Shown here piece after piece: positions 1 to 64,000 of a DNA stretch of 64,000 nt. The stretch spans positions 1 to 64,000 of the forward strand of contig JBAZTH010000002.1 of assembly GCA_041661965.1 (NCBI GenBank). Direction: 5' to 3'. Made by a program: the position numbers and the translations under genes. How positions within the stretch are numbered: the stretch's first letter is position 1; each line of letters starts with the position of its first letter. The notes beneath the pieces were generated by a model. That model was given only the letters and a program-made list of their open reading frames with translations. It was not told where the DNA came from and made no database searches. This DNA is from Candidatus Margulisiibacteriota bacterium. GTDB lineage: Bacteria > Margulisbacteria > WOR-1 > O2-12-FULL-45-9 > XYB2-FULL-48-7.

Positions 1-1382
1 GCCCAGAAAAAGATCGTCAGAGCACTGCCGATAATGATCATGAAAAGGACCAGTGGGTAACGGACCGCCGCTTCGATCGCCATCCATTTGCTGATCAGGA
101 GACCGAACGGCAAGGCAAGCATCGAGATCATCCCGATGATCGCGATAGTCGTCGTCACCGGCATCTTGAACATGATCCCGCTCATATCCTCGATATCGCG
201 GCTGCCGATCGTCTGCTCGATCGTACCGACGCAAAGGAAGAGCAAGGCTTTGGAGATCGCGTGGTAGCACAGGATCATGATCGCGGCGGCAAAAGCGAGC
301 GGCGTATTGATCCCGGCGCAGGCGACGATCAAGCCGAGGTTGGCGATCGTCGAATAGGCCAGGACTTTTTTCCCGTTGCTCTGGCCGATCGCCAAAGCGG
401 ACGCCCCCATAAAGGTCAAGGCGCCGATGATCGCGATAATGTTCGCCAGCGGCGTGCCGATCATCGCCGGCGCGATCCTCAATATAATGTACGAACCGGC
501 CTTGACCATGGTGCTGGAATGAAGAAGGGCGGAAACCGGGGTCGGCGCGACCATCGCCCCCAGCAGCCAGCTCTGGAACGGCAGTTGGGCTGATTTAGTA
601 AAAGAAGCCAGACAGATCAGGGCCAGCGGGATCAACAATCCAGCGCTCATAATGCCGGAAAGACTTTCTCCCCCACCCTGGTACAAAGCGAGGACCGGAG
701 CTAAGGCTAGCGCGGTCCCGCCGAAGATATTAATGTTGATCGCCCGGGTCGCGCTCTGTTTAGCTTCTTCAGTCCCATCGGTCCCGATGAGCATGAAAGA
801 GCAAAGGGTGGTCGCTTCCCAGAAGATCGCCAGCCAGCGGAAATCGTTGGCCAGGACCAGGCCGTTCATAAAGCCCAGAAAAGCGATCAGAAAAAAGAAG
901 AACTGCCCGAGCGGCGCGGCACTCTTCGGGGAATGTTCGGCATGCTTGGCCATGTAACCGATAGCGTAGATCAGGATCAGCGAACCAATGACCGAAATGA
1001 TCAAAACCAGGATGATTGACAATGGGTCGATCACAAAGGTCGCGGCCTGCTCTTCGCCATGGCGGGGATAGAATTTTTCGACCAGGGCCAGGACCAACTG
1101 AACCCCGGCCAAACCAGCAACCAGCCAGTTGCGCCGATTAACCCCTATATATATGAAAAGGGAAATTAAGGCGAGTTCGATCAGGAAAGCCGGACCGGCG
1201 TAAGAAGCCGACAAAGAGAAGTTAAACGAACCCTGGAAAGGGAGAAGCAAGCCGAAAACAGCGGTCACCACCGCCGCGGCAATAATCAAGAAGTTGCGCA
1301 AGAGCGGGCCCTTGGCAAAATAGGCGGCCAGACCAAAAGCGATCGGCCCCAAAATTAGGAACGATAAAATCAGACCTTGCAC
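1..1382 (-). CDS. Complex I NuoL/M/N - Mrp MnhD-family antiporter-like membrane subunit (C-terminus lies left of the window)
   Basis: Reverse-strand translation from GTG (~1382) gives a polytopic hydrophobic protein (VQGLILSFLILGPIAFGLAAYF...AYSTIANLGLIVACAGINTPLAFAAAIMILCYHAISKALLFLCVG) typical of proton-pumping antiporter-like subunits. RBS GGAAAGG upstream. Not in the ORF track because it runs off the window edge. Confidence 0.7.
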   Translation of the reverse strand, partial: MQGLILSFLILGPIAFGLAAYFAKGPLLRNFLIIAAAVVTAVFGLLLPFQGSFNFSLSASYAGPAFLIELALISLFIYIGVNRRNWLVAGLAGVQLVLALVEKFYPRHGEEQAATFVIDPLSIILVLIISVIGSLILIYAIGYMAKHAEHSPKSAAPLGQFFFFLIAFLGFMNGLVLANDFRWLAIFWEATTLCSFMLIGTDGTEEAKQSATRAININIFGGTALALAPVLALYQGGGESLSGIMSAGLLIPLALICLASFTKSAQLPFQSWLLGAMVAPTPVSALLHSSTMVKAGSYIILRIAPAMIGTPLANIIAIIGALTFMGASALAIGQSNGKKVLAYSTIANLGLIVACAGINTPLAFAAAIMILCYHAISKALLFLCVGTIEQTIGSRDIEDMSGIMFKMPVTTTIAIIGMISMLALPFGLLISKWMAIEAAVRYPLVLFMIIIGSALTIFFW

Positions 1383-1473
1383 TAACAATTACCTTTCTTA
1401 ATTAAAAATTATGACTGCCTAATTATTAAGCAGCCATTCCCCATCGCAGGCACACAAGGGGCAATTGTAATGC

Positions 1474-1520
1474 CAAGACGGCCAATTGTCAACGCCGGGA
1501 AAGGCCGTCTTGTGTTTTGT
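1474..1520 (+). promoter_or_regulatory. Perfect 10-bp stem hairpin (CAAGACGGCC-N19-GGCCGTCTTG) followed by TGTTTTGT, in the hppA 5' region
   Basis: Inverted repeat read directly. Terminator/attenuator-like placement in a divergent intergenic region ~70 nt upstream of hppA. Confidence 0.35.
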
Positions 1521-1587
1521 CCGCTAATTTGTTAAAATAAATTGGCTTTTCTTGGGGCTTAATTTTAATTTTCGAAAGGAGAAAAAA

Positions 1588-3843
1588 ATGTCTGAATCAA
1601 ATGTTGTGCTTCCGGCCCTGCGAATGGTTGAAATGAATCTGCTCTGGTTCGTCTTCGGTTCCGCTATCATCGCTATCTTGTACGGGATCTATCTCGCTTG
1701 GAAGGTGCTCGACGCCCCGGCCGGCTCCAAAGAAATGGTGGAGGTCGCCAAAGCGATTCAGGACGGCTCCAGCGCCTATCTTTCCCGCCAATTCAAGGTC
1801 ATGGGGATTTTTATCGCCTTGATCGGCATCGCCCTGTACTTCATTTACCTGCCGGTTTACGCCGGTAATCCAACCCTCCCGCTGGGGATCGCGATCGCCT
1901 TCTTGCTCGGTTCGATCGCCTCGGCCGGCGCCGGTTATGTCGGCATGAGCTTGGCGGTCCGGGCCAATGTTCGCGTAGCCAACGCCGCGTTGACCAGCTT
2001 TAAAAAAGCACTGGAAGTCGCCTTCCAGGCCGGGACGGTTTCCGGCATGTTCACCGTCGGCTTCGGCCTGCTCGGCGCAACGGCAATTTTCTTGATCTTC
2101 CGCGAGAACGCGATGAAAGTTCTCGTCGGCTTCGGTTTCGGTGGATGTTTGGTCGCCCTATTCATGAGAATCGGCGGCGGCATCTACACCAAAGCGGCTG
2201 ACGTCGGCGCCGACCTCGTCGGTAAAGTCGAACAGAACATCCCGGAAGATGACGCCCGCAACGCGGCGGTCATTGCCGATAACGTCGGCGACAACGTCGG
2301 CGACTGCGCCGGTATGGCGGCGGACGTGTTCGAAAGCTATGAAGTCACCCTCGTCGCGGCGATCATCCTTGGCGCCGCCACTCTGGCCGACAAGCAATTC
2401 CAGCTTTACTACGGCGCCGCGGCCTCGCTAATGGCCCTCAAGCTGATCGTTTATCCGCTCCTCGTCCGCGCGATCGGAGTTTTCGCTTCGATCATCGGGA
2501 CCTGGGCGGTCCGCGGTGAAGATACTGAAGAGATCGGCGACCCGATGAAACCGATCAACTTCGGCTTCTATGTCGCGGCCATCTCCTCGATCATCGGCTT
2601 TGTGACCGTCAATTACTTCTATCTAAAAGACCCTAAGACCGGCCTCCCCGACTGGCGCTTCTCGCTGGCCACCCTGGTCGGTATCATCCTGGCGATCACC
2701 ATCGAAGCGATGACCAACTACTTCACGCATACGGAACACCGGCCGGTCAAAGAGACCGCGCATTCGGCCAAGACCGGTTCCGCGACCACGATCCTGACCG
2801 GTTTCGGCCTCGGGCTTGAATCGTCCTTCTGGGCGATCATCGCCATCGCCGCCACGATCTTCGCCTCCATGGCGATCTTCGGCGGCAACGTCGCTCTTTC
2901 CGCTTACGGCGTCGCGCTGGCCGGCCTGGGGCTACTCACCACCACCGGCTTCATTCTGGCGATGGACACCTACGGCCCGATCGCCGATAACGCCAACGGT
3001 ATTTTTGAAATGTCCGGCACCTATCGCGGACAGGGGAGCCGCGCCGAAAAGATCGTTTCCAAGCTTGACGCGGTCGGCAACACGACCAAAGCGCTGACCA
3101 AGGGTTTTGCCATCGCGACCGCGGTTATCGCCGCGATCGCCCTTTTCCGCTCCTTCGTGGAAGAAGGCGGCTTGATCGCGACCGGCATTCAGATCAATTC
3201 ACCCGATGTTTTCATCGGCCTGCTGATCGGCGGTTCGATCCCGGTCCTCTTCTCTTCATTCCTGATCAGAGCGGTCAGTAAAGCGGCGATCACCGTCGTG
3301 GAAGAAGTTCGCCGGCAGTTCCGCGAGATCCCCGGCATTATGCAAAGAAAGAACAAACCGGAATACGATAAATGCGTTGACATCGTCACCATCGCCGCGC
3401 AGAGAGAACTGATCGGCCCGGCAATCCTAGCGGTTGTCTCCCCGATCATCGTCGCGTTTGCTTTCGGCACCGCAGCTTTGGGGGGCTTCCTGGTCGGAGC
3501 GATCATAGTCGGACAGATCATGGCCGTGCTCCTCTCCAACTCCGGCGCGATCTGGGACAATGCTAAAAAAGTGATCGAAATGGGCTTGCATGGCGGCAAA
3601 GGAAGCGAAGCTCACAAAGCCTCGGTCATCGGCGATACCGTCGGCGATCCGTTCAAAGATACTGCCGGTCCGGCGCTCAATCCGCTGATCAAGGTCATGA
3701 ACCTGGTCGCGATCCTGATCCTGCCGCTCACCGTGCAGAACCTGGGCTTCGAGATCAAGACGATCATCGTTACCGTCGGCCTGCTGCTGATCCTGTTCGC
3801 GATGTGGATGAACAAAAGCGGCAGTACGCTCAAAGAAGAATAA
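1588..3843 (+). CDS. hppA: Membrane-bound proton-translocating pyrophosphatase (V-type H+-PPase)
   Basis: 756-aa polytopic protein with hallmark GGIYTKAADVGADLVGKVE and DNVGDNVGD motifs. Preferred start is ATG 1588 behind RBS AAGGAGAAAAAA (ORF track starts at 1552). Confidence 0.95.
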   Translation: MSESNVVLPALRMVEMNLLWFVFGSAIIAILYGIYLAWKVLDAPAGSKEMVEVAKAIQDGSSAYLSRQFKVMGIFIALIGIALYFIYLPVYAGNPTLPLGIAIAFLLGSIASAGAGYVGMSLAVRANVRVANAALTSFKKALEVAFQAGTVSGMFTVGFGLLGATAIFLIFRENAMKVLVGFGFGGCLVALFMRIGGGIYTKAADVGADLVGKVEQNIPEDDARNAAVIADNVGDNVGDCAGMAADVFESYEVTLVAAIILGAATLADKQFQLYYGAAASLMALKLIVYPLLVRAIGVFASIIGTWAVRGEDTEEIGDPMKPINFGFYVAAISSIIGFVTVNYFYLKDPKTGLPDWRFSLATLVGIILAITIEAMTNYFTHTEHRPVKETAHSAKTGSATTILTGFGLGLESSFWAIIAIAATIFASMAIFGGNVALSAYGVALAGLGLLTTTGFILAMDTYGPIADNANGIFEMSGTYRGQGSRAEKIVSKLDAVGNTTKALTKGFAIATAVIAAIALFRSFVEEGGLIATGIQINSPDVFIGLLIGGSIPVLFSSFLIRAVSKAAITVVEEVRRQFREIPGIMQRKNKPEYDKCVDIVTIAAQRELIGPAILAVVSPIIVAFAFGTAALGGFLVGAIIVGQIMAVLLSNSGAIWDNAKKVIEMGLHGGKGSEAHKASVIGDTVGDPFKDTAGPALNPLIKVMNLVAILILPLTVQNLGFEIKTIIVTVGLLLILFAMWMNKSGSTLKEE

Positions 3844-3874
3844 TCCTGGGCCCAATTAAAAGGTTATTAGGGGC

Positions 3875-3947
<73 letters not shown>

Positions 3948-3955
3948 AACCTTGG

Positions 3956-4029
3956 GGGCCCGTAGCTCAGTTGGATAGAGCAACGGATTTCTAATCCGTA
4001 GGTCGGAGGTTCGATCCCTCTCGGGCCCG
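3956..4029 (+). tRNA. tRNA-Arg (anticodon TCT)
   Basis: Acceptor GGGCCCG/CGGGCCC, anticodon stem ACGGA/TCCGT with loop TTTCTAA, T-loop TTCGATC. Confidence 0.9.
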
Positions 4030-4043
4030 TTTCCTATCCACAA

Positions 4044-4125
4044 GGGCGAGTGGTGGAACTGGCAGACACGCATGGCTTAGGACCATGTGCCGTAAGGCTT
4101 GGAGGTTCAAATCCTCTCTCGCCCA
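4044..4125 (+). tRNA. tRNA-Leu (anticodon TAG), class II with long variable arm
   Basis: Acceptor GGGCGAG/CTCGCCC, anticodon loop CTTAGGA, variable stem-loop GCC-GTAA-GGC, T-loop TTCAAAT. Confidence 0.85.
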
Positions 4126-4130
4126 TTTGA

Positions 4131-4215
4131 ATTATCGAGGCAGACACCCGGTTCTGCGCCGAAGGCGCATCCGCCTTTGGCGGAAACTCCTGTCCTCGGC
4201 ATATCCGTCTAGGTT
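4131..4215 (+). other. Structured intergenic element of three nested hairpins between tRNA-Leu and tRNA-Lys; unknown (tRNA remnant or small RNA?)
   Basis: CGAGGCAG...CTGTCCTCG outer pairing, GCGCC-GAA-GGCGC and CCGCC-TTTG-GCGG inner hairpins. No canonical cloverleaf. Confidence 0.2.
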
Positions 4216-4219
4216 TTAA

Positions 4220-5721
<1,502 letters not shown>

Positions 5722-5907
5722 TTTCCTCCTTTATTTGAGATCAAATACTTAAGCTCTTTTATCAAAACTTGCTGGGCGTTCATGCTATTAAGTTTTTGGA
5801 TGTAAGCCAAGAACTTATTGCACTCGACCTTTTGGGCCATACTACAGATAACCCCGGCTTGCCTCTTGTCGCAATAACAGCAAGGGTGAATTGGATAAAA
5901 CGGCATA

Positions 5908-6453
5908 CTAAAACACCTCCCTGCCTGCCGGTATGGCAGGCTTGTTTAAAACGAAGCAATGACTGGCGAGATCAGCGGGCAATGAGGCCCCACCGCCGCA
6001 GAGAAACACATAAACCGGAATGCCGCGCCTGACTGCCTGACGCACCGTGAACAGCGTGCCCCGGGACGAACCATGCAGGAAAGCAACCAGGCACGAGCAG
6101 GCAGAGATAAGCCGCTGATTGCGCCCCAGAAGCGCGGAGACCGCCTGCTGCCGCGCCGCGCCGGGAGAAGCCGAACCCCAAACCACCTGACCACCAGCGG
6201 CCAGAAAACGCCCAACCGAGGGACGGACCGAGACCGGAAACCCGCCAGCCGAAGACCAAGCCGAGAAGACCACCCCCGAAGCAGATGCCCCCTGCTCAAC
6301 CAGGGCGGAAAGGGCGAACTGATCAGCCCCAACTGCGCCACCGGAGGCCACCAGGAAGCCACGAGCCCGGAACGCGGAGACCAAAGAGGCAACGAACGGG
6401 GAAAAAGAAGCGGGAAGCGAGCGGGAACCAACGAAACCAGCAATGCGAGACAT
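5908..6453 (-). CDS. DprA/Smf-like Rossmann-fold protein (DNA-processing family, short form)
   Basis: GGAVGADQFALSALVEQGA and GSSRGTLFTVRQAVRRGIPVYVF resemble the DprA Rossmann domain. Preferred start is the second ATG (MSRIAGF) behind RBS GGAGGTG. The gene is GC-rich, unlike the adjacent AT-rich recombinase. Confidence 0.45.
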   Translation of the reverse strand: MSRIAGFVGSRSLPASFSPFVASLVSAFRARGFLVASGGAVGADQFALSALVEQGASASGVVFSAWSSAGGFPVSVRPSVGRFLAAGGQVVWGSASPGAARQQAVSALLGRNQRLISACSCLVAFLHGSSRGTLFTVRQAVRRGIPVYVFLCGGGASLPADLASHCFVLNKPAIPAGREVF

Positions 6454-6515
6454 ATGAGCCACCTCCTGAAACAAGATGAAATGGACCTAGCATTTTTTTC
6501 TTCCTGTCACCCGGA

Positions 6516-6549
6516 GCACATATGCGAGTTAGATGCCGAGCATATGTGC
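6516..6549. promoter_or_regulatory. Palindrome GCACATATGC-N14-GCATATGTGC upstream of the DprA-like/recombinase transcription unit (candidate operator)
   Basis: Perfect 10-bp arms read directly, ~60 bp upstream of the DprA-like start on the minus strand. Confidence 0.3.
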
Positions 6550-6788
6550 GGAGGGCGCGGAGGAGGCAAAATATTACTCGATACCTCGAATATGATATTT
6601 TGCCGACGTAGCAGAGGGGCGCGAGCTACCTTAGAAGGCTTAGCGGCTCAAATGATGTATATCAGCGAACGACCCCTTGACAGGAAAGAAGAAAAAAATG
6701 CTATCATGAGAAAGCTGGAGAAAGAAAAAAAGGCATAAAAAGGCACAGCGAAAAGTGGCATTTAATTCGAAAGAGGCATAGAAGGCAA

Positions 6789-6950
6789 TATTGTATTCCG
6801 ATAGCGTCGATGCCGCCTCCGGCCCGCTGCGCGACCCTGCGGCGGAAGGGGATTTTTCGGCCGATCATAATAATAGGGCGGCTTGTCGGCAACATTCGTC
6901 GCCTCCAAGCCGCCCAACATCAGCGATGGTTCGCTGTAAAGGGAAAATGC
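6789..6950. repeat. IR-R: right copy of the perfect 162-bp inverted repeat
   Basis: Reverse complement of 4290-4451. Confidence 0.9.
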
Positions 6951-7092
6951 CTCGACCCTCTGGCTCTCAAACCATTCAGTGCCGCGCTAGCCAGCTGATT
7001 ATACCCAGCCCATTCATGGATGCCTTTGTCTTCTTCCCTCCCATAGCGGGCGCGTACATTCAGCCCCATTCAGATAGATGCGCGCCCGCTAT
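6951..7092 (-). promoter_or_regulatory. Cassette copy A: inverted promoter+leader (-10 TATAAT at 7003..6998, -35 AGGCAT at 7025..7020, minus strand) fused to a 12-bp-stem hairpin (7043-7092) upstream of parB-like gene 1
   Basis: Homologous to 12276-12460 and 17972-18090. The leader ends ...GGGTCGAGGCA exactly at the IR-R boundary. The hairpin is ATAGCGGGCGCG-N25-CGCGCCCGCTAT. Confidence 0.55.
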
Positions 7093-7165
7093 CGCCAGAA
7101 TATACTATAAAAACAATAAAATAGTTGTATAATAACTGTTAATTGTTATGCTTAGGAGGTCAACC

Positions 7166-8167
7166 ATGAAATACGACAGATTGCCCATCTCACAAATAGA
7201 ACTGGACAAAACAAACCCACGAATCGCACACTGGCTCAAGATGTACACCGATGTATCGCAAGAACAATTATATTTAGCCCTGGGCGTTGCAGAGCCCGGG
7301 AGTGCAGAGGCTGGCCCAAGTTTTTTCAGCTTAAAAGAAGCTATTAAAACAAATAATGGCGTTATTCATCCTATATTAGTGAATAAAAAAAGTAATGGGA
7401 AATATATGGTGATTGAAGGCAATACAAGATTAGCAATTTACATGGATTTTCAAAAAAATAAAGTGGATGGCGACTGGACAACAATACCTTGCATTATTCA
7501 TGAAAATTTAAGTGAGGCCCAAGTTGATGCAATAAGGCTACAAGCGCATTTAGTTGGTGTTCGTCAATGGCAACCATACGCAAAAGCAAGATACCTTAAA
7601 CATTTAAGGGATAGCGAGCATCTTACTTGGAATCAAGTTGTTGACTATTGTGGGGGAAAATCAAAGGAAAACCAAGAGTTGATCGCGGCATACGAAGACA
7701 TGGAGCAATATTACAGAAAAGTACTTGAAGACGATAGTTCATTTGACGAAACAAGATTTAGCGCTTTCGTTGAGCTACAGAAGCCAAGAATAAAGGAAGC
7801 AATTATTAATTCTGGAAACAACCTTAATGATTTTTCTATATGGGTCCGTGACAGGAAAATATCGAGGTTGGAAAACGTCAGGAGGCTCCCCGCAATATTG
7901 TCAGATAAACGAGCAAAAGAACTATTTATGACTAGAGGGGACAAAGCGGCCCTAGCGCTTATCGATTCGGCAATAATTCAAACCGACCAAAGCAGCCTGT
8001 CCTTGATACAGGTTGCCAAACTGCTTTCTGAGAAACTTAGGAAAATTAACTTCGAGGAAATCACAAGGTACAAAGAAGACGCATCCTCCCCTGAATTGGA
8101 AGCATTGCTAGAAACGAAAGATGAGCTGATCTCCTTTTCCAATTTAATCAAGGGGAGTGAGCAATAA
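7166..8167 (+). CDS. ParB/Srx-like N-terminal-domain protein (ParB-like nuclease/NTPase fold), copy 1
   Basis: IHPILVNKK...VIEGNTRLAIY matches the ParB/sulfiredoxin core (GxxR). RBS TAGGAGGT before ATG 7166. First gene of a 5-gene overlapping operon. Confidence 0.55.
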   Translation: MKYDRLPISQIELDKTNPRIAHWLKMYTDVSQEQLYLALGVAEPGSAEAGPSFFSLKEAIKTNNGVIHPILVNKKSNGKYMVIEGNTRLAIYMDFQKNKVDGDWTTIPCIIHENLSEAQVDAIRLQAHLVGVRQWQPYAKARYLKHLRDSEHLTWNQVVDYCGGKSKENQELIAAYEDMEQYYRKVLEDDSSFDETRFSAFVELQKPRIKEAIINSGNNLNDFSIWVRDRKISRLENVRRLPAILSDKRAKELFMTRGDKAALALIDSAIIQTDQSSLSLIQVAKLLSEKLRKINFEEITRYKEDASSPELEALLETKDELISFSNLIKGSEQ

Positions 8168-8579
8168 TTTGCCCGAATCGACTACGCATAAAACGCTGGT
8201 TGGCGCAATCGTAAAATGGGTACACAAATACTACAATGAAGAAATGATCTTATACGTCGATTCCGAAAACGCAATGTTCACCGACGAGCTCCCTCCCTCA
8301 ATAAACACTTGCAAGCCGGATGTATTTGCTCAAGGAAGAAAAAGTAAAAATATTGTTATTGGCGAAGCGAAAACAACCCAAATAGACCTGGAGTCCGATC
8401 ATTCAGAAATTCAATTTACCGCCTATTTAGAATACTGCAAAAAGAACAGCGATTGCAAATTGGTAGTTGCAACCCCGCTTAATATAATTAATTGCGCAAA
8501 ATCAATAATCGATGTGTTGAAGAAAAAGCTGCATTGTGAACAAGTCCACACAGAAATGATTAACCCATTATATTATTAA
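8157..8579 (+). CDS. Small PD-(D/E)xK-like nuclease-fold protein (140 aa)
   Basis: CKPDVF...NIVIGEAKT fits the PD-(D/E)xK core motif. GTG start overlaps the parB1 stop, suggesting translational coupling. Confidence 0.4.
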   Translation: MSNNLPESTTHKTLVGAIVKWVHKYYNEEMILYVDSENAMFTDELPPSINTCKPDVFAQGRKSKNIVIGEAKTTQIDLESDHSEIQFTAYLEYCKKNSDCKLVVATPLNIINCAKSIIDVLKKKLHCEQVHTEMINPLYY

Positions 8580-8582
8580 TTT

Positions 8583-10055
8583 ATGCAAATAATAAACCTT
8601 GACAAGGAGCCCAATATTAATCCAAAGTTCAAGGCTTTCCCATACCAAGATCAGGCCGTTAAGACCGTTTGCGACCTAGAATATGCTGCAATATTTCACG
8701 AACAAGGCCTTGGAAAATCAAAAATTGCAATTGATGTAATGCTCTATTGGCTAGAACATAAATACGTAGACACTGTATTATTTGTAGTCAAAAAGGGATT
8801 AATAAGCAATTGGCAAAAAGAGTTTTCTGCGCACAGCCATATTCGACCAAGATTAATCACTCAAAACAAAAGATCAAATTATTTCGCTTTTAATAGCCCT
8901 TCTCGCCTTATGATTACTCACTACGAAGCGATAAAAACAGAAAAAGAAAGATTTAAGTTGTTTCTCAAAACAAGGACCGTGGCCGTTATCCTGGACGAGT
9001 CAACAAAGATAAAAAATCACAAATCTGGAGTATCGAAAGCGCTATTCGAACTAGCCCCATTATTTCATAAAAGAATAATAATGACAGGACTGCCTGTGGC
9101 AAATCGACCATATGATATTTGGTCGCAAATATATTTTCTAGATCGTGGGATGAGTTTGGGAGATGCCTTTGATGAATTTAAGGCAAATACTGACCTTGAT
9201 AAGGGGTTAAAAGACTCTAAGAAGAGACAAGGGGCGTTCGAAGACTACTTATCCGATATTTTTAATAAAATATCAGGGTTTACCGTAAGAGAAACGAAAA
9301 GCAGTGGCGTCATTAAATTACCAGATAAAATATTTGAAAACATTATTACTTCTTGGGAGCCAAAACAATATGATTTGTATAGGGATATACGCGACAGCAT
9401 GAAGGCTATTGTGGTGAAGGAAGGCATCCCCCAAGAAGAAGACGCCGAGATGATCTTGAAAAGGTTATTACGATTGATTCAAATCGCATCCAACCCAAAA
9501 CTAGTAGACGAAAAATACTCAGAAGAGCCTGGTAAATGCCCATATTTATACGAGCTTGTTTTAAATATATGTCGGAAAAATGAAAAATGCATTGTATGGA
9601 CAACTTTTACTGAAAATGCTGACCAGTTATTTGTTTATCTCAAGGAATTTAACCCAAGAAAAGTGCACGGGAAAATGCCTATTGTCGATCGAAATTGCTC
9701 TATTGATGAATTTATTAAAGAGAAAGACGTGAAGGTGTTGATAGCCACCCCCGGAGCGGCTAAGGAGGGCTTAACATTAACGGTCGCGAATCATGCGATC
9801 TTTTATGATAGGTCCTTCAGCTTAGATGATTATTCTCAGGCCCAAGATAGAATCCATAGAATATCGCAAACAAAAAAGTGCTACGTGTACAATCTGATCA
9901 TGGAAGACTCTGTGGATTTATGGATAGATGCATTATTGCGGGCAAAAGAACTATCGGCAAAACTAACCCATGGAGATATATCGAAAGAATATTTTAGCAG
10001 CCAAATATCATATTCATTTATTGATATCTTCAAGGAAGCTCTGAACATTAAATAA
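8583..10055 (+). CDS. SNF2-family helicase (compact, 490 aa)
   Basis: Motifs: I GLGKSK, II ILDEST, III MTGLPVANRPYDIWSQIYFLD, VI QAQDRIHRISQTK. Confidence 0.85.
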   Translation: MQIINLDKEPNINPKFKAFPYQDQAVKTVCDLEYAAIFHEQGLGKSKIAIDVMLYWLEHKYVDTVLFVVKKGLISNWQKEFSAHSHIRPRLITQNKRSNYFAFNSPSRLMITHYEAIKTEKERFKLFLKTRTVAVILDESTKIKNHKSGVSKALFELAPLFHKRIIMTGLPVANRPYDIWSQIYFLDRGMSLGDAFDEFKANTDLDKGLKDSKKRQGAFEDYLSDIFNKISGFTVRETKSSGVIKLPDKIFENIITSWEPKQYDLYRDIRDSMKAIVVKEGIPQEEDAEMILKRLLRLIQIASNPKLVDEKYSEEPGKCPYLYELVLNICRKNEKCIVWTTFTENADQLFVYLKEFNPRKVHGKMPIVDRNCSIDEFIKEKDVKVLIATPGAAKEGLTLTVANHAIFYDRSFSLDDYSQAQDRIHRISQTKKCYVYNLIMEDSVDLWIDALLRAKELSAKLTHGDISKEYFSSQISYSFIDIFKEALNIK

Positions 10056-10069
10056 CAGGGGGGCTGGTC

Positions 10070-11071
10070 ATGAAAAAAGATGTTTTTACAAAAGACTATA
10101 TAACAATCAGTGGAAAAGAGATAGAAGTTGAATCTGGGTTCATCAATCATGAAAAGCTTAAATATTACGCGGATAATCCTAGGATATATTCGATTATATA
10201 TGCGGGAGAAAAATCGCTTAGCCAAAACGAAATAGAAGAAAGGCTATCCGACAAAGAACATGTTCGTTTATTGATTCAATCGATAAAGGCAAATGGAGGG
10301 TTGACCGACCCCATTATTGTCAGAGGTGGGGACTTTGTTGTGTTAGAAGGAAATAGCCGATTAGCTGCTTATAGAACTTTATCAAAAAAGGACCCTATCC
10401 AGTGGGGAAAGATAAAATGCAAGATTCTCCCTCATGATATAAGTAACGATCTGGTGTTCACCCTTTTAGGCGAATATCATATAATTGGGAGAAAGGATTG
10501 GCAGCCATATGAACAGGCTGGCTATCTATATAGAAGGCATAAGCTTCAAAAGGTCTCCTTAGAGAAGATACAGCACGAATTAGGCTTAAAGAAAAGCGAA
10601 ATGGAACATCTCGTTGAAGTATATGAGTTTATGTTTACCCACAACGACACAGACATAAATCATTGGAGTTATTATGAGGAATATCTTAAATCAAGAGACA
10701 TTAGCAGGGCAAGAGAAACACATAGTGATTTCGATCATTCAATTGTTTGTAAGATCAAAGTCGGCGAAATCACTAAAGCCATAGATATCAGAGATAAATT
10801 AGTCCCCATTTCAAAATCAACCCCCAAAATAATAAAAGGATTCATTTCTGGCAAAATCAAATTTGAGGATGCTTACGAGAGAGCATATGCCGGGGGTGCT
10901 GGGAATGCGGTGTTTGAAAAATTGCATAGATTCCGAGAGTGGCTAGCTAATTCAAGTATCGAAGAGGATATTATTGATAATGGGGATCAGCTAGTTAAAA
11001 AGTGCATATTTGAGCTCGGAAAGATTAGTAAGCGCTCGGACGATATTCTGAATAAAATTAATAAGACATGA
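10070..11071 (+). CDS. ParB/Srx-like N-terminal-domain protein, copy 2
   Basis: DPIIVRGGDFVVLEGNSRLAAYRT is a ParB-like core. A paralog of 7166-8167 (shared EGN(T/S)RLA motif). Confidence 0.55.
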   Translation: MKKDVFTKDYITISGKEIEVESGFINHEKLKYYADNPRIYSIIYAGEKSLSQNEIEERLSDKEHVRLLIQSIKANGGLTDPIIVRGGDFVVLEGNSRLAAYRTLSKKDPIQWGKIKCKILPHDISNDLVFTLLGEYHIIGRKDWQPYEQAGYLYRRHKLQKVSLEKIQHELGLKKSEMEHLVEVYEFMFTHNDTDINHWSYYEEYLKSRDISRARETHSDFDHSIVCKIKVGEITKAIDIRDKLVPISKSTPKIIKGFISGKIKFEDAYERAYAGGAGNAVFEKLHRFREWLANSSIEEDIIDNGDQLVKKCIFELGKISKRSDDILNKINKT

Positions 11072-12171
11072 CAAAGAAAAAAATATTGTTAGTTGAGCCA
11101 AATTTCCCAATACCCGCCAAGAGTAAAAATCATAGGGACTTTTTACCAATCGGGCTACTTAAGCTCGCGAGCTATCATAGGGATAAGGGAGATGTCATTA
11201 AGTTAGTTAGGGGTAATCAATATTTTGATGATTTTTATCCGAATCAGATAAAAATTACATCTTTATTTACGTATTGGTCAAAATATGTATGGGAAAGCGT
11301 CAAATATTATAAAGAGACCTATCCAAAGGCAAAAGTTATTGTTGGCGGCATCTATGCGTCCTTAATGCCGGAACACTGCAAGCAATCGGGATGCGATGAA
11401 GTATTTATTGGGGTAAATGAAAAGGTTGAGAAATTTCGCCCAGCTTATGAACTAGTTAACGTCGATTATCAAATTATTCATACTTCACGGGGCTGTCTGA
11501 GACGATGTGCGTTTTGTGGAACTTGGAGGATAGAGCCCCGCTTCACTCATAAAAAGAGTATTAAAGACGAGATATGTAGTAATCGAATTATATTCTATGA
11601 TAACAATTTATTGGGAAACCCCTTTATTAAAGATATTTTAAAAGAACTAATGAATGCGAAGCATAATGGAAGAGTGGTGTATTCTGAGAGCCAGTGCGGA
11701 ATTGATGGGAGATTGCTTACCCCAGAAATAGCAAAGATGCTTAAACAGGCCAGGTTTATTAACCCTAGAATTGCATGGGACCATGGTTATAATCAATGGA
11801 AGCTAATTAAGAAGCAGATCAAAATGCTTGTTGCTGCTGGATATCCGGCAAAAGATATCTATGTGTTTATGCTTTACAATCACGAGCATGATTATCGTGA
11901 GATGCTAACAAAGATAAGACGATGTAAGAGTTGGGGAGTGCAAATATCTGATTGTAGATATCGCCCATTAGACCAAATCTCTGAAAGTTATTACCCCCGG
12001 AGGGAACAGACCAGCGAAGAATATTATATACATCCTAAATGGACAGACAAACAAATAAAAATGTTTCGAAGAAGCGTTAGAAGGCAGAATATTGAAGTAC
12101 GACATGGTTTCTCCCATTACAGCGAAGAACTTGAACGCTTGGGAAAGAATAGTTCAAAAATCACAGCTTAA
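11068..12171 (+). CDS. Radical SAM enzyme with an N-terminal B12-binding-like domain
   Basis: CLRRCAFCG gives the Cx3Cx2C radical-SAM cluster motif. The N-terminal ~130 aa (LLVEPNFPIPAK...LPIGLLKLASY...VIVGG) resemble a cobalamin-binding Rossmann domain. Start overlaps the parB2 stop (ATGA). Confidence 0.75.
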   Translation: MTKKKILLVEPNFPIPAKSKNHRDFLPIGLLKLASYHRDKGDVIKLVRGNQYFDDFYPNQIKITSLFTYWSKYVWESVKYYKETYPKAKVIVGGIYASLMPEHCKQSGCDEVFIGVNEKVEKFRPAYELVNVDYQIIHTSRGCLRRCAFCGTWRIEPRFTHKKSIKDEICSNRIIFYDNNLLGNPFIKDILKELMNAKHNGRVVYSESQCGIDGRLLTPEIAKMLKQARFINPRIAWDHGYNQWKLIKKQIKMLVAAGYPAKDIYVFMLYNHEHDYREMLTKIRRCKSWGVQISDCRYRPLDQISESYYPRREQTSEEYYIHPKWTDKQIKMFRRSVRRQNIEVRHGFSHYSEELERLGKNSSKITA

Positions 12172-12199
12172 AAGCGCCCCTTGTATGGGCATATATCAA

Positions 12200-12460
12200 G
12201 AAGCGGTTTTTTCGACGTATGGGGGAGAAAAAACCGCTTCTTTGACAAGCTCACATCCTGTGTAGGTCTTTTTTCTTGCATCCATGAATGGTGTTGGGTA
12301 TAATCAGAGTGATTGCCCGGCACTGAATGGTTTGAGAGCCAGAGGGTCGAGGCAATTCTCTCTCTTCTATTGCCGATGGCCTTTAGCCTTCGCCCCACCC
12401 CTCTCCCTCCCCAGCGGGCACGAACATTCAAGCCCCATTCAGATAGATGCGCGCCCGCTG
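12200..12460 (+). promoter_or_regulatory. Cassette copy B: hairpin (12200-12240), TTGACA (12242-12247), near-consensus sigma70 promoter (TTGCAT 12276-12281, 17 bp, TATAAT 12299-12304), ~50-nt leader ending GGGTCGAGGCA (12354), hairpin 12412-12460
   Basis: All elements read directly. Homologous to copies A and C. Sits ~115 bp upstream of the 1233-aa helicase gene. Confidence 0.6.
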
Positions 12461-12573
12461 CTCATAAACACAATTATTTTGCCCTCAATTAAAGAAAAAC
12501 GCCAAATATTTAAGGCAAATATCTTACTTATTCCCAAAAATGGCGTATAATTAAATAGCTGACATAAATTATT

Positions 12574-15500
12574 ATGACAATCTCTAATCTACAATTTCAT
12601 AGTAAGACATTGAGACACTCCTCTAACCCCAACGATTACGCCCTATACCGAGCAGCACTTGAATGGGACTTAATGGAGCCCATTGTAATCGAAAATCGTG
12701 AAGATATAAGGTCAGAAACTAAATGGCATGACCGGCTCGAACCCTATCACCATCAAGTCACCAATTTAATGACATTTTGTCGCCGACTCCCAGTAACATT
12801 GCTTGCTGACGATGTTGGGTTAGGAAAAACCATAAGTGCCGGCCTGGTAATGAGCGAATTAATATCTCGCGGGAGAATATCTAAAATACTAATCGTTTGC
12901 CCAAAGCTACTAATGCCTCAATGGCGAGAAGAACTCGACCTAAAATTCGGAATCCCTTCAATTGAAGCTGTCGGAAGCAAACTTGTTAAAGCTAAACCCC
13001 CAGACGACGCTGGGGCAGTTATAACAACTTACCATTCAGCGCGTTTACATTTTGACGCACTTGCCAAAGTTGGATATGAAATGCTTATCCTTGATGAAGC
13101 ACATAAACTTCGTAATCTATATGGAGTAGATCCTACTCCTCAAGTCGCGTTGCGTTTTCGAAAAGCATTAGCAGATAGACTGTTTAAATATGTTCTTATG
13201 CTTACTGCCACCCCTATTCACAATAGGCTTTGGGACCTTTATTCATTAATTGATTTATTAACCGTCGCTCGTGGGCACGAGAATCCGTTTGGAAGCGAAG
13301 GCATTTTTGCCAGGAAATATATTGCTGATGGTCGCACTCAAGCAAGACAGTTAAAGGTTGAAAGGAAAGACGAATTCCGCTCTATTGTTTATAGTTACAT
13401 GTCTAGAGTAAGGCGCGCAGATGCAAAGCTATATTTTCCGGAAAGGGTCGTTGAGCTTCATAAAGTTGATCCGACCAAAGAAGAACTTGAATTAATAGAT
13501 ATTATTGCTAAACCAATACAAAAGCTTAACCGACTTGCTCAAATCTCTATTCTTCAGGCATTAATAAGCAGTCCCCATGCTTTAGCGGCCCAATTAAATA
13601 CAATGGCTCGTAAGGGGACAGTATCAGAGTTACTAGCCAAAGCCGTACAAGCAGTTGTTGATCGGATGCCGATAACTGCTAAATTAAACGGCCTAAATGT
13701 CTTAGTTGAAAAACTTAGAAAAGAACAGCCCGAGCATTGGCGAATGATTGTATTTACTTGTCGCAGAGAGACACAAATAACAATCCAAGATTTCCTTGAA
13801 TCTCGGGGAATATCATGCGGTCTAATAAACGGGGAATCAGGCCCACGAAATCAAACTACCATTGCTAAATTAAAAACGATTCCTCCAGAAATACATGTAA
13901 TTATTTCCACCGAAGCCGGCTCTGAAGGCGTTAATTTACAAGCAGCTAATGTGTTAATCAATTATGATTTACCCTGGAATCCGATGATCGTTGAGCAACG
14001 AATAGGACGAATTCAGAGGCTAGCCTCGAAGCATGCAAGCGTATGCATTTTTAATATTATATTACAAGGCACTTTTGAGGAATATATTGTTGGAAGACTC
14101 ATGGAAAAGCTGCAGCTGGCCGCACATGCCATTGGAGATGTAGAAGCCTTATTAGAAGCCTCCAATTTAGATGATAATGAAGAGGATGTCTCTACCAGTT
14201 TTGAGGAAAAAATCCGGCGCCTTGTTATAGCCTCTTTGGCCGGAAAAGACGTTGAGCTTGAAGCACGTTCAGCTGCTAATAGTATTGCTGAAGCGAAAAA
14301 AGAATTAGAGCGAGAAGAAAACAATATAAATTCATTGTTAGGCGGAATGGACGACGAATTTTCTGGGCCTAGATGCCCGAGGTTGCCTCGTCAAACGCAA
14401 TCAATGGATGCCCGCAATTTTGTATTGTCCGCCTTGGCTTCTCAAGGGATGCGATTGTCTCCTATTTCAAATGGATTATATTCGGCCGAATCTGGGAGAG
14501 AAAAAGAAGTAATTCGTTTTGATCACAACGAAGTAATAGGAGTAAGAAGTACTTTATATGCGCCGGGATCATCCTCCTTTGAACGTTTAGTAAGCGGAAT
14601 CACGTATGATGGGTGGCATCGAGTCGAAGATATTGACACTAATCCGTTGAAAATAGCGGAAGAACTATGCGTTAACTGGGCGAATAGTTTTGGTAGCACA
14701 TATAAAACAGTAACTACCAAGGAAATAGTTCGTTGTTTTAACGGCACCGCACTAATGAGGGTTAGGGCAACTGTGGCTCATGATGGATATGAACGGCTCG
14801 TTGAAGTTGATTGTACCCCAAGTGAGCATTTTAGTGGCGCGTCTAAAAAATGGCTAGACCCAATAAATGAGATAATTGAAAATCCTACTTCTGTTGGTTT
14901 AATTACGGACAAATTAAATGAAAAGGCGATCTCTGATCCTAGCATCTCGGAATTTTGCCGATTCTACACCGAAAGAAGGACACAAGAAATGAATGCGGCA
15001 GGAGATGATGCTCGCAAAAGGAAGAAACTTGAGGATGATTTTACACCAAGACTGGAGTTATCGTTGGTGGGGCTTAATGGAAAGATGCATCGTAGATTAG
15101 TAATAGATGTGACTTATCAATTAGACCCGGGATTTGAGTATACAAGCATGCTGGCACTAACTCCGTCAACAGCCGAGATTAATAAGGGCCCCGATATGGA
15201 CAAGTGTATGAAGACGGGCCGAGTTGTCCCCCGCGACTGCCTGGACAAGTGCGTTATTAGCAATACTCGGGTGATGAAACACTTACTTACTCCATCAGAA
15301 CTGAGTGGCAGATTGGCCCTTCCTGAACATATTGTTATTTGTTCTTTAAGTAATAAACGAGTCTTAATCGATGAAGTTGAGAAATCAGCAATCACCGATC
15401 AATATGTTACTAAATCCTTGCTTAAAACGTCATCCATGAGCGGCAAAAGAGCGGAACCACAATTCTTCTCTAGATGTGAGTTTAGCAACTCTGAAGTTCT

Positions 15501-16275
15501 TGAGAATGAGATAGCAATTAGCCAAATATCTGGCAAACGCTATCGCATTGATGAGCAATTACACTCCGCAGTCTCAGGCAAAACCGGACATCGCGAAGAA
15601 TTCATTTATTGTTCGGAAACGGGTAAGCCCCTATTATCAGATGAAGCGGAAAGATGTGAAGTGACAGGAAAGACCGTTATGCCTGGGTTGCTTGAGAGAT
15701 GCGAAATAACAGGGAAGAAAGTATTAGCTTCGGAACTTGATAAAAGTGCAGTTACGGGCAAAAAGGCGCTAAAAAAATACTTTGTTCTAAGTAGCCTATC
15801 AGAAGCACATCTTCTTGAACAGGAAGCTATAAAATCTGTTGCGGGCAAATTTTGCTCCCCGTTAGAAGCTAAATCATGCTTCTGGAGTGGCCGTCAATGT
15901 CACCCCGATGATTTGCGTGTGTGTGAATTAACTGGCATACCAATATATTTTGAATTTGCATCAAATGGGGGGGCTGTTCAGCTCGAACCCTTAGTGAATC
16001 TTCTCAATGGGGTTAATAAAAAGGCAGATAAAGCTGATCTCTGGCAAACTATTGCAATAGAAGCCTCTAAGTTAGTTGGCGGGGGAAACTGTAAGGTCGA
16101 GGCGGCAGAGTTATCCCCAGATAAGCATTGTTTAGCCATTTCATTAGAAATCCGGACATGGCTAGGTTTTAAATTGAGACAAGCAGGATTATTATATTCT
16201 CTGGCAGACAACTCTGTGTCAGGCCGAGTAGTAATTGGCAAACGTGATAATAAAGGCTGGAGGTTTATAAGTTAA
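12574..16275 (+). CDS. Large SNF2-family helicase (1233 aa) with a ~650-aa C-terminal extension containing degenerate (S/T)GK repeats
   Basis: GLGKT (motif I), LILDEAHKLRN (II), LTATPIHNRLWDLYSLIDLL (III), QRIGRIQRLAS (VI). C-terminal repeats of ~15-17 aa (VSGKTGH, ETGKPLL, VTGKTVM, ITGKKVL, VTGKKAL, VAGKFCS). Confidence 0.85.
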   Translation: MTISNLQFHSKTLRHSSNPNDYALYRAALEWDLMEPIVIENREDIRSETKWHDRLEPYHHQVTNLMTFCRRLPVTLLADDVGLGKTISAGLVMSELISRGRISKILIVCPKLLMPQWREELDLKFGIPSIEAVGSKLVKAKPPDDAGAVITTYHSARLHFDALAKVGYEMLILDEAHKLRNLYGVDPTPQVALRFRKALADRLFKYVLMLTATPIHNRLWDLYSLIDLLTVARGHENPFGSEGIFARKYIADGRTQARQLKVERKDEFRSIVYSYMSRVRRADAKLYFPERVVELHKVDPTKEELELIDIIAKPIQKLNRLAQISILQALISSPHALAAQLNTMARKGTVSELLAKAVQAVVDRMPITAKLNGLNVLVEKLRKEQPEHWRMIVFTCRRETQITIQDFLESRGISCGLINGESGPRNQTTIAKLKTIPPEIHVIISTEAGSEGVNLQAANVLINYDLPWNPMIVEQRIGRIQRLASKHASVCIFNIILQGTFEEYIVGRLMEKLQLAAHAIGDVEALLEASNLDDNEEDVSTSFEEKIRRLVIASLAGKDVELEARSAANSIAEAKKELEREENNINSLLGGMDDEFSGPRCPRLPRQTQSMDARNFVLSALASQGMRLSPISNGLYSAESGREKEVIRFDHNEVIGVRSTLYAPGSSSFERLVSGITYDGWHRVEDIDTNPLKIAEELCVNWANSFGSTYKTVTTKEIVRCFNGTALMRVRATVAHDGYERLVEVDCTPSEHFSGASKKWLDPINEIIENPTSVGLITDKLNEKAISDPSISEFCRFYTERRTQEMNAAGDDARKRKKLEDDFTPRLELSLVGLNGKMHRRLVIDVTYQLDPGFEYTSMLALTPSTAEINKGPDMDKCMKTGRVVPRDCLDKCVISNTRVMKHLLTPSELSGRLALPEHIVICSLSNKRVLIDEVEKSAITDQYVTKSLLKTSSMSGKRAEPQFFSRCEFSNSEVLENEIAISQISGKRYRIDEQLHSAVSGKTGHREEFIYCSETGKPLLSDEAERCEVTGKTVMPGLLERCEITGKKVLASELDKSAVTGKKALKKYFVLSSLSEAHLLEQEAIKSVAGKFCSPLEAKSCFWSGRQCHPDDLRVCELTGIPIYFEFASNGGAVQLEPLVNLLNGVNKKADKADLWQTIAIEASKLVGGGNCKVEAAELSPDKHCLAISLEIRTWLGFKLRQAGLLYSLADNSVSGRVVIGKRDNKGWRFIS

Positions 16276-16277
16276 AC

Positions 16278-17825
16278 ATGAATGAGAATTATATTACGAA
16301 GACTAGATATCGAGAAGGGTTATTATGTCCAATATTACTGTGGCATAAGATTCACGAGCCAACAAAAGTTCCACAACCTGACCCTTTCGCAAGAATTAAA
16401 ATTGAAGGCGGGATTCAAGTCGGTATATTGGCAAGAAAATTATTTCCTGATGGCCTTCTTATCGAAAAAGAGACGTCGGCAATACTAACCCATGAAAAAT
16501 CGCTAAAAGCACTACAATTGCGAAAGCCATTATTTGAGGCAGGGTTTATCTATAATCATGCATATGCATTAGCAGACATATTAATCCCAGCAGAAGACAA
16601 CTCATGGGATTTACTCGAAGTAAAAGCAGAAAATTCGATTGATGAGAAAGATTATTGCTGTTTGAGTGAGAGCTTTAACCTTGATTGTGCTGACGTTGCA
16701 TTTCAGAAATATACATATACTAAAGCCGGCATAAATATTAGAAATTCTAATATCCTACATCTTAATAAGAAATACATTTATGATGGCAAAAAACTATTAT
16801 TAGAAAAGCTCTTTATTACCCCTGAAAAAGTGAATGACCCTAAAATCAAATTGATTGTACATGATGAGATTGATCGCCACCTCCCCCTTGTCGAAGCCAA
16901 TATAAATAAACTTGAGGAAATATTACAAAACAATGCTCGCCCTAAAACCATATTTAACAGAAATTGCAAGAAATGCGTATTGTACGACGAATGCTCCAAT
17001 ATCTTACCACCCGATCATGTTCTAATGCTAAGAAGGGATATGAAAGGCATTCGCTTCCAAATGCTGGAAAAGGGAATCACAAAATTATCAGACATCCCAA
17101 TAACTTCCGAGATAAAAGACCAAAAGATTGAACAAATTAATGCACATAAGACTGGAACAACATTAATTAAAACCAAGAATATTAGGGAATTTATAGACAA
17201 AATTGAATACCCCGCATATTTTCTAGATTTTGAAACAATTGACCCTGCCATCCCTATCTTTGAGAAAACACATTCATATCAAAAGATCCCATTCCAATAT
17301 TCATTGCATATAATAAAGAAGCACGGGGAAAAAGCAGAACATCATAGCTATTTAGCCAAAGGGGATGTTGATCCCAGGCCCGAATTATTGTCCCAGCTTA
17401 AAGCACTATTGGGCGATAGGGGCTCAATAATAACCTATAACGCTAAATTTGAAAGAGGTAGATTAAAAGAGGCGTCTGAAGACTTTCCAGAATATAGTGA
17501 TTGGTTTAATAATAATATTAATGGGCGCATAATTGATTTAGAAGAACCTTTCGATAAGTTCTTTTACTATGATCCCAAACAAAAAGGCAGTACATCTATT
17601 AAAGCTATTTTACCCGTATTAACTGATTGCAGCTATGAGGGGTTGGAAATATGCGAAGGGGGTACTGCCGCCGCTGAATATATTAGGGTTACTTTTAATA
17701 GTGTCGATGAAAAAGACAAAGAAAATGTTCGGAATCATCTGGAAATATATTGCAAGCAAGACACACAAGCTATGATAGATATACTGGAAAGATTAGAACA
17801 AATAGCCGCTGACAATACAAAATAA
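16278..17825 (+). CDS. DUF2779-like protein: Cas4/RecB-type PD-(D/E)xK nuclease region with Cys cluster plus C-terminal DnaQ-like exonuclease region
   Basis: CPILLWHK...CxxC cysteines and the YPAYFLDFETID motif (DEDD-like exonuclease) recalled from DUF2779 family members. 2 bp downstream of the helicase stop. Confidence 0.45.
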   Translation: MNENYITKTRYREGLLCPILLWHKIHEPTKVPQPDPFARIKIEGGIQVGILARKLFPDGLLIEKETSAILTHEKSLKALQLRKPLFEAGFIYNHAYALADILIPAEDNSWDLLEVKAENSIDEKDYCCLSESFNLDCADVAFQKYTYTKAGINIRNSNILHLNKKYIYDGKKLLLEKLFITPEKVNDPKIKLIVHDEIDRHLPLVEANINKLEEILQNNARPKTIFNRNCKKCVLYDECSNILPPDHVLMLRRDMKGIRFQMLEKGITKLSDIPITSEIKDQKIEQINAHKTGTTLIKTKNIREFIDKIEYPAYFLDFETIDPAIPIFEKTHSYQKIPFQYSLHIIKKHGEKAEHHSYLAKGDVDPRPELLSQLKALLGDRGSIITYNAKFERGRLKEASEDFPEYSDWFNNNINGRIIDLEEPFDKFFYYDPKQKGSTSIKAILPVLTDCSYEGLEICEGGTAAAEYIRVTFNSVDEKDKENVRNHLEIYCKQDTQAMIDILERLEQIAADNTK

Positions 17826-17905
17826 ACATCCAATATATAAGTAACTATATGCTGTCGTAATCTTTTCGGAGGAATTCAAATATAACATTAGTCGGCAAAT
17901 TAATA

Positions 17906-18090
17906 AGCAGTTTTTTCGACGCATGGGGGAGAAAAAAATGATTATTTGACAAATTATTGCCTATTCAGGTCTTTTTTTCATCCATGGTGTTGGGTATAAT
18001 CATTGAGATAGCCCCCGGCGCTGAATGGTCTGATGATCATCGGGTCGAGGCATTTTTCTCTTCTATCGCCTTCTGCCTTCGCCTTTAGCT
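17906..18090 (+). promoter_or_regulatory. Cassette copy C: degenerate version of B (TTGACA 17946-17951, TATAAT 17995-18000, weakened -35, leader to 18052), with no gene downstream
   Basis: Aligned by eye to copy B. Small deletions in the -35 region; the tail hairpin is absent. Confidence 0.5.
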
Positions 18091-18198
18091 TTTGGGAGTA
18101 GAAAAGGCTAAGACTTAGAGGCAAAAGGCTATCAGGCTTGAAGGCTTATTCCCCCCCTATCATCTCAGCAGCTTCAGATATTCAGCAGCGGCAGTATT

Positions 18199-18600
18199 TT
18201 ATTGAGTACTCACAAGATACAAAGAGATCAAAAAACTTAGGGTCGTTAGAATAAATAAAGCCAGCATTCCATATTGAATTAACGGATTTAGCGAGCCCTG
18301 CGGATATATTATTTGAAATATGCAGCGAGTCAGCCATAAGATGCTGGTGGCGGAAAGCATAACAATTATTGAGAAACGATTGGCCTGATTGCCATTGATA
18401 AAGATTATATTTACGACGCCGAACAAGACTAAACATAAAGAAAAAAAGACATTTATCGCCCGAACGGCGACAATTAGTTCGGTCGCGCGAGGATCAAAGT
18501 ATGAATACCAATTCCACAGCCTCGGCACAAAAAAATGCCACAGCCCTAAACAGATCGTTATAAGGCTGCCGGCTGTTGTTAAGATCCTACTAAGATACAT
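18199..18600 (-). CDS. Small polytopic membrane protein co-transcribed with the SPFH gene (possibly an NfeD/YbbJ-like partner)
   Basis: 133 aa, ~4 predicted TM helices, starts 1 bp after the SPFH stop. AT-rich. Confidence 0.4.
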   Translation of the reverse strand: MYLSRILTTAGSLITICLGLWHFFVPRLWNWYSYFDPRATELIVAVRAINVFFSLCLVLFGVVNIIFINGNQANRFSIIVMLSATSILWLTRCIFQIIYPQGSLNPLIQYGMLALFILTTLSFLISLYLVSTQ

Positions 18601-19461
18601 TTATTTCTTGAGCGGCACTATTCCGGCCAGTTCGCCGATAACATTGACCAACTCCCCATTTGCCGGGACGACAATCTTAGCGTTAGTCGCCAATGATTTT
18701 TCAACCGCTTCAAGCTTTCGTAAAACCTGGGCATTGCCAACAAAGTACTTGTTGGCCGCGTCGTTGACCAACTGGATCGCCTGCGCGTCCCCTTCGGCCT
18801 CTAAGATCTTCGCTTGACGCATCCCTTCAGCCTTTTTGATCTCCGCGCGGCGCTGGCCGTCAGCCATCGTCTCGGTCGCGGTCGCAAAATCGATCGCGGC
18901 AATTTTTTCGTTCTCCGCTTTAACAACTTTATTCATCGTCTCCTGAACATCTTTAGGCGGATCGATCTCTTTCAGCTCGGTCCTGACAATTTCCAGGCCC
19001 CACGTCTGGGTCTCTTTTTTTAAGGTCTTTTGCAATTCCTCATTGATCCGGCCGCGTTCACTGTTGGCGGCCTTCAAACTAAGGGTCCCGATTATATTAC
19101 GGAGCGTCGTTCGGGCCAAATTAACGATCTGGTAGCTATAATTATTGACGCTATATTGGGAGGACTTGACGCTGGCTTCATCTTCTTTTACTTTAAAATA
19201 AACCTGCGCGTCGACTCTGGCATTGAGGTTATCATTGGTAATTATTTCCTGGGGTTCGGCATTGATCATAACTTCGGTAATATTGATCTGATACATTTGG
19301 TCAATGACCGGAATAACCCAATGAAAACCGGGATTAGCAAATTTCCGATACTTGCCAAACCGCTCGATCAGCCCACGATGGGTTGGACGAACAATTTTAA
19401 CTCCGGAAAAAAACAACATTACCAGGAACAGACCAATCGACAAAACATATATTAATGACAT
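18601..19461 (-). CDS. SPFH/band-7 (stomatin/prohibitin/HflKC) domain protein
   Basis: N-terminal TM anchor, then an SPFH core (VKIVRPTHRGLIERFGKY...DNLNARVDAQVYFKV) and a coiled-coil tail. Confidence 0.8.
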   Translation of the reverse strand: MSLIYVLSIGLFLVMLFFSGVKIVRPTHRGLIERFGKYRKFANPGFHWVIPVIDQMYQINITEVMINAEPQEIITNDNLNARVDAQVYFKVKEDEASVKSSQYSVNNYSYQIVNLARTTLRNIIGTLSLKAANSERGRINEELQKTLKKETQTWGLEIVRTELKEIDPPKDVQETMNKVVKAENEKIAAIDFATATETMADGQRRAEIKKAEGMRQAKILEAEGDAQAIQLVNDAANKYFVGNAQVLRKLEAVEKSLATNAKIVVPANGELVNVIGELAGIVPLKK

Positions 19462-19621
19462 CTGGCTCCTCCATTAAGAAAGAATAGGCTTCTCTCTGAT
19501 AATAATGTATTTAAGAAAAACAAACAAGTTCTCCTGGTAACAATTCATGGCATTAAGCGGCTCTATATGATAATATTAAATTTGCTGATCGATGGTGGCG
19601 TGAATTTTAAGGAGATGCAAC

Positions 19622-19729
19622 AATGGCTAACAAAGAACAAGGCGGAAATAAGAACGTTAAGAAAGTCGCGAAGTTGTCCCTCAAAGAAAAACGGGCTTTA
19701 AAGAAAGAAAAGCGCGCCCTTAAGGGTTA
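19622..19729 (+). CDS. Putative small basic protein (35 aa, Lys-rich)
   Basis: RBS AGGAG 9 nt before ATG. Translates to MANKEQGGNKNVKKVAKLSLKEKRALKKEKRALKG. Below the ORF-track size cutoff; speculative. Confidence 0.25.
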
Positions 19730-20725
19730 AGCCCCTTTTTTGACCGGGATGATCGGGCAGTATTGCTTAAGGAAAGCGACCGTATATTTGTAGATCAGGT
19801 CGGCTCCTTTTTTGTCCAGCGGCAGATGCCCTTCCCCTTTTAAGACTTTCATCGCTTTATGATCGTTTTTGATATCAGCGTAGATCTCCTCAACATTGGC
19901 TTCGCTGATCCAGGGATCGTTTTCACCGTAAAGGAGCAAGCACGGCTGTTCGATCCCGGCAATGTCCCCTAAAACTTTCTCCCGGCTATTCACCCCAATG
20001 ATATCGTCGAGAAAGACCTTGGTTAGGACCGCCCAACTCCCGTTTCTCTTGATCACGAAAAGCTTGCCGGTCAACCGCCAGAAGAAAAAGACCACTTTTT
20101 TGATCTGCCGCTTGGAACGTTTGGCAAAGATCCGCAGGTGTTGGCCCAAACGGGCGAATTTTTGCGTCAATTCGTTGAAATGGTTGAAGCCAAGCTCGAC
20201 CACATCATAGACCGGACAGATGCCGATGACCGCTTTGATCCGGGGATCGTGGTTCCGGGCGGCGTAAAGGAAAGAAGAAAAACTTCCGAAGCTGTGCCCG
20301 GCAATAAAAAGCTGTTCCTGATCGACCCCGGAAAACTGATGGACAAAATCGACCACCAAACTGATGTCGGCGACCAGCTCGGAGATCGTATACTCGCTGA
20401 AATCATGCCGCGCGACGTCGCCGACCGAATAATCGACCGTCCAGGCCAGGAAACCATCCGCGGCAAAACGACGGGCAATGTTGATCAGGTCGTATGAATT
20501 ACCGGCACAACCGGGAAAGATGATGATCGTCGGCGCTTTAGGGGCCGGTTCTTTCGGTTGGTGAAGATCGAGCTGAATGACCCGTCCCTTTTTCTTTTCG
20601 ATCGTAAAACGGCGGATGTTTGAAGGACGCGGCAGGACAAAATGCTGGCTGGAGAGCCAAAGCGGCGCGAAATCGAGCGAAACTGTTTCTTCGTTTATTA
20701 CCGGTAAGTCGGCCATCTTAAGCAT
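19727..20725 (-). CDS. Alpha/beta-hydrolase fold protein (esterase/lipase-like)
   Basis: GHSFGS nucleophile elbow (GxSxG). Confidence 0.65.
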   Translation of the reverse strand: MLKMADLPVINEETVSLDFAPLWLSSQHFVLPRPSNIRRFTIEKKKGRVIQLDLHQPKEPAPKAPTIIIFPGCAGNSYDLINIARRFAADGFLAWTVDYSVGDVARHDFSEYTISELVADISLVVDFVHQFSGVDQEQLFIAGHSFGSFSSFLYAARNHDPRIKAVIGICPVYDVVELGFNHFNELTQKFARLGQHLRIFAKRSKRQIKKVVFFFWRLTGKLFVIKRNGSWAVLTKVFLDDIIGVNSREKVLGDIAGIEQPCLLLYGENDPWISEANVEEIYADIKNDHKAMKVLKGEGHLPLDKKGADLIYKYTVAFLKQYCPIIPVKKGA

Positions 20726-20805
20726 CTCCCTTCCTATATATTTATCGATATTTAAGCCAAATATCTTGCATTCCCACCCCTCGCTTAATCTGCTAAGATA
20801 CTCTT

Positions 20806-21759
20806 ATGGAAAGCCTGTGGCATAACCTGACCCCGGAACTGATCTTTCAAATGGTTGAGAAAACCATTGGAGAAGAATTAACCAATATTTGCATCAAACG
20901 GAACAGTTATATCAACCGGGTTTATGAGTTGGAAAAAGCCGATGGCTCCAGGCTAATCGTTAAATTCTATCGTCCAGGCCGTTGGGATCGGGAAACGATC
21001 CTGGCGGAACATAATTTTTTGGCTAAATTACAGGAAAACGATCTATCAGTAATCACGCCGATCGCGATCAACAACCAAACCCTCTTCACCCATGAACAAT
21101 TCAATTTTACCCTCTTCCCGAAAAAGTGGGGGCGCGCGATGGACGAATTCGATCAAGATGGGTGGCAAACGATCGGCCGACTGATCGCCAAGATCCATCA
21201 AACCGGAGAAAAATTAACATCGGCCAAACGCCTGACCTGGCGGCCCAGCGTTGTCACCAGCCAGCATCTCCAGACAATAATTGAAACCGGGTTTATCCTT
21301 CCCGATTTCGCTCCTTCACTCAAAGGAGCGGTCGAACAATTGATCGCCAAAAGCGAGCCATTATTTGACCGGGAAGAGACCTTGCTCTTGCATGGCGATT
21401 GTCACAAAGGAAATTTTATTTCCCGGCCGGGCGAAGGGATCTACATCATCGACTTTGACGATTGCTGTTTGGGACCGGCGACCCAGGACCTCTGGCTCCT
21501 TCTCCCTGACAAGCCCGAGAAGGCCCCTAACGAAGCGGCCTGGCTGATTAAGGGGTACAAGACCTTCCGGAACTTTAATGAGTCGAGCTGGCATCTGGCC
21601 CCGGCCTTAAGAGGAATGAGGATCGTCCACTACGCCGCCTGGCTGGCGGTCCAATCAAAAGAGAATGACTTCAGCCGTAACTTCCCCGAAACCGGCACCC
21701 CCCGCTATTGGAATAGCCTGGTTAGGGAATTGCAAAGTATCGTCGCGGACGAGCTTTAG
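20806..21759 (+). CDS. Aminoglycoside-phosphotransferase/choline-kinase-family protein kinase-like enzyme (SrkA/YihE-like?)
   Basis: [12 protein letters not shown] catalytic loop and IIDFDD metal-binding motif. Confidence 0.6.
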
Positions 21760-22244
21760 AGGAAACGTTCGAACCGCTCTTTTTTCGCCTTGCAGACCGG
21801 GCAAACTTCCGGGGGCTGTTCGCGGGCGCAGAGATAACCGCAGACTTTACAGCGCCAGACCGGGAAGGCCAGCTTTTCCGGCAGGATCGCCGACTTCCCT
21901 TTTAGTTCTTCTCTAAGATCAGCTGTCGGCCGGCGTTCCGGAATCGAGGTTAACTTCTTTTTCCCCGCCAAAACTTCTTCGGACACATACAAAGCACAAT
22001 AACAGGCACCGTAATCGATCAGATCGGGATCGCGGTAATCACAGGGGCAGATGATATCGAGATCAGCCTCTTTCTTCCCGCTCGCCAACCGGCAGGGACA
22101 GGCCTGGTAACCATAGCGCGCTTCGTTGACCAATAACCCTTTCACTAAATCTTTGGCAAACTCTTGATCAGGATTGAGGTGATAGCCTCCGGCCTCCGCC
22201 TCGGCCTTTAATTTATCAAAAAGCTGGTCAGTTGCTGAACTCAT
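21756..22244 (-). CDS. Ferredoxin:thioredoxin reductase catalytic-subunit-like domain fused to a C-terminal rubredoxin-like zinc ribbon
   Basis: CPC-x15-CPC-x10-CYC cluster as in the FTR catalytic chain, then WRCKVCGY...CPVC rubredoxin knuckles. Confidence 0.55.
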
Positions 22245-22512
22245 GATTTATTTTCCCCTCATCATAACCGACAATGCACTTTTTATTGTTAATGACCATG
22301 GTCGGAAAAGAACAGGGTGGGTTCCATTTTTTGATCTCCGCCTGCGCTTCTTCGGTTTCGTTGACGTCCAGCATATCGACGTCGGTATAATCATAAGCGA
22401 CACCGAGATCGTTAAGCAGTTTCTTAGTTTTCTTGCACCAAACGCAGGTACTTAAGGTATACAGTTTGATCGAACCTTTATCTTTGCCGTCAACGTGGGT
22501 CATGGTAACCAT
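22228..22512 (-). CDS. Glutaredoxin/NrdH-like thioredoxin-fold protein
   Basis: CVWC active site in a ~90-aa Trx fold. Overlaps the start of the FTR-like gene, suggesting an operon. Confidence 0.6.
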
Positions 22513-22592
22513 AAAATAATCCTCCTTGGTTTCCGCCCCTTACAATCCACTCTTACCGCCTTCAATTATATCACGCCAAAGAGTCCCAACTT

Positions 22593-23297
22593 TTATGGCT
22601 TAAATAATAAAGGGAGCAGTTCTTTATCAAAATCGGCGGCGGTAACGAAAAGCTCACTGGCTCCGGAAACGTTCTTGGCCCGAAGATAAGCGGGATAGAC
22701 ATGGCGCTTAACCCGGCGAAAATCGGCGTATTCGATCGTTTTAACGACTCCGGAAATCGATATTTGTTTTTCTTTGACGACCATCTTTAAAGCTTGATCG
22801 ACCCAAAGCTGGAGTTTGAAATAGGGAGCTTGTTTGGGCGCTTTCAGCATCAAGACCCGGCATTTATAAACAGCCGAAGCCTCCCTTGTCCCCTTGGGAA
22901 AATTTATGACTACCGTTTCCCGGGTGACGGTTTCGACCGCATAATCCGCGAAGTTCCGGTCAATCATCAGGTCGGCATAACTGAAGGCCGAGCCCAAAAA
23001 CGAACTGCCCAGGATATGACCGGTCAGTTTGACCGGCCGGCCGGCATCGACCGAAAACAACCACAAGCTCTCCCCGATCCGTAAATATTTTGTCCCTTGC
23101 TCGGCCAAGCTCTCCAGGGTGATCAGGGCCCGGTCGGCGCCGTTATTATAAATGACCAGATCGACTGTTCGCTTCTCGCCGCCGCTTTGATAGCGCAGTC
23201 TGGCGGTCAGTTGGGAGAGCCCCTTTTCCGCCGGAGCCAGCGCGGCGGCCAGCGTCGCGATTTGCAGCAGGATCAAACCGATAATAATTTTTCTCAT
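22593..23297 (-). CDS. Secreted LolA-like (outer-membrane lipoprotein-sorting-like) protein
   Basis: Signal peptide MRKIIIGLILLQIATLAAALA, then a ~210-aa beta-rich domain. Operonic with FtsX/ABC genes. The long N-terminal extension in the ORF track was discarded. Confidence 0.35.
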   Translation of the reverse strand: MRKIIIGLILLQIATLAAALAPAEKGLSQLTARLRYQSGGEKRTVDLVIYNNGADRALITLESLAEQGTKYLRIGESLWLFSVDAGRPVKLTGHILGSSFLGSAFSYADLMIDRNFADYAVETVTRETVVINFPKGTREASAVYKCRVLMLKAPKQAPYFKLQLWVDQALKMVVKEKQISISGVVKTIEYADFRRVKRHVYPAYLRAKNVSGASELFVTAADFDKELLPLLFKP

Positions 23298-24451
23298 CGC
23301 AGCCCTCTCCAGGCCGGGACCAGCATCCCCAGGCAGGAAAAACCAAGACTGCCGCCTAAGCCCAGGAACAGGTCCGACCATTTTATCCCCGGCTCGATCT
23401 CCAAAGGGACAAAATCAAGGCCGGCCCAACCGAGCGGAACCGTCCAACCAACCTGATTAACGATCAGCGCCAACGCCCCGCCGATCAGGCCGGCCAATAA
23501 GCCGATAAGCGCCGCTTCGTAAAAGAACAAGCGCGCGAGCTCCCCCTTTTTTACCCCCAGTCTTTTCAGCGTCTTGATCTCGCGGTCCCGTTCGGCGACA
23601 CTGGAAGAAAAGAAATGATAAAGCAGAGTGCAACCCAGAAAGAGGAGGAGTCCGCTGAAAGCCAGGCCAATCAACCGCCCCTTCTCCAGCCAGATCATCG
23701 CGGCGTCCTTTTCCCGGGGGATGACGGTAAACCGCCCGGGCGCGACCCGTTCCAGTTCATCTCCCAGGTACTCCGCCGCTTCACCGGCAAAAGCGGGATC
23801 GCGCAGATAAATGACAACTTCCGAAACTTTGTCGTTAAGGGCGAAAACTTTTTGCGCCGCCGCCAACGGAAAAAAGAAGGTCCCGTCATCGATCGAAGCG
23901 GCGCCGGAACTAAAGATCCCAACGACCTCCAGATCAAACAGGGTCACCGCTCCCAGAGCATTTTGCGCGACGATCGTCAGCTTATCGCCCAGACCGACCT
24001 CCAGTTTTTGCGCCAACCCTTTGCCGATGACCAGCTCTTTGGCGCTCACACCAACCTGACGGCCGGCCAGCGTCCGCCAAACCGGGCGTTCTCTCGTCGC
24101 GTCGATAGCGATCCCCTGCGCCGGCAAGCTCCGCCCCTGATTCTGCAGCAGCAGTTTGATCTTGATCCGTTCGGTTTGGAGCGTCACCTCCTGATATTGA
24201 GCGGCCAATCGCTCGATCTCCTGATACTTGGCAAAGCTTTTGGCCAGCGGGAACAAGCGATCGTTATACTGCCGATCGACGACCCGCAAATGCCCGCTCC
24301 GGTAATAAGCGATATTCCCCGCCGTGCCGTCCGCGACTTGCCTGACCAGCGACCAGGAAAGGACGGCCAAGGCGACCGCCACGGCAAAGCCAAGGACGGT
24401 CAACAACCCCCAGGCGGTATTTAAAATATTTTTTACAGCCAGCCGAAACAT
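23294..24451 (-). CDS. ABC transporter permease, FtsX/MacB/LolE-like
   Basis: N-terminal TM, large periplasmic domain, C-terminal 3-TM FtsX fold. Start taken at MFRLAVKNILN. Confidence 0.7.
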   Translation of the reverse strand: MFRLAVKNILNTAWGLLTVLGFAVAVALAVLSWSLVRQVADGTAGNIAYYRSGHLRVVDRQYNDRLFPLAKSFAKYQEIERLAAQYQEVTLQTERIKIKLLLQNQGRSLPAQGIAIDATRERPVWRTLAGRQVGVSAKELVIGKGLAQKLEVGLGDKLTIVAQNALGAVTLFDLEVVGIFSSGAASIDDGTFFFPLAAAQKVFALNDKVSEVVIYLRDPAFAGEAAEYLGDELERVAPGRFTVIPREKDAAMIWLEKGRLIGLAFSGLLLFLGCTLLYHFFSSSVAERDREIKTLKRLGVKKGELARLFFYEAALIGLLAGLIGGALALIVNQVGWTVPLGWAGLDFVPLEIEPGIKWSDLFLGLGGSLGFSCLGMLVPAWRGLR

Positions 24452-25422
24452 TTCACTATTCCTCCGATCAATAAACCGAGCAGGATCCCGGCCAGGATCG
24501 TTAAGCCGATCTCCCAGGCGATCAGCCGGACAAAATCCCGCCGCTTCAAGCCCAACTGCCGCCAATAAGCGAATTCTTCCGCCCGCAAGATCCTGGCGAG
24601 ATGAATATAATTTACCGCCCCGACCAGCACGACCAAAAGCCAGATGACCGCCAGGGCGGTCAGAATGGCGCGGCGGCCGGCGGAGAGCCAATTGAATTGG
24701 CCGTTCATTTTCTGCCAGGGGATCGCTTGGACCGAGGGCAAACTAACGGACAAAGCCTCTCTGGGATTTTTCAAGCGGATCGAGATCTCGGTCACGCCGC
24801 GGTTAAGACCCAGGCCGGATTGGGCAACCGACAAGGGAACAAAGACCGCCGAAGCATCAAGCTCCCGATCGCCGGTCTTTAGCAACCCTTTGACCCAAAA
24901 GCTGAACTGATGAAAAACCCCGTTCCGTCCCTGCGCCAGAAAAGAAAGTTCGTCACCGATCGAAAGCCCAAGCGCCGCCGCCAACTCCCCTCCGAGCAGG
25001 ACCGCTTCTTCGCTCCCGGCCAGATAGCGCCCAACCGCGACTTTCTCCCGCAGTTTAAAGACCAGATCGTCCCGTTCGGAATCGATCGCGTAGACCAGGA
25101 TCGGCAGATCGCCGGAAGCGCTCGACAACATCGCCTGGAAACGGACCCGCGGCGCCGCTCCGATCAATCTTTTTTGGACCTCATGGACCACCGCTTCCGG
25201 CGACAAGATCAGATTCGACAGGGAAAAGCCGGCGGGATCGTAATCTTGAGGGTAGATCTTAACGTGGCCGAACCGAAAGTCGATCTCGCTTTGGATAAGA
25301 CGCCGCTCCAGGTCGCGCAGGAAGAAATTGACCAGCAGCGCGGCGGCCACGACTACCGCGATCGAGAGGATCGGGAAGAGACGCGGACGCCGAACAAGAT
25401 TCCTGAAAGCGAAACTAAGCAT
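24433..25422 (-). CDS. ABC transporter permease, FtsX-like (second copy)
   Basis: Same architecture as the neighbouring permease (MLSFAFRNLVRRPRL...). Confidence 0.7.
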   Translation of the reverse strand: MLSFAFRNLVRRPRLFPILSIAVVVAAALLVNFFLRDLERRLIQSEIDFRFGHVKIYPQDYDPAGFSLSNLILSPEAVVHEVQKRLIGAAPRVRFQAMLSSASGDLPILVYAIDSERDDLVFKLREKVAVGRYLAGSEEAVLLGGELAAALGLSIGDELSFLAQGRNGVFHQFSFWVKGLLKTGDRELDASAVFVPLSVAQSGLGLNRGVTEISIRLKNPREALSVSLPSVQAIPWQKMNGQFNWLSAGRRAILTALAVIWLLVVLVGAVNYIHLARILRAEEFAYWRQLGLKRRDFVRLIAWEIGLTILAGILLGLLIGGIVKCFGWL

Positions 25423-26152
25423 TCTGCTCCGCTTTGAGATCGTAAATCGGGACCTCTTCGTTCCTGGCCAGAGTCAACCCCGCGGGCCGGGGCTCTCCCT
25501 CGATCACCCCGCCGTAGATCTTAACCGTTCGGGTCAGGTAACGCGAAAACGCCGGGTCGTCGCTCGCGACTAAAAAGGTCGTTTTCTTTTTTTGATTGAT
25601 CTCTGCCATTGTCCTGATCAGCTCCAGACCGGAAGCGAGAGCCAGCCGGGCGGTCGGTTCATCGGCCAGAATTATGGAGGGACTTTTGATCAAAGCGGCC
25701 GCCAAAGCGGTCTTCGCTCTTTCCAGCGGAGTGAGCGCGCCAATCCTTTTGCCCGCGACCTTCTCGAGATCAAGTTCGGCCAGGAGTTGTTTGACCCGCT
25801 CGCGCCGCTCGCCCCCCTTCCCTTGTTTCAGCAACTGCAGAGGCAATTCCACGTTCTCTTGAACCGTAAAGACCGGGATCATTTCGGTTTCGGCGGTCAG
25901 GAAACCAATTTCCCGGCGCCGGACCTCGGCCAAAAGTTCGGCGCGGAGCCGCGAAACATTTTGGCTCTCCAAATAAATTTTGCCTTCGTCAGGTTTTTCC
26001 AAACAACCGATCAATTTTAATAAAGTGGTTTTACCGGCGCCGGACGGCCCATAAAGCAGGACCATCTCACCGGCCTCGATCGCTAAATTAACGTTCTTGA
26101 CGGCGGGAATCCCGGCATAACTCTTGGTCACATTATCCAATAATACCAGCAT
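25415..26152 (-). CDS. ABC transporter ATP-binding protein (LolD/MacB-type)
   Basis: Walker A GPSGAGKTT, signature LSGGQ-like, Walker B ILADEPT. Start MLVLLDNV behind RBS GGGAGGA. Confidence 0.9.
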   Translation of the reverse strand: MLVLLDNVTKSYAGIPAVKNVNLAIEAGEMVLLYGPSGAGKTTLLKLIGCLEKPDEGKIYLESQNVSRLRAELLAEVRRREIGFLTAETEMIPVFTVQENVELPLQLLKQGKGGERRERVKQLLAELDLEKVAGKRIGALTPLERAKTALAAALIKSPSIILADEPTARLALASGLELIRTMAEINQKKKTTFLVASDDPAFSRYLTRTVKIYGGVIEGEPRPAGLTLARNEEVPIYDLKAEQNA

Positions 26153-26234
26153 TATTTTCCTCCCTGGCAGGCCACTTAATGCTACTACTATTATCCATGT
26201 TGTCAACCATTTGCCGAGCCTGTAAAATCAAACC

Positions 26235-26750
26235 ATGAAAAAATTAGCGGCCGTTTTATTGGTTGTCTTTTTCGGAACGCTCGGCCCAACCGGCGCCGCG
26301 CCGCTCTCCGCTGAAGGGATATCAGTTTACTTCTCCCCTAACGGCGGGACCAGGGATAAGATCATCTCCCGGATCAATCTCGCCCGGAAAAGCATCAAGA
26401 TCGCGATCTACAGCCTGACCTCGGGGGAAATAACCTGGGCGCTGGAGAACGCGAAAAAGCGCGGGGTTGAGATCAAAGTCGTGGCCGACTATTCCCAATC
26501 CAAAGGCAAACACTCCGAGATCCCCTATTTGATCAACAAGGGATTTAAAGTTAAGGTCATCAAAGGGAAAGGCCGCGGGATCATGCACAACAAATTTGCC
26601 GTTTTCGACGATCAAGAGGTCGCGACCGGCTCCTATAACTGGACCGAGAACGCCGAACAAAATAATTACGAGAACGCGCTTTTCCTAAAAGGAACGCAGA
26701 TCGTCTCGGCTTTCAGTCGGGAATTCGATCTGCTTTACGATCGGCCTTAA
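26235..26750 (+). CDS. Secreted phospholipase-D-superfamily nuclease (Nuc-like), single HKD domain
   Basis: Signal peptide plus the HNKFAVFD motif (H-x-K-x4-D). Confidence 0.7.
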   Translation: MKKLAAVLLVVFFGTLGPTGAAPLSAEGISVYFSPNGGTRDKIISRINLARKSIKIAIYSLTSGEITWALENAKKRGVEIKVVADYSQSKGKHSEIPYLINKGFKVKVIKGKGRGIMHNKFAVFDDQEVATGSYNWTENAEQNNYENALFLKGTQIVSAFSREFDLLYDRP

Positions 26751-26805
26751 TCTTTTCGCGAAGCGTGCTATAATGATCCAAGAATTTTTCAAGGAGGGCT
26801 CAAAA

Positions 26806-26967
26806 TGAACAAAAATACTCTTTGGCTCGTCGCCATCGCCGTCGCATTAATCTGCTGGGTTTACGGCAATACTTTAACGAGCGCCAATCTAGCGCTCGTC
26901 TTCATGCTGATCGTGCCGGGCCTGGTCATCCTGTCGGCCATGTTATACTCTTCCACCCTTAAGTAAG
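26806..26967 (+). CDS. Small hydrophobic protein (53 aa, 2 TM)
   Basis: RBS AAGGAGGG before ATG. Translates to MNKNTLWLVAIAVALICWVYGN...LVILSAMLYSSTLK. Below the ORF-track cutoff. Confidence 0.35.
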
Positions 26968-28064
26968 CCGCGCAGCGTCCCGTTCTCCCAATCGCAGCGG
27001 AGCCGCGGGCGTTTACTGGTTAATTCCCGGCCAAGAATGTACCCGGTTAAGAGGGGCAACGCCACGCTCGGTTCAACCCAAGCCATGGCGACGTTCGCGT
27101 CCTTCTTGATCTTCCCCCAGGAACGCCCCTCTTTTAAAGTGGAACTGGAAAGTCCGCCGTCGGCGGTCACCGCGGTCGTGATCTGCAGGGCGTAATCATG
27201 TCCCCGCTCCAACCCGTAGATGTAACCCATGACGATCGAATCGTTAATGTAATTCTTCGGCACCCCGCCCGCGACGTAAAAAGCGGCGGTCGCCGAAGAT
27301 TTCACGACGATCTGGACCAGTTCGTGGTTGTCCTGGATCGAATCGATGGCGATCCCCGGTCGGCCTTCTTTCAGACAGCGGACCCGGTGCTCGGTCAGGC
27401 CGATCCCGATCGAGGAATCATTGAGGGCCGGACAAAAAACCGGGACGCCGTGTTTGCGGCATTGATAGAGGATCGAATCTTCATCGTCAAGCGTGTCGGC
27501 CAGCGCTTCCAGATAGGCTCGACTGGAATAATTTCCCGGCTGGAGTTTGTCGGCGACCAGGCCGCAGTAATGATCGGTCCGCCAGACCGCTTCTTCATCA
27601 ATATAGGTATCGTAGATCCGATCGATCCGCAGGTCGCGTAACTCGTTGTCTTCGGAATCGGGGCTCCCCTGAAAATGGCCGTGGCCGAGGGCAGCGTAGA
27701 CATCCTGGTAAATGATCGCTCCGGTCGAGACCACCACATCGACCGCGCCGGCAACGATCAGGTCCCGGATCACCTGGCGTAAACCGGCGGCGATCAGGGG
27801 ACCGGCCAGGCCGAGCAGGACCGTCGGGCGGCGTTTGTCGCTATAGATCCGTTTTAAGACCTTGGCGCACTCCCCGATATTCCGAGCCTGGATCGACATC
27901 TCCCCCATCGCTTCGACCAGCTCGGCAACCGTGGTGGTTTTGGTCAGCTTAAGCTGTTTAACCCTTTTGTTTAAGAGCTGTTTTTTTAAAGAGCGGCCGC
28001 CGGTCTTTAGATCGACGTGGTCGAAAGAACCATAGACCGCCCGCTGTATCCCTTTTTTCTTCAT
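26943..28064 (-). CDS. Deoxyhypusine-synthase-like protein
   Basis: 373 aa with a DHS-family NAD-binding Rossmann region and motifs GGVPKNY and STLKEGRSWGKI; family assigned from recall of these motifs. Confidence 0.6.
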   Translation of the reverse strand: MKKKGIQRAVYGSFDHVDLKTGGRSLKKQLLNKRVKQLKLTKTTTVAELVEAMGEMSIQARNIGECAKVLKRIYSDKRRPTVLLGLAGPLIAAGLRQVIRDLIVAGAVDVVVSTGAIIYQDVYAALGHGHFQGSPDSEDNELRDLRIDRIYDTYIDEEAVWRTDHYCGLVADKLQPGNYSSRAYLEALADTLDDEDSILYQCRKHGVPVFCPALNDSSIGIGLTEHRVRCLKEGRPGIAIDSIQDNHELVQIVVKSSATAAFYVAGGVPKNYINDSIVMGYIYGLERGHDYALQITTAVTADGGLSSSTLKEGRSWGKIKKDANVAMAWVEPSVALPLLTGYILGRELTSKRPRLRCDWENGTLRGLLKGGRV

Positions 28065-28145
28065 ATTAGACCTCCAATATCACGATACTCCCGCCCTCTT
28101 TGCCTGTCAAGGCGGATGTGGTATCATTAAATAGACGAAAAGCGT

Positions 28146-28224
28146 GGTGGGCGTAGCTCAATTTGGTTAGAGCATCAGATTGTGGATCTGAGGGTTGCCG
28201 GTTCAATTCCGGTCGTCCACCCCA
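28146..28224 (+). tRNA. tRNA-His (anticodon GTG) with G-1 and encoded CCA
   Basis: G-1 pairs with the discriminator C. Anticodon stem TCAGA/TCTGA with loop TTGTGGA. Ends CGTCCAC-C-CCA. Confidence 0.9.
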
Positions 28225-28230
28225 TTCTTT
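28208..28230 (+). repeat. Direct repeat, left copy: 23-bp tRNA-His 3' end (TCCGGTCGTCCACCCCATTCTTT)
   Basis: Identical 23-mer at 28925-28947. The downstream copy also re-duplicates the T-loop segment (GCCGGTTCAAT-CC), interrupted by an 18-bp palindrome. Confidence 0.85.
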
Positions 28231-28263
28231 TATTTTCTTTCAATTTAGTAATTACCGTTAACT

Positions 28264-28878
28264 TTAATTCCATTTTCCATAATTATCCCTAATGGTTTTG
28301 TCCTTAGCAATTATTTTTGGAATTAACCCGGCTTTCGCAAGCACTGCCCCTCTCTTTCCATAAGAGATACTAGTCATATTAATATGATCATTTAACACCT
28401 TCATGACACTAATAAAACTTGAAATTATTTCAGAACAATCCTTGTCGGTCATTTGTTCAATGTTTCTATTGTTTATACTTATCCTCTTTATCTTTGAATG
28501 AATATATTTATTTCTTAAACAATTCAATTTTTTAATTTTTTCAAGAGCATCTTTGGGAATAATGCTCGTGTCTTTAAGGTGACGAACCTTTGTATTAAAA
28601 CTCATTCTATCAAGAATGCCGTTCTGAAATGGTAAAATCAAAGGGGACGGATAAAGGTACAACGTTGTTAATAGCGCATCAATTCGCTCTTCAATGGCAT
28701 TATGTACAATTAAAACAAAAGCGGAAGATAATATTCTCTCTTTATTAATATTCATTGATATGGCGATTTTTTCAATCATGCCAACTATTCCTTCGGCAGT
28801 CATATAAGAGTTGTTTTTATTTGTCATTTTGTTTTGATTATACTTCATATTTGGCCTTGAAACACAAAAAAACTTCAA
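28264..28878 (-). CDS. Hypothetical protein on an AT-rich islet at tRNA-His (204 aa)
   Basis: The only ORF between the att-like direct repeats. Strongly AT-rich relative to its flanks. No recognisable motifs. Confidence 0.5.
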   Translation of the reverse strand: MKFFCVSRPNMKYNQNKMTNKNNSYMTAEGIVGMIEKIAISMNINKERILSSAFVLIVHNAIEERIDALLTTLYLYPSPLILPFQNGILDRMSFNTKVRHLKDTSIIPKDALEKIKKLNCLRNKYIHSKIKRISINNRNIEQMTDKDCSEIISSFISVMKVLNDHINMTSISYGKRGAVLAKAGLIPKIIAKDKTIRDNYGKWN

Positions 28879-28924
28879 TATAATGGTTTAATGGCCGGTT
28901 CAATCCTGCCTGCCGGCAGGCAGG

Positions 28925-28947
28925 TCCGGTCGTCCACCCCATTCTTT
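28925..28947 (+). repeat. Direct repeat, right copy: partial tRNA-His 3' duplication (attR-like)
   Basis: See 28208-28230. Confidence 0.85.
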
Positions 28948-31216
28948 ATTTCCGCCGCCTTATCACAACTGCCAGCCCGCCAAAGAACAAGGCCAACGTC
29001 CCCAAGCTGACTATCCCACCCAAAAACAAGCTCCCTGGTCGATAAAGGTAAACGATTTGGTGTTGGCCCGCAGGAACCAGACAACCCCGAAAAAGCCCCG
29101 CCTTAATGATCGGAACCTTTTGGCCGTCCACCAAACACTCCCAGCCGGGATAATAGCGGTCGGCCAAAACAACTTGACCGCCGCGGCGGCTTTCGACCGT
29201 TATTTCAACCCGGTCGCTTTCATACTTGACGATCTTAGCCTGTCCCCTGCCGTCAGCAAAGCGAGCTTTGGGGAGCGCCCCGGGATTCTCATAAAGATAA
29301 AGATGGGCGCCAAAAATATAACGATGATTTATGAGCTTCAAACCTTTTAAGTTTAACGCCTGGCTACTGGCCAGGTAGCGAACGCTCGCCTGACTTAACA
29401 GATCAAGACGCTGCTTAAGGTTTGCGCCTGAAAAATCACCCCAATAATCGATGAGCTCGTTCGGTTTAATCGATTCGTAGCCGCTGAAATTCTCGACCCG
29501 GTAAAGGAGATGCCAGTTCGGGGCAAAGTTCTCTTTGGCGTTCAGCAAAGCCTTAACATAGTCATCGCCGGCGATCGTTTTATTCTCCCGCTCCAGTTCC
29601 GGCGTGAAAAAGACCCGCCATTGCGCCCCCCCCTGCTTCACCAACCGGTAGCTTTGCGGCTCATCGGTGTACGCCCGCTGGGGGACCCCCAAGGCGGTCG
29701 AAACCCCGTTCACCATCAGATCGGCAATGACGATCGCCGTCACGGCGGCAATCAACCAGGAGCGGGAGATCGAGCGCCGGGCAAAAAGCCAAACGATCAG
29801 AAGTAAAACGCCGAAATAAATCGTTATTATAAACAGCGTTTGCACGTCGAACTCGATAATCTGGGCCAGAAGGTCAAAGAAATATTCCGGGATATTGCGG
29901 GGATAGCGGGACGCGAGCAAGTCAAAGATATTCTGTAGATTAAGATAAGCCAGCCCAGCGACGATCAACAAGCCGCCGACTAAGGCTTGCAGCCGCTGTT
30001 GAAAACGTTTTAGCCAAACCTCGTCTTGAAGCTGGACCGTGAACCGGGTAAAACCGAGCGCCGCCAAAACGACAAAAGCAAAGTTCGCCATAAATAAATA
30101 TTTAACCGGATAACGGATCAGGGCGACCCCCGGGACCAGTTTATAAGCGAGGGGGAAAATAAAGCTGTATTGGCCAAACGCCATAAACAATGAAAAGATC
30201 GCCACCACCCAGAAAAATAAGGGCCTCTTCCCTTTCAGGGCGAACAACAGGAAAAAGAGCGGCAAGATCCCGAAATAAGGGGAGATGAGCCACGATTGGT
30301 TGACCGGCCCAAGCAAAGTATCGGCATAACCGCAAAACTGTCCCGGGTTGCCGAAGAAATACGGCAAGATCAGCGAGATCGTTTCCCTGGGCGGGAAAGA
30401 GGAAGAGCTGATCAGTTCATAGCCGGTCGCCACCCGGTCGGAAAACTTCGTCAGCTCCAGAAAAGGGAAAAGCTGGACCGCGCAAAGTCCGGCGGTCAAG
30501 AGCCCCGCCCCGGCCAGTAGGAGGATTGATCGCCATTTTCTCCCGCCAAAAACTAATCCGTAGATAAGAAACAGCCAATAAGAAAAGTAAATGATCGTCG
30601 GCTCTCCGCCAAGCAGCATCAAAGAAGAAACAAGAACGAAAGCTAGGTATTCACCCTCACCCCGCCTCGTTCCTCGGCGCCCCTCTCCCACAGGGAGAGG
30701 GGTCGGGGGTGAGGGCTTGATAACTCGATCCCACAGGAGCAACGCCAGCGGCAGCCAGATCGCCGCCGAAAGCGAGGTGTTCATGTTGGAGACCGAAAGT
30801 AAATAGCCGGAAAACATGTAAACCACGCCGCCAAAATAGGCGCCGCCGCGCGGCAATTGAAAGTGCCGCAGTAAAAGGTACATGAACCAACCGGCCAGAA
30901 AATAATGGCTGATAATGTAATAGTTAAAAGCGAGGCCAAACGGGAGCAGATAATAGATCAGGGTCATTGGATAGAAAAAACAGATCTGCAGGGTCGCCAG
31001 GAGCGGCCAGCCGCAATAGCTGTAGGGATTCCAAAGGGGCAAGTGTCCGGACATAACCTGCTCGACCATTAAATGGCGCAAGGGATAAAAGTAACGGGAA
31101 AGGTCCTTGAAAGCAAAGACCGTTTCGCCGGTCAGGAACCGGGCAAAAAATAATAGGGTCAGGAAAAGAAAAGAGAGGACGATGAGTCCGTCCCGTCGGT
31201 CACGGAAGAAGGACAT
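28946..31216 (-). CDS. YfhO-family polytopic membrane protein (putative glycosyltransferase-like), carrying an in-frame 22-codon palindromic-element insertion
   Basis: ~750 aa with many N-terminal TM helices (FYPLRHLMVEQ...WNPYSYCGWPLL). Insertion PSPPTPLPVGEGRRGTRRGEGE is encoded by the palindrome at 30652-30717. Confidence 0.55.
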   Translation of the reverse strand: MSFFRDRRDGLIVLSFLFLTLLFFARFLTGETVFAFKDLSRYFYPLRHLMVEQVMSGHLPLWNPYSYCGWPLLATLQICFFYPMTLIYYLLPFGLAFNYYIISHYFLAGWFMYLLLRHFQLPRGGAYFGGVVYMFSGYLLSVSNMNTSLSAAIWLPLALLLWDRVIKPSPPTPLPVGEGRRGTRRGEGEYLAFVLVSSLMLLGGEPTIIYFSYWLFLIYGLVFGGRKWRSILLLAGAGLLTAGLCAVQLFPFLELTKFSDRVATGYELISSSSFPPRETISLILPYFFGNPGQFCGYADTLLGPVNQSWLISPYFGILPLFFLLFALKGKRPLFFWVVAIFSLFMAFGQYSFIFPLAYKLVPGVALIRYPVKYLFMANFAFVVLAALGFTRFTVQLQDEVWLKRFQQRLQALVGGLLIVAGLAYLNLQNIFDLLASRYPRNIPEYFFDLLAQIIEFDVQTLFIITIYFGVLLLIVWLFARRSISRSWLIAAVTAIVIADLMVNGVSTALGVPQRAYTDEPQSYRLVKQGGAQWRVFFTPELERENKTIAGDDYVKALLNAKENFAPNWHLLYRVENFSGYESIKPNELIDYWGDFSGANLKQRLDLLSQASVRYLASSQALNLKGLKLINHRYIFGAHLYLYENPGALPKARFADGRGQAKIVKYESDRVEITVESRRGGQVVLADRYYPGWECLVDGQKVPIIKAGLFRGCLVPAGQHQIVYLYRPGSLFLGGIVSLGTLALFFGGLAVVIRRRK
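30652..30717. repeat. REP-like nested palindromic element copy 1 (CCCTCACCCC...CCCCTCTCCC-ACA-GGGAGAGGGG...GGGGTGAGGG), 66 bp, inside the yfhO-like coding sequence
   Basis: Nested perfect inverted repeats read directly. A related copy lies at 32963-33023. Confidence 0.7.
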
Positions 31217-31973
31217 AGCGGACCTTGTCGTTTTTCGAGCTCTTTTTGACATCGACTTTGATCCGGTAGACTTTCCAGATGTTTTCCGCCGTCACCACGT
31301 CGGCCGGAGCGCCGTCGGCCACGATCTCCCCCCGGCTCATCAGGATCAGGCGGGTGCAAAAGCGGGAGGCCAGATTTAAATCGTGAAAAGTCGCCAGAAG
31401 CGAGCAGTGCGACCTAAGCCGCCGCATTAATTTGCAGATCTTGACCTGGTAGCGGATATCCAGGTGGGAGGTCGGCTCATCGAGCAAGAGAAGCTTCGGC
31501 TCCTGGGCCAGCGCCCGGGCGATCATCACCCGCTGGAACTCGCCGCCGGAAAGCTCATCGATCATCCGGCCTTTAAGGTTTTCGATCCGCAATTGTTCGA
31601 TCGCCCAATTGACCGCTTCATAATCTTCGGCCGATTCGAAGGCAAACCGCTCCAGGTACGGCAATCGCCCCATCATGACCATATCCTCAACGGTGAACCC
31701 CTCGACCGGCTCCATGATCTGCGGCACAAAGGCAACTTTCCGGGCCAGCTCCCGGCGGTCAAGGTGCTCGACCAACTGGCTGCCGATCGCCAAACTCCCG
31801 GCAAACGGCTTGAGGACCCCAGAGATCGTCCGGAGCATGGTCGTTTTACCGCAGCCGTTCGGCCCGACGATACCAACGAATTCCCCGTCTTTGACCTCGA
31901 AGGTCAATTCCCGGCTGACCGGTTTTTTCCGGTCGTAACCGCAAGTTAGTTTTTCAACCTGCAGAGCGGTCAT
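31200..31973 (-). CDS. ABC transporter ATP-binding protein, iron-siderophore/cobalamin type (FecE/BtuD-like)
   Basis: Walker A GPNGCGKTT, signature LSGGEFQR, Walker B LLLLDEPTSHLD. Confidence 0.85.
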   Translation of the reverse strand: MTALQVEKLTCGYDRKKPVSRELTFEVKDGEFVGIVGPNGCGKTTMLRTISGVLKPFAGSLAIGSQLVEHLDRRELARKVAFVPQIMEPVEGFTVEDMVMMGRLPYLERFAFESAEDYEAVNWAIEQLRIENLKGRMIDELSGGEFQRVMIARALAQEPKLLLLDEPTSHLDIRYQVKICKLMRRLRSHCSLLATFHDLNLASRFCTRLILMSRGEIVADGAPADVVTAENIWKVYRIKVDVKKSSKNDKVRYVLLP

Positions 31974-32954
31974 CGCTCACCCCGGCGCCGGCGGCGCAAC
32001 AAGTAAAGAAAGAAAGGAGAACCAACCAAAGCCATGACCACGCCGATCGGAACTTCCTGCGGCGCGATCACGGTCCGGGCAAGCGCGTCGGCCACAACCA
32101 TGAGAAGCATCCCGGTCAGGATCGAGAGCGGGATCAAAAAACGGTGGTTCGAACCGACCAGCAGACGGATAAAATGCGGCACGATCAATCCGACAAAACC
32201 GATCAGGCCGGAGACGGAAACGGCCGCCGCCGTCATTAAAGAGGCGGCCGCGATCAGGATAAATTTTACCCGCTCAACGTCGACCCCCAGGGTCAGGGCC
32301 ATCTCTTCTCCCAGGAGAAAAGCGTTCAGCTCTTTGGAAAAGAAGTAAGCGATCCCACCGCCGATCAAGGCGTACGGGATCACGGTATAAACCTGGGTCC
32401 AGCTGGCCGAAGAAAGGCTCCCCAGGAGCCAGAAGTAGATCGAGGCGAGATTCCCGGTCAATATAATGATAAGGGCGAGGATCGCGGCACAAAAAGACGA
32501 CAAAGCGACGCCGGCCAAGACCAATGTTTCCGGCGCGGTCCGGCCGCTGACTTTGGACAATTGGTAGACCAGCACGACTGCCGCCAGAGAAAAAAGAAAG
32601 GCGAGCGCCGGGACCGAGCTCATACCGAACATAACGACGCCGACCCCGAAAGCAATGGCAATAGCGGCGCCGATCGCCCCACCGGCCGAAACGCCTAAAA
32701 TGTAAGGATCGGCCAGCGGATTACGCAAAACTCCCTGGAGAACGACACCGGAAACGGAGAGAAGCATCCCGACCAAAGCGGCCAAAATAACGCGAGGGAA
32801 ACGGATCTGCCAGAAAATCTCGCTGTTAAAAAGCTGGGCGGGATCGATCACGGCCGAGCCTAAATAAAAAGAGACCCCGATCGCCGCCGCCAGTAACAAA
32901 AATACGACGACAGTCGCGGCCGCCGCTTGGTCCTTGTTCAACACTCTTTTCATA
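31970..32954 (-). CDS. ABC transporter permease, FecCD/BtuC family
   Basis: ~10-TM FecCD-type permease. The ORF-track N-terminus MPNPPLGGEAGEGNK is the translated REP-like element, so the start is taken at MKRVLNK. Confidence 0.8.
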
Positions 32955-32962
32955 ATCTTATT

Positions 32963-33023
32963 GCCCTCACCCGCCTCACCGCCTAAAGGCGGATTCGGCA
33001 CCCTCTCCCAAAGGGAGAAGGTA
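32963..33023. repeat. REP-like palindromic element copy 2 (partial), overlapping the 5' end of the btuC-like gene
   Basis: Shares the CCCTCACCCGCCTC block and the CCCTCTCCCA-A-AGGGAGAAGG hairpin with copy 1, plus its own CCGCC-TAAA-GGCGG hairpin. Confidence 0.6.
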
Positions 33024-33036
33024 AAATACTAGCACA

Positions 33037-33858
33037 CTACCACTTGGGGGGGTAGAGATAATCAGCGACTATTTTGGCCGCGGTGGCGATCCGGGGACCC
33101 GGCCGCGAAACCAAAGCGGCATCCATAAACAACAAGCGGTGTTTACGGACCGCCGACAGCCTCTGCCAACGACTGTCGCTCTCCACTTGCTCTTTCTTGA
33201 CCAAACCTTCGGGAATAATGATCACCGCCGGATCGATTTGGACTAGCTTCTCAAAACTGAACTGGGGATATGCCGACTTGCTGTGAGCGGCGATATTCTC
33301 CGCCCCGGCCCAAACCAGGTAGTCATTGATAAAATTATTGCCGCCGACAACGATCAGCGGATCGTAACCGACGATCATGATAACTTTTTTCTTCGGCCGG
33401 CCAGAACTATTCTGTTTTATCGCCAAGATCTCCCGGCGCATTTTAGCAAGGAGCGCGGCCGCTTCCCGGGTCTGTCCGGTCACTTTGCCGATCTCGTCGA
33501 TCCCGGCCAGGACCTCCGGCGCGGTCCGTAAATTCAGCGAAAAAACGGGCAGGCCGTAATCGACCAGCTTCTTGATCTCCCCTTTCTGGGCGTCTTCCTG
33601 CATGAAGACGATATCGGGCTTGAGCGAAGCAACCTTCTCCAGACTGATCGTGTAGCCGCCAATCTTTTCTTTGAGCTTGGCCGGGGCCGGATAATCGCAG
33701 TTATTGGTCACGCCGATCACTTTGGCCTCTAACTTGAGGGCAAAAATAATTTCCGTCAGAGCGGGGGTGCAAGAAACGATCCGATTGGGATATTGGAGAG
33801 AATTAACCGGCAGGCAAAGAACAAGGCAAAGAGTGAGGCAGAGGCCAAGGTTTTTCAC
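33037..33858 (-). CDS. ABC transporter periplasmic substrate-binding protein, class III (BtuF/FhuD-like)
   Basis: Signal peptide and the two-lobed PBP fold typical of cobalamin/siderophore binders. Operonic with the permease and ATPase. Confidence 0.7.
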   Translation of the reverse strand: MKNLGLCLTLCLVLCLPVNSLQYPNRIVSCTPALTEIIFALKLEAKVIGVTNNCDYPAPAKLKEKIGGYTISLEKVASLKPDIVFMQEDAQKGEIKKLVDYGLPVFSLNLRTAPEVLAGIDEIGKVTGQTREAAALLAKMRREILAIKQNSSGRPKKKVIMIVGYDPLIVVGGNNFINDYLVWAGAENIAAHSKSAYPQFSFEKLVQIDPAVIIIPEGLVKKEQVESDSRWQRLSAVRKHRLLFMDAALVSRPGPRIATAAKIVADYLYPPKW

Positions 33859-36110
33859 TGAATCCCCATACCAGCCAGAGTTTCCCTGGAGGCTAAAACC
33901 CGCCGCCCTTTCCCTTCTCCCTCCGGCGCGCTGACGATCCCGGCCGCCTGGAGTTCGTCCATCAGCCTGGCGGCCCGGTTATAACCGATCCGGAACTTCC
34001 GCTGGATGTAAGAGGTCGAAGCGACCTGGGTCTCGACGATCAATTTAGCAACTTCGCCGAACATCGCGTCCCGACCGTTGCCCCCTCCCGCCTCTCCGTC
34101 TTTCTTCTCGCCTTCAAGCGGTGTTATTTCTGTGATCTCTTTGAGATAGTCGGGATCGGCCTGCTTCTTGATGAATTCTAAGACCCGTTCGGTTTCCTTA
34201 TCGGTCAGGAAACAACCCTGCACGCGCGTCGGTTTCATCGCGCCGATCGGATTGTAGAGCATGTCGCCGCGGCCAAGGAGCTTTTCCGCCCCCGCCGAGT
34301 CGAGAATAACACGGGAATCGATCTGGGTCGCGACGGCAAAAGCGACGCGCGACGGAATGTTGGCTTTGATCAAACCGGTAATAACGTCGACCGAGGGACG
34401 CTGGGTCGCCACGACCAGGTGAATCCCGGTGGCGCGGGCCATCTGGGCGATCCGGCAGATCGAGGCTTCGACTTCGTTGGCGGCAACCATCATCAAGTCG
34501 GCTAACTCGTCAATAATCACCACAATAAGCGGCAGACGCTGGTCTTTATCAACCTTGTTGTTGTAGGCTTGCAGGTTTCTGGCCCCGAGATCGTGGAACA
34601 ACTTGTAGCGCCGTTCCATCTCCCAAAGGACCCAGGTCTTTAAAGTGGCGGAAGCTTTGCGGACATCGGTCACGACCGGCGCCAGCAGGTGGGCGATACC
34701 GTCATAGATTGAGAGCTCTACCATTTTCGGGTCGATCATCAGCATTTTGACCTCATCAGGCCGGGCACGCAAAAGAATGCTCATGATCAGTGAATTGACG
34801 AAGACGCTCTTCCCCGAGCCGGTCGTTCCGGCGATCAGCAAGTGGGGCATCTTTCCCAGGTCGCCGTAGACCGGCGCGCCGGCGAGGTCTTTGCCGATAG
34901 TAATGTAAAGCTTGGAGGAGTTTTTCCGGAATTCCGGCTGCTTGGCGATCTCCTTCATCCGGACCGTCGTCGTCATGGCGTTCGGGACTTCGATCCCGAC
35001 CACCGATTTTCCCGGGACCGGCGCTTCAATCCGAACGCCGGACGCGGCCAGGTTCAAAGCGATGTCGTCGGCCAGATTGGCGATCCGGCTAACCTTAACC
35101 CCCGGCTCTGGTTGCAATTCGTAGCGGGTAACAGACGGTCCCTGGAAGATCGAAACGACGTGCGCCCCAACCCCGAAACTGCGCAGAGCATCTTCCAGCA
35201 ACCCTTTGCGCATTTCGGTCGTTTCGCGCATCTTATCGGCTTGTTTCTTTTCTTTGGCATTCTGCTCGTCCAAAAGATCGAGCGGCGGCAGTTGATAATT
35301 GGAGTATTCCTTCCGCCCCTCTTCGGTTTCTTCCTCATTTTTGGCGTCGGCTTCGTTATCGTACTTGGGCATCGGAAATTCGAGGACCGGCTTCCGTTTC
35401 GGCTCTTCCTCCGGCTCCGTCTCTGATTCCGGCAGCGGCAATTGGGTCACCACCGGAACCGGAGCATTTTCTTTGACCGGCGCTGGAGCCGCCTTTTTAA
35501 CCGCCGTCGGCTTGGCTTTATCTGGAACGCTTTCAAAATGGAAAATACCAAGCACAAAAGAGATCAGGCTTTGAAAGGTCAGATTAAGCATCAAGAGAAG
35601 GGCGATAAAACCAAAAGTCGCGAGCAAAATATACGCTCCGGCCAGGCCGACCGTTTTTTCCAGCACGAAACGAACGAAGAAACCGGCCGCCCCCCCCGCC
35701 CCCTGAACGATCGGGTAGGTCGTCGCGGCAAAATAAGCCGGGTCGATAAATTGAGCGGTCGAGATAAAGACCAGGAACATAACCAAAAGGCCGGTCAGGC
35801 GGACCGCCAGCTCCTTGATCTCGTGACGCAGGAGCATGATCACCCCGTAAAGCGCCACAAAGAACGGCAAAACGTAAATCCCCACCCCCATGACCGAACG
35901 GAGCGCTTTCTTAATAACGTAAAGGCCGACCAGTCCGGTCGCGGAAGATTGGTTGGAGATAAAGATTATCAGGGCGAGGGCGATCAGCAGTATGCCGATA
36001 ATATCCTGCTTGAATTTGGAAGAAATCTGGGTTTCTCCGGCTTTTTTTCGCGCCTCGCGGCGAAGCGGCGCGGCCGATTGACCATTATTATTGCTCTTTT
36101 TTGGCGGCAT
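33855..36110 (-). CDS. ftsK: DNA translocase FtsK/SpoIIIE
   Basis: N-terminal TM segments, Pro/Glu-rich linker, motor domain with Walker A GTTGSGKSV and ATQRPSVDVITG, and a C-terminal winged-helix gamma domain. Confidence 0.95.
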   Translation of the reverse strand: MPPKKSNNNGQSAAPLRREARKKAGETQISSKFKQDIIGILLIALALIIFISNQSSATGLVGLYVIKKALRSVMGVGIYVLPFFVALYGVIMLLRHEIKELAVRLTGLLVMFLVFISTAQFIDPAYFAATTYPIVQGAGGAAGFFVRFVLEKTVGLAGAYILLATFGFIALLLMLNLTFQSLISFVLGIFHFESVPDKAKPTAVKKAAPAPVKENAPVPVVTQLPLPESETEPEEEPKRKPVLEFPMPKYDNEADAKNEEETEEGRKEYSNYQLPPLDLLDEQNAKEKKQADKMRETTEMRKGLLEDALRSFGVGAHVVSIFQGPSVTRYELQPEPGVKVSRIANLADDIALNLAASGVRIEAPVPGKSVVGIEVPNAMTTTVRMKEIAKQPEFRKNSSKLYITIGKDLAGAPVYGDLGKMPHLLIAGTTGSGKSVFVNSLIMSILLRARPDEVKMLMIDPKMVELSIYDGIAHLLAPVVTDVRKASATLKTWVLWEMERRYKLFHDLGARNLQAYNNKVDKDQRLPLIVVIIDELADLMMVAANEVEASICRIAQMARATGIHLVVATQRPSVDVITGLIKANIPSRVAFAVATQIDSRVILDSAGAEKLLGRGDMLYNPIGAMKPTRVQGCFLTDKETERVLEFIKKQADPDYLKEITEITPLEGEKKDGEAGGGNGRDAMFGEVAKLIVETQVASTSYIQRKFRIGYNRAARLMDELQAAGIVSAPEGEGKGRRVLASRETLAGMGIQ

Positions 36111-36214
36111 TCCAAGTTGAGTATAACATAGACGCTAGACAGGGTCAAAAAAACAGGGCTCCCCTTTCGGAGAGCCCTGTAATTAAACTTCGTTCAACCC
36201 GTACGGTTGGAAAC

Positions 36215-37408
36215 TTAGTTTTTTATGGTCTGGAGCCGGAGAATTTCGGCATTCGAGAGCGGCCGTGAATTAACAACGGTCGCCGATTTAATCGTCGAAC
36301 TCCCCGTCCCGCCGGAAACAATGAGTTTGATCAGCAGTTCGCTGTCCATGGTCCCGTCGCCATTGGTGTCAACCATGATGTGCAGCCACCAGGTCCCGGC
36401 TTCAAAGGTATATTCAAAGGTGAACTTATACCCGCCGCTGACCGCCGATGAAATCCCCAAAGCGGTCAAATTGTAGCTGGTATCAAAATCAATCCATTTT
36501 CCGCCAGTGTTAGAAAGCGCAACCGTCCGGCCTTCGCCCAAGCCATCGGCTAATCGCCGTACGTCCAGGTATGGATCGCGGCTGGATGAGTAATCCGGGC
36601 TAACCGCGTAAATGACCGCTTTGCCGGCCAAAGTGGCAACAACCGCTTCGCCGGAAGTCGTGCATTTGTTGTCGGACGAAGTATCGGCCGCGACATTTTG
36701 ATGTCCGGTAATGTCGGTGATCACGACAAAAACCTTTTGAGCGCCCGCCCGCCAAGTGAAATTATTATAAGCGTACATAACGGCATCCAGCGGATTCTCC
36801 GGCGCATCGCCGCCGCCATCGGCGACAACAGTTTCCAACGTTCCTTTAAGAAGGGTCGCCGTCGTCAGGTCGAGGATCGGGCGAACATAGGTAGCATCGG
36901 AAAAACTTTCCGAAGAAATATAGCCGGCCGGGGTCGGGTGCAAGGCGCTGTCGCCGTAAGTCACCAGGCCGAACTTAGCGTCAACTCCGGCCGCTTCCAG
37001 GGAGGCGGAGAAGGCGACGATGCTGTCTTTCGCTCCATTGATCGAACCGCTCATGCTCCCCGTATTGTCCAGGATAAAAACCAAATCGATCGGCTTGGTC
37101 GTATCGGTCGGGATCCCGAAATCAACACTGCTCCAGTCGGTGGTCGAGGTCCCATCCTTACCGACATAGACTACGAACTTTCCTTTATCGAGGACCAGCA
37201 CTTCGCCAGTCCCGTCTTTGAACAAGGTTCCGAGTGAAATTTCGGCGGTGCTTCCGGAATAGCTGGCCGCGCCGCTCATGGTCACCAGTGACGAACCAAG
37301 AGTCCCCGGATCTTTAGTGGAAGTAAACGAATCGGTCTTGCCGCAACCGACAACCGCAACCCCGATAAGGGCCACGCATAACAGAACATATAAACTTTTT
37401 TTGAACAT
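36215..37408 (-). CDS. Lipoprotein with a von Willebrand factor A (vWA) domain
   Basis: Lipobox LIGVAVVGC. MIDAS motif DLVFILDNTGSMSG. Confidence 0.55.
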   Translation of the reverse strand: MFKKSLYVLLCVALIGVAVVGCGKTDSFTSTKDPGTLGSSLVTMSGAASYSGSTAEISLGTLFKDGTGEVLVLDKGKFVVYVGKDGTSTTDWSSVDFGIPTDTTKPIDLVFILDNTGSMSGSINGAKDSIVAFSASLEAAGVDAKFGLVTYGDSALHPTPAGYISSESFSDATYVRPILDLTTATLLKGTLETVVADGGGDAPENPLDAVMYAYNNFTWRAGAQKVFVVITDITGHQNVAADTSSDNKCTTSGEAVVATLAGKAVIYAVSPDYSSSRDPYLDVRRLADGLGEGRTVALSNTGGKWIDFDTSYNLTALGISSAVSGGYKFTFEYTFEAGTWWLHIMVDTNGDGTMDSELLIKLIVSGGTGSSTIKSATVVNSRPLSNAEILRLQTIKN

Positions 37409-37473
37409 ATCTAATCCTCTCTTAAAATTATATTTGGGCCGTTTACTATTAGTCCGCTCTCACCTCCCGCGCT

Positions 37474-38052
37474 TTATAATTGGATGACGTAAGTCAGGTC
37501 GGCCCGGGCGCCAAGCGCCGTATTGTAACCGATCCCCAGTTTCATTGGACCAAGAGCGGTCCCGGCAATTATTCCGGCGCCGGTCTTGGCTCCTTCGATC
37601 GTCCCGGTCAATCCCGGAATATCTTTAACTTTCTTCGAATAGTTGGCATAGGTTACTTCCAGTCCGACGTACGCCTGACCAAGCGGATAAAACCCCATGA
37701 TCCCGGCGTCGATCACGCCGTAGCCGCTGCCGATCGCGTAACCGCCTTCCGCTCCCAGGTAGATCGGTCCCATCGGTATCGCGTAAGAAGCGGCAATCAG
37801 CCCGGCCCCGCCGGCCAAACCGGCTTTGAGACCAAGTAGCCTCGGGTTCGCCGGGGAAACGGCCGGCGCCTGATTAACGGCTGTCGTCTGCAACATCTGG
37901 GTCGCGGGCGAGGCGGCCTTAGGCGTGATCGTTTTAGTCGTTGTCGTGGTCTTGGTCGTGGTTTTCGTCGTTTTTTTAACCACCGTGGCGGCAAAGGAAG
38001 GAGCGGCTAGAATTAGGGCCAAGGAACAGACTAAAGAAAGAACTTTTTTCAC
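37474..38052 (-). CDS. Secreted Thr/Lys-repeat, Gly-rich protein of unknown function
   Basis: Signal peptide, TTKTTTKTTTTTKT repeat, then a Gly/Ala-rich C-terminal domain. Confidence 0.4.
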   Translation of the reverse strand: MKKVLSLVCSLALILAAPSFAATVVKKTTKTTTKTTTTTKTITPKAASPATQMLQTTAVNQAPAVSPANPRLLGLKAGLAGGAGLIAASYAIPMGPIYLGAEGGYAIGSGYGVIDAGIMGFYPLGQAYVGLEVTYANYSKKVKDIPGLTGTIEGAKTGAGIIAGTALGPMKLGIGYNTALGARADLTYVIQL

Positions 38053-38166
38053 AAGACACCTCCATAAATAACTGCCTAATTATCCACTATAATAAAATAA
38101 TGTCAAGCAATCGAAAAAAAAGGCCGCTCCCGTAAGAAGAACGACCTTTTAAAATTAAAACTTAAT

Positions 38167-38541
38167 TTATCTGCCGGGCATCGCCTTACTTTTCGGCATC
38201 ATTCCTTTGGCCCCATCCTTATCCAGGCAGGGAGCGGTCCCTTTCATCATCATGTCGCCCCCCTTCATCATGCCGCTACCCATCATGCCGTTGCCGCGGA
38301 CTTTCGAACCATAGTAACCGCCGACAATCAGGATCAGCAGGGTTAGGACTACGATTACCACCGCGATCGCCTGGCCGACCAATTTTAACCAACCGCTTTC
38401 CTTGACCGCCAGCACCCAAGTAATAAAAGCGACCGCGAAAAGCGCCGCGGTCATAAGCAGGGACCAGGTAACCATAAATGAAGACATTCCCATAAAAACC
38501 CCCCTTACGAAAGACTGCCGGAATTTTAGGCTCTTTTGCAA
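38167..38541 (-). CDS. Small membrane protein with a Met/Gly-rich C-terminal tail
   Basis: Two TM helices followed by GNGMMGSGMMKGGDMMMKG (Met-rich, possibly soft-metal binding). Confidence 0.4.
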   Translation of the reverse strand: MQKSLKFRQSFVRGVFMGMSSFMVTWSLLMTAALFAVAFITWVLAVKESGWLKLVGQAIAVVIVVLTLLILIVGGYYGSKVRGNGMMGSGMMKGGDMMMKGTAPCLDKDGAKGMMPKSKAMPGR

Positions 38542-38631
38542 TCCAAGTCAAACCCTTTTCTTGACAGTCAGGTTGGGGAGCCGCTATACTGAACCCCGAG
38601 TCGATCGAGGAAGCAACAAGGGGGAATAAAA

Positions 38632-39201
38632 ATGGACGTCAAGACCGCCATTAACGAACGGCGCGCCTACCGCTCCCTGATCCCGGTCAAAATCACTCCG
38701 GAATTAATTACCGAACTGGCGACCTGCGCCGGTCTTTCCGCTTCCTGCTTCAACAAACAACCCTGGCGCTTCGTTTTCGTCTATGAAGCGGAACAACTGG
38801 CGAAGCTAAAGACGGCGATGTCAACCGGGAATGAATGGACCTATGATGATTCGATGATCGTCGCCGTCTGCTGTAAAAAAGAAGACGACTGCGTGATGAA
38901 AGACGGGCGTGAATATTTTATGTTCGACACCGGAATGGCGACCGCCCTTCTGATTCTCCGCGCGACCGAGCTGGGCCTTGTCGCCCACCCGATCTCCGGT
39001 TACAACCAAAAAAATGCTAAGGAAATCTTAGTTGTCCCGGAAGAGATGACCCTCTTGACCCTGGTCAATATCGGCAAACATACAACGACAATCAGCCCGC
39101 GCCTCTCCGGCGACCAGATCGAGGCTGAAAAGGCCAGGCCGCCGCGGCTCCCGCTCGAACAATTCGCTTTCCATAATAAGTATGGCGCCGCTTCTGCCTA
39201 G
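38632..39201 (+). CDS. Nitroreductase-family protein
   Basis: N-terminal RRAYRS...FNKQPWRFVFV signature of the NADH-oxidase/nitroreductase fold. Confidence 0.8.
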   Translation: MDVKTAINERRAYRSLIPVKITPELITELATCAGLSASCFNKQPWRFVFVYEAEQLAKLKTAMSTGNEWTYDDSMIVAVCCKKEDDCVMKDGREYFMFDTGMATALLILRATELGLVAHPISGYNQKNAKEILVVPEEMTLLTLVNIGKHTTTISPRLSGDQIEAEKARPPRLPLEQFAFHNKYGAASA

Positions 39202-39518
39202 GCTTTCAGAAAGCGTTTAACCTCCGCTTCGAAGACCGGCTCCGGCCGCATGCCGATCAGCCGATCAATTTCCTTGCCGTCCTTAAAAACAATGATGCAG
39301 GGAATGCCGGTCACGCCGAGTTCACCGGCTTTTTCGACATGATCGGTCGTATTGATCTTCAGGAACTTGGCCGCCGGATATTTAGCCGCGACTTTTTCGT
39401 AGGCCGGCGCCATGGCCCGGCAGGGACCGCACCAGGGAGCCCAAAAATCGACGAACGCCACCCCTTTTCCCTCTTCAACTTCGGTCACGAATTCCCGGTC
39501 TGAAATCTCTCTAACCAT
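39198..39518 (-). CDS. trxA: Thioredoxin
   Basis: WCGPC active site in a ~105-aa Trx fold. Confidence 0.9.
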   Translation of the reverse strand: MVREISDREFVTEVEEGKGVAFVDFWAPWCGPCRAMAPAYEKVAAKYPAAKFLKINTTDHVEKAGELGVTGIPCIIVFKDGKEIDRLIGMRPEPVFEAEVKRFLKA

Positions 39519-39530
39519 GATATATCCCTC

Positions 39531-39812
39531 CTATTTTATTTGTAAAACTTTTCTGATAAAAGGATCAACGACCCGGTAACAAACCTTAACGCCGCGGCGC
39601 TCCCCCTCAATAACGCCGGCCGCTTTTAAAACGTTCAAATGCTGGGAAACGGTCGATTGCGGCAGAGCAAGCCCGGCAACCATTTTATTGACGTTGCATT
39701 CGTTCTCGGCCAACCCTTTGACGATCGCCAGCCGGGCGGGATGCCCCACCGCTTTCAGTAATTCCGCTTGTTTTTCAATCTCCCTATTAATCATATTATT
39801 AGTATAATACAA
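39531..39812 (-). CDS. ArsR/SmtB-family HTH transcriptional regulator
   Basis: Winged HTH (STVSQHLNVLKAAGVI), 93 aa. Confidence 0.7.
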   Translation of the reverse strand: MYYTNNMINREIEKQAELLKAVGHPARLAIVKGLAENECNVNKMVAGLALPQSTVSQHLNVLKAAGVIEGERRGVKVCYRVVDPFIRKVLQIK

Positions 39813-39856
39813 TATATATGTTCATTTGTCAAGCTCTTTCTGGTAGAATATCTACT

Positions 39857-40270
39857 ATGGTAATGATCAGGCACGCCCGGGCGGCCGACCTCCCCCAAAT
39901 TAAAAGCATCCTTAAATCTGTTGACGAGGATATCGCCGCCCAAAGCTGGGACAATTTCCGGGTCGCGGAAAAGTCCGGGATCGTCGTCGGGATCGTGAAG
40001 ATCGACGAATATAAAGACTATTGCTTCCTAAGTTCGCTGGCCTTACAACCGTCGGAACAAAACCAGGGAATTGCCAGCTTCCTCATGGCCCAATCACTGG
40101 CGCAAACCAAGAAAGATGTTTACATCTATACGATCATCCCGGAATTTTTTCGGCGTTTTGGGTTCGCCCCAACGGCGCCGCCCCCTTTTCTTCCCAAAAA
40201 GGACAAAATGGAGTGCGCGCGCTGTCACCCCGCGCTTTGCGTCTGCATGGTAAAACGACATGCGGCCTGA
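39857..40270 (+). CDS. GNAT-family N-acetyltransferase (putative)
   Basis: ~137 aa with GNAT-like segments (GIVVGIVKI...SLALQPSEQNQGIASFLM). Start taken at the internal MVMIRHARAADL. Confidence 0.45.
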   Translation: MVMIRHARAADLPQIKSILKSVDEDIAAQSWDNFRVAEKSGIVVGIVKIDEYKDYCFLSSLALQPSEQNQGIASFLMAQSLAQTKKDVYIYTIIPEFFRRFGFAPTAPPPFLPKKDKMECARCHPALCVCMVKRHAA

Positions 40271-41159
40271 ATACCCTAACTTTAAAAACCTGGAACCGGC
40301 GGATCTCCCTCTTTTGACTGAACACCTCACCCGCTATCAGCCGACAATCTGCGAACTGGCGGTTAGTAATCTCTATCTTTGGCAGGACTTTGACCGCGGC
40401 GCCTACACGTTTATCAACGGCAATCTCTGTTTCCTGATCCATCTGATAAACGACTCCCCTTATTTTCTTGAACCGGTCGGCGACCAAAAAATAGAGGAAA
40501 CCATCGCGGTCTGTCTGCGGCACACCGGCCGGCTTTCGCGGGTTTCCGAAAAAAGCCTGCTCACGCTCCCCTTAAAACTATTGCGCGCCCATTGCCTGCG
40601 GGGGCAAAGCGACTATGTTTATCTCACCAAAGAATTGGCCGAATTCAAAGGGCGGCGCTTTGACGGCAAGCGCAACCATATCAAGAAATTCAAGAAGCAT
40701 TTCCCCGACTATCAATATCTGCCCGTCACCCCCGCTTTTAAAGAACAAGCGTTAGCCCTCTTTGAGGAGTGGTTCGAGGCGCGTAAAGCGACCCAGTTCT
40801 TTCAAAAGCTCGCTTATACCGCCCAAAAAACCGCCTTAACCAAAGCGTTCGATCTCTTCGAAACTTTGCGGCTGTCCGGCGGGGCAATAGTTGCCGAAGG
40901 AAAACTTAAAGCCTTTGTGATCGGCAGTCGGCTGAATAAAAACACCGTTACGGCCCATTTCCAATACAGCGACACCACCGCCCAAGGGGTGACCCAGACT
41001 TTGTGGCAAGAAGCCTGCTCCAAAACATTTGCCGATTATCCCCGCATCAACCTGGAACAGGACCTGGGGATCCCCGGCCTGCGCAAAGCAAAAATGTCGT
41101 ATTACCCGGAAAAGATCGAACAGAAATACGAGATCAGGCCTGGAATCAAGCGGCTTTAA
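40260..41159 (+). CDS. DUF2156-like protein (MprF C-terminal / aminoacyl-tRNA-dependent transferase-like fold)
   Basis: The GKRNHIKKF block and overall composition resemble DUF2156. Low certainty. Confidence 0.35.
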   Translation: MRPEYPNFKNLEPADLPLLTEHLTRYQPTICELAVSNLYLWQDFDRGAYTFINGNLCFLIHLINDSPYFLEPVGDQKIEETIAVCLRHTGRLSRVSEKSLLTLPLKLLRAHCLRGQSDYVYLTKELAEFKGRRFDGKRNHIKKFKKHFPDYQYLPVTPAFKEQALALFEEWFEARKATQFFQKLAYTAQKTALTKAFDLFETLRLSGGAIVAEGKLKAFVIGSRLNKNTVTAHFQYSDTTAQGVTQTLWQEACSKTFADYPRINLEQDLGIPGLRKAKMSYYPEKIEQKYEIRPGIKRL

Positions 41160-41628
41160 GCCGCAACAACCGGACGTAGTGGCGCCGCTCCTCTTCAATG
41201 ATCTTATCCAAAACCGGCCGCTCCGCTTGCGGGACCAGGCTTTTCAGCTCCAGGTAATAGAGGATCGAATCGATCTCCGCTTTCAGGGCGATCGCGATCC
41301 CTTCCGCCGGGTCTTTGAGCTCCTTGGCCGAAAACATCGCGACCAGTCCCGGCGTAAAAATATGCTCGTCGGCAAAACCTTTCAGATACTCGTAATATTC
41401 TCCGGGAAAGCTTTCGGACAGCGGCGAATGGCCGAGCTTGGAAAGGAGGGCCAGAAAAATTCCTCGATGTTTAACTTCCTGTTCCGCTAAATATTTAAAG
41501 ACCTCTTTAAACTTCGGATCGCCCGACTGCTCCGCCAGTTTCCGGTATAACGCTTCCCCGTTTTCTTCGATCCTGACCGCCCCTTGCAGGACTTCGTCGG
41601 CGTGGAAAAAAGTTGCCATCAATTTCAC
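41146..41628 (-). CDS. Ferritin-like/rubrerythrin-family diiron protein (no rubredoxin domain)
   Basis: Four-helix-bundle EE...H motif pairs (YLAEQEVKHRGIF, ELKSLVPQAE). Confidence 0.55.
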   Translation of the reverse strand: MKLMATFFHADEVLQGAVRIEENGEALYRKLAEQSGDPKFKEVFKYLAEQEVKHRGIFLALLSKLGHSPLSESFPGEYYEYLKGFADEHIFTPGLVAMFSAKELKDPAEGIAIALKAEIDSILYYLELKSLVPQAERPVLDKIIEEERRHYVRLLRLKAA

Positions 41629-42122
41629 TTCCCTCCCGAATTAATAATTTTTTCTTTTTCTTTGGTCAAAATCTGGTAATGGTTTCTTTCTTGCACGATT
41701 ATCCTTTCCACTCCCGCTCTTTCTTCCACCGGGATTAAACCTAAAAGTTTTTCGTAGAACTCCGCCGTCTCTTTCTCGGCCAGCAACGCGAAATCAAAAA
41801 CTTCGATTTTCGAGCCGATTTTTTTACCGACCAAAGCCAAGACATTGTCCGGCAGAAACACATGTTCACCCGCAAAACCCTTTAAATAATCAAGCTTATC
41901 CCGGTCGAGGCTCATTTGAGATTGCGGCCCCTTTATCAATGTAGACAAAAGCCCCTCAAAGTAACTTCTGTGATAAGTCTCCTGGTCCGCTAACAATTTA
42001 AAAAGTTGCTTGATCTCCTCAACTTCGAACTGTTTGGTCAGATAGCGATAAACCATCTCCCCATTTTCTTCGATTTTAATGGCCATTTTAACGATATCCT
42101 CAACCGCGATATTATAATTCAT
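41625..42122 (-). CDS. Ferritin-like/rubrerythrin-family diiron protein (paralog)
   Basis: Paralog of 41146-41628 (LADQETYHRSYFEGL). Confidence 0.55.
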   Translation of the reverse strand: MNYNIAVEDIVKMAIKIEENGEMVYRYLTKQFEVEEIKQLFKLLADQETYHRSYFEGLLSTLIKGPQSQMSLDRDKLDYLKGFAGEHVFLPDNVLALVGKKIGSKIEVFDFALLAEKETAEFYEKLLGLIPVEERAGVERIIVQERNHYQILTKEKEKIINSGGK

Positions 42123-42125
42123 AAT

Positions 42126-42956
42126 TTAAACCATCCTTTTTAAAATTGTGTTTACCAGCTCGGCCCTATTAACTCCTCCTTTAACGGGAATTTCAAAGGT
42201 CGGCCTGGTCGTCTGATAGAGCTTGCCGAGGGCTATTTTCGCCTCGTCATCATAATTCCACTCCCGGATCTTCCGGAAAGCCTCGTCATAATTAGCGTGA
42301 TTGTGGCCGACCAGCTCGTAGATCCGCTGATTATAATTATCGTATTGATTAAAAAAAGTAACACAAACCTGCAGGACATCGATCAGCGCGAAGCCGGGAT
42401 GAAGCACGGCCTCTTTGATCAAGGCTTTGAGCTGATCGATCTTGGCGGAATAACCCCGGGCCAGGTAGGTCGCCCCGGCGGAAAGCAAAAGTTCGAGCGG
42501 ATTGAACGGATGCTCGCCGGTCCCGCCCGGCGTTGACCGCCCCTTGAAACCATAAGGCGAAGTCGGGGTGTACTGGCCGGTCGTCAGCGCGTAGACCCGG
42601 TTGTCGTGGACCACGACGGTCAGATCGATATTCCGCTTGGCGGCAAAGAGGAGATGCTCCAACCCCTCACCGTAAGAATCGCCGTCGCCGACAAAGACGA
42701 TCACCTTTAATTTGGAATTGGCCAGCTTGATCCCTTCTGCCCCGGCGATCGCCCGGCCGTGCAGGGCGTAAAAACTGTTGAGGTTCAAATAGTCGGCCAG
42801 CTTCCCATGCTGGCCGATCCCCGCCGCCAAGACGACCGTCTCCAGGGGAACGCCTCCGGCTTTAAGTTCGTCCAGTACCCCTTTCATCGCGTTTAAGATC
42901 GCGAAATTGCCGCACCCCGGACACCAATAATTAGGCGAATTAGTCAGATAGTTCAT
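42126..42956 (-). CDS. korB: 2-oxoacid:ferredoxin oxidoreductase beta subunit (TPP-binding)
   Basis: GCGNFAIL and the GDGDSYGEG ThDP motif. Confidence 0.85.
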   Translation of the reverse strand: MNYLTNSPNYWCPGCGNFAILNAMKGVLDELKAGGVPLETVVLAAGIGQHGKLADYLNLNSFYALHGRAIAGAEGIKLANSKLKVIVFVGDGDSYGEGLEHLLFAAKRNIDLTVVVHDNRVYALTTGQYTPTSPYGFKGRSTPGGTGEHPFNPLELLLSAGATYLARGYSAKIDQLKALIKEAVLHPGFALIDVLQVCVTFFNQYDNYNQRIYELVGHNHANYDEAFRKIREWNYDDEAKIALGKLYQTTRPTFEIPVKGGVNRAELVNTILKRMV

Positions 42957-44605
42957 TTTATCGTCCTCGCCAATCGCTCTTCCAGTAATTCCACGGTCAG
43001 CGGTCGGCCGTCGTAATTTAAGACCAGCGCGTCGATCTTATAACCGGCCGCCTTCAGCAATTGCGCCAACTGGCCGGTCGCGTTATCTTCAACGACAATT
43101 ATTTCTTCAACTCCCGACAAGGCCCGCCGGAGCAGCGTTAGGGGGAGCGGGTTCAGGACCAGCGGCTGAACGATCCGAACATCGAACTTCTCGGTCGCTT
43201 CAAGGCACAAATGTTTGTTCGAACCCCAGCAAACAACCGCCGTTTTGGCGCTTTTCTTACCGTAAACCGCGACCGCGTCAAGTGTTTCGATCTCTTTGAG
43301 CAAGGCCAGCTCTTTCCGCAAGCGTTTGTCCTGCATCGTTTTAGTTGTCGCGGCCTCTTCAGTCGTCGTCCCGTCTTCTTCGTGTTCGTAACTGTTGATC
43401 TTAACGACCGCTCCGGCCCGGCCCGGGAAAGCCAGCGGCGAGACGCCGCTCTCCGTTTTCGCGTAGCGGCGATAATCGCCCTGCCCGTCCCACAAAAGCG
43501 TTTTTTCTTCCGGGAAAGCTTTAACGGACGCGGGATCGAAACTATAAGCTCCTTCAGCCACGTTCTTGTCGGTCAAAATGATCGCCGGCAACTGGAACTG
43601 CCAGGCCAAGCGGAGCGCGACCCCGCTCCAGTAATAAGCTTCCTCCGCGTCCCCCGGCGCGACGATCAGCCGGGTAAATTCCCCCTGTCCCGCCGAGAGA
43701 GCAAAGTTCAGTTCGGTCTGGCAAGAATAGGTCGGCAAGCCCGTGCTTGGGCCCGGCCGCTGGCCCAAGACCACGACGATCGGCAATTCCGCCATCCCGG
43801 CAAAGCTCAAGCTTTCGGTCATCAGGCAAAACCCGCCGCCGGAAGTTCCAACCGCCGCTTTTTTTCCGGCGTAAGCAAAGCCAAGGGCCATCATGATCAC
43901 GGCGATCTCGCTCTCCGGGTGGACGACCTGCAAACTAAACGTTTCCGCCTGTTGGGCAAGGAAATGAAGAATAGTCGACGATGGGGTCATCGGATAAGCA
44001 ACATAAGCGTCCAACCCGGCCGCCATTAGGCCGAGGCCCAGCGCTTCGTTGCCGGTGACAAACGGCAAGAGATCGGGGTTTTGTTGGTCGACTTTCAAGT
44101 GGACCGTGGCGGCGTCATATCCCTGCCGGGCCAGGTTTAAATTGATCTCAATTTCTTTCTTCAGGTTGGCGCGGAGGACATTCTCCAGTTTTTCCCACGG
44201 CAGACCCAGGACCTTCGCCAGAGCGCCAAGCATGGCGGTGTTGCGGACGATCGCCGGGGCTCCCGCCGCTTTGACCAGCGAAGTTAAGGGCAGCCCCAAG
44301 CCGTCAGTTTTAACCACTTCGGAATCAAAGACCACCACCGTCTTGCTGTGGCGTTTCTCTTTATGTTTATCAATGCAGTCTTGGTTCAAGGCAAGCAAAA
44401 TATCAACGGTCTGGCGATGGCTGCCGATCTTGTTTTTTGCTCCCCGAATGATGGAGAAGGTATGTCCGCCGCGGATCAGAGAGGGATAATCGCGATAGAC
44501 GTAAAGCCGGAAACCAAGCTGGTTCAAAAGCTTGGCGATCAGGACCGCGGCCTGGTCGATCCCGTCTCCCGCCCGGCCCCCGATGAAAATAGAAAGTCCG
44601 TCCAT
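42953..44605 (-). CDS. korA: 2-oxoacid:ferredoxin oxidoreductase alpha subunit (fused gamma+alpha domains)
   Basis: 550 aa. Gamma-like N-terminal domain followed by an alpha domain. Translationally coupled to the beta subunit. Confidence 0.85.
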   Translation of the reverse strand: MDGLSIFIGGRAGDGIDQAAVLIAKLLNQLGFRLYVYRDYPSLIRGGHTFSIIRGAKNKIGSHRQTVDILLALNQDCIDKHKEKRHSKTVVVFDSEVVKTDGLGLPLTSLVKAAGAPAIVRNTAMLGALAKVLGLPWEKLENVLRANLKKEIEINLNLARQGYDAATVHLKVDQQNPDLLPFVTGNEALGLGLMAAGLDAYVAYPMTPSSTILHFLAQQAETFSLQVVHPESEIAVIMMALGFAYAGKKAAVGTSGGGFCLMTESLSFAGMAELPIVVVLGQRPGPSTGLPTYSCQTELNFALSAGQGEFTRLIVAPGDAEEAYYWSGVALRLAWQFQLPAIILTDKNVAEGAYSFDPASVKAFPEEKTLLWDGQGDYRRYAKTESGVSPLAFPGRAGAVVKINSYEHEEDGTTTEEAATTKTMQDKRLRKELALLKEIETLDAVAVYGKKSAKTAVVCWGSNKHLCLEATEKFDVRIVQPLVLNPLPLTLLRRALSGVEEIIVVEDNATGQLAQLLKAAGYKIDALVLNYDGRPLTVELLEERLARTIK

Positions 44606-44660
44606 ATCGGAAGTATAAAGCGGTCATGGGATAAGGGTCAAGGGCTCTCTCGAAATTCCG

Positions 44661-46034
44661 CTAGGCTTTCTTATGTTTCCAGCGTCCGGTCAGGAACCAC
44701 CCGAGGTTCAAAGCGGCCAACGCGATCTGGGCAATCAGCCCGGCATACCAGACCCCGTCGACGCCGATCCCCAGCTGTTCCGAAAGAATTATCGCCAACG
44801 GGATCTGAATGATCCAGAGCGACAAGAAAGTGTTGATCATCGTCACCATCGTATCCCCCGCCCCCGAGATCGAACGGTCAAGGATCAAGCCCAGCGCGAT
44901 AAAGGGGCAACCGATCCCGGTTATCTGCATGATCACCGCCCCGATCCGGACCACTTCCGGATTAGGATCGAAAAAAGCGATCAACGGGCCGGCAAAAACA
45001 AAAAAGATCAAACCCATTACGGCCATAAACGACCCATAGATGGCCGAAGCGATCCAAGCGGTCCGGACCGCCCGTTCCGGTTTTTTCGCTCCCAGGTTAT
45101 GGCCGACCATCGTCGCCGCCGCCATCCCCATGGCAAAACCCGGCATTAAAAGCAGCATGCTAAGCCTGATACTAACCCCATAAGCCGCGACCGCCATCGT
45201 CCCAAAACCGGCCACGACCCACATCAAGACAACTCCCATCAAGCCACGCAGGGTCATCTGGATCGAAGCGGGAAAGCCGATCATTAAGATTCGACTAATG
45301 ACCGAACCGTCAATTTTATAATCATGGAGCTTCAATTGGATGTGCGACCGCCCCCGGATCATGACCTCAAAGGCGACCAAACAACCGATGCCGCGCGAAA
45401 TGATCGTCGCCAGAGCCGCGCCCGGGACTCCCATTTCCGGAAAGAAACCAACTCCGAAGATCAGGAGCGGATCAAGGATCGTGTTCAGGAGGATCGAGAA
45501 AGCCAGGATCAGCATTGGGGTCATCGTGTCCCCCGCCCCCTGCAGGACCGCCATGATCAGGAACATAAAGAAGATCACAAAGGACCCGGCAAAGGTAATG
45601 TGCATGTAGCTTGTCCCGAGCGGCATCACTTCCGGCGTCGCCCCCAGGAGTTGCAATAGCGGCGCGGATATAACATAGCCAAGGACCGCTAATATAATTG
45701 AACCGACCAAAGCAATGATCAGCGATTGCTGGACGACTCGTTCGGCCCGGCCATGCTCCTTGGCGCCGATCGCCCGGGCGACCATGGCGGTCGTCCCGAC
45801 GCCGATCCCCATCATCATAAACATCACGACCATGATGATCGAGCCGCTCATCGCCACTGCCGCCAAAGCGGTGGAACCGAGCCGGCCAACCCAGAACATA
45901 TTGACCAGCTCAAACATTGTCTGTAAAAAGTTGCTGACGATCATCGGGGTCGCCAGGAAAAAGATGTTCTTGGCGATGCTCCCATCGGTTAAGTCGCGCC
46001 GTTCTTTAAATTTATGGTAAAGCCGTTTGATCAT
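44661..46034 (-). CDS. MATE-family efflux transporter
   Basis: 12-TM protein with duplicated 6-TM bundles and a NorM-like N-terminus. Confidence 0.85.
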   Translation of the reverse strand: MIKRLYHKFKERRDLTDGSIAKNIFFLATPMIVSNFLQTMFELVNMFWVGRLGSTALAAVAMSGSIIMVVMFMMMGIGVGTTAMVARAIGAKEHGRAERVVQQSLIIALVGSIILAVLGYVISAPLLQLLGATPEVMPLGTSYMHITFAGSFVIFFMFLIMAVLQGAGDTMTPMLILAFSILLNTILDPLLIFGVGFFPEMGVPGAALATIISRGIGCLVAFEVMIRGRSHIQLKLHDYKIDGSVISRILMIGFPASIQMTLRGLMGVVLMWVVAGFGTMAVAAYGVSIRLSMLLLMPGFAMGMAAATMVGHNLGAKKPERAVRTAWIASAIYGSFMAVMGLIFFVFAGPLIAFFDPNPEVVRIGAVIMQITGIGCPFIALGLILDRSISGAGDTMVTMINTFLSLWIIQIPLAIILSEQLGIGVDGVWYAGLIAQIALAALNLGWFLTGRWKHKKA

Positions 46035-46084
46035 TTAATTAATTCCCGGAGGCCTGCGACAATATCGTCGCGGCCTCCAATTTA

Positions 46085-46146
46085 ACCGCGCAATTAATTG
46101 CGCGGTTAAATAAAACTTGGAAGCCGTCCCGATCCGATCGGGACAA
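46085..46146. promoter_or_regulatory. Perfect 24-bp palindrome AACCGCGCAATTAATTGCGCGGTT (46085-46108) plus palindrome GTCCCGATC-CG-ATCGGGAC (46127-46146), between the bioC stop and the MATE start
   Basis: Read directly. Candidate operator/terminator in the MATE promoter region. An additional hairpin GGAGGCC...GGCCTCC lies at 46049-46078. Confidence 0.35.
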
Positions 46147-46201
46147 GTTTACGTTTCTCATTGACAACCTTTTTCATCAGTCCCGCAGGTTTCCGTCTTT
46201 A

Positions 46202-46903
46202 TCATTTAATTGCCGTTCCTATTATAACTTCGTAACTCGCAGTAAACGGCCGTTTTTTTAAGCCGGTGATCTTCCCCGGTTTCTCGCTATTGATCGGACT
46301 GTTCGCCCCGATCGACCGCAAATGACCGACCAGCTCCTTAACTCCGGGAAAAGTCTGTCTGACGAGGTCGGTCTTCACCTCCACCTGGGAAAAAGACTTT
46401 AGGCTCTCTGCTAACTTCACCGGAGCCGGAAAATCATTAATGCGGAAGCCACAGGCTTTGAGTTCGGCCAAGGTCCCGGGCCCGAAAGTGGCAAAAACAA
46501 ATCGCCCGCCGGGAAGGAGTAATTTTAGCACATTATTAAAAACTTTCTCCACTTTCATCCATTGCAGGGAAGCGTTTGCGACGATTAGGTCATATTGGCC
46601 ATCATTATATTGCTCACCGTCGGCAACCAGATATTTGATGTTCGCCCGCTGGTTCCGCTCTCTGGCCTCGGCGATCATCCCCGGCGCGATATCAACCCCC
46701 ACGACCCTGGCGAGAGGGAATTTTTCCGCCAGCCGTCTGGTCAGGTAGCCCGTCCCGCACCCCAGGTCCAGGATCCTGGTCGGACAAACCCCGGTTAAAG
46801 CGTAAAGCCGGTCCGCCATTTCCTTTTGTAAAATAGCCTCGGAATCGTAAGCCGCGGCCCCGCGGGAAAAATTCCGTTTGATCAGTTCTTTACCCATGGG
46901 CAA
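46202..46903 (-). CDS. bioC: Class I SAM-dependent methyltransferase, likely malonyl-ACP O-methyltransferase
   Basis: LDLGCGTG SAM motif. Adjacent to bioH-like, bioB, bioF and bioD genes. Confidence 0.6.
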   Translation of the reverse strand: MPMGKELIKRNFSRGAAAYDSEAILQKEMADRLYALTGVCPTRILDLGCGTGYLTRRLAEKFPLARVVGVDIAPGMIAEARERNQRANIKYLVADGEQYNDGQYDLIVANASLQWMKVEKVFNNVLKLLLPGGRFVFATFGPGTLAELKACGFRINDFPAPVKLAESLKSFSQVEVKTDLVRQTFPGVKELVGHLRSIGANSPINSEKPGKITGLKKRPFTASYEVIIGTAIK

Positions 46904-47528
46904 AATCCGCGATCAAACCGGCCAGTTCGGTTTTCGCTTCAAGCTGGGGAACATGCCCCACCCCTTTGAGCCAGGCCAAACGGCTCTCCGGAATATTCTT
47001 GGCGGTAAATTCCGCCGCCGCCGGCAAACAAATCTCATCTTGATCGCCGTGAACGACCAGGGTCGGCAGACGAAGTTCGCTGATCTCTTCGCGCAGATCG
47101 ACCGCCGCCAAGGCTGCTAATTCGTGCGCAGCGGAATCGGGCGGCAGGTCAAGCGGCGCGACCGGTTTTTTCTCTTTAAAGACCAGTTCGTAAAACGCCC
47201 CCAAACCTTCCCGCTTGATCTTCTTCGTTAAGCGGGCTAGCAAAGCGGGCGATAGTCCCGCAGGATAATCTGCGGCGGCCAGGAATTTCGGGGTCGTGGA
47301 GATGAGGACCAGGCGGGCGACTTTGTCCGGTGCCAACAGCGCTGCCTTGACCGCCAGCATCCCCCCCATCGACCAACCGACCAGGCAACTCTGCGGCGGC
47401 AGCATTTCCGCCACCCGGCGGGCTTCGACCGCCAGATCTTCAAAACAAAGTTCCGGCGCCGACCCGGCCGGCAGCTCTTGCCAGATCCCCGGACCAACGG
47501 CAAAGCCGTGCAAGTAAACGATTTCCAT
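46890..47528 (-). CDS. bioH: Alpha/beta hydrolase, pimeloyl-ACP methyl ester esterase-like
   Basis: GWSMGG nucleophile elbow. Overlaps bioC. Assignment rests on biotin-cluster context. Confidence 0.55.
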   Translation of the reverse strand: MEIVYLHGFAVGPGIWQELPAGSAPELCFEDLAVEARRVAEMLPPQSCLVGWSMGGMLAVKAALLAPDKVARLVLISTTPKFLAAADYPAGLSPALLARLTKKIKREGLGAFYELVFKEKKPVAPLDLPPDSAAHELAALAAVDLREEISELRLPTLVVHGDQDEICLPAAAEFTAKNIPESRLAWLKGVGHVPQLEAKTELAGLIADFAHG

Positions 47529-47551
47529 CTCTCTATGTTATAATTTCCACA

Positions 47552-48604
47552 ATGAATTATCAAGGAAGGGCCGCCGCGTTCTTGCTCGCTTGCCTCCTCC
47601 TTTTTACCCAACCGGCGGCGGCAGAAAAACCTTTTACTTACAATGTCCTCCCTTACGCTTTCTATGATTCCTCGCTCGGCACGATGGGCGGCCTGTTCGG
47701 CGCCAGCCGGAACCTCTTTCAGCGCGACGAACTGATCAACGTCTATTTCAACCTGGTCAACAGCGGAGCCAAGGAAGTCAATCTGGCCAGCGCCTGGCCG
47801 AGCAAAGAACTCCGCTACGACCATGAAAAGACCCCTTTCGCCGTCGACACCGAGCTTTCGGTCGGGACCGCCGTCGACGACCGTTTCTATGGCCTTGGAA
47901 TGGGAACGTCCGACAAGCAATACTCAAATTACAATAATAATTACACTAACCTCCGGCTTTATCTGATCAAGCCGGTGACCAAACAACTCCGGATCGGTTT
48001 GATGCTTCACTCCTCTAACAACCAGCTTTTTATGATCAACAACCAGCTCAATCCGATCACGACCGAGATCGAAGACCAGCTGCGCAATTATCAGGTCGTG
48101 AGTTTTTTCCTGAAGGGGGAAGAGTTCGATAGCCCTCTCAATCCGGCGAACAGCTGGGGAATGATGAACTCGATCGACTTTGGCTCCGCCAACTTCGTCC
48201 GCTGGAAAACCGAGCTGACCCGGACGGTCTCCCTCCTGGCCGATCATGTTCTGGCGAGCCGCTTGGCCGTCGTTCAAATAAGCGGCGAGAAGATCCCCCT
48301 GTACGAATACGCGACCCTGGGCGGGCGAAACAACCTGCGGGGCTATCCCTGGTACCGCTTCCGCGGCAAGGGATCAACGCTGGCTAACCTGGAATATCGC
48401 TTTCCCCTGATCTGGGGATTGGGAGGAGTCCTCTTGCTCGATAGCGGACGCGTCTATAATGAAGCGGGGAATTTCGATCTGGGCTGGGCGACCAATTACG
48501 GGCTTGGCCTCCGGCTCTATCTGCCGACCATGACCTTGCGGGCCGACTACAGCGTTTCTAACGAAGGTGGCTTCGTCACCTTCTATTACAATCACGCCTT
48601 TTAG
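47552..48604 (+). CDS. Outer-membrane beta-barrel protein (Omp85/surface-antigen-like C-terminal domain?)
   Basis: Signal peptide with AAA cleavage site, alternating beta-strand pattern, and a C-terminal aromatic residue (…YYNHAF). Implies a diderm host. Confidence 0.45.
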   Translation: MNYQGRAAAFLLACLLLFTQPAAAEKPFTYNVLPYAFYDSSLGTMGGLFGASRNLFQRDELINVYFNLVNSGAKEVNLASAWPSKELRYDHEKTPFAVDTELSVGTAVDDRFYGLGMGTSDKQYSNYNNNYTNLRLYLIKPVTKQLRIGLMLHSSNNQLFMINNQLNPITTEIEDQLRNYQVVSFFLKGEEFDSPLNPANSWGMMNSIDFGSANFVRWKTELTRTVSLLADHVLASRLAVVQISGEKIPLYEYATLGGRNNLRGYPWYRFRGKGSTLANLEYRFPLIWGLGGVLLLDSGRVYNEAGNFDLGWATNYGLGLRLYLPTMTLRADYSVSNEGGFVTFYYNHAF

Positions 48605-48642
48605 CTCTCCCTTATCCGGCAAGGATTTGGTATAATTTCAGA

Positions 48643-49632
48643 GTGAAACATCAAGCCTTAGCCGAAGCGGTCCTAAGCGATCATAAAATCAGCCAAGCGG
48701 AAGCGCTCGAACTGATCGCGACCCCGGACGAGCGGACATTTGAACTGCTCGCCGCCGCCAACCGGCTCCGCCACCACTTCAAGGGGAACAAGGTCCGGCT
48801 CTGCGCCATCGTCAACGCCAAGTCAGGGCGCTGCAGCGAGAACTGTTCCTTCTGCGCCCAATCGGGACATTACAAGACCGACGCCGAGGTCTACCCGCTC
48901 CTGCCGGCCGAGGAGATCACCGCGACCGCCCGGAAAGCCGAAAAAGAACAACAGGCGACTTGTTTCTCGATCGTCACTTCAGGCCGGGGGGTCAACACCG
49001 AGAAGGATCTCGCCGAGATCTCCGGCGCCCTTCAGCAGATCAGCGGCTCGACTAAAATGAACCGCTGCGCCTCTCTCGGCATCCTCGACCGCCCAACGAT
49101 CAAAAAGCTAAAAGAAGCCGGTTTAAAAAAGCTCCATCATAACCTTGAAGCGGCGGAAAGTTTTTTCGCCAATGTCTGCACCACCCACACCTACGCCGAG
49201 CGGGTCGAAACGATCAAGAACGCGAAAGCGGAAGGAGTGGCGGTCTGCGCCGGCGGAATTTTCAATCTTGGGGAAAGCCTGGAACAGCGGATCGAACTCG
49301 CCCTCACCCTGCGGGAGTTAGCGGTCGATTCCGTCCCAATCAATATTCTTAACCCGGTTGCCGGAACGCCGGCCGCGGCTAAGCCCCAGCCGATCACCCC
49401 ACTGGAGGTCTTGCGGCTGATCGCGACTTATCGTTTTATTCTCCCGGCCCAGGATATCGGCCTCTTTGGCGGACGGGAAAAAGCCCTCGGGCAATTGCAA
49501 CCGCTGATGTTTATCGCCGGAGCAAATGTTACTTTGGTTGGTAATTATTTAACGACGTCAGGCCAATCGGCCGAACAAGACCTCGCCATGATCAAAGCGC
49601 TGGGATTAGAGGTCGAAGAGACCACGTGTTAG
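48643..49632 (+). CDS. bioB: Biotin synthase
   Basis: CSENCSFC radical-SAM cluster motif and BioB-like length and architecture. GTG start behind an extended -10 (TGGTATAAT at 48626-48634). Confidence 0.9.
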   Translation: MKHQALAEAVLSDHKISQAEALELIATPDERTFELLAAANRLRHHFKGNKVRLCAIVNAKSGRCSENCSFCAQSGHYKTDAEVYPLLPAEEITATARKAEKEQQATCFSIVTSGRGVNTEKDLAEISGALQQISGSTKMNRCASLGILDRPTIKKLKEAGLKKLHHNLEAAESFFANVCTTHTYAERVETIKNAKAEGVAVCAGGIFNLGESLEQRIELALTLRELAVDSVPINILNPVAGTPAAAKPQPITPLEVLRLIATYRFILPAQDIGLFGGREKALGQLQPLMFIAGANVTLVGNYLTTSGQSAEQDLAMIKALGLEVEETTC

Positions 49633-50720
49633 AGTTCATCAATCAGGAACTCGAGACGCAGAAACAAGCCGGTCTTTATCGTTCCCTCAATGCTGTGACC
49701 AAAAATAACGGCCGACTTATCGAAATCGACGGCAAACAACTGGTCAATTTCTGTTCCAATAATTATCTTGGCCTTGCTAATCACCCTAAGATTGTTGAAC
49801 AAGCGGCCACCACGCTCAAAGAATTCGGCGTCGGCGCGACCGGCTCGGCCCTGATCTGCGGCTGGACCAAATATCATGAGGCGCTGGTCAAAAAGCTGGC
49901 CGCTTACAAAAAACGAGCAGCAGCCATCCTCTTCCCGACCGGTTACCAGGCCAATCTGGGGGCGATCACCGCCCTGGTCGGAGAAGAAGACACCGTCATT
50001 ATCGACCGGCTGAACCATGCCAGCATTATTGACGCCTGCCATCTCTCTAAAGCCAAACTTCAAGTCTATAAACACCGCGACTTAGCCTCATTGGAAGCGG
50101 TCTTAAAACGGTCAGCTAAGTTCAAGAAACGGCTGATCGTCACCGACACTGTTTTCAGCATGGATGGCGATCTGGCCCCGCTGGCCGAGATCGTTAAACT
50201 CGCCAAGCGGTATGACGCCATCACCCTGGCCGACTACGCCCACGCCACCGGGGTGGTCGAACTACCCGGCGAGCCGGAGATCGTCATGGGAACACTGTCC
50301 AAAGCGCTCGGCAGCCTGGGTGGTTTTATCGCCGGCAGCGAGGAATTGATCGACTTCTTACGGAACAAAGCCCGCAGTTTTATCTACACGACCGCTCTCC
50401 CCCCCAGCGCCTGCGCCGCCGCCATCGCCGCGCTGGAAGTTATGGAACAGGAACCGGAAAGACGAGAGCGTTTGTGGTCAAATATCAATTATTTTCATTC
50501 CTCCGCCTTTTCTCCAATCATTCCGATCATTATCGGCGACAACGAAAAAACCGTCCGGGTCTCGCGACAGTTATACGACCGGGGCTTTTTCGTTTCCGCC
50601 ATCCGTCCGCCAACCGTTCCCGACGGCGAAGCCCGCTTGCGGATCACGATCACCAGCGAACATACCAAGGAGGACCTCGAATGCCTGGCATCTTCATTAC
50701 GGGAACTGATACCGGCGTAG
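49626..50720 (+). CDS. bioF: 8-amino-7-oxononanoate synthase (PLP-dependent)
   Basis: Class II aminotransferase fold with the PLP-lysine region TLSKALGSLGGF. Confidence 0.85.
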   Translation: MLEFINQELETQKQAGLYRSLNAVTKNNGRLIEIDGKQLVNFCSNNYLGLANHPKIVEQAATTLKEFGVGATGSALICGWTKYHEALVKKLAAYKKRAAAILFPTGYQANLGAITALVGEEDTVIIDRLNHASIIDACHLSKAKLQVYKHRDLASLEAVLKRSAKFKKRLIVTDTVFSMDGDLAPLAEIVKLAKRYDAITLADYAHATGVVELPGEPEIVMGTLSKALGSLGGFIAGSEELIDFLRNKARSFIYTTALPPSACAAAIAALEVMEQEPERRERLWSNINYFHSSAFSPIIPIIIGDNEKTVRVSRQLYDRGFFVSAIRPPTVPDGEARLRITITSEHTKEDLECLASSLRELIPA

Positions 50721-51292
50721 GCAAGACCTACGTCACTCAATATCTGGCCGAGGAATTCCGCCGCCAGGGAAGCGACGTCGGAATAATGAAGCCGATCTCC
50801 TGCGGCCCGGACAATGACGCTCTCCAGCTCAAAAAGAAGCTCAAGCTAAACGATCCTATCGAGCTGATCAACCCAATCCAGCTAAAATATCCTCTCGCGC
50901 CCCTCTCCGCCTCCCGCCTCGAAAAGAAAAAGATCGACCTTAAAAAGATCTTTGCCGCTTTTAAGAAGCTGGAGAAAAAACACGACCTGATCCTTATCGA
51001 AGGGGTCGGCGGCGTGGCAGTCCCGATCACCAGCAACTACTGCGTGATCGACCTGATCAAAGAACTGAACACGCCGACCATCGTCGTCGCCCGGGCGGGC
51101 CTGGGAACGATCAACCACACCCTGCTGACGGTCAGCGCGCTGAAAGACCAGGAGATCGAGATCATGGGGATAATCCTGAACGGCTTCCGGGGCAAAGACC
51201 GGGCGGAAAAGAGCAACGACGAAGTGATCGAGGAGCTAAGCGGGGTTCCGGTGATTGGCCGACTTAAATATAATACGAATACTCGAATATAA
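50681..51292 (+). CDS. bioD: Dethiobiotin synthetase
   Basis: P-loop TGTDTGVGKT. ATG 50681 behind RBS AAGGAGG; the 5' extension in the ORF track was discarded. Confidence 0.85.
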   Translation: MPGIFITGTDTGVGKTYVTQYLAEEFRRQGSDVGIMKPISCGPDNDALQLKKKLKLNDPIELINPIQLKYPLAPLSASRLEKKKIDLKKIFAAFKKLEKKHDLILIEGVGGVAVPITSNYCVIDLIKELNTPTIVVARAGLGTINHTLLTVSALKDQEIEIMGIILNGFRGKDRAEKSNDEVIEELSGVPVIGRLKYNTNTRI

Positions 51293-51366
51293 TACGAATA
51301 CACGAATATAATACGAATGCACGAATATCTTTATTAGTGAATTAGTTTCCCATTAGTGTATTCGTA
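51266..51366. repeat. Tandem 19-bp repeat (AATATAATACGAATAnnCG, 3.3 copies) plus inverted partial copies (GTATTCGTATC) in the convergent bioD/queH gap
   Basis: Read directly. Overlaps the bioD stop codon. Confidence 0.7.
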
Positions 51367-51930
51367 TCATTTTCGTATCGAGAACTCGCAGCCGCAGTAT
51401 CTCTGCCGGTAAACGCCATGCTTTTTCGACAGCTCCAGCCCTTTTTTGTGAGCCTGGCTGGCATCGAGAGGAAAGGTCCGGTAAGTTAATTTATATTCCC
51501 TGGCCAACTCCTCGCCGAAAGCGTTGATCGCCGAAACGTCTTTGAAACGGCTGACGCTTAAGGTGGTGGCAAATTCCTGAAAGTTATTTTCGGCGGCATA
51601 TTCGGCGGTATTCAATAACCGGAACTTAAAACAGAGCTGGCAGCGCGCGCTATTTTCCCCGTAACTCTCCAAGGAAGCCTCAAGGCGTTCTTTTAGATAA
51701 GCCAGCCAGCTGTTATGGTCGTACCCTCCTTCGAGGAACTCAACCCCGTACTGAACGGCGATCCGCCGGGCCTCCTCCAATCTCTTCAGGTACTCGGCTT
51801 CGGGCGAGATGTTCGGTCCGTAAAAATAGAGAGCAAATTGATCGAGCGGACGCTGCTCCGTGCCGATCAAATGATCGATGATCGGCAAAGCGCAAGGAGC
51901 GCAGCAGACGTTAAGTAATAGTTTCCCCAT
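51367..51930 (-). CDS. queH: Epoxyqueuosine reductase QueH (DUF208)
   Basis: N-terminal LLLNVCCAPCALP (the CCAPC motif) plus additional conserved Cys residues (QLCFKFR, YCGCE). Confidence 0.7.
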   Translation of the reverse strand: MGKLLLNVCCAPCALPIIDHLIGTEQRPLDQFALYFYGPNISPEAEYLKRLEEARRIAVQYGVEFLEGGYDHNSWLAYLKERLEASLESYGENSARCQLCFKFRLLNTAEYAAENNFQEFATTLSVSRFKDVSAINAFGEELAREYKLTYRTFPLDASQAHKKGLELSKKHGVYRQRYCGCEFSIRK

Positions 51931-51947
51931 GACAACTATTTTAACAT

Positions 51948-52646
51948 TTAAGAAAACATTTCCGCGACAATTTTCTCAACTATTTGCCAGGTAAAGACAT
52001 GAGAAAGGGTCCGGGCTTCATTTATTGCCTCAAGAGAAAAGGGCCCGTTTTCCTGATGTTCAATTATCGCCCCAAAGGCAAAAGCGGTTGAACGCTCAAG
52101 TCCTAGCGGGGTTACCAGCAGCGCGCCTCGATCAAAGGAAAAGTTTTCCGGAACAATGGCTAATAGACGATTGGAATAGATCGCCTTAGTAAAGAACCCT
52201 TCCTCAGAAAACTGCTCCACCATTATTGTCTGGTTGCAGATCGCCTCACGACCCGACGAACCGACCAACCGCTGTTCTAAGCTCTTCCTTTCCACTCCGG
52301 CAATATCCGGCAAATGAAGGCTAACCCGCCTTCGTCCTAAGGCTTCGCCCAGCAAACTATTCGGCTGATCGCTCGGCAAACACCCCTGAAGCCGGCCGAC
52401 CGCCGATTGGACCTCGATTGTTTGCCCGATGTGGGAAAAAGCTAAAAACATCGTTGCGTTCTCGTTCCGTAAACCGGCATAGATCCCGGCCGAGCTGGCA
52501 AAAACCTCGTCCATCGAACGCAAGGGGATCAGAGCTTGCTGAACAGCTTCATACTTTTTTCTGACCTTGAGGTCAGCCGTGCCAAGTTTGGCCGAATAAG
52601 CTTTTTGAATAGTGGTCAGCGAGTTTATTTTTAAGGCGTATAACAT
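51948..52646 (-). CDS. Hypothetical protein (232 aa)
   Basis: ORF with coding-like composition and no recognised motif. Operonic with the DUF294 gene. Confidence 0.4.
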   Translation of the reverse strand: MLYALKINSLTTIQKAYSAKLGTADLKVRKKYEAVQQALIPLRSMDEVFASSAGIYAGLRNENATMFLAFSHIGQTIEVQSAVGRLQGCLPSDQPNSLLGEALGRRRVSLHLPDIAGVERKSLEQRLVGSSGREAICNQTIMVEQFSEEGFFTKAIYSNRLLAIVPENFSFDRGALLVTPLGLERSTAFAFGAIIEHQENGPFSLEAINEARTLSHVFTWQIVEKIVAEMFS

Positions 52647-52680
52647 CTCACTACCTGTTCGTCAGATTTCGGGACGGATT

Positions 52681-53808
52681 TCACTTATTCATTTTTCCAA
52701 GCAGTTCTGAGGAAAAAACAAGTAATTGTCGGCAAGCAGACCGAACCTGGCCAAGTAGTTCCTTCTCGCTGGTCTTCTTTACGCGAGCCACGGCTTCAAT
52801 GGCTTCTGGGGTCAGAATGATTGAATCGACGGCATCATACAAAGAGAAGCCAATAATATGCCTGATGCCTAAAACATAATTAAAAGCCGCTAATACAGTT
52901 TTCCGCTGATGGCTATTAATAAGCCCTTGATCATACAATTCTTGCATTATTACCCAGGGTGAGTCGGCTTTGATCTGGTATTTCACTTTAACCGCGCTTA
53001 AGGCTTGACCGAACGGCCGCAGAGCGTCGGCTTTTAAATTAATAAAGCTCTTTTTTTCGGTCGCAAGGTCATCGGTAAAAACCTGCCAGCATAGATCAAC
53101 CATTTGCTCCGGCTGAGTTCCAAATAAATTTTGGCGCAGCTCCCCTAATTGGCATTCATAATAAGCCAGCCGCTTGCCGCCTCGTATCTCCAACAACTGC
53201 AGATCAAGCAACAAGGAAAGAGCTGGTAATTTCCCCGCTAATTGCATTGGGGCAAATCGATCATGCCCATCCCCACCGGTTTCAAACAAGCCGCTCAAAC
53301 CAGACAAAGGTTGGTTTTCAAAACAATTGGAAACCGCCCAATCCATTTCAATCCCGGAATTGTTCAAAGTTTCCGCCATTTTCATTTCAACGTTAATGGC
53401 CGCTTCCCGGTCCTCTTCCCTCGCCGGAAAAACACCGGCATCAATATCGGAAAGAAAGGGATGGGTCCGATGGGCAACACTCCCGGCTAAACCAAGCGCG
53501 AAATTTCCGGCTACCCCATCGGCAGCCAGGCGGAAGGCGTTGACCAGCAAAGATTGCCGTAAATCAGCTAATTGATCGGAAGTCAGGACCGGATTTTCAC
53601 TGGCCTTATAAAGATCGACTATACGAATAATATGCCGCTGATGAAAATCTCTCAAAGCAAGTTCGGGATCATTGGCTCTTAACGATGTTTCCGCTTCGAT
53701 CGCAAGCTGGGGCAGGCTTCGGGTTGAGTGGTTATGCCTGGTCTTGTTTTGCCAAAACCGACTGCTAGCTGTCCCTTGAATGCTTTCTGTTAGCTTAACT
53801 CCAATCAT
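52681..53808 (-). CDS. Nucleotidyltransferase-domain protein (GlnD/DUF294-like: minimal NTase plus substrate-binding domain)
   Basis: The GS...DxD NTase signature GSVAHRTHPFLSDIDAGVF. Confidence 0.4.
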   Translation of the reverse strand: MIGVKLTESIQGTASSRFWQNKTRHNHSTRSLPQLAIEAETSLRANDPELALRDFHQRHIIRIVDLYKASENPVLTSDQLADLRQSLLVNAFRLAADGVAGNFALGLAGSVAHRTHPFLSDIDAGVFPAREEDREAAINVEMKMAETLNNSGIEMDWAVSNCFENQPLSGLSGLFETGGDGHDRFAPMQLAGKLPALSLLLDLQLLEIRGGKRLAYYECQLGELRQNLFGTQPEQMVDLCWQVFTDDLATEKKSFINLKADALRPFGQALSAVKVKYQIKADSPWVIMQELYDQGLINSHQRKTVLAAFNYVLGIRHIIGFSLYDAVDSIILTPEAIEAVARVKKTSEKELLGQVRSACRQLLVFSSELLGKMNK

Positions 53809-53863
53809 AATCGGGGTTCGATCTCCCCAATATATATCGTTACTTTTTAACCGCTATTTCAGC

Positions 53864-54337
53864 TCAATTCAGGAGCGCCACCGCCAGGTTCAGAACCGAG
53901 GCAAAGCTAACCCACAAGATATACGGGAGGAGGAGCCAGGCGGCCGTTTTGGAGAGCTTGGCAAATCGGATGATCGTCTCCAGGATCAATAACCAAAGGA
54001 TAACAATAACAACAAAAGCCCCCCACGGGGAATGATAATTGAAAAAGACGATCGACCAGGCAACGTTAAAGCCAAGCTGGACGGCAAAATAAAGCAAGGC
54101 GAGTTTGCCCTCTTTTCTCTCCCACCCTTTTTCCCAGATCAGGTAAGCGGCAATCCCCATCAGAATAAAAAGCAGGGTCCATACGGGGCCAAATATCCAG
54201 TTCGGCGGATTAAAGAACGGTTTATTAAGGGCGGCGTACCAGGTCGGGATCGACGGCATCGTAAAGATCGAGCCGATAACCCCGGCCCCGAGACAAACCG
54301 CGATCGCGATCAAAAGCCCAATAATTTTTTTAAGCAT
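53864..54337 (-). CDS. tspO: TspO/MBR-family (tryptophan-rich sensory) membrane protein
   Basis: 5-TM, Trp-rich (WYAALNKPFFNPPNWIFGPVWTLLF). Confidence 0.8.
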   Translation of the reverse strand: MLKKIIGLLIAIAVCLGAGVIGSIFTMPSIPTWYAALNKPFFNPPNWIFGPVWTLLFILMGIAAYLIWEKGWERKEGKLALLYFAVQLGFNVAWSIVFFNYHSPWGAFVVIVILWLLILETIIRFAKLSKTAAWLLLPYILWVSFASVLNLAVALLN

Positions 54338-54821
54338 TTTTTGTCGCCTCCTTAATCGTTTTAACCCACTCCCCGATCTTTTTTAACGCCCCCTCTTTTT
54401 CCCGCAAAGGATAATTGAAATCGATCTGGCCAACAATTTCGTTCCCGGACAGAGTTTTTCTTAAATTATCAAAAGTCTTGGCCGGGTCGCTTTCATGGCA
54501 ACAAAAGAGGGCGATCTTCTTCCCCTTTAACGGCTGAAGCTTAAGGAATGAGTTGATCGCCGGTGCGTAAGTAAAGGCCCAGACTGGCGAGCCAATAACG
54601 ATCAGGTCATAGCCGCTAGCTTCTTTAGATAAGGGAAAAAGCTCCGGCTTTTCTCCCATTACGACCTGTTTGCCACCCCAAAAAAAGCGCATGGGGGAAG
54701 TCACGCTAACATCTTTTTTGGGCTTGAGCTCCAGGAGATCGGCGCCCAGTTCTTTGGCGACCGTTTCGGCAACAAACCGGGTATTCCCTTCAAGCGAATA
54801 GTAAACAACTAGCTTTTTCAT
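54330..54821 (-). CDS. Flavodoxin-like-fold protein
   Basis: MKKLVVYYSLEGNTRFVA FMN-binding N-terminus. Start behind RBS GGAGGAAAAAAAACA; the upstream extension was discarded. Confidence 0.6.
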   Translation of the reverse strand: MKKLVVYYSLEGNTRFVAETVAKELGADLLELKPKKDVSVTSPMRFFWGGKQVVMGEKPELFPLSKEASGYDLIVIGSPVWAFTYAPAINSFLKLQPLKGKKIALFCCHESDPAKTFDNLRKTLSGNEIVGQIDFNYPLREKEGALKKIGEWVKTIKEATKNA

Positions 54822-54887
54822 TGTTTTTTTTCCTCCCAAGTTTATACAAAACCCAAGATAATGATAACATAATGATATAATTGATTC

Positions 54888-55238
54888 ATGCCAATCAACA
54901 AAGCGAAGAACCACTATTTAGGTAAAGGGACCCCTCGCCTCAACTGCGCCCAGTCGGTCATCAAAGCGTTCCAGGAACACTTTGGCCATGATGACAAGGC
55001 CGTGGCCGAGTTCCTCGCCTGCGGCAGCGGCAACGCCCCCGGCGGGGTTTGCGGCGCTTACTATGCCGCCCGGCATCTGTTGGAGAAGAAAAGCCCAGAT
55101 AAAATATCGGAGTTTGACTCTTGGTTCAAAGAAAAAGCCGGTTCACTAAGCTGCAAAGAGATCCGCCAGGGGCGCAAGCTCTCTTGCCTCGGTTGCGTGG
55201 AAAAAGCGGCGGAATTCGTCAAATCAAGTCTTCGTTAA
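54888..55238 (+). CDS. C_GCAxxG_C_C-family putative redox-active protein
   Basis: Cys pattern LNCAQSV...LACGSGNAPGGVCGAYYAA...CLGCV. Confidence 0.4.
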   Translation: MPINKAKNHYLGKGTPRLNCAQSVIKAFQEHFGHDDKAVAEFLACGSGNAPGGVCGAYYAARHLLEKKSPDKISEFDSWFKEKAGSLSCKEIRQGRKLSCLGCVEKAAEFVKSSLR

Positions 55239-55241
55239 TTT

Positions 55242-55709
55242 TTATTCTTCGTTAAGCCAAGCGGGCGGCGCATTGTCTCCGTTTTCCGATTCATCTGGAC
55301 CGGCTTTCCTGATCTGCCTGGGACGGGCAGAAACCGTCTTTTTCGCCTTCCCTCTCAAAGCCATTTCCAGCCGGACTTGCAGTTCGGCGATCTCCCGCTC
55401 GTGTTTGGCGTTCAAGAAGTTGATCTCTTCCGCTTGTTTCAGATTAAGCGCCTTAACTTCTTCTTCATGTTTGGTCATCATCACGGAAAGATCCGGTTTG
55501 CCGGTCACTTCTTCTTCGATCCTGGGAATTGGCTCCCACATCCGGCCGTTATACTTCCAGCTTTGGCCGGTCTCGGTATTGACCATCATAAAGGAACTGC
55601 CGCCCCAAAAACCGGCTCTTTCCATGAAGATCTTATAGCGATTGGGGTTAGCGTTGGCAACGGAAGCGATAATTAGCAGTAACAAAAACAGCAAAACCGT
55701 TTTCTTCAT
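55242..55709 (-). CDS. Secreted coiled-coil protein (hypothetical)
   Basis: Signal peptide, then a helical EEVKALNLKQAEEINFLNAKHEREIAELQ segment. Confidence 0.4.
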   Translation of the reverse strand: MKKTVLLFLLLLIIASVANANPNRYKIFMERAGFWGGSSFMMVNTETGQSWKYNGRMWEPIPRIEEEVTGKPDLSVMMTKHEEEVKALNLKQAEEINFLNAKHEREIAELQVRLEMALRGKAKKTVSARPRQIRKAGPDESENGDNAPPAWLNEE

Positions 55710-55727
55710 GATCGATCCCCTCCCTAG

Positions 55728-57110
55728 CTACTTGCCGTCTTTTTTCATCGCCGCGATTATGTCATCGATCCCAAAACCATATTTTTGTTTTGGCGACGGT
55801 GGCGGCGGCGACGAGACCTTTTTCTCGGCTAGCGGGGCTCTGGGCCTCTCCGGTTGTTCCGGTCTCCGATGTTGGGACTGCTGACGTCCGGGGTAAGAAG
55901 GACGCCCCTGCGAACGGCGTTGTTCGTTTCTCCCTCGTTGCGGGAAATGGCGGCCTTGGGGCGCCGAACTTCCCCGCTCAAAGCCTTCGGTCATGATCTC
56001 GGGGTGACGGCCGACAGGAATGCTCAATTTCATCATTCTTTCGATGCTGCGAAATTCTTTTTCCTGGTCCGGGGTCGCCAGCGAGATCGCCTTCCCTTCG
56101 CTCCCGGCCCGGGCGGTCCGCCCGATCCGGTGGACATAATTCTCGCTGTCATCGGGCAGGTCGAAATTAACGACCAGCTCGATCCCTTTAACGTCAATAC
56201 CGCGGGCGGCGATATCGGTCGCCACAAGCACCCGGTATTTCCCTCGTTTGAACCCTTCCAGCGCTTCGCGCCGCTGGGCGAGTGATCGGTCGGAATGGAT
56301 ATCGGCCGCATTAATATGCCTTGCTTGCAGGTCGCGGGCCACCCGGAAAGCCCCTCGTTTGGTCCGGCAAAAAACCAGGACCGTCCCCCGGTATTGTTCC
56401 AGGAGCTTGCAGAGCAGGGACAATTTAGCTTCTTTTCTGACGATAAAAACTTCCTGGGAAACCTTTTCGGCCGCGGTCCCCGGAGGGGCAACCTCGATCC
56501 GAATCGGCAGTTTCATGTATTTGGAAGCGACCCGGACGATCTCGACCGGCATGGTCGCGGAAAAAAGCATCGTTTGTTTCTCGCGCGGCACGGTTTTTAA
56601 GACCTGTTCGATCTGCGGAGCGAAACCCATGTCGAGCATCCGGTCAGCTTCGTCGAGGACCACAATCCTGGCATCGCCTAAGTAAACATTCCCTTGGCCA
56701 AGATGATCGATCAAGCGCCCCGGGGTCGCGATAATGATACGAGCTTGGCGGCGGAGCGCCTGGATCTGCTGTCCCATTGAAGCGCCGCCGATCAGGACGG
56801 CCGGGCGAACATTGTAAGCCTGGCAAAATAAGCGGAGGCTTTCTTCGACCTGAAGAGCTAATTCACGGGTCGGGACCAGGATCAGCCCTTTTCCCTGTTC
56901 GGTAGCCAAACGCTGGATCATCGGGATGCCGAAAGCGAGAGTTTTACCGGTCCCGGTCTGGGCGATCCCAACCAGGTCTTTCCCTTCAACCGCGACCGGG
57001 ATAGCTTTGTGCTGGATCGGGGTCGGGGTCGTAAAGCGAAGTTTTTCCAAGACACCTAATGTTTTTGGGGCAAGGCCAAGGCCGTAAAAAGTCTGGTTTT
57101 CGTTGTTCAT
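55728..57110 (-). CDS. DEAD-box ATP-dependent RNA helicase (RhlE/DeaD-like) with an RG/Pro-rich tail
   Basis: Q-motif, GTGKTLAF, DEAD, SAT and HRIGRTARAG motifs. Confidence 0.9.
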   Translation of the reverse strand: MNNENQTFYGLGLAPKTLGVLEKLRFTTPTPIQHKAIPVAVEGKDLVGIAQTGTGKTLAFGIPMIQRLATEQGKGLILVPTRELALQVEESLRLFCQAYNVRPAVLIGGASMGQQIQALRRQARIIIATPGRLIDHLGQGNVYLGDARIVVLDEADRMLDMGFAPQIEQVLKTVPREKQTMLFSATMPVEIVRVASKYMKLPIRIEVAPPGTAAEKVSQEVFIVRKEAKLSLLCKLLEQYRGTVLVFCRTKRGAFRVARDLQARHINAADIHSDRSLAQRREALEGFKRGKYRVLVATDIAARGIDVKGIELVVNFDLPDDSENYVHRIGRTARAGSEGKAISLATPDQEKEFRSIERMMKLSIPVGRHPEIMTEGFERGSSAPQGRHFPQRGRNEQRRSQGRPSYPGRQQSQHRRPEQPERPRAPLAEKKVSSPPPPSPKQKYGFGIDDIIAAMKKDGK

Positions 57111-57154
57111 ATCATTATTGTAGTCCTTTTTCGCTTAATAATCAAATATATGGG

Positions 57155-59686
57155 CTATTTTCGGTTCAACATCTTTAAAACTTCAAACCACATCAGGCTG
57201 GCGGCTCCCCCCAAGAAAGAAATAACAAGATCATTTAAATGAAGGACCTCAAAATGAAACAACTCTCTAAGAAAAGGAAGATAAAGAACAAGAAAAAGCG
57301 CGACTAGAGTTCCCGCGATAACCCACCAAAGGGCCGAATTTTTCTTTCTAATTACGTAAATAATATTTTGGGTCCAGGAGAGATTGGTCAGGATCAACAT
57401 CAGGTTGGCAAAAACCATGGTAGTAAAGGTCAAACTGCGCGCTTCGTTCTCGCTCTTCCCCAGATAAAGCGCCAGCAAGAAGACGATCATCACGACCGCC
57501 AGAACGCTCAATCCCTGAAGGAGGCTGATCACCAGGGCGTTCCGGTCAAAAAGCCGGTCGCTCAACTTGCGCGGCGGCCGCTGCATGATTTTGTCCTCTT
57601 CCGGCTCCGCCTCAAAAACGGTCGAACAGGCCGGATCAATGATCAGTTCCATAAAAGCAATATGGGCCGGCAAGAGGACGATCGGCAATTGAAATAAGAT
57701 CGGAAAAAGAGACATCCCGGCAATTGGAACGTGAACGGCAAAAATATAAGCGACCGCTTTTTTCAGGTTATCATAGATCCGCCGCCCCATTCTGACAGCT
57801 GAAACGATCGAAGAAAAATCGTCGTTCAGTAAAACGATATCGGCCGATTCCCGAGCCACATCGGTCCCCCGCTCCCCCATCGCCACCCCGATATGGGCCG
57901 ATTTCAAGGCCGGGGCGTCGTTGACCCCGTCGCCGGTCATCGCCACGACCTCGTTATTGGATTTAAGCGCGTTAACAATATTGAATTTCTGTTCCGGCGC
58001 AACCCGGGCAAAAATATTGACCGTCTTGATCCGCGCCTGAAGTTCAAGACGGTCCATGGTCATTAATTCCGGCCCGGTAATGACCTGATCGGGATTGGCG
58101 AGGCCGATCTGTTTGGCAATATATTTGGCGGTCCCCGGATAATCGCCGGTAATAATGATCACCCGCAATCCGGCCGCGTAGCATTCTTTGACCGCCGGCG
58201 GCACGGTCTCTCTGACCGGATCGGCAAAACCGATCAGGCCGATATACTTAAAATCAAAATCATGCTGACCGTCGGGCAAGGAAGTTTGATGAAACGAGGC
58301 TTTAGCGACCGCCAGTAAACGGAGCCCTTTATCGGCCAGACCGGTAACGGTTTTGGCCAGCTCTTCTTTTTGCGCGTCGGAAAAATGACAAAGGTCGGCG
58401 ATCGCTTCCGGCGCCCCTTTCGTCGCGATCACGTAGCTTTGCTTATCAGGCGACTCCCAGACATGCGATAAGGCCAGGAGCTGTTTTGAGAGGGGGTATT
58501 CCCGGATCAATTTCCAGGTGTGGTGGAGATGCTCGGTCCCGGTCAGCCAGCCAACTCCTCGGGCTTTGATCTCTTTCTCGATCGGATCGAAAGGATCTTT
58601 CTGGCTCGCCAGGACCGAAAATTCCAGCAGGTCGTGAAAGCGCTCGTCCAGCCGATTGAGCCCTTTAGTTTCGCAGTTTTCCCCCTCGGTAAAAAGCGAG
58701 CTCAAGGTCATCTTATTGTGGGTCAGGGTCCCGGTCTTATCGACGCACAGGACAGTCGCCGCCCCCAGCGTTTCAATGGCCGGCATTTGGCGGGTCAAGA
58801 CCTGCCGTTTGGAAAGGCGCCACGCCCCCAGGGTTAAAAAGATCAGTAAAACGACGGAAAATTCTTCCGGCAGCATCGCCATGCTCAAGGTCAGGCCGGC
58901 CAGGAAACCGTTGATCCAGCTCCCCCGGGTCAAGCCGTAAACGACCACGACCACCGCGCAAAGGACCAGACCGGCCAGCGCGAAAGTTTTAATGATCCCG
59001 GCAGTCTCTTTTTGGAGGAGGGTCGATTCTTCCCGGATCGACTCCAACGCTTTGCCGATCTTGCCGATCTCGGTCTTGGCGCCGGTCGCGAAGACTTTGC
59101 CCAAACCATGCCCCTGAACGATCATCGTCCCGGAATAGACGAAGGGCAGGCCCTCGCCCCCCGGTTGTTTCGAACGGCTCACGCCGTCCCATTCGCTTTT
59201 GGCGACTGAGAGCGACTCTCCGGTCAGCAGAGATTCATCAAGCATTAAATTAGAGTTAAAAATAACGTAGGCATCGGCCGGAACCCGGTCCCCTTCGCGC
59301 AGAACAATAATATCGTCGATCACGACGGCGCGACCCGGGATCCTTTTTTGGCTCCCGTCGCGGATCACCAGCGCCCGGGGGGAGGAAAGATGGCGGAGCG
59401 CTTCCAAAGCCCGCTCGGTTTTCCGTTCCTGGTAAAAGGTTATGCCAATAACGACAAAAACAAAGGTCAAAAGCATCAAAGCGTCTTTTAATTCGCCGAG
59501 AATAATGTAAATTAAACCACTACCGAGAAGGAGCATGAGCATCGGCTCGCGGACCACGTTCCAAAGAATTTGCAAAAAGTTGCGCTGTTTTTGCGAAGGA
59601 AGTTCGTTATACCCGTATTTTTTCAGCTTTTCCTCGGCCTCTTTTTCCAAAAGGCCTTGAATATTCTGCAGTTCAACTTCTTTCAT
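57155..59686 (-). CDS. P-type cation-transporting ATPase (P2-type, Ca2+/Mg2+-like)
   Basis: DKTGTLT phosphorylation site, TGDGVNDAPAL hinge, 10-TM topology. Start taken at MKEVELQ. Confidence 0.9.
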   Translation of the reverse strand: MKEVELQNIQGLLEKEAEEKLKKYGYNELPSQKQRNFLQILWNVVREPMLMLLLGSGLIYIILGELKDALMLLTFVFVVIGITFYQERKTERALEALRHLSSPRALVIRDGSQKRIPGRAVVIDDIIVLREGDRVPADAYVIFNSNLMLDESLLTGESLSVAKSEWDGVSRSKQPGGEGLPFVYSGTMIVQGHGLGKVFATGAKTEIGKIGKALESIREESTLLQKETAGIIKTFALAGLVLCAVVVVVYGLTRGSWINGFLAGLTLSMAMLPEEFSVVLLIFLTLGAWRLSKRQVLTRQMPAIETLGAATVLCVDKTGTLTHNKMTLSSLFTEGENCETKGLNRLDERFHDLLEFSVLASQKDPFDPIEKEIKARGVGWLTGTEHLHHTWKLIREYPLSKQLLALSHVWESPDKQSYVIATKGAPEAIADLCHFSDAQKEELAKTVTGLADKGLRLLAVAKASFHQTSLPDGQHDFDFKYIGLIGFADPVRETVPPAVKECYAAGLRVIIITGDYPGTAKYIAKQIGLANPDQVITGPELMTMDRLELQARIKTVNIFARVAPEQKFNIVNALKSNNEVVAMTGDGVNDAPALKSAHIGVAMGERGTDVARESADIVLLNDDFSSIVSAVRMGRRIYDNLKKAVAYIFAVHVPIAGMSLFPILFQLPIVLLPAHIAFMELIIDPACSTVFEAEPEEDKIMQRPPRKLSDRLFDRNALVISLLQGLSVLAVVMIVFLLALYLGKSENEARSLTFTTMVFANLMLILTNLSWTQNIIYVIRKKNSALWWVIAGTLVALFLVLYLPFLRELFHFEVLHLNDLVISFLGGAASLMWFEVLKMLNRK

Positions 59687-59766
59687 GAACGTATGATAAC
59701 AAATTATCTCTTTCCACTCAATCAATATCGCCTGCAATTTTGCCGATAATTAGAGGAAAACAATTC

Positions 59767-60903
59767 ATGAGGAGTTCGGTGACTAACATTGGCAGAACGA
59801 GGTCTTCGTTTTCCCGCAACCGGTTGACCAAAACGGTCAGCCTGCTCGCTCTGCCCGCGCTGGTAAGCGGCCTGGCAGGCGACTCTCCTACGCCAAAGGC
59901 GCTTGCTCCAGCCCCATCAGTTATCGTCAACAGGGCCAAACCTTGCCCGCCGATCTCCTGGGCCCCATCAACTCCGGCGCTCCCCACCACCCGACAGGAA
60001 CTGCTCGCTTATGAAAGAACGCTCATTCGTCCAAAATTAAACGGTCTACCAACCGCTCTCCCTGATCTCGTCAATTTCCTGCGCCTGGCCGAAAGTAAGG
60101 GACAATTAACCTGGTTGTCTCATGATCAGCAGGCGGCGGATTTAATCCAGCGGGAAGTCGAGGCCGTGAACGCCGGAGAAGATCTCCATCTCCTTTTCGG
60201 GATTTTTCATCTGATAAACGGCCAGGTCGGTTTTATTAATAAACTCCTTGATCGCCTGGTCGGGGTCACTCATCTCGTTCAGGAATACAAGGGACTGGGT
60301 GACGGCGGCTTTGATCTTCAAAGCCATTTCGATCACTACCTGGTCACCGGCGACCCGCGCTATCAATTACAAATGACCGATACCGGCGTCAAAGGGGATG
60401 AGATCGACCAACAAGAACTTGCCGACATGAACTCCGCCTTGGAACTTGGCAAGAGCCAGTGCCTGAATGTCGTTTTTGCCGACCTTTCCTTACAGGAGCA
60501 ACAAACAATTGAAGAAGAGCTGATCTTTAGGTCGCGTGAGATCTTCGCCGTCAAAAGGGTCGAACAACGGCTTTCGCCAGGGGGTGGCAATATCGCCGTT
60601 TGGGTTTATGGGGCCAGTCATGCGGAAAAAGAAGGGCTCCCGACCGATCTTCAAGCGGCATTCCCCGGTTCAAAGGCAATTTCCATTATCATGAACGGGG
60701 GAACTTATATCCCAACCCTTCTTTTTGATCAAGCGCTGAATGAATTGGGTTGGCTGGAAAAGCCTTTTATCCTAAAACTGGTTGCTTATCGGGAAGGAAA
60801 TTACATAATCCATTTGCCGATAAAAGGCCAGTCAACAAAAGAAAAGATCGAAGGGGTCGGACTGCCGCTACTTGATCGAAAAAGACAACTTATTCAACAA
60901 TAA
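59767..60903 (+). CDS. Hypothetical secreted protein
   Basis: Signal-like N-terminus (TVSLLALPALVSGLA). No recognised motifs. Confidence 0.4.
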   Translation: MRSSVTNIGRTRSSFSRNRLTKTVSLLALPALVSGLAGDSPTPKALAPAPSVIVNRAKPCPPISWAPSTPALPTTRQELLAYERTLIRPKLNGLPTALPDLVNFLRLAESKGQLTWLSHDQQAADLIQREVEAVNAGEDLHLLFGIFHLINGQVGFINKLLDRLVGVTHLVQEYKGLGDGGFDLQSHFDHYLVTGDPRYQLQMTDTGVKGDEIDQQELADMNSALELGKSQCLNVVFADLSLQEQQTIEEELIFRSREIFAVKRVEQRLSPGGGNIAVWVYGASHAEKEGLPTDLQAAFPGSKAISIIMNGGTYIPTLLFDQALNELGWLEKPFILKLVAYREGNYIIHLPIKGQSTKEKIEGVGLPLLDRKRQLIQQ

Positions 60904-61345
60904 TATCGCAAATCAATCCCGCTCTAGACAGATCCACCCCCTGCCCGTCTTGACAAGGATGGACTTTGGGCTGGTCGCTTAATTGGGCCGGACCGCGTTG
61001 ATAGACCGCCGGCCCCGCGCCGACAAGCGGCTCCGGCTGGCCTGACGGTTTGGCCGTCGCGTTAGGCACCCTTGGCTTTGGTGATTCCGCAACCCGCGCC
61101 TTGGTTGGGGACTTGGCAGGAGAGGGGTCGACACACACCATATCGGGACCTTCATGATAAGGGTCTTCTTCCTGTTGTTTTTTATCAAGCATACACATCC
61201 CATAATCAAACTCAGCTTGTTCTTGTTCCAAAGCGCTGTATATTTTTTGTTCGCTCGCAGGCTGTATTGTAACGGCATTTTTGGGGGCCTTAGGAACAGG
61301 CTTGGCAATTGGAGCGGTATGAGCGGACCGAATAGTTTCTGTCAT
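60890..61345 (-). CDS. Pro-rich hypothetical protein
   Basis: ORF only. Low-complexity PKPxVP repeats. Confidence 0.3.
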   Translation of the reverse strand: MTETIRSAHTAPIAKPVPKAPKNAVTIQPASEQKIYSALEQEQAEFDYGMCMLDKKQQEEDPYHEGPDMVCVDPSPAKSPTKARVAESPKPRVPNATAKPSGQPEPLVGAGPAVYQRGPAQLSDQPKVHPCQDGQGVDLSRAGLICDIIVE

Positions 61346-61423
61346 TTTTCCTCCCCGAATGGCAACTCTTCGCGATCCTTATACTATACTATCGGGTTAA
61401 ATTGGGGGGGACTTGCATTGAGA

Positions 61424-62848
61424 CTACATCGTCGGCAGGTTGGAACATCCCATCAGGAACTCGTCGACGGCGCGGGCCGCTTTCCGCCCTTCGGAAATCG
61501 CCCAAACGATGAGCGACTGTCCCCGGCGCATGTCGCCGGCGGCAAAGATCTTTTTGACCGAAGTTTGGTAATTTACGTCAGTTTTAACGTTCCCCCGCTG
61601 ATCCAGCTCGATCTTCAGGGCGTCGAGCAAACCGGTTTTTTCCGGCGAAAGAAAGCCGAGCGCCAGAAAAACCAGATCGGCTTCGATCTCAAAATCGGTT
61701 CCCACAATTTCTTTCAGGTCGGAACCGACCTGAACACATTTTAACTTAGTAACCTGGCCGTTTTTCCCTTCGAACCTTTTAGTCGAGATCGACCATTGCC
61801 GCTCCGCCCCTTCTTCGTGGCTGGAAGTGGTCTTGAGCAAGACCGGGTATTTCGGCCAGGGCTGATGCGGCGGACGGTCTAACCCAGGCTTAGAAAGTAA
61901 TTCGATCTGAACAACACAGGTTGCCCCCTGGCGGTTGGCGGTCCCAACGCAGTCGGAGCCGGTATCGCCGCCGCCGATCACAACGACCCTCTTTCCTTTG
62001 GCATCGATCAATTTGTCGGCCGGGATTTTGGCTCCGGCGACGCGGCGGTTCGATTGGGTCAAATACTCCATGGCAAAGTGGATCCCGCCCAGTTCGCGTC
62101 CTTCGATCTTCAGGTCGCGCGGCTGGCGGGAACCGCCGGCCAGGACGACCGCGTCATACTCTTTCAGTTTTTCGACCGACAGGTCAACGCCGACGTTAAC
62201 GCCGATCTTGAAAGTAATCCCTTCCTGTTCCCAAATACCAAGCCGGCGATCGAGGAGCTTCTTTTCCAGTTTGAAATCAGGAATACCAAAACGCATGATC
62301 CCACCGACCTGTTCGTCCCGCTCAAATACGGTCACGGTATGCCCGGCTTGATTGAGTTGGGCGGCGCAGGCCAGCCCGGACGGGCCGGAACCGACCACCG
62401 CGACCTTTTTACCAGTCCGGCTGCAGGGAGGATTAGGTTTAATATCGCCCTCACGGAAAGCGTGTTCAATGATCCCGAGTTCGTTTTCCCTGACCGTGAC
62501 CGGATCGTCATTGATCCCCAGAACGCAAGCGTATTCGCACAAGGCCGGACAGACCCGGCCGGTGATCTCGGGGAGATTATTGGTCGCGTTCAGCATCGTC
62601 GCCGCCTTTGCCCAATGGCCGCGGGCCATCAAGTCGTTCCACTCGGGGATGAGGTTACCCAAAGGACAACCCCAGTGGCAGAAAGGAGTTCCGCAATCCA
62701 TACAGCGGACCGCTTGATCCTCGGCTTGGGCATCGCCGCGAAGATTAAAAACGAGGTCGTAATCTTGCACCCGTTCGCAAACCGGCCGGTAAGCGGTCTT
62801 ATCCCGCTTTACTTTCAAGAAGCCTTTTGGATCTTTAGCCATCGGCAA
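61424..62848 (-). CDS. gltD: Glutamate synthase small-subunit-like NAD(P)H oxidoreductase (GltD/SudA family)
   Basis: N-terminal [4Fe-4S] Cys cluster (CMDCGTPFC...C), a dinucleotide-binding [14 protein letters not shown], and a second Rossmann GGGDTGSD. Confidence 0.8.
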
Positions 62849-64000
62849 CCTCCGTCAAGTCAAGCTTCTCTTCCAGCTTTTTCTCTTCCAATATCCGCTT
62901 GTATTCCAGCGGCATCACTTTCACAAACTTCTTGATCTCGAAATTTTCAAGGACCGCGGCCCCTTTTTTGCTTTTGGTATACCTAACATGATTAGACAAC
63001 AAGGTTTTGATCATTTTCAGGTCATCCTGATCGGGCGTTTGCAGTTCGATCATTTCAAAATTACATTTATCTTTGAAATCACCGGCCTCATCATAGACAT
63101 AAGCGATCCCGCCCGACATCCCGGCCCCAAAATTACGACCGGTCCGGCCTAAAATAACGACCCGGCCGCCTGTCATGTATTCGCAACCATGGTCCCCCAC
63201 CCCTTCAACCACCCCATAGAGCCCGGAATTGCGGATACAGAAACGCTCGCCCGCCATTCCGCGAATATAAGCCTCGCCGGAGATCGCGCCGTAAAAAGTC
63301 GTATTGCCGATTAAACTGTTTTGATCGGCTTTATAGGTCGCTTTAGAGTCCGGATAGATAATGATCTTGCCGCCCGAGATCCCTTTTCCAACGTAATCGT
63401 TGGCCAAGCCTTCCAGTTCAAAGGTTATCCCCTTGGCCAGCCAGGCGCCAAAGCTCTGTCCGGCAACCCCGTTAAACTTAACCTTGATCGTCTCTTCTTT
63501 CAACCCTTCTTCCCCGTAACGTTTGCAAAGCTCACCGGAGAGCATCGCGCCGGTCGTCCGGTTGACGTTACGGATCTCCTGCTCGATCAGAACTTCCTGC
63601 CGTTTTTCCAGCGCCGGCTTGGCTAACTTGATCAACTCGCGATCAAGGACCTTATCGACGCCATGGTCCTGAGCAATAACTGAGCGGGTTTTCACGTTTG
63701 CGGGAACTTCCGGACGATAGAGGATCTTGGAATAATCGATCTTGCTTGCTTTCCAAGGAACGATGCTCTGATTGACTTCCAGAAGATCGGTTCGCCCGAT
63801 CATTTCATCGACCGTTCTAACCCCAAGCTGGGCCATGATCTCCCGCAACTCTCTGGCAATAAAATTAAAGTAAGTGACAACATATTCCGGCTTGCCGCGG
63901 AAACGCTTTTCCAATAATTCATCCTGGGTCGCGACCCCCAGAGAACAGTTGTTCAGGTGGCAATGACGAAGCATTACGCACCCCATAACAATCAGGGGGG
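62835..64000 (-). CDS. Glutamate synthase large-subunit-type domain protein, FMN/Fe-S region through the C-terminal GXGXG domain (N-terminus beyond the window)
   Basis: CVMLRHCHLNNCSLGVATQ matches the GltB 3Fe-4S/FMN-domain motif. The downstream glycine-rich beta-helix domain is present. Runs off the right edge. Confidence 0.7.
   Translation of the reverse strand, partial: PLIVMGCVMLRHCHLNNCSLGVATQDELLEKRFRGKPEYVVTYFNFIARELREIMAQLGVRTVDEMIGRTDLLEVNQSIVPWKASKIDYSKILYRPEVPANVKTRSVIAQDHGVDKVLDRELIKLAKPALEKRQEVLIEQEIRNVNRTTGAMLSGELCKRYGEEGLKEETIKVKFNGVAGQSFGAWLAKGITFELEGLANDYVGKGISGGKIIIYPDSKATYKADQNSLIGNTTFYGAISGEAYIRGMAGERFCIRNSGLYGVVEGVGDHGCEYMTGGRVVILGRTGRNFGAGMSGGIAYVYDEAGDFKDKCNFEMIELQTPDQDDLKMIKTLLSNHVRYTKSKKGAAVLENFEIKKFVKVMPLEYKRILEEKKLEEKLDLTEVADG

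What the first reader, a model, noticed from the sequence alone, without database searches (positions are those of the whole stretch)
6951..18090. Three copies of a ~200-bp promoter/leader/hairpin cassette mark the operon boundaries of the island; copy A is rearranged with its promoter inverted
Copies B (12200-12460) and C (17906-18090) share a conserved-loop hairpin (CGACG[T/C]ATGGGGGAG), a TTGACA, a near-consensus sigma70 promoter (TTGCAT-17-TATAAT in B), and a ~50-nt leader (CAGAGTGATTGCCCGGCACTGAATGGTTTGAGAGCCAGAGGGTCGAGGCA). Copy A (6951-7092) contains the same promoter+leader, but in reverse orientation and pointing into IR-R and the recombinase segment. It is fused at its -35 to the downstream tail hairpin that precedes parB-like gene 1. 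Operon 1 therefore currently lacks the cassette promoter in cis, while copy C drives no gene. This pattern looks like a modular, recombining regulatory unit (promoter inversion or cassette shuffling) rather than ordinary intergenic DNA.
Basis: seen in the sequence. Interest (0 to 1): 0.8.

Follow-up and report, generated by a model that had tools for sequence, protein, structure and literature searches.

The report
Attachment-site ends of a recombinase island
The three repeated ~200-bp units are the conserved end pieces (recombination-site arm plus outward-facing promoter) of a 13.8-kb mobile island that sits directly after a lysine tRNA gene, encodes a serine recombinase and carries two anti-phage gene modules; the same design, with other cargo, recurs in related uncultured bacteria.

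Summary
B and C are direct copies (~80-85% identical). A holds the same -10 and leader inverted, fused to the hairpin that also follows B.

The interpretation needs revising. A related strain (L044, 92-95% nt identity) has an empty site. There, tRNA-Lys is followed directly by the DNA that follows copy C in the window. So 4293-18052 is one insertion.

The four junctions fit serine-integrase logic, with the crossover inside GCATTTT:
- tRNA|IR-L is attL.
- Copy C|flank is attR.
- Copy A read on the minus strand has exactly the attP sequence predicted from attL and attR.

The "leader" is therefore best read as the P arm of attP.

The inverted A arrangement is not a one-off rearrangement. It recurs in six other Saganbacteria/Margulisiibacteriota islands integrated at tRNA-Lys, Leu, Ile or Met, with restriction-modification, arsenic or fluoride cargo.

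In every full locus A-type copies read into the DprA-like/62-aa/recombinase operon. B is an attR-type junction fused to the truncated left end of module 2, so the island is composite.

The role of the intact internal attP-like copy, and of the long inverted repeats around the recombinase operon, is unexplained. This is a new variant of a known kind and moderately interesting.

The parts
4220..4292 (+). tRNA-Lys(CTT), last gene of a Gly-Arg-Leu-Lys cluster. Its 3' end is the B arm of the integration site.
   Evidence: ARAGORN and Rfam. In the empty-site strain L044 it is followed directly by the DNA of window 18053 onward.
4290..4296 (+). attL core GCATTTT, the junction of the tRNA-Lys 3' end with the left end of the island.
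   Evidence: Junction comparison: attB catggcGCATTTTTctctcc, attL catggcGCATTTTccctttac, attR gtcgagGCATTTTTctcttc, copy A reverse complement gtcgagGCATTTTccctttac.
4290..4451 (+). IR-L, a 162-nt arm. It holds a T-rich stretch, a small hairpin with an AACCAT loop, a long GC hairpin, and the last ~50 codons of the recombinase gene. It is read as the P' arm.
   Evidence: 100% complementary to 6789-6950. Fold -42.8 kcal/mol, z = -8.2. The same arms occur in L026, L034, L035, L036 and L043. AACC(A/T)T lies at +17..+22 in 12 of 12 arms.
4258..5721 (-). Large serine recombinase gene. The ORF runs through IR-L and ends 33 nt inside tRNA-Lys.
   Evidence: Pfam Resolvase + Recombinase + Zn_ribbon_recom. 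PHROG integrase at 9.9e-105. YTRVSTDSQ motif. Homologues at 50-91% identity in Margulisiibacteriota.
5718..5906 (-). Conserved 62-aa ORF between the DprA-like gene and the recombinase gene. Function unknown; a candidate accessory or directionality factor.
   Evidence: Called as a 57-63-aa gene in L034-L037. No family hit.
5908..6474 (-). DprA-like (DNA_processg_A) gene, first gene of the recombinase operon.
   Evidence: Pfam 3e-10. Conserved next to the recombinase in L026, L034, L035, L036 and L043.
6789..6950 (-). IR-R, the inverted copy of IR-L, lying between copy A and the recombinase operon.
   Evidence: An independent assembly (L047) breaks exactly at 6789.
6948..7091 (-). Copy A (F2 type), read on the minus strand: hairpin 2 (7045-7090), GA-rich spacer, weak -35 AAGGCA, TATAAT (6998-7003), then leader / P arm (6948-6997) ending in GCA at the IR-R boundary. 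It is an intact attP-like site in inverted orientation, co-oriented with the recombinase operon.
   Evidence: The same arrangement occurs in L001/L026, L011, L034, L035, L036 and L043.
7148..12171 (+). Cargo module 1: ParB_N-like, 140-aa, SNF2 helicase (490 aa), second PDC-M38A / PD-Lambda-5_A-like protein (333 aa), and a B12-binding radical-SAM-like protein.
   Evidence: Pfam and PADLOC. GC 37-40% against ~55% in the flanks.
12195..12354 (+). Copy B, F1 part: hairpin 1 (12198-12242, terminator-like, loop CGACGTATGGGGGAG), TTGCAT (12276-12281), 17-nt spacer, TATAAT (12299-12304), then leader / P arm (12305-12354).
   Evidence: 95% identical over 162 nt to the F1 copy of L007.
12355..12460 (+). 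Copy B, junction part. It starts with a 20-nt diverged copy of the native tRNA flank (attctctctcttctattgcc). From ~12375 comes a truncated F2 of module 2: remnant of the -35 region, CT-rich spacer, and hairpin 2 at 12413-12459.
   Evidence: Compare the flank of C (tttttctcttctatcgcc) and the L044 flank. The hairpin 2 tail is identical to A's over 29 nt, 12431-12459 = 7062-7090. nhmmer F2 profile hit at 12402-12494, minus strand.
12574..17825 (+). Cargo module 2: SNF2 helicase of 1233 aa (DrmD/BrxHI-like) and a DUF2779 protein of 515 aa (Cas4-like nuclease region).
17899..18052 (+). Copy C (F1 type): degenerate hairpin 1, no -35, TATAAT (17995-18000), then leader / P arm (18003-18052). This is the right end of the island, the P side of attR.
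   Evidence: L044 homology resumes within the first ~15 nt after the junction (BLAST from 18068, visible by eye from 18053).
18053..18115 (+). Native host flank (B' arm), including the small hairpin agcttttgggagtagaaaaggct. It is not part of the island.
   Evidence: Present directly after tRNA-Lys in the empty-site contig L044.

Best explanation
The three cassettes are the terminal modules of a tRNA-targeting integrative island that encodes a large serine recombinase.

**The insertion (shown).** Window 4293-18052 (13,760 bp) is inserted between the 3' end of tRNA-Lys and its native downstream DNA. A short core, GCATTTT, is shared by all junctions.

**Roles of the sites (inferred from the junction sequences).**
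- The 50-nt leader is the P arm of the recombinase attachment site.
- Copy C is attR (P arm + host flank).
- tRNA-Lys|IR-L is attL (tRNA + P' arm).
- Copy A is an intact P-core-P' site, identical to the attP that excision would regenerate. It is kept inside the island in inverted orientation, directly upstream of the DprA-like/62-aa/recombinase operon and co-oriented with it.

**Proposed function of A.** I propose that A serves as the promoter/operator region of that operon. Its P arm would then co-evolve with the recombinase and with the terminal copy.

**Other parts of each cassette.** Each also carries an outward-facing promoter and a cargo-proximal hairpin. Hairpin 1 looks like a bidirectional terminator that closes the cargo.

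**Copy B.** B is a second attR-type junction: a P arm identical to A's, plus 20 nt of a diverged copy of the native flank, fused to the truncated left end of module 2. The island is therefore a composite of a current element (recombinase unit + module 1, ends A and B) and an older recombinase-less element (module 2, end C).

**Consequence.** Recombination of attL with B or with C would excise one or both modules.
For: **Empty site**
- L044 1-3959 matches window 103-4071.
- L044 3999-4112 matches window 4185-4296.
- L044 4142-4463 matches window 18068-18408.
- Identity is 92-95%. The junction sequences are given.

**Recombinase**
- The Pfam domain triplet is present, as is the serine-recombinase motif.

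**Recurrence of the design**
- The order tRNA -> arm | recombinase operon | arm <- F2 | cargo | F1 -> recurs at tRNA-Lys (L026), tRNA-Leu (L034), tRNA-Ile (L035, L043) and tRNA-Met (L036).
- Cargo differs in each.

**Co-variation with the target tRNA**
- The last 3 nt of the leader track the last 3 nt of the adjacent tRNA: GCA with Lys and Leu, CCA with Ile and Met.

**Matching of the two ends**
- F1 and F2 leaders match within an element: 33/33 (L026), 33/33 (window A/B), 33/33 (L034) and 32/33 (L011). L035, L036 and L043 are near-identical.
- Between genomes the mean is 26.2/33.
- The recombinase-less locus L007 is unmatched at 26/33.

**Fixed-offset inverted motifs**
- The GGT of AATGGT always lies 23 nt before the junction in 8 leader variants.
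- AACC(A/T)T always lies at +17..+22 in 12 of 12 arms.
- The flanks of B and C lack it, as expected for recombinant half-sites.

**Serial integration**
- Signatures of it appear in L011 and L017, where F1 is followed by a remnant of a P'-type arm.
- The same process has been described for tRNA-linked islands (10.1101/2020.12.28.424599).

**Cargo boundaries**
- They coincide with the outer edges of hairpin 2 and hairpin 1.
Against: - No activity is shown. I have no circular junction, and 17 contigs of the closest relative all have the same arrangement.
- From general knowledge of serine integrases (not tested here), an integrated element is not expected to retain an intact attP. The function I give to A, and to the 162-220-nt inverted arms, is inference only.
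- The flank of B is a copy of the host flank and not a P' arm. Simple serial integration does not produce it without an extra, unproven step such as illegitimate or homologous recombination.
- Conservation extends well beyond a ~25-bp half-site: the promoter blocks and a ~7-bp stem ending one base before the junction. A role for RNA or for regulation in addition is likely.
- The exact crossover dinucleotide cannot be fixed within GCATTTT.
- Only one empty-site contig was found. It is short (4.46 kb) and comes from a MAG labelled with another phylum.
Confidence: 0.72

Rival explanations
1. The cassettes are primarily mobile regulatory units (promoter + 5' leader + hairpin) that drive or insulate the operons, and they are moved by promoter inversion or shuffling.
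For: - TATAAT is perfect in all three copies.
- CTTGCA-17-TATAAT is conserved in most F1 copies of other genomes.
- A-type copies are co-oriented with the recombinase operon in all full loci.
- Hairpin 1 upstream is terminator-like, with six different stems and one loop sequence.
- B lies 220 nt upstream of module 2.
Against: - C abuts native host DNA and has no co-oriented gene downstream. It also lacks a -35.
- The -35 is only 3/6 and the promoter scan does not call it.
- Several copies elsewhere have hairpin insertions that split -35 from -10, yet keep the sequence blocks.
- Both cargo modules have their own TATAAT just upstream of the first gene.
- The inverted state of A is conserved, not variable.
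- The junction logic with the empty site explains the positions without any regulatory role.
Confidence: 0.15
2. The inverted identical leaders A and B are the recombinase's sites for inverting module 1, or for swapping it against another cassette flanked by the same sites. This would be recombinase-mediated cassette exchange, comparable to pdif modules or shufflons.
For: - A and B are inverted and share an identical 36-nt core.
- F1 and F2 match within every recombinase-bearing element but not in the recombinase-less L007.
- Cargo differs completely between elements that have similar recombinases.
Against: - No orientation variants appear among 17 contigs.
- Cargo genes read from F2 toward F1 both in the window and in L026.
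- Matching ends are equally expected if both copies bind the same recombinase, or if they share descent as element ends.
- From general knowledge of serine integrases, the integrase alone recombines attP with attB, not like with like (not tested here).
Confidence: 0.1
3. The leader is a host small-RNA gene (a tRNA-acceptor-like hairpin with its own promoter and U-rich tail). The cargo sits in a hotspot between two such genes and is exchanged by homologous recombination.
For: - The hairpin is kept: 87% of cells pair, against 36-52% in slid controls.
- In divergent lineages a ~7-bp stem ends one base before the junction, with changed sequences (L035, L036, L043).
- A T-rich tail follows most copies.
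- C-to-T changes occur opposite G on the leader strand only.
Against: - The empty site has no such gene.
- There is no Rfam match, even at E <= 10.
- Only one double-sided change is seen, and the search pattern itself fixed the 3' strand.
- Only two exact-pattern copies occur in the complete 1.67-Mb WOR-1 genome, both at the island.
Confidence: 0.05
4. The cassettes are fragments of an IS or MITE family.
For: - The 63-nt inverted repeat A/B resembles terminal inverted repeats.
Against: - There are no dispersed copies.
- There is no target-site duplication and no transposase.
- The copies occur only at the ends and internal junctions of islands next to tRNA genes.
Confidence: 0.02

Closest known systems
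Serine-integrase (large serine recombinase) integrative elements and prophages (attP x attB -> attL + attR)
   Same: - The recombinase has the resolvase, recombinase and zinc-ribbon domains.
- The insertion has a very short shared core (<= 7 nt).
- Each junction is a hybrid of element and host arms.
- The recombinase gene lies next to one end.
- Inverted motifs sit at fixed distance on either side of the junction.
   Different: - An intact attP-like copy is kept inside the integrated element, in inverted orientation.
- Inverted arms of 162-220 nt bracket the recombinase operon.
- The recombinase ORF runs across attL into the tRNA.
- The P arm lies in a conserved promoter/hairpin module.
- No phage genes are present.
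tRNA-linked islands built by serial integration (tycheposons of Prochlorococcus; 10.1101/2020.12.28.424599)
   Same: - Integration next to tRNA genes.
- Cargo for defence or resistance.
- Newer elements push older, decaying ones outward.
- Some tycheposons use a large serine recombinase.
   Different: - Tycheposons mostly use tyrosine recombinases and are flanked by partial tRNA copies.
- Here the end repeat is only tRNA-like (T-loop-like GGTT and the same last 3 nt).
- There is no replication module.
- The host phylum is different.
SCCmec-type cassette chromosomes (Ccr serine recombinases)
   Same: - Cargo modules accumulate in tandem at one chromosomal site.
- Modules are separated by repeated attachment-site sequences.
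- Modules without their own recombinase can sit beside one that has it.
- Alternative excision products are possible.
   Different: - The target is a tRNA 3' end, not rlmH.
- There is a single recombinase, with DprA-like and 62-aa partners.
- The internal site is inverted.
- This comparison rests on my own knowledge of SCC elements and was not tested here.
Integron cassette arrays
   Same: - Gene modules are bounded by hairpin-forming elements.
- The recombinase gene sits beside the array.
- A promoter lies at the platform end.
   Different: - There is no IntI tyrosine recombinase and no attC/attI structure.
- Modules are multi-gene and carry their own promoters.
- The empty site shows that the whole array inserted as an island.

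Membership tests
Large serine recombinase integrative element | Recombinase with an N-terminal resolvase catalytic domain, a recombinase domain and a zinc-ribbon domain, and a catalytic serine motif | tested here: met
   Pfam PF00239 at 1.1e-38, PF07508 at 8.6e-12, PF13408 at 5.5e-11. YTRVSTDSQ near the N terminus.
Large serine recombinase integrative element | The element is absent from an otherwise collinear empty site, and attL and attR are hybrids of attB and attP with only a short common core | tested here: met
   L044 against the window. The common core is GCATTTT. One empty-site contig only.
Large serine recombinase integrative element | Attachment sites of ~40-50 bp with imperfect dyad symmetry around the crossover | tested here: inconclusive
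   ATGGT at a fixed 23 nt before the junction, and AACCAT at +17..+22 after it, in all lineages. Half-site geometry and the crossover dinucleotide cannot be fixed from sequence alone.
Large serine recombinase integrative element | Recombination activity: a circular form, integration and excision, and a directionality factor | not testable with these tools
   No reads are available. All 17 contigs with the closest recombinase show the integrated form.
Sigma-70 promoter with 5' leader (regulatory cassette) | -35 and -10 hexamers at 16-18 nt spacing, with a co-oriented gene downstream | tested here: inconclusive
   - B has TTGCAT-17-TATAAT (3/6 + 6/6), which the scan does not call.
- A has AAGGCA-17-TATAAT, with the recombinase operon downstream.
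- C has no -35 and no downstream gene.
- Transcription starts cannot be tested here.
Described structured RNA family (Rfam) | Match to a curated covariance model | tested here: not met
   Only tRNAs reach the gathering score. Nothing relevant appears at E <= 10 around A or B.
Structured RNA (undescribed) | Base pairs supported by compensatory changes | tested here: inconclusive
   - Leader: 87% of cells pair, but only 1 double-sided change; 17 of 500 shuffles reach the score.
- Hairpin 1: at least 6 different complementary stems with one conserved loop. Its A-run/T-run flanks also fit a plain terminator.
Invertible DNA switch (invertase with inverted repeats) | Both orientations of the segment are present in populations or relatives | tested here: not met
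   - The orientation of the recombinase segment and of the cargo is the same in all 17 contigs of the closest relative, and in the window and all 5 other full loci (L026, L034, L035, L036, L043; L011 is cut before the recombinase).
- Caveat: the 162-nt repeat exceeds the assembler k of 141 in at least one assembly.
IS / MITE | Dispersed copies with terminal inverted repeats and target-site duplications | tested here: not met
   Only the locus copies occur in the window. Only two exact-pattern copies occur in a complete 1.67-Mb relative, both at its island.
Integron | IntI tyrosine recombinase, attI, and attC-bounded single-gene cassettes | tested here: not met
   Pfam scans of the island's main ORFs (>=140 aa) and the 62-aa ORF found no tyrosine recombinase. 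Modules hold 2-5 genes.

The most novel reading that the evidence does not exclude
The intact inverted attP-like copy (A), bracketed with the recombinase operon by long inverted arms, is a working platform and not a passive operator. The serine recombinase would use it, together with the terminal copies, to capture, invert or swap whole multi-gene cargo modules. That would make this an integron-like acquisition system built on a serine recombinase.

A related possibility is that the promoter-driven, tRNA-acceptor-like leader RNA takes part in controlling or directing recombination.
Probability: 0.12. Interest if true: 0.85.

Novelty: new variant of a known kind. Interest (0 to 1): 0.55.

Why it matters
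- **A defined element family.** The analysis sets base-pair boundaries and attB/attL/attR/attP-like sequences for a family of tRNA-targeting serine-recombinase islands. These move defence and resistance genes in an uncultured lineage (Saganbacteria/Margulisiibacteriota).
- **Natural specificity series.** Related recombinases (57-91% identical) target Lys, Leu, Ile and Met tRNA ends, and their P arms co-vary with the target. This links recombinase specificity to site sequence, which is useful for engineering serine integrases.
- **Open design questions.** The retained internal attP-like site and the long inverted arms are features I could not match to described elements. They raise testable questions about autoregulation and cargo turnover.
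- **Candidate defence systems.** The boundaries isolate two candidate SNF2-based defence systems as discrete units.

Tried and rejected
- **Rfam.** Searches at gathering score and at E <= 10 found no family for the leader or the hairpins.
- **Leader as a structured RNA.** The hairpin is conserved but covariation is too weak to claim. My search pattern also fixed the 3' strand.
- **A third decayed unit after C.** I first took the small hairpin and CT-rich DNA after C for a remnant of one. L044 shows this is native host DNA, so I dropped the idea.
- **Inversion of the recombinase segment or of the cargo.** I found no variants in 17 contigs.
- **Viral contigs.** The only hit is a chance match in an unrelated coding region, the same contig as L015.
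- **Exact-protein look-ups.** The window's recombinase and its right-flank hydrolase are not on record.
- **Pyrophosphatase homologues.** P0125 has a different synteny without the tRNA cluster, and P0123 has no DNA held.
- **Related recombinase P0033 at tRNA-Glu.** It lacks the DprA-like gene, the inverted arms and the F units, so the design is not universal in the family.
- **Literature.** I found no paper linking Saganbacteria and serine recombinases.

Full report
**1.

B (12195-12460) and C (17899-18090) are direct copies in three gapless blocks of 78-85% identity. A (6945-7007) is the reverse complement of B (12295-12357) at 89% over 63 nt. The hairpin at 7062-7090 equals 12431-12459 in direct orientation.

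The 36-nt core of the leader is identical in A and B and is never found in shuffled sequence. Profile searches find no further copy in the 64 kb.

Three details need correcting.
- The -35 of B (TTGCAT) matches the consensus at 3 of 6 positions, and the promoter scan does not call it.
- C has no -35 at all, and its hairpin is degenerate (-8.6 against -25.2 kcal/mol).
- A has AAGGCA in the -35 position.

**2. Setting**

A tRNA cluster (Gly, Arg, Leu, Lys) ends at 4292. From 4290 a 162-nt sequence is repeated, perfectly inverted, at 6789-6950.

Between these arms, all on the minus strand, lie three genes:
- a DprA-like gene;
- a 62-aa ORF;
- a large serine recombinase with the resolvase, recombinase and zinc-ribbon domains and a YTRVSTDSQ motif.

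The recombinase ORF runs through the left arm and stops inside tRNA-Lys.

To the right follow A, module 1, B, module 2 and C.
- Module 1 (7148-12171) holds two ParB/PDC-M38A-like proteins, an SNF2 helicase and a radical-SAM-like protein.
- Module 2 (12574-17825) holds a 1233-aa SNF2 helicase and a DUF2779 protein.

The cargo has 37-43% G+C against about 55% in the flanks. The flanking genes are an H+-pyrophosphatase on the left and an alpha/beta hydrolase on the right. Both are syntenic with candidate division WOR-1 RIFOXYB2_FULL_45_9.

**3. The units belong to a family with two fixed forms**

I scanned public genomes and metagenomes for CTGAATGGT-N12-GGGTCGAGGCA. Apart from chance hits, matches came only from WOR-1/Saganbacteria-type contigs. 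Looking up homologues of the recombinase added more divergent examples.

- **F1 form** (like B and C): hairpin 1, CTTGCA-17-TATAAT, then the leader.
- **F2 form** (like A): hairpin 2, a GA-rich spacer, a degenerate or weakened promoter, then the same leader.

In six other loci with a recombinase the order is the same as in the window: tRNA -> arm | recombinase operon | arm <- F2 | cargo | F1 ->.

| Locus | Adjacent tRNA | Cargo |
|---|---|---|
| L026 | Lys | AlwI restriction-modification + AAA_13 ATPase |
| L034 | Leu | C5-methylase restriction-modification |
| L035 | Ile | arsenic / thioredoxin genes |
| L036 | Met | MmeI-like restriction-modification |
| L043 | Ile | CrcB / fluoride genes |
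| L011 | locus cut before the tRNA | not annotated |

F2 always reads into the DprA-like/recombinase operon.

F2 copies that keep TATAAT and are joined to hairpin 2 at the -35 also occur in L034, L035 and L043. So the fused, inverted state of A is the normal design and not a rearrangement of this island.

Loci without a recombinase look like decayed versions. This applies to L007, L025, L016 and L017. In them the tRNA is followed by a short palindrome or by the first 30-40 nt of the arm, and then by F2 or by hairpin 2.

**4. The decisive result: an empty site**

The closest homologue of the pyrophosphatase (98% aa) lies on a 4.46-kb contig, L044. At 92-95% nt identity it matches window 103-4296 and then continues with window 18068-18408.

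Read base by base, tRNA-Lys in L044 is followed at once by the DNA that follows the leader of C in the window. Window 4293-18052 is therefore one 13.76-kb insertion.

| Junction | Sequence |
|---|---|
| attB (L044) | catggcGCATTTTTctctcc |
| Left junction (attL) | catggcGCATTTTccctttac |
| Right junction (copy C, attR) | gtcgagGCATTTTTctcttc |
| Copy A on the minus strand | gtcgagGCATTTTccctttac |

Copy A thus has exactly the attP sequence that the two outer junctions imply. This is the arithmetic of a serine integrase: attP x attB gives attL + attR, with the crossover somewhere in GCATTTT.

On this reading:
- the leader is the P arm;
- the inverted 162-nt arm is the P' arm;
- C is attR;
- A is an intact attP-like site kept inside the island.

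**5. Further support from comparison**

- **Target tracking.** The last three bases of the leader follow the last three bases of the adjacent tRNA: GCA with Lys and Leu, CCA with Ile and Met.
- **Fixed left motif.** A GGT (within AATGGT) lies exactly 23 nt before the junction in eight leader variants, although the sequence in between differs almost completely between lineages.
- **Fixed right motif.** Its inverted counterpart AACC(A/T)T lies at +17 to +22 in 12 of 12 arms. tRNAs carry their T-loop GGT at 19 nt.
- **Half-sites.** The flanks of B and C lack the right-hand motif, as recombinant half-sites should.
- **Matching ends.** F1 and F2 leaders are identical or nearly so within an element (33/33, 33/33, 33/33, 32/33; near-identical in L035, L036 and L043). 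Between genomes the mean is 26.2/33. The recombinase-less L007 is unmatched, and C differs from A/B at 8 of 33 positions.
- **My reading.** A and B are the two ends of the current element, and C is the end of an older one.

**6. What B is**

B is a complete F1 whose leader is followed by 20 nt resembling the native tRNA flank: attctctctcttctattgcc, against tttttctcttctatcgcc after C. At about 12375 this is fused to a truncated F2, consisting of a remnant of the -35 region, the CT-rich spacer and hairpin 2.

So module 2 has lost its own recombinase unit and its inner leader.

Serial integration is documented for tRNA-linked islands. L011 and L017 show its signature, since there F1 is followed by a remnant of a P'-type arm. 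It does not by itself give the flank seen at B. An added step is needed, for example import of the current element together with a piece of donor flank by recombination anchored in the tRNA region. That step is inference.

**7. What remains open**

- **Copy A and the arms.** I cannot show why an intact attP-like site and the long inverted arms are kept.
  - The arms are identical in the window, L035 and L036. They have diverged to 76% in L026, and also in L034 (not quantified), where two alternative versions of the long hairpin occur.
  - This points to occasional gene conversion rather than to recent duplication.
  - My best guess is that A is the promoter/operator of the recombinase operon. 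It would be bound by the recombinase and so would co-evolve with the terminal copy.
  - The strong hairpins of the arm (-42.8 kcal/mol, z = -8.2) may act as attenuators.
- **Outward promoters.** Those of B and C may be by-products of this duplication, or may act after circularisation.
- **Leader hairpin.** Its ~7-bp stem ends one base before the junction, like an acceptor stem. It is kept with changed sequence in L035, L036 and L043, but formal covariation is weak. An RNA role is possible and unproven.
- **Hairpin 1.** It has at least six different complementary stems with one conserved G-rich loop and A/T-run flanks. This fits a bidirectional terminator that closes the cargo.
- **Assembly caveat.** The 162-nt repeat is longer than the k-mer of at least one assembly, which breaks exactly at 6789. 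The orientation of 4452-6788 in this window therefore rests on the assembler. Loci with diverged arms show the same orientation.

**8. Verdict**

The units are real, modular and linked to recombination. They are the attachment-site ends and an internal attachment-site copy of a composite serine-recombinase island, not shuffling promoters.

The kind of element is known. This family and its internal inverted attP-like site, with long arms around the recombinase operon, appear undescribed. I found no paper linking this lineage with serine recombinases.

Noticed in passing
window 4258-4292 and 4290-4451: The recombinase ORF continues through the left inverted arm and stops 33 nt inside tRNA-Lys. 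Its last ~64 codons are therefore att-site and tRNA DNA. After excision the C-terminus would read into the reverse complement of a leader instead (compare ORF 6791-7132).
   Followed up: partly
L014 6540-6640, L017 9790-9860, L019 3330-3380, L023 3860-3900, L035 8740-8790: A family of short hairpin insertions (cttgcc..., cctgcctgccggcaggcagg) sits inside some F copies. Some fall between -35 and -10, others between -10 and the leader. They look like small REP/MITE-like elements of these genomes.
   Followed up: no
window 7148-12171: Module 1 pairs two ParB_N / PDC-M38A / PD-Lambda-5_A-like proteins with a 490-aa SNF2 helicase (ZorD/DpdE-like) and a B12-binding radical-SAM-like protein. It matches no complete PADLOC system and may be an undescribed defence system.
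   Followed up: partly
window 12574-17825: Module 2 pairs a 1233-aa SNF2 helicase (BrxHI/DrmD-like) with a DUF2779 protein that has a weak Cas4-like hit. DUF2779 homologues are common in Margulisiibacteriota and Omnitrophota contigs.
   Followed up: partly
window 12393-12412 (minus strand): The spacer next to hairpin 2 in B reads ggggagggagaggggtgggg on the minus strand, a canonical four-run G-quadruplex motif. G-rich loops (GTGGGGGAG) are also conserved in hairpins 1 and 2.
   Followed up: no
window 28147-28900: tRNA-His is followed by a 1-kb stretch of 37.6% G+C containing a 204-aa ORF on the minus strand. This is possibly another small insertion at a tRNA. In L016 and L028 an F1 copy lies close to tRNA-His.
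   Followed up: no
L017 12420-13240: A different insertion carrying a 219-aa gene has split tRNA-Lys from a 16-nt direct repeat of its 3' end (gtccttcatggcgca). That repeat is still attached to the remnant of the arm and to hairpin 2.
   Followed up: no
L044 (GCA_041661845.1), P0241: Source labels disagree with the gene content. The empty-site contig is labelled Kiritimatiellales, and the window's DUF2779 protein is labelled Ignavibacteriaceae. Synteny, the pyrophosphatase (76-81% aa) and the recombinase (91% aa) all point to Saganbacteria/Margulisiibacteriota. Mis-binning is likely.
   Followed up: partly
window 18053-19730 vs L037 376-2342, L038, L039: The stretch between the island's right end and the conserved hydrolase gene differs between relatives. 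It holds SPFH + a 133-aa ORF here, and an Rce1-like gene or other small ORFs in WOR-1 strains. The native flank itself is therefore variable.
   Followed up: no

Follow-up and report, generated by a model that had tools for sequence, protein, structure and literature searches.

In the Dpd system, DpdA needs ATP hydrolysis by the ParB-fold protein DpdB to modify DNA, and in the Ssp system the ParB-fold protein SspE reads phosphorothioate and nicks DNA (PMC10164549). The operon described here, at positions 7166–12171 of the window (the whole 64,000-nucleotide stretch of DNA that was analysed), places two ParB/Srx-fold proteins, a small nuclease and an SNF2 ATPase next to a radical SAM enzyme (rSAM). 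Among rSAM defence systems, our literature search found only the viperins and Ophion (OpnABC), and it found no description of this gene set. We propose that the operon may be a two-module modification–restriction defence system of Dnd/Dpd-like design arranged around the rSAM, a reading that we favour but to which we give a little less than an even chance. That it combines modification with restriction we infer from its genomic setting and by analogy with DpdA/DpdB, SspE and Dnd.

The five genes all lie on the + strand of one low-GC island, and each abuts or overlaps the next, as a preliminary description of the operon had stated. ParB1, the cassette's upstream paralog, is encoded at 7166–8167 in a frame open from 7148 (333 residues from ATG 7166); this ATG is the likely start because AGGAGG lies 7 nucleotides upstream of it. 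The GTG start of the nuclease gene (8157–8579; 140 residues) falls inside the end of the ParB1 gene, an overlap of 11 nucleotides. The SNF2 gene (8583–10055; 490 residues) and the ParB2 gene (10070–11071; 333 residues) follow after gaps of 3 and 14 nucleotides, and the ParB2 stop and the rSAM start share an ATGA at 11068–11071 that translationally couples ParB2 to the rSAM gene (11068–12171; 367 residues). The upstream control region (7035–7165, + strand) reads as a copy of an inter-cassette repeat and, 3′ of it, an AT-rich stretch that contains TGTATAAT and a Shine–Dalgarno motif and presumably carries the promoter. Just 3′ of the rSAM stop is a perfect hairpin with a 16-bp stem (12198–12242, + strand), a member of repeat family D1 without a canonical terminator T-tract. 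The transcription unit likely ends at this hairpin, with which a repeated inter-cassette element begins. The copies of this element at 7035–7090 and 12404–12459 are 91% identical.

Domain searches bear out the earlier calls of two paralogous ParB/Srx proteins, a mini PD-(D/E)xK nuclease and an SNF2 ATPase. ParB1 matches Pfam ParB_N with an E value of 3e-4 (21.2 bits, under the gathering cut-off of 26.3), and a Pfam search with ParB2 gave no match. The two are 33% identical across 125 residues (E = 6e-17) and keep the NPR and EGN(T/S)R motifs of the NTP pocket (EGNTR in ParB1); N36-P37-R38 and G94-N95-x-R97, the box I NPR and box II GxxR, are invariant in the family. Judged by fold and by the box I/II motifs, ParB1 and ParB2 can be assigned to the ParB/Srx superfamily with confidence. 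Their family profile also aligns with a group of ~330-residue ParB proteins that partner rSAMs at other loci (hhalign probability 97%, 276 columns), one member of which has a precomputed PF02195 match. ParB2 matches phrog_3694 (1.4e-15), and both proteins partially match PDC-M38A in PADLOC (ParB1, 9e-8; ParB2, 6e-12); membership in PDC-M38 was rejected because they cover only 57–230 of its 715 positions and the other components are unmatched. The 8157–8579 product belongs to the PD-(D/E)xK superfamily by its restriction-endonuclease-like fold and its PD...(D/E)xK motif, and resembles the FokI/BspD6I type rather than the Mrr type, as a stand-alone catalytic subunit. The 8583–10055 product, a minimal ATPase/translocase without extra domains, can be placed in the SNF2 family by both Pfam lobes (SNF2-rel_dom, 80.8 bits against a cut-off of 24.9, E = 1.2e-22; Helicase_C, 61.2 bits against 23.5, E = 1.3e-16) and by intact motifs I, II and VI (GLGKS, DESTKIKN and QAQDRIHRISQ).

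The fifth product, the conserved hub of the system family, carries a CxxxCxxC [4Fe-4S]/SAM motif in a partial TIM barrel behind an N-terminal B12-binding-like Rossmann domain. The preliminary description had called it a cobalamin-type enzyme; the rSAM assignment and the B12-binding-like domain stand, whereas the ‘B12’ label holds at the level of fold only, leaving cobalamin use putative. The N-domain matches Pfam B12-binding weakly (23.5 bits, under the cut-off of 32.1), and the fold matches both B12 users (MgmA, CysS and TsrM) and non-users (AprD4, RimO and MiaB); the closest folds include MiaB and RimO, which modify nucleic acid and the ribosome. The enzyme is basic (pI 9.55) and has extra invariant cysteines (C104, C109 and C296). 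It lacks a variable target-recognition region, so any sequence specificity would need to come from its partners. No NCBIfam model matched it above cut-off, and PDB sequence searches with the profiles of the rSAM, of the partner family C2 and of an HD-domain partner returned nothing significant. Across phyla, rSAM identity reaches 75–81%, and conservation of 52–69% identity compares with 26–43% for its partners. The family comprises ~2250 clusters at 90% identity, occurs with at least six partner architectures and gave 3 matches in IMG/VR versus at least 484 in metagenome contigs; members of its core clade come mostly from strict anaerobes and uncultured archaea.

The surroundings agree with the earlier view of a mobile island. 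GC content is 37–42% in the island versus ~54% in the flanks, and a large serine recombinase outside the operon (4258–5721, − strand; Resolvase, Recombinase and Zn_ribbon_recom matches) abuts a tRNA-Lys (4220–4292) beside the island; a tRNA-derived direct repeat was looked for at the far island end and none was found. The setting is that of a defence island. A downstream SNF2–DUF2779 pair was considered as part of the cassette's system and rejected, as it is not conserved with the cassette at other loci.

The five-gene cassette is a recurrent unit and not a chance arrangement. In blastp and phmmer comparisons of the window proteins with the first loci only the rSAM matched; an alignment-based metagenome scan then revealed the conservation. 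The ParB–nuclease–SNF2–ParB block adjoins an rSAM-family gene in each of the 27 loci that were counted, one of them in the window. The co-occurrence elsewhere of rSAM, ParB and SNF2 genes, on which the preliminary description made its reading depend, is thus borne out. Eighteen of the 27, on metagenome contigs, alphaproteobacterial plasmids and IMG/VR contigs, were checked gene by gene. By seed, the loci with block and rSAM include 6 that were rSAM-seeded, 8 of 8 nuclease-seeded, 3 on plasmids and 5 of 5 ParB-seeded in IMG/VR, where contig L118 has no more than a weak rSAM match (E = 8e-12). Another 4 plasmid records, of which two come from one Mesorhizobium strain, have ParB2 and rSAM matches ~2 kb apart. 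The five-gene order of the window is repeated in L060, L063, L091, L074, L103–105 and L111–113, and a subgroup orthologous to ParB1 is present in every cassette. The block stands beside a deeply diverged rSAM on IMG/VR contigs and on plasmids of Rhizobium, Mesorhizobium, Roseomonas and Bradyrhizobium; the Rhizobium block is 42–53% identical to that of the window, whereas the Rhizobium rSAM is only 26% identical. Dependence runs in one direction, as ~85 of 99 rSAM-seeded loci lack the block but no copy of the block was found that lacked an rSAM. The unit is better described as two exchangeable modules, an rSAM hub and the ParB–nuclease–SNF2–ParB block.

That the rSAM has many alternative partner sets went unnoticed in the first reading of the sequence. 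These partners include GHKL ATPases, ParB proteins fused with either a REase domain of DpnII/MboI type or a HEPN-like Rx4H domain (the latter also fused to GHKL partners), an HD protein and a DndD/PbeC-like ATPase. One GHKL partner has an N-domain of the BbrUII/HgiDII restriction-enzyme type (6e-28). In methanogen loci L006, L010 and L098, PbeA helicases and SMC-like DndD/PbeC ATPases adjoin the rSAM, and in ~24 loci HsdMSR or Type III Mod/Res genes do so. A PADLOC scan of 127 flanking proteins gave counts per model only, with matches to Type I S and M, Type III M, PbeA and mad5. Plasmid-clade loci have a gene that overlaps the start of the rSAM gene and encodes a DGQHR protein (TIGR03187, 2e-44) that is DpdB-like (1.5e-17; 62.7 bits against a DpdB cut-off of 300). 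Comparisons by hhalign among the small nuclease family (C9), the C2, C8 and C14 partners and the HEPN-like C-terminal domain found no mutual relation.

In the mechanism that we propose, ParB2 of the writer module would act as an NTP-dependent ParB-fold clamp that loads or positions the basic rSAM on host DNA, the presumed substrate. The rSAM would then place a radical-derived mark on this DNA, the putative chemistry being C-methylation if the N-domain binds cobalamin and another C–H functionalization if it does not. In the reader/restriction module, ParB1 would scan DNA for the mark and, upon meeting unmarked (foreign) DNA, would engage the SNF2 translocase and the FokI/BspD6I-like PD-(D/E)xK subunit for cleavage, giving the operon its predicted anti-phage function. 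There are several lines of support for modification plus restriction. First, block and rSAM go together in all loci counted and in both rSAM clades, and the asymmetric dependence of the block on the rSAM would be expected if the block were a restriction module, toxic unless accompanied by its modifier. Second, a slowly evolving rSAM with fast-evolving partners and shuffled modules follows the pattern in which methyltransferases are conserved and restriction enzymes evolve fast. Finally, the restriction-type alternative partners, the DpdB-like DGQHR protein of the plasmid clade taken with the DpdA/DpdB and SspE precedents, the basic charge and MiaB/RimO-like fold of the rSAM, and the rarity of its family in viral contigs all count in the same direction.

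Other observations fit less well. We know of no rSAM of this class that acts on DNA, and to our knowledge none of the known class B or B12-like rSAMs and methylthiotransferases acts on DNA or sits in restriction–modification contexts. HEPN-like domains are usually RNases, so the HEPN-like effectors of some partners are a poor match to DNA restriction. The HD-domain partner recalls the nucleotide chemistry of OxsA/OxsB and counts against DNA marking. The absence of a variable target-recognition region from the rSAM, and loci L074 and L114, where the rSAM and ParB2 genes are not transcribed together, likewise tell against the proposal. Viperins and OxsB, in which an rSAM converts nucleotides, are the model for an alternative that we regard as unlikely, in which the rSAM would act on a free (d)NTP to yield an analogue that is toxic or terminates chains, the ParB-fold and GHKL proteins would be nucleotide-binding sensors or NTPases, and the nuclease and helicase would form a second effector arm.

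Several loci lie on ICEs or plasmids, making a role in mobile-element conflict possible, and other ParB/Srx proteins act in plasmid conflicts. The cassette might thus serve its carrier island, ICE or plasmid, modifying the element's DNA against host restriction or excluding rivals, a proposal to which we attach a similarly low probability. It would account for the serine recombinase beside the window copy, for locus L001 amid TraG/TrbI conjugation genes, for plasmid copies that include conjugative Rhizobium plasmids and for the solitary distant rSAM homologs of Marinitoga camini virus 1 and other phages. Mobile location discriminates poorly, however, because most defence systems also ride mobile elements. 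Moreover, IMG/VR contains hardly any members of the core rSAM family, many copies sit on chromosomes between housekeeping and restriction–modification genes, and pure anti-restriction is hard to square with a nuclease and a translocase.

Less probable again is RNA-directed abortive infection, in which the rSAM would modify tRNA or rRNA by MiaB/RimO-like chemistry and the HEPN and PD-(D/E)xK domains would attack RNA or DNA upon infection. The position of MiaB and RimO among the top structural matches of the rSAM, the fusion of HEPN-like Rx4H domains to ParB or GHKL partners and the frequent proximity of rSAM loci to Type I and III restriction–modification genes, which recalls the location of PrrC and RloC beside Type I genes (PMC3710099), are all in its favour. 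By contrast, the window cassette has no HEPN domain; its nuclease is of the REase fold and is accompanied by an SNF2 DNA translocase and two ParB-fold proteins presumed to bind DNA, and the DGQHR/DpdB-like and DndD/PbeC-like partners elsewhere point to DNA. Last, it is highly improbable that block and rSAM are two unrelated, non-cooperating systems set side by side: defence islands do juxtapose independent systems, and the rSAM is on the opposite strand in L074 and, in L114, lies upstream together with GHKL and C2 partners of its own, in neither case co-transcribed with ParB2, but the 27/27 co-occurrence across rSAM clades that are mutually only 26% identical and hosts from Ignavibacteria to Rhizobiales, together with the ATGA coupling in the window, argues strongly against this.

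Returning to modification–restriction, we tentatively suggest a stronger version, which we consider possible but distinctly less than evenly balanced. The conserved enzyme would be the first rSAM, possibly cobalamin-dependent, to write on DNA, providing a C–H-derived self-label (for example, C-methylation of an unactivated base or sugar carbon) for a large, modular restriction family mostly of anaerobes with a diverged Rhizobiales-plasmid branch, and NTP-driven DNA clamps of ParB, GHKL or SMC type would both bring in the writer and recognize the mark. If so, radical SAM chemistry would join the epigenetic self-marks of prokaryotic immunity, and there would be an undiscovered modification of DNA (or of nucleic acid). 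Screens in aerobic model hosts would miss this family, since its core clade resides mainly in strict anaerobes and uncultured archaea, but the plasmid versions in Rhizobium leguminosarum WSM1325, Mesorhizobium NZP2077 and Roseomonas mucosa make the question testable in cultured bacteria. More broadly, the family is a natural experiment in module swapping, in which one conserved rSAM is joined to various candidate clamps (ParB, GHKL/MORC-like or DndD-like) and effectors (HEPN, REase, HD or PD-(D/E)xK).

Searches of the five proteins against Pfam, NCBIfam, PHROGs and PADLOC assigned the set to no described system, in line with the preliminary description, which had also held that the rSAM is not a component of any known defence system (zero PADLOC matches) and that the Dpd and Dnd core proteins are missing from the operon (PADLOC and NCBIfam). 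ZorD is an SNF2 protein fused to an Mrr-like PD-(D/E)xK nuclease; the window likewise pairs SNF2 with a nuclease, but as a separate, FokI/BspD6I-like gene immediately 5′. Matches of the window SNF2 in defence models are limited to the generic helicase cores of ZorD (the best PADLOC match, 2e-44), DpdE and DrmD, far under NCBIfam cut-offs (74 bits against 1500 for ZorD). Zorya membership was rejected, as the helicase core alone matches and ZorABC are absent from the island, and among systems with ZorD, DrmD or BrxHI helicases the window also lacks the DISARM and BREX partners. Like viperins and Ophion, the candidate locus has an rSAM at the heart of a putative anti-phage locus; those enzymes are viperin-like without a B12-like domain and in Ophion have PHP and PRTase partners, features that set them apart from the window. 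Relative to class B and B12-like enzymes (MgmA/QCMT, TsrM, CysS, TokK and AprD4) and to MiaB/RimO, the window rSAM is much shorter, at 367 residues.

The Dnd, Ssp and Pbe systems share with the window the use of ParB-fold proteins, of which DndB is a regulator and SspE both reads the modification and nicks, and DndD/PbeC ATPases and PbeA helicases neighbour the rSAM at methanogen loci; the window SNF2 N-terminus itself matches PbeA weakly (1.4e-5). However, equivalents of DndA/C/E, SspABCD and PbeB/D are missing, and the rSAM stands where DndC would be, with no sulfur-mobilizing enzyme. Membership was rejected, the DndACDE, SspABCD and PbeABCD core proteins being undetected in the operon. Membership in Dpd was likewise rejected because its defining parts, DpdA, DpdC and a DGQHR-type DpdB, are absent: no operon protein matched DpdA or DpdC in PADLOC or NCBIfam, neither window ParB matched the DpdB/DGQHR models of these collections at E ≤ 0.01, and the SNF2 scores 24 bits against a DpdE cut-off of 500. 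Thus, TGT-like DpdA, DpdC and the preQ0 pathway are lacking, and the predicted writer is instead an rSAM. A true DGQHR protein, DpdB-like, occurs in the plasmid variant only. The two designs nevertheless have much in common, as each couples a ParB-fold NTPase genetically to a DNA-modifying enzyme (both activities being predicted here), has an SNF2-like helicase (DpdE-type in Dpd) in its restriction part, resides on an island, and relies on a conserved writer without a variable target-recognition domain.

The five-gene cassette at window positions 7166-12171 is a real conserved unit, and it quite likely serves in defence or conflict, with its radical SAM enzyme (rSAM) functionally coupled to the preceding ParB-nuclease-SNF2-ParB block. 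The five-ORF operon first claimed in a preliminary description is borne out at every position, with all genes on the + strand: ParB1 (7148/7166-8167), a PD-(D/E)xK nuclease (8157-8579), an SNF2 ATPase (8583-10055), ParB2 (10070-11071) and rSAM (11068-12171). Gene 1 probably starts at ATG 7166, because an AGGAGG lies 7 nt upstream. The overlaps in that description are also present, with the GTG start of gene 2 lying 11 nt inside gene 1 and the start of gene 5 in an ATGA overlap with the gene 4 stop; the remaining junctions are 3 and 14 nt, and the rSAM stop is followed by a perfect hairpin with a 16-bp stem. The proposed mobile-island setting holds as well, as the operon lies in a stretch of 37-42% GC (about 7-18 kb) in a window of ~54% GC.

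Upstream, four closely spaced tRNA genes (3875-4292; Gly(TCC), Arg(TCT), Leu(TAG) and Lys(CTT)) follow an H+-pyrophosphatase gene, and the island begins directly past the last of the four, tRNA-Lys (4220-4292). The tRNAs are separated from the operon by a DprA-like gene and by a large serine recombinase gene on the minus strand (4258-5721). Both, along with a 62-aa ORF, are bracketed by an inverted repeat (4290-4507 and 6734-6950), perfect over 162 nt and 96% identical over 220 nt, that begins at the tRNA-Lys 3' end. It may be either an invertible segment, serving as a phase switch beside the candidate defence operon, or a fold-back in the assembly. Directly downstream of the five-gene cassette (cassette 1) is a two-gene cassette 2 (12574-17825, + strand), which encodes a 1233-aa SNF2 helicase, with a DrmD/BrxHI-like core and a ~700-aa C-terminal region without matches, and a 515-aa DUF2779 protein with weak Cas4/RecB-like matches. 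Cassette 2 is not conserved beside the five-gene cassette in other loci and is therefore probably a candidate defence pair in its own right; a DUF2779-like neighbour occurs at one rSAM locus (L033). Three copies of an intergenic repeat (~180-270 nt, 75-91% identical) are found before cassette 1 (6945-7090), between the cassettes (12195-12460) and after cassette 2 (17899-18070), the first with an 80-nt piece inverted relative to the others. The repeat, which contains a promoter-like TTGCAT...TATAAT stretch, might act as a promoter common to the cassettes or as a recombination site bounding exchangeable cassettes.

The SNF2 assignment is unambiguous, with Pfam SNF2-rel_dom and Helicase_C above cut-off and motifs I, II and VI intact in translation. 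The protein has no accessory domain, and in PADLOC/NCBIfam it is matched best by the ZorD, DpdE and DrmD helicase cores, all far below the family cut-offs. The two ParB-like proteins, ~333 aa each, are paralogous as originally described (E 6e-17 to one another). Pfam ParB_N gives a marginal match to ParB1 and none to ParB2; in a 12-member family alignment, which resolves into two orthologous subgroups, one per cassette position, both keep the box I (NPR) and box II (EGN[T/S]R) ParB motifs. Their family profile aligns at 97% probability with the ~330-aa ParB partners of rSAM at other loci. The rSAM has an identical database copy in an Ignavibacteriaceae MAG, and its structure model contains low-confidence loops near the cluster-binding motif. 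Beyond CxxxCxxC, it carries C104, C109, C286 and C296, three invariant and one nearly so among 27 homologs; these could ligate an auxiliary Fe-S cluster or zinc.

More broadly, the rSAM is a hub that is combined with varying neighbour genes. Its family comprises about 2250 homolog clusters (211 representatives at 50% clustering have E < 1e-30), and the enzyme is 75-81% identical across Ignavibacteria, Omnitrophota, Elusimicrobia, Zixibacteria, Atribacterota and Nanoarchaeota. Its commonest partners are a GHKL ATPase and C2, a ~330-aa protein. In a second set, a GHKL protein is fused to a ~160-aa domain with an Rx4H (HEPN-like) motif and has an N-domain match to the BbrUII/HgiDII restriction-enzyme family (6e-28); in a third, ParB is fused to that ~160-aa domain or carries a DpnII/MboI REase domain instead. 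The fourth set pairs ParB with a ~500-aa HD-like protein, the fifth, in methanogens, consists of a PbeA-like helicase, a PbeC/DndD-like ABC ATPase and a small protein, and the sixth is the window's four-gene block. In about 24 loci, rSAM adjoins HsdMSR or Type III Mod/Res genes, and DpnI, OLD, Mrr and RadC genes are also found nearby. Methyl-directed restriction genes of the DpnI type (DpnI and DpnI_C domains) adjoin three rSAM loci (L102, L105 and L010). C2, encoded between GHKL and rSAM (L016, L003, L012 and others), has conserved LPG..A.D and (F)PYD(I/V)xNLDFCG motifs and matches only the PP_RS20740 family, faintly.

Several of these partners bear on other readings of the system. The ~500-aa gene upstream of rSAM (L001, L021, L026, L028, L053 and L083) looks like an HD-domain phosphohydrolase/nuclease because its H...HD...H...HD...D motifs are invariant; searches of Pfam, NCBIfam and PDB sequences gave no match. 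Its association with rSAM is reminiscent of the paired proteins OxsA(HD) and OxsB(B12-rSAM). A factory for nucleotide analogues, of the viperin or OxsB type, would accommodate this partner and has nucleotide-directed precedents in viperins and Ophion, but the DNA-clamp and REase partners of rSAM and the distances between folds speak against it, and we consider it unlikely. We also doubt that these loci encode a mobile-element weapon or counter-defence, a role that would be consistent with their presence on ICEs and plasmids and with the occurrence of solitary rSAM homologs in phages. IMG/VR contains almost none of the core family, with 3 matches versus at least 484 in metagenome contigs. The phage homologs are distant (22-32% identity; phrog_9298), lack ParB or GHKL partners, occur in Marinitoga camini virus 1 (L107; KP836355.1 37383-38465) and in Bacteroides and Clostridium phages, and are reminiscent of orphan phage modification enzymes.

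The ~160-aa C-terminal domain is common to ParB fusions (L011, L019, L036, L047 and L048) and GHKL fusions (L014, L022, L037, L043, L045 and L051), as judged by an hhalign probability of 97.7%. It bears the Pfam label AF_1680 and a conserved R-x4-H motif ('RxxCAHPT') of the kind typical of HEPN RNases; in L008 and L075, the DpnII/MboI REase domain stands in its place. These HEPN partners, the MiaB/RimO-like fold of rSAM and an analogy to PrrC/RloC would fit an RNA-directed abortive system, but the window's own set consists of REase, SNF2 and ParB proteins, making such a system improbable here.

Coupling of rSAM to the block is supported by searches from several starting points. When 99 loci around rSAM homologs were gene-called (by crude ORF calls) and clustered, the ParB-nuclease-SNF2-ParB-rSAM order was identical in L060, L063 and L091 and partial in L093 and L082; in L074, the block is intact and divergently oriented to rSAM. 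A nuclease-seeded search yielded 214 homolog clusters, and the block accompanied rSAM in all eight contigs sampled, including one with the order GHKL-C2-rSAM-ParB-nuclease-SNF2-ParB (L114) and one degraded copy (L102). In the latter (8857-11055), ParB2 is broken into 77+256 aa and rSAM into 195+155 aa, and ParB1, nuclease and SNF2 are apparently intact. This locus may be a decaying system, and its apparently intact nuclease arm would be unexpected if the block is a restriction module, unless likewise inactivated. Block and rSAM also co-occur in 5/5 ParB-seeded IMG/VR contigs, with only a weak rSAM match in L118. By tblastn, blocks 42-53% identical to the window's were found on plasmids of Rhizobium leguminosarum WSM1325 (pR132505), R. 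sophoriradicis, Mesorhizobium NZP2077, Roseomonas mucosa and Bradyrhizobium, beside a 543-aa rSAM with only 26% identity to the window's enzyme; this rSAM is followed by a GHKL ATPase and is usually preceded by a DGQHR protein. Seven-gene relatives of this kind, in which the DGQHR protein is DpdB-like, are carried by plasmids of cultured alphaproteobacteria (L106, NC_012854.1 13.3-21.6 kb; L108, L109 and L115-L119) and have only generic RefSeq annotation; the R. leguminosarum locus adds a second GHKL and a PIN-like protein on the opposite strand. Overall, the block lies beside an rSAM-family member in 27/27 loci counted, window included (18 inspected gene by gene; four plasmid records, two from the same strain, by match coordinates), which contradicts mere adjacency and renders it highly implausible. 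The dependence is one-way: many partner sets accompany rSAM, and in these 27 loci the block is never without it.

Between the window and other cassettes, identity is 52-69% for rSAM, 38-43% for SNF2, 28-34% for the ParBs and 26-35% for the nuclease. The closest relative of the window's block is a Rhizobium block and that of its rSAM (81%) is in a Velamenicoccus ParB-HD-rSAM locus, and thus modules have been exchanged. A very slowly evolving rSAM, fast-evolving and swappable NTPase/nuclease partners and restriction-modification surroundings together form the signature of a modification gene with restriction partners. ParB-fold proteins fill both of the roles needed in known systems: DpdA requires ATP hydrolysis by DpdB for DNA modification, and SspE, a ParB-fold NTPase, senses phosphorothioate and nicks DNA (PMC10164549). 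These precedents and the modification-gene signature lead us to a writer/reader assignment, in which ParB2 and rSAM would form the writer, and ParB1, SNF2 and the PD-(D/E)xK subunit would form the reader and restriction arm. This specific model, built by analogy, is tentative. The rSAM chemistry would be C-methylation if cobalamin is bound, with the extra cysteines allowing for an auxiliary cluster; the likelihood that this chemistry is categorically new is considerable, if less than even. We rate the operon as a modification-restriction-type island system whose class of writer is unprecedented.

Against models of known systems, HMM searches with the operon proteins gave only partial matches or matches far below cut-off and assigned the set to none of them, in keeping with the initial suggestion that the partners defining Dpd and Dnd are missing; PADLOC and NCBIfam detect no DpdA, DpdC or DndACDE in the operon. 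PADLOC (2023 release) has no model for rSAM, the nuclease, C2 or the HD partners, and a full-text literature search found no description of the five-gene set. Membership in Dpd, Dnd/Ssp or Zorya is ruled out by the absence of DpdA, DpdC, DndACDE, SspABCD and ZorABC. In its working, the operon is most like Dpd or Dnd/Ssp, with a ParB-fold helper/reader, SNF2-type helicases and a conserved writer, and its nuclease and SNF2 together resemble a split ZorD-like nuclease-helicase.

Follow-up and report, generated by a model that had tools for sequence, protein, structure and literature searches.

A predicted SNF2 translocase and Cas4/DEDDy dual-nuclease gene pair carried on a genomic island of a Margulisiibacteriota bacterium

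Locus and island

The window analyzed here is a 64,000-nucleotide stretch of the genome of Candidatus Margulisiibacteriota bacterium (GenBank assembly GCA_041661965.1, contig JBAZTH010000002.1, positions 1 to 64,000). Its operon 2 consists of two plus-strand open reading frames (ORFs), both starting with ATG and lying 2 bp apart, which are present exactly as a preliminary description of the sequence had claimed (1,233 and 515 amino acids). The junction between them reads TAA-AC-ATG, with a GGAGG 14 nt 5' of the second ATG; translational coupling of the pair is fitted by this 2-nt spacer and the internal GGAGG. The features of the locus are as follows.

12195 to 12357, plus strand: upstream copy of "cassette B" (hairpin at 12201 to 12240, TATAAT at 12299 to 12304, conserved 37-nt block at 12318 to 12354)
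12574 to 16275, plus strand: predicted SNF2-family translocase gene, 1,233 amino acids (ORF list; Pfam SNF2-rel_dom and Helicase_C)
16259 to 16263, plus strand: GGAGG resembling a ribosome-binding site, ahead of the nuclease gene and still within the helicase gene (3' end), read directly from the sequence
16278 to 17825, plus strand: predicted dual nuclease gene, 515 amino acids, DUF2779 family (Pfam PF11074, E value of 1e-39; AlphaFold2 [AF2] model)
17899 to 18056, plus strand: downstream copy of "cassette B," 78 to 85% identical to the upstream copy

The pair is carried on a horizontally acquired island. The island has a G+C content of 0.35 to 0.43, whereas that of the host flanks is about 0.55, and it lies next to a large serine recombinase gene and a tRNA cluster, in agreement with the tRNA-island setting described previously. 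"Cassette B" proved to be a genuine repeated element with three copies, located only at operon borders, and operon 2 has direct copies of this border element on both of its sides. The preliminary description took the element to drive the operon, which it may do; a sigma-70 scan called no promoter in it. Assignment of the element to a known RNA was rejected, as it has no Rfam match. The flanking SPFH protein was found as an exact match only on island-bearing contigs, and an island-free allele was thus not found. Of 60 related helicase loci, 24 have a tRNA no farther than about 10 kb away.

The SNF2 core and the helicase tail

The predicted product of the first gene is a member of the SNF2 (Swi2/Snf2) ATPase superfamily. 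The complete core that had been proposed for it was recovered, with both Pfam lobes above their thresholds, SNF2-rel_dom (PF00176) at residues 73 to 320 (1e-27; 97.3 bits against a cutoff of 24.9) and Helicase_C (PF00271) at residues 378 to 483 (3e-17; 63.5 bits against 23.5), and with helicase motifs I (K85), II (DEAH, residues 174 to 177), III, and VI all intact. The best PDB sequence matches of the core are the Sulfolobus Rad54-like protein 1z63 (3e-26) and RapA (5e-23). The full architecture of the protein, listed below, is kept at 48 to 68% identity across phyla.

12790 to 14022, plus strand: SNF2 ATPase core, residues 73 to 483 (Walker A K85, DEAH 174 to 177, motif VI 475 to 482)
14410 to 15165, plus strand: two family-specific alpha+beta domains with long beta-hairpins, residues ~613 to 864
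15205 to 15924, plus strand: 16 beta-hairpin repeats of 15 residues, residues 878 to 1117 (autocorrelation and AF2 model)
16033 to 16272, plus strand: C-terminal helix and five-strand beta domain, residues 1154 to 1233 (AF2 model)

The long repeat-bearing tail noticed earlier is also real, the nonhelicase part amounting to about 710 amino acids, for which neither a Pfam match, even at E values of up to 5, nor a PDB relative was found. Residues 878 to 1117 form 16 in-register units of exactly 15 amino acids each, with a lag-15 BLOSUM autocorrelation of 0.49 against -0.88 ± 0.13 in 2,000 shuffles (z of ~10.7) and harmonics at lags 30 and 45; the repeat is undetectable at the DNA level. Its consensus is [CS]-x-h-[ST]-G-[KR]-x-[VAL]-L-x-x-E-h-x-x, with Lys or Arg at position 6 in 10 of the 16 units, and each unit is modeled as strand, turn, strand, and short helix. 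Relatives carry roughly 16 to 65 units. A zinc ribbon was rejected for the repeat cysteines, because Cys, one per unit, alternates with Ser at a single repeat position, which makes a structural ladder of small residues look likelier than a metal site. The two alpha+beta domains contain the invariant residues D686, D688, R731, D737, Y739, and E740 (positions 172, 174, 217, 223, 225, and 226 of the C-terminal piece). The terminal beta domain conserves G, W, R, and Y and lacks a conserved acidic catalytic set. Some relatives have N-terminal extensions, and the idea that these are fused nucleases was rejected, since the six longer relatives scanned showed no extra Pfam domain.

The DUF2779 nuclease and its ancestry

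The predicted product of the second gene belongs to DUF2779 (PF11074), which spans residues 314 to 440 with full model coverage (136.1 bits against a cutoff of 23.3). As had been proposed, it combines a Cas4/RecB-like, Cys-containing region (CxxCx5C at residues 230 to 239) with a DEDD region marked by FLDFETID (residues 315 to 322); the AF2 model has a pLDDT of 93.9 and a pTM of 0.91. Profile and structure checks on both proteins returned an SNF2 core and Cas4 and DEDDy folds, the helicase tail remaining without a relative. The two nuclease domains are the following.

16278 to 17012, plus strand: Cas4/RecB-like PD-(D/E)XK nuclease domain (C17, C230, C233, and C239; D100, E114, and K116)
17190 to 17813, plus strand: DEDDy-type 3'-5' exonuclease domain (D317, E319, E392, Y491, and D495)

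The match to the Cas4 profile is weak. The first domain shows the features of Cas4-like Fe-S PD-(D/E)XK nucleases (Cas4 fold, D...ExK triad, and one N-terminal and three C-terminal cysteines), and the second has the RNase H-like fold with the four acidic residues and the Y/H of the DEDD 3'-5' exonuclease superfamily. The catalytic residues and the four cysteines are invariant. Fold matches include Cas4, Dna2, AdnAB, MrfB, ExoI, and Pol III epsilon. A CRISPR adaptation protein is not indicated, with no cas genes in the operon or the island.

Nucleases of this family that are linked to the helicase usually form their own clade, apart from the stand-alone one. The window nuclease lies outside that clade (25 to 32% identity) and falls among the stand-alone DUF2779 proteins (42 to 53% identity). 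Its four closest relatives (51 to 53% identity) are stand-alone genes, all in the conserved oriC-proximal synteny dnaA-rnpA-yidC-jag-trmE-folD-DUF2779. The stand-alone DUF2779 protein of minimal Mycoplasma JCVI-syn3.0 (MMSYN1_0389), which has the same Cas4+DEDD architecture and Pfam family as the window nuclease, is quasi-essential (PMC13621843), and in Mycoplasma bovis a hit in DUF2779 was recovered among mutants with defective growth, as were hits in replication and repair genes (PMC7373297). These stand-alone proteins are encoded by single genes, some in chromosomal synteny, whereas the window copy is in an operon with an SNF2 gene on a low-GC island. Orthology to a housekeeping repair pair with conserved synteny, which would have spoken against the preliminary description, therefore holds halfway for the nuclease and for neither the helicase nor the pair.

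Distribution of the helicase and recurrence of the pair

The helicase family was found in 119 of 185,579 species genomes, across many phyla at about 50% identity and concentrated in Patescibacteria, Acidobacteriota, and Nitrospirota; its distribution is conserved yet patchy and horizontally transferred. It is absent from 72,556 plasmids (PLSDB), 50,697 phages (INPHARED), and 2.9 million viral contigs (IMG/VR), and a phage or plasmid origin was rejected on these grounds. The G+C content of the helicase gene equals that of the host in most genomes (median difference, -0.012), and some copies are stably syntenic within genera.

Among 80 genomes, the sole recurrent neighbor of the helicase is a PD-(D/E)XK + DEDD nuclease, present at about 30 of the 80 loci; an adjacent nuclease is missing in about 60% of the family. 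In a neighbor-joining tree, the partnered helicases form one clade that includes the window protein and in which 22 of the 25 other members are partnered, in both gene orders. In the three closest relatives (68, 61, and 59% identity), DUF2779 follows downstream at +8, -16, and +7 nt, so that the two genes do form a unit, as first supposed. Members of this helicase clade differ in whether the partner is of the DUF2779 or the RNase_H_2/TM0106 type, the partner having been switched within the clade, and some TM0106-type partners bear their own SF1 helicase domain, a Dna2-like architecture. Since the window partner comes from a different DUF2779 clade, an analogous enzyme appears to have taken over the same slot, a sign that such a partner is functionally required. 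That the predicted translocase and nuclease would act as a functional pair is well supported by these gene-level comparisons.

No second conserved partner was detected among 135 flanking proteins (Pfam and PADLOC), where the highest family count was 4; a coarse census of the same proteins gave a few HerA, OLD/GajA-like, and mad8 matches and no conserved methyltransferase or toxin partner. Near some copies, serine or tyrosine recombinases, HerA, OLD/GajA-like genes, a toxin-antitoxin pair, and large methyltransferases occur, and ParB-methyltransferase genes, which are typical of mobile elements, occur at several Patescibacteria loci. In the window, and at 13 to 14 of the 80 other loci, a large serine recombinase is encoded no more than a few genes away. 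Otherwise, the neighbors in other genomes are heterogeneous, mostly ordinary genes. The suggestion that the pair works with the adjacent operon 1 found no support. None of the four specific proteins of operon 1 (two ParB-like, one of 140 amino acids, and one radical-SAM-like) had a tblastn match at any of the 80 related loci, which indicates that the two operons are independent; the 16 matches of the operon 1 SNF2 protein are probably cross-matches to the shared core.

Possible functions of the pair

The best explanation of the pair, which is tentative and falls just short of being judged probable, is a translationally coupled translocase-nuclease module that degrades incoming linear or foreign DNA, i.e., a defense cargo pair. 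The first protein would be an ATP-driven SNF2-type translocase on double-stranded DNA that tracks along the DNA and clears bound proteins. Its tail, with the two alpha+beta domains, the 16-unit solenoid, and the small beta domain, may bind nucleic acid or another target and recruit the partner, so that the two proteins would interact physically. The second protein would bring two active-looking heads of opposite polarity, the Cas4/Dna2-like Fe-S nuclease head acting 5'-3' and the DEDDy exonuclease head 3'-5'; the motor would hand it a DNA end as the substrate, and both strands would be resected. SNF2 motors do not separate strands, and the feeding of single-strand exonucleases is thus unaccounted for in this explanation.

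The anti-phage role in the preliminary description stays plausible, but the neighbors elsewhere are heterogeneous, with few defense genes. Beyond the generic SNF2 core, known defense models cover neither protein. Several observations likewise weigh against defense, namely, the large share of the family without an adjacent nuclease and the ordinary genes around it, the host-like G+C content and a conservation that is unusually high for a defense gene, the lack of a conserved nearby means of self/nonself discrimination (e.g., a methyltransferase), and the kinship of the nuclease with oriC-proximal stand-alone genes in a family that is quasi-essential in minimal Mycoplasma (PMC13621843).

Much of this evidence suits a serious rival, considered possible though on the whole unlikely, in which the pair is an accessory DNA repair or end-resection module that is only carried as island cargo: the motor would clear nucleoid proteins or stalled complexes, and the Cas4/DEDDy protein would resect ends or excise lesions, resembling MrfA-MrfB (a helicase and a DEDDh exonuclease) or Fun30 aiding Dna2/Exo1. 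The stand-alone synteny of the nearest nuclease relatives, the Mycoplasma phenotypes, the resemblance in fold to MrfB, Dna2, and the AdnAB nuclease, the host-like and strongly conserved helicase, its absence from phage and plasmid collections, and the lack of a toxin or modification partner all favor repair. However, a gene present in so few species and scattered across phyla is unlike a core repair factor, the window copy lies in a low-GC island next to a recombinase, the helicase-linked nucleases have a clade of their own, and recombinases and some defense genes recur near the helicase. The recombinases, together with the ParB-methyltransferase genes and the repeated border elements around the operon, could also mean that the pair serves the island itself, processing its DNA when it is excised, transferred, or replicated, or acting against host restriction, with no protection of the host. 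This is improbable, given that most loci have no recombinase nearby, that the family is missing from the plasmid, phage, and viral collections, and that some copies are in stable synteny within genera.

An action of the SNF2 protein on RNA polymerase or transcription complexes, as a RapA-like factor with a loosely associated nuclease, is the most improbable reading. RapA is among the best PDB sequence matches of the core and is the only notable Foldseek match of the post-ATPase region (E value of 4e-3; probability of 0.98), but the TM-scores of that region are ~0.16 and the NCBIfam RapA model (NF003426) scores 113.6 bits against a cutoff of 576. Moreover, only ~55 residues precede the ATPase core, which leaves no room for the N-terminal RNA polymerase-binding domain of RapA, and the conserved nuclease partner would be unaccounted for. 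The defense reading can also be widened, doubtfully, to an immune module, so far unrecognized, that is widely distributed and is common in Patescibacteria and Acidobacteriota. In it, the expandable 15-residue solenoid (~16 to 65 units) would be an arm for sensing or for tracking DNA, and the helicase would recruit interchangeable Cas4+DEDD exonucleases, members of the stand-alone DUF2779 clade possibly included, that destroy invading DNA. A solo helicase might then make use, in trans, of a DUF2779 or TM0106 nuclease that the cell already has.

In bacteria, both immunity and repair have repeatedly made use of helicases paired with nucleases. The present pair brings together three traits for which literature and profile searches gave no precedent: an SNF2 motor with a structurally novel, length-variable repeat tail, a dedicated helicase-linked DUF2779 clade, and repeated swapping of nuclease partners among analogous enzymes. 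A function for the pair would be the first assigned to DUF2779 and TM0106 proteins and would bear on how SNF2 translocases contribute to exonucleolytic DNA degradation in bacteria. The main phyla of the helicase family are poorly studied, with few defense or repair systems characterized there.

Comparison with known systems

The pair lies outside DISARM, BREX, Zorya, Hma, Hachiman, and RapA. As the preliminary description had said, it is not a described system: no PADLOC model covers this exact pairing, and the DUF2779 literature mentions no defense role. The likeness to Hachiman and Nhi that had been drawn is an architectural analogy only, the motor being of the SNF2 type, with DrmD, BrxHI, RapA, and HmaA as its nearest cores; the HamA, HamB, and Nhi models are absent from the best 25 of the 48 PADLOC matches of the helicase, and none matches the partner nuclease. 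The best profile matches of the ATPase core are BREX BrxHI (PADLOC, 3e-55) and DISARM DrmD (3e-50), with ZorD also among the best. The BrxHI match is limited to the ATPase core, and the DrmD and BrxHI matches, which cover residues ~55 to 650 only, are far under the family cutoffs (NF038317, 196.8 bits against 610; NF038318, 172.7 against 950). Nor are the companion genes present: the window operon has two genes and no DrmA/B/C, methyltransferase, PglX, PglZ, or BrxC gene, the DISARM neighbors (DrmA DUF1998 helicase, DrmB DUF3780, and DrmC/methyltransferase) were not detected in Pfam and PADLOC scans, and pglX, pglZ, and brxC are absent from the island. For Zorya, NF041790 gives 61.7 bits against 1,500, and ZorA/B/C are absent among the island proteins scanned (PADLOC).

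MrfA, of the MrfA-MrfB mitomycin repair pair of Bacillus subtilis, is a DEXH/DUF1998 helicase and not an SNF2 protein, and MrfB carries TPR repeats but lacks a Cas4 domain; the likeness of MrfB to the window nuclease is at the fold level only (12% identity). Among defense proteins, HmaA of the Hma system of Halomonas meridiana also joins an SNF2 ATPase to a nuclease (PMC11232893). It has ~1,200 amino acids with an N-terminal SNF2 ATPase and PD-(D/E)XK nuclease activity, as here, and matches the core in PADLOC (1e-42). However, the helicase does not qualify as an Hma protein: the nuclease of HmaA is fused C-terminally, whereas the tail here has no recognizable nuclease, the window nuclease has two domains, is encoded by a gene of its own, and is often missing in the family, and HmaB/HmaC-like neighbors are absent. 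Dna2, AddB, AdnAB-type nucleases, and solo Cas4 share the N-terminal Cas4 fold, the D-ExK triad, and the four-Cys cluster with the window nuclease, and Dna2 has an SF1 helicase, as do some partners in the family. Unlike all of these, the window nuclease is fused to a DEDDy domain, lies at a non-CRISPR-cas locus, and is paired with an SNF2 instead of an SF1 motor.

Organization of the island

ORF calls on the window placed both genes of the pair exactly where the preliminary description had located them, in a stretch with a GC content of 0.35 to 0.43 versus approximately 0.55 in the flanks. The helicase and nuclease genes have GC contents of 0.418 and 0.354, respectively. The features of the locus, including the border element copies identified by repeat comparison, are as follows.

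3875-4292, four tRNA genes (Gly, Arg, Leu, and Lys), upstream of the pair
4258-5721, reverse strand, large serine recombinase, upstream of the pair
6944-7020, reverse strand (inverted), border element copy
7062-7090 and 12431-12459, exact 29-nt direct repeat, separate from the border element, upstream of each operon
7148-12171, operon 1 (five genes), between the large serine recombinase and the pair
12195-12357, forward strand, border element copy upstream of the pair
12574-16275, forward strand, helicase ORF (1233 aa)
16278-17825, forward strand, nuclease ORF (515 aa)
17899-18056, forward strand, border element copy

The junction of the two genes reads TAA-AC-ATG, and GGAGG is located 14 nt upstream of the nuclease ATG, which makes translational coupling plausible. 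The upstream "cassette" of the preliminary description is indeed present, as an element of approximately 110 to 160 nt occurring in three copies, only at the borders of the two island operons. Within it are a hairpin, a perfect TATAAT, and a 37-nt block that two of the copies share without a mismatch; it matched no Rfam family, and a sigma-70 scan called no promoter in it. The element may serve both operons as a regulatory cassette, or it may be a site of recombination. In two public assemblies, the contigs covering this region end at or near these repeats, and the physical link of the island to the tRNA-Lys/recombinase segment therefore rests on the window's own assembly. A perfect 162-nt inverted repeat (4290-4451 and 6789-6950) encloses the large serine recombinase gene, with its left arm adjoining the 3' end of tRNA-Lys(CTT) and holding the final ~54 codons of the recombinase ORF. 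The repeat may reflect a segment able to invert, or it may be an artifact of assembly; an ENA contig of the same region stops at it. The exact helicase sequence is on record only in ENA and Logan assemblies, and that of the nuclease is in NCBI under the name [quoted passage not shown]; the contig carrying it is up to 573,782 nt long.

The products of operon 1 make up an unusual combination: two ParB-N-like proteins (weak PADLOC matches, PDC-M38A and PD-Lambda-5_A), a 140-aa protein that gave no match in the searches, a ZorD-like SNF2 ATPase of 490 aa, and a B12-binding/radical-SAM-like protein. Co-occurrence gave no link between operon 1 and the pair, as none of the four operon-1-specific proteins was found in the 80 loci related to the helicase family. 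The two are independent modules on a common island.

Domain structure of the helicase and nuclease

The complete SNF2 ATPase core occupies helicase residues 73 to 483 (PF00176, 1e-27; PF00271, 3e-17), with the motifs DDVGLGKT (79-86), DEAH (174-177), TATP (211-214), and QRIGRIQR (475-482) intact. Among solved structures, the Sulfolobus Rad54-like enzyme and RapA are its closest relatives. The top defense profiles, BrxHI, DrmD, HmaA, DpdE, and ZorD, each cover the core only, and all curated NCBIfam scores are far under the cut-off (e.g., DrmD, 197 versus 610 bits).

The tail, the ~710 residues after the core, matched no Pfam model at E<=5 and no PDB sequence. AlphaFold modeling from 61 family sequences (mean pLDDT, 84.5) shows a helical linker, then two alpha+beta domains bearing long beta-hairpins, an extended series of short strand-turn-strand-helix units, and finally a terminal beta domain. 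The repeats noted earlier in the tail are real, comprising 16 units of exactly 15 residues without indels (residues 878-1117), with the consensus [CS]-x-h-[ST]-G-[KR]-x-[VAL]-L-x-x-E-h-x-x and a lag-15 autocorrelation of 0.49 versus -0.88 +/- 0.13 in shuffles. No DNA-level tandem repeat was found in this region; therefore, the units are old. Position 6 is Lys or Arg in 10 of the 16 units, a row that may form a nucleic-acid-binding stripe.

The nuclease matches PF11074 (DUF2779) at 1e-39, and its very high-confidence model, built on 62 sequences, has a pLDDT of 93.9 and a pTM of 0.91. Across these sequences, C17/C230/C233/C239 and D100/E114/K116 of the Cas4-like domain and D317/E319/E392/Y491/D495 of the DEDDy domain are invariant, which upholds the earlier reading of a Cas4-like domain joined to a DEDD-type exonuclease. 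These residues are those predicted for both nuclease active sites, consistent with published DUF2779 sequence analyses (PMC3985635; PMC13621843).

Distribution of the helicase family and its pairing with nucleases

A tail-only search retrieved 778 proteins, of which the best 120 are nearly all 1210 to 1245 aa when complete, are 48 to 68% identical, and, where named, belong to Patescibacteria, Elusimicrobia, and Terriglobia. When 1.84 billion representatives were searched exhaustively with a profile, 386 clusters were obtained at E<=1e-30, and an SNF2-core-sized N-terminal region precedes the tail in all full-length representatives among the matches listed. Family lengths reach 2098 aa, the additional length coming from a higher count of 15-residue units, which ranges from roughly 16 to 65. 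Six members (P0305, P0310, P0313, P0318, P0326, and P0353) carry 190 to 340 extra residues ahead of the core with no Pfam match, which may reflect an additional domain or a wrongly called start. The family occurs in 119 of 185,579 species (one genome per species), distributed among Patescibacteria, Nitrospirota, Acidobacteriota, Planctomycetota, Alpha-, Gamma-, and Deltaproteobacteria, and other groups. IMG/VR viral contigs, INPHARED phages, and PLSDB plasmids were searched for it and gave no match. Helicase GC tracks that of the host in most genomes (median difference, -0.012) and is >0.03 below it in 19 of 53 loci.

When ORFs were called in the 80 related loci and all 1370 proteins were clustered, a sole cluster, of ~30 members, recurred beside the helicase. 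It comprises two sister architectures, Cas4-like plus DUF2779 and PD-(D/E)XK plus RNase_H_2 (PF13482; TM0106/COG2251 type), three of the latter having an extra SF1 helicase domain. The remaining neighbors are heterogeneous, with no Pfam family in more than 4 of 135 flanking proteins. Neighbor joining of 75 helicases placed those with a partner in a single clade, which includes the window's protein and in which 22 of the 25 other members have the nuclease; 45 of the 75 lack a partner, and solo helicases predominate in the other large clade (Alphaproteobacteria, Nitrospirota, and others). The helicase precedes the nuclease in the Patescibacteria/window subclade and follows it in the Acidobacteriota subclade, and the DUF2779 and TM0106 partner types are interleaved inside the partnered clade. 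The three helicases most similar to the window's own have DUF2779 at +8, -16, and +7 nt. Adjacency conserved in both orders, together with partner swapping, is strong evidence that the helicase and nuclease are functionally coupled.

In four unrelated genomes (L050, L060, L072, and L079), an SbcD-like metallophosphoesterase of ~380 to 440 aa and an ORF of 1024 to 1257 aa are found upstream of the helicase, no more than two genes away, with an OLD-like ATPase between them in L050. They may represent another nuclease partner or a neighboring defense system.

Origin of the nuclease and role of the pair

DUF2779 proteins linked to a helicase group in a clade of their own, in which mutual identity across phyla is mostly 38 to 85% (29 to 35% for one outlier, L030). 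The window's nuclease shares only 25 to 32% identity with this clade and 42 to 53% with stand-alone DUF2779 proteins. Its four closest relatives all lie in the oriC-proximal synteny dnaA-rnpA-yidC-jag-trmE-folD-(Dam)-DUF2779, and a fifth relative lies amid aminoacyl-tRNA synthetase genes. A D12-class N6-adenine methyltransferase gene is directly upstream of DUF2779, on the opposite strand, in two of these four loci (L089, 5760-6908; L090, 5811-6932) and absent from the other two. Because of this affinity and the differing GC contents of the two genes, a nuclease from the stand-alone clade appears to have taken, in this island, the place that a dedicated partner usually fills. The apparent replacement strengthens the case that the helicase needs a nuclease of this kind and weakens a purely defensive reading of the nuclease.

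The best-supported model is a translocase-nuclease machine; the domains, active-site conservation, and linkage of the pair are observed, and we infer the interaction, the substrate, and the role of the tail. The SNF2 motor would track along double-strand DNA, the tail would engage DNA or a target, and the nuclease would resect both strands from a DNA end, its Cas4/Dna2-like head acting 5'-3' and its DEDDy head 3'-5'.

Defense is a realistic but tentative reading of the biological role, approaching an even chance. ZorD and DrmD are precedents for SNF2 proteins acting with nucleases. Further arguments for defense are the low GC of the island, its adjacent recombinase, the patchy distribution of the helicase across phyla, occasional defense or toxin-antitoxin neighbors, and the SNF2-plus-nuclease precedent of HmaA (PMC11232893). 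Accessory repair, a less likely but serious rival, is favored by the conserved synteny of the nuclease's stand-alone relatives, its fold kinship to MrfB/Dna2/AdnAB, strong sequence conservation, the host-like GC in most genomes, and the absence of a self/non-self partner.

Comparison with known systems

The pair, earlier likened to Hachiman- and Nhi-type systems, does not belong to these or to DISARM, BREX, Zorya, Hma, or RapA, since it lacked the defining features for which it was examined. An SNF2 tail with a variable 15-residue solenoid is absent from the literature and profile libraries searched, and so are a dedicated DUF2779 clade and partner swapping. The pair works like the general class of helicase-nuclease modules and is a clearly defined candidate that lends itself to testing, not a surprise.
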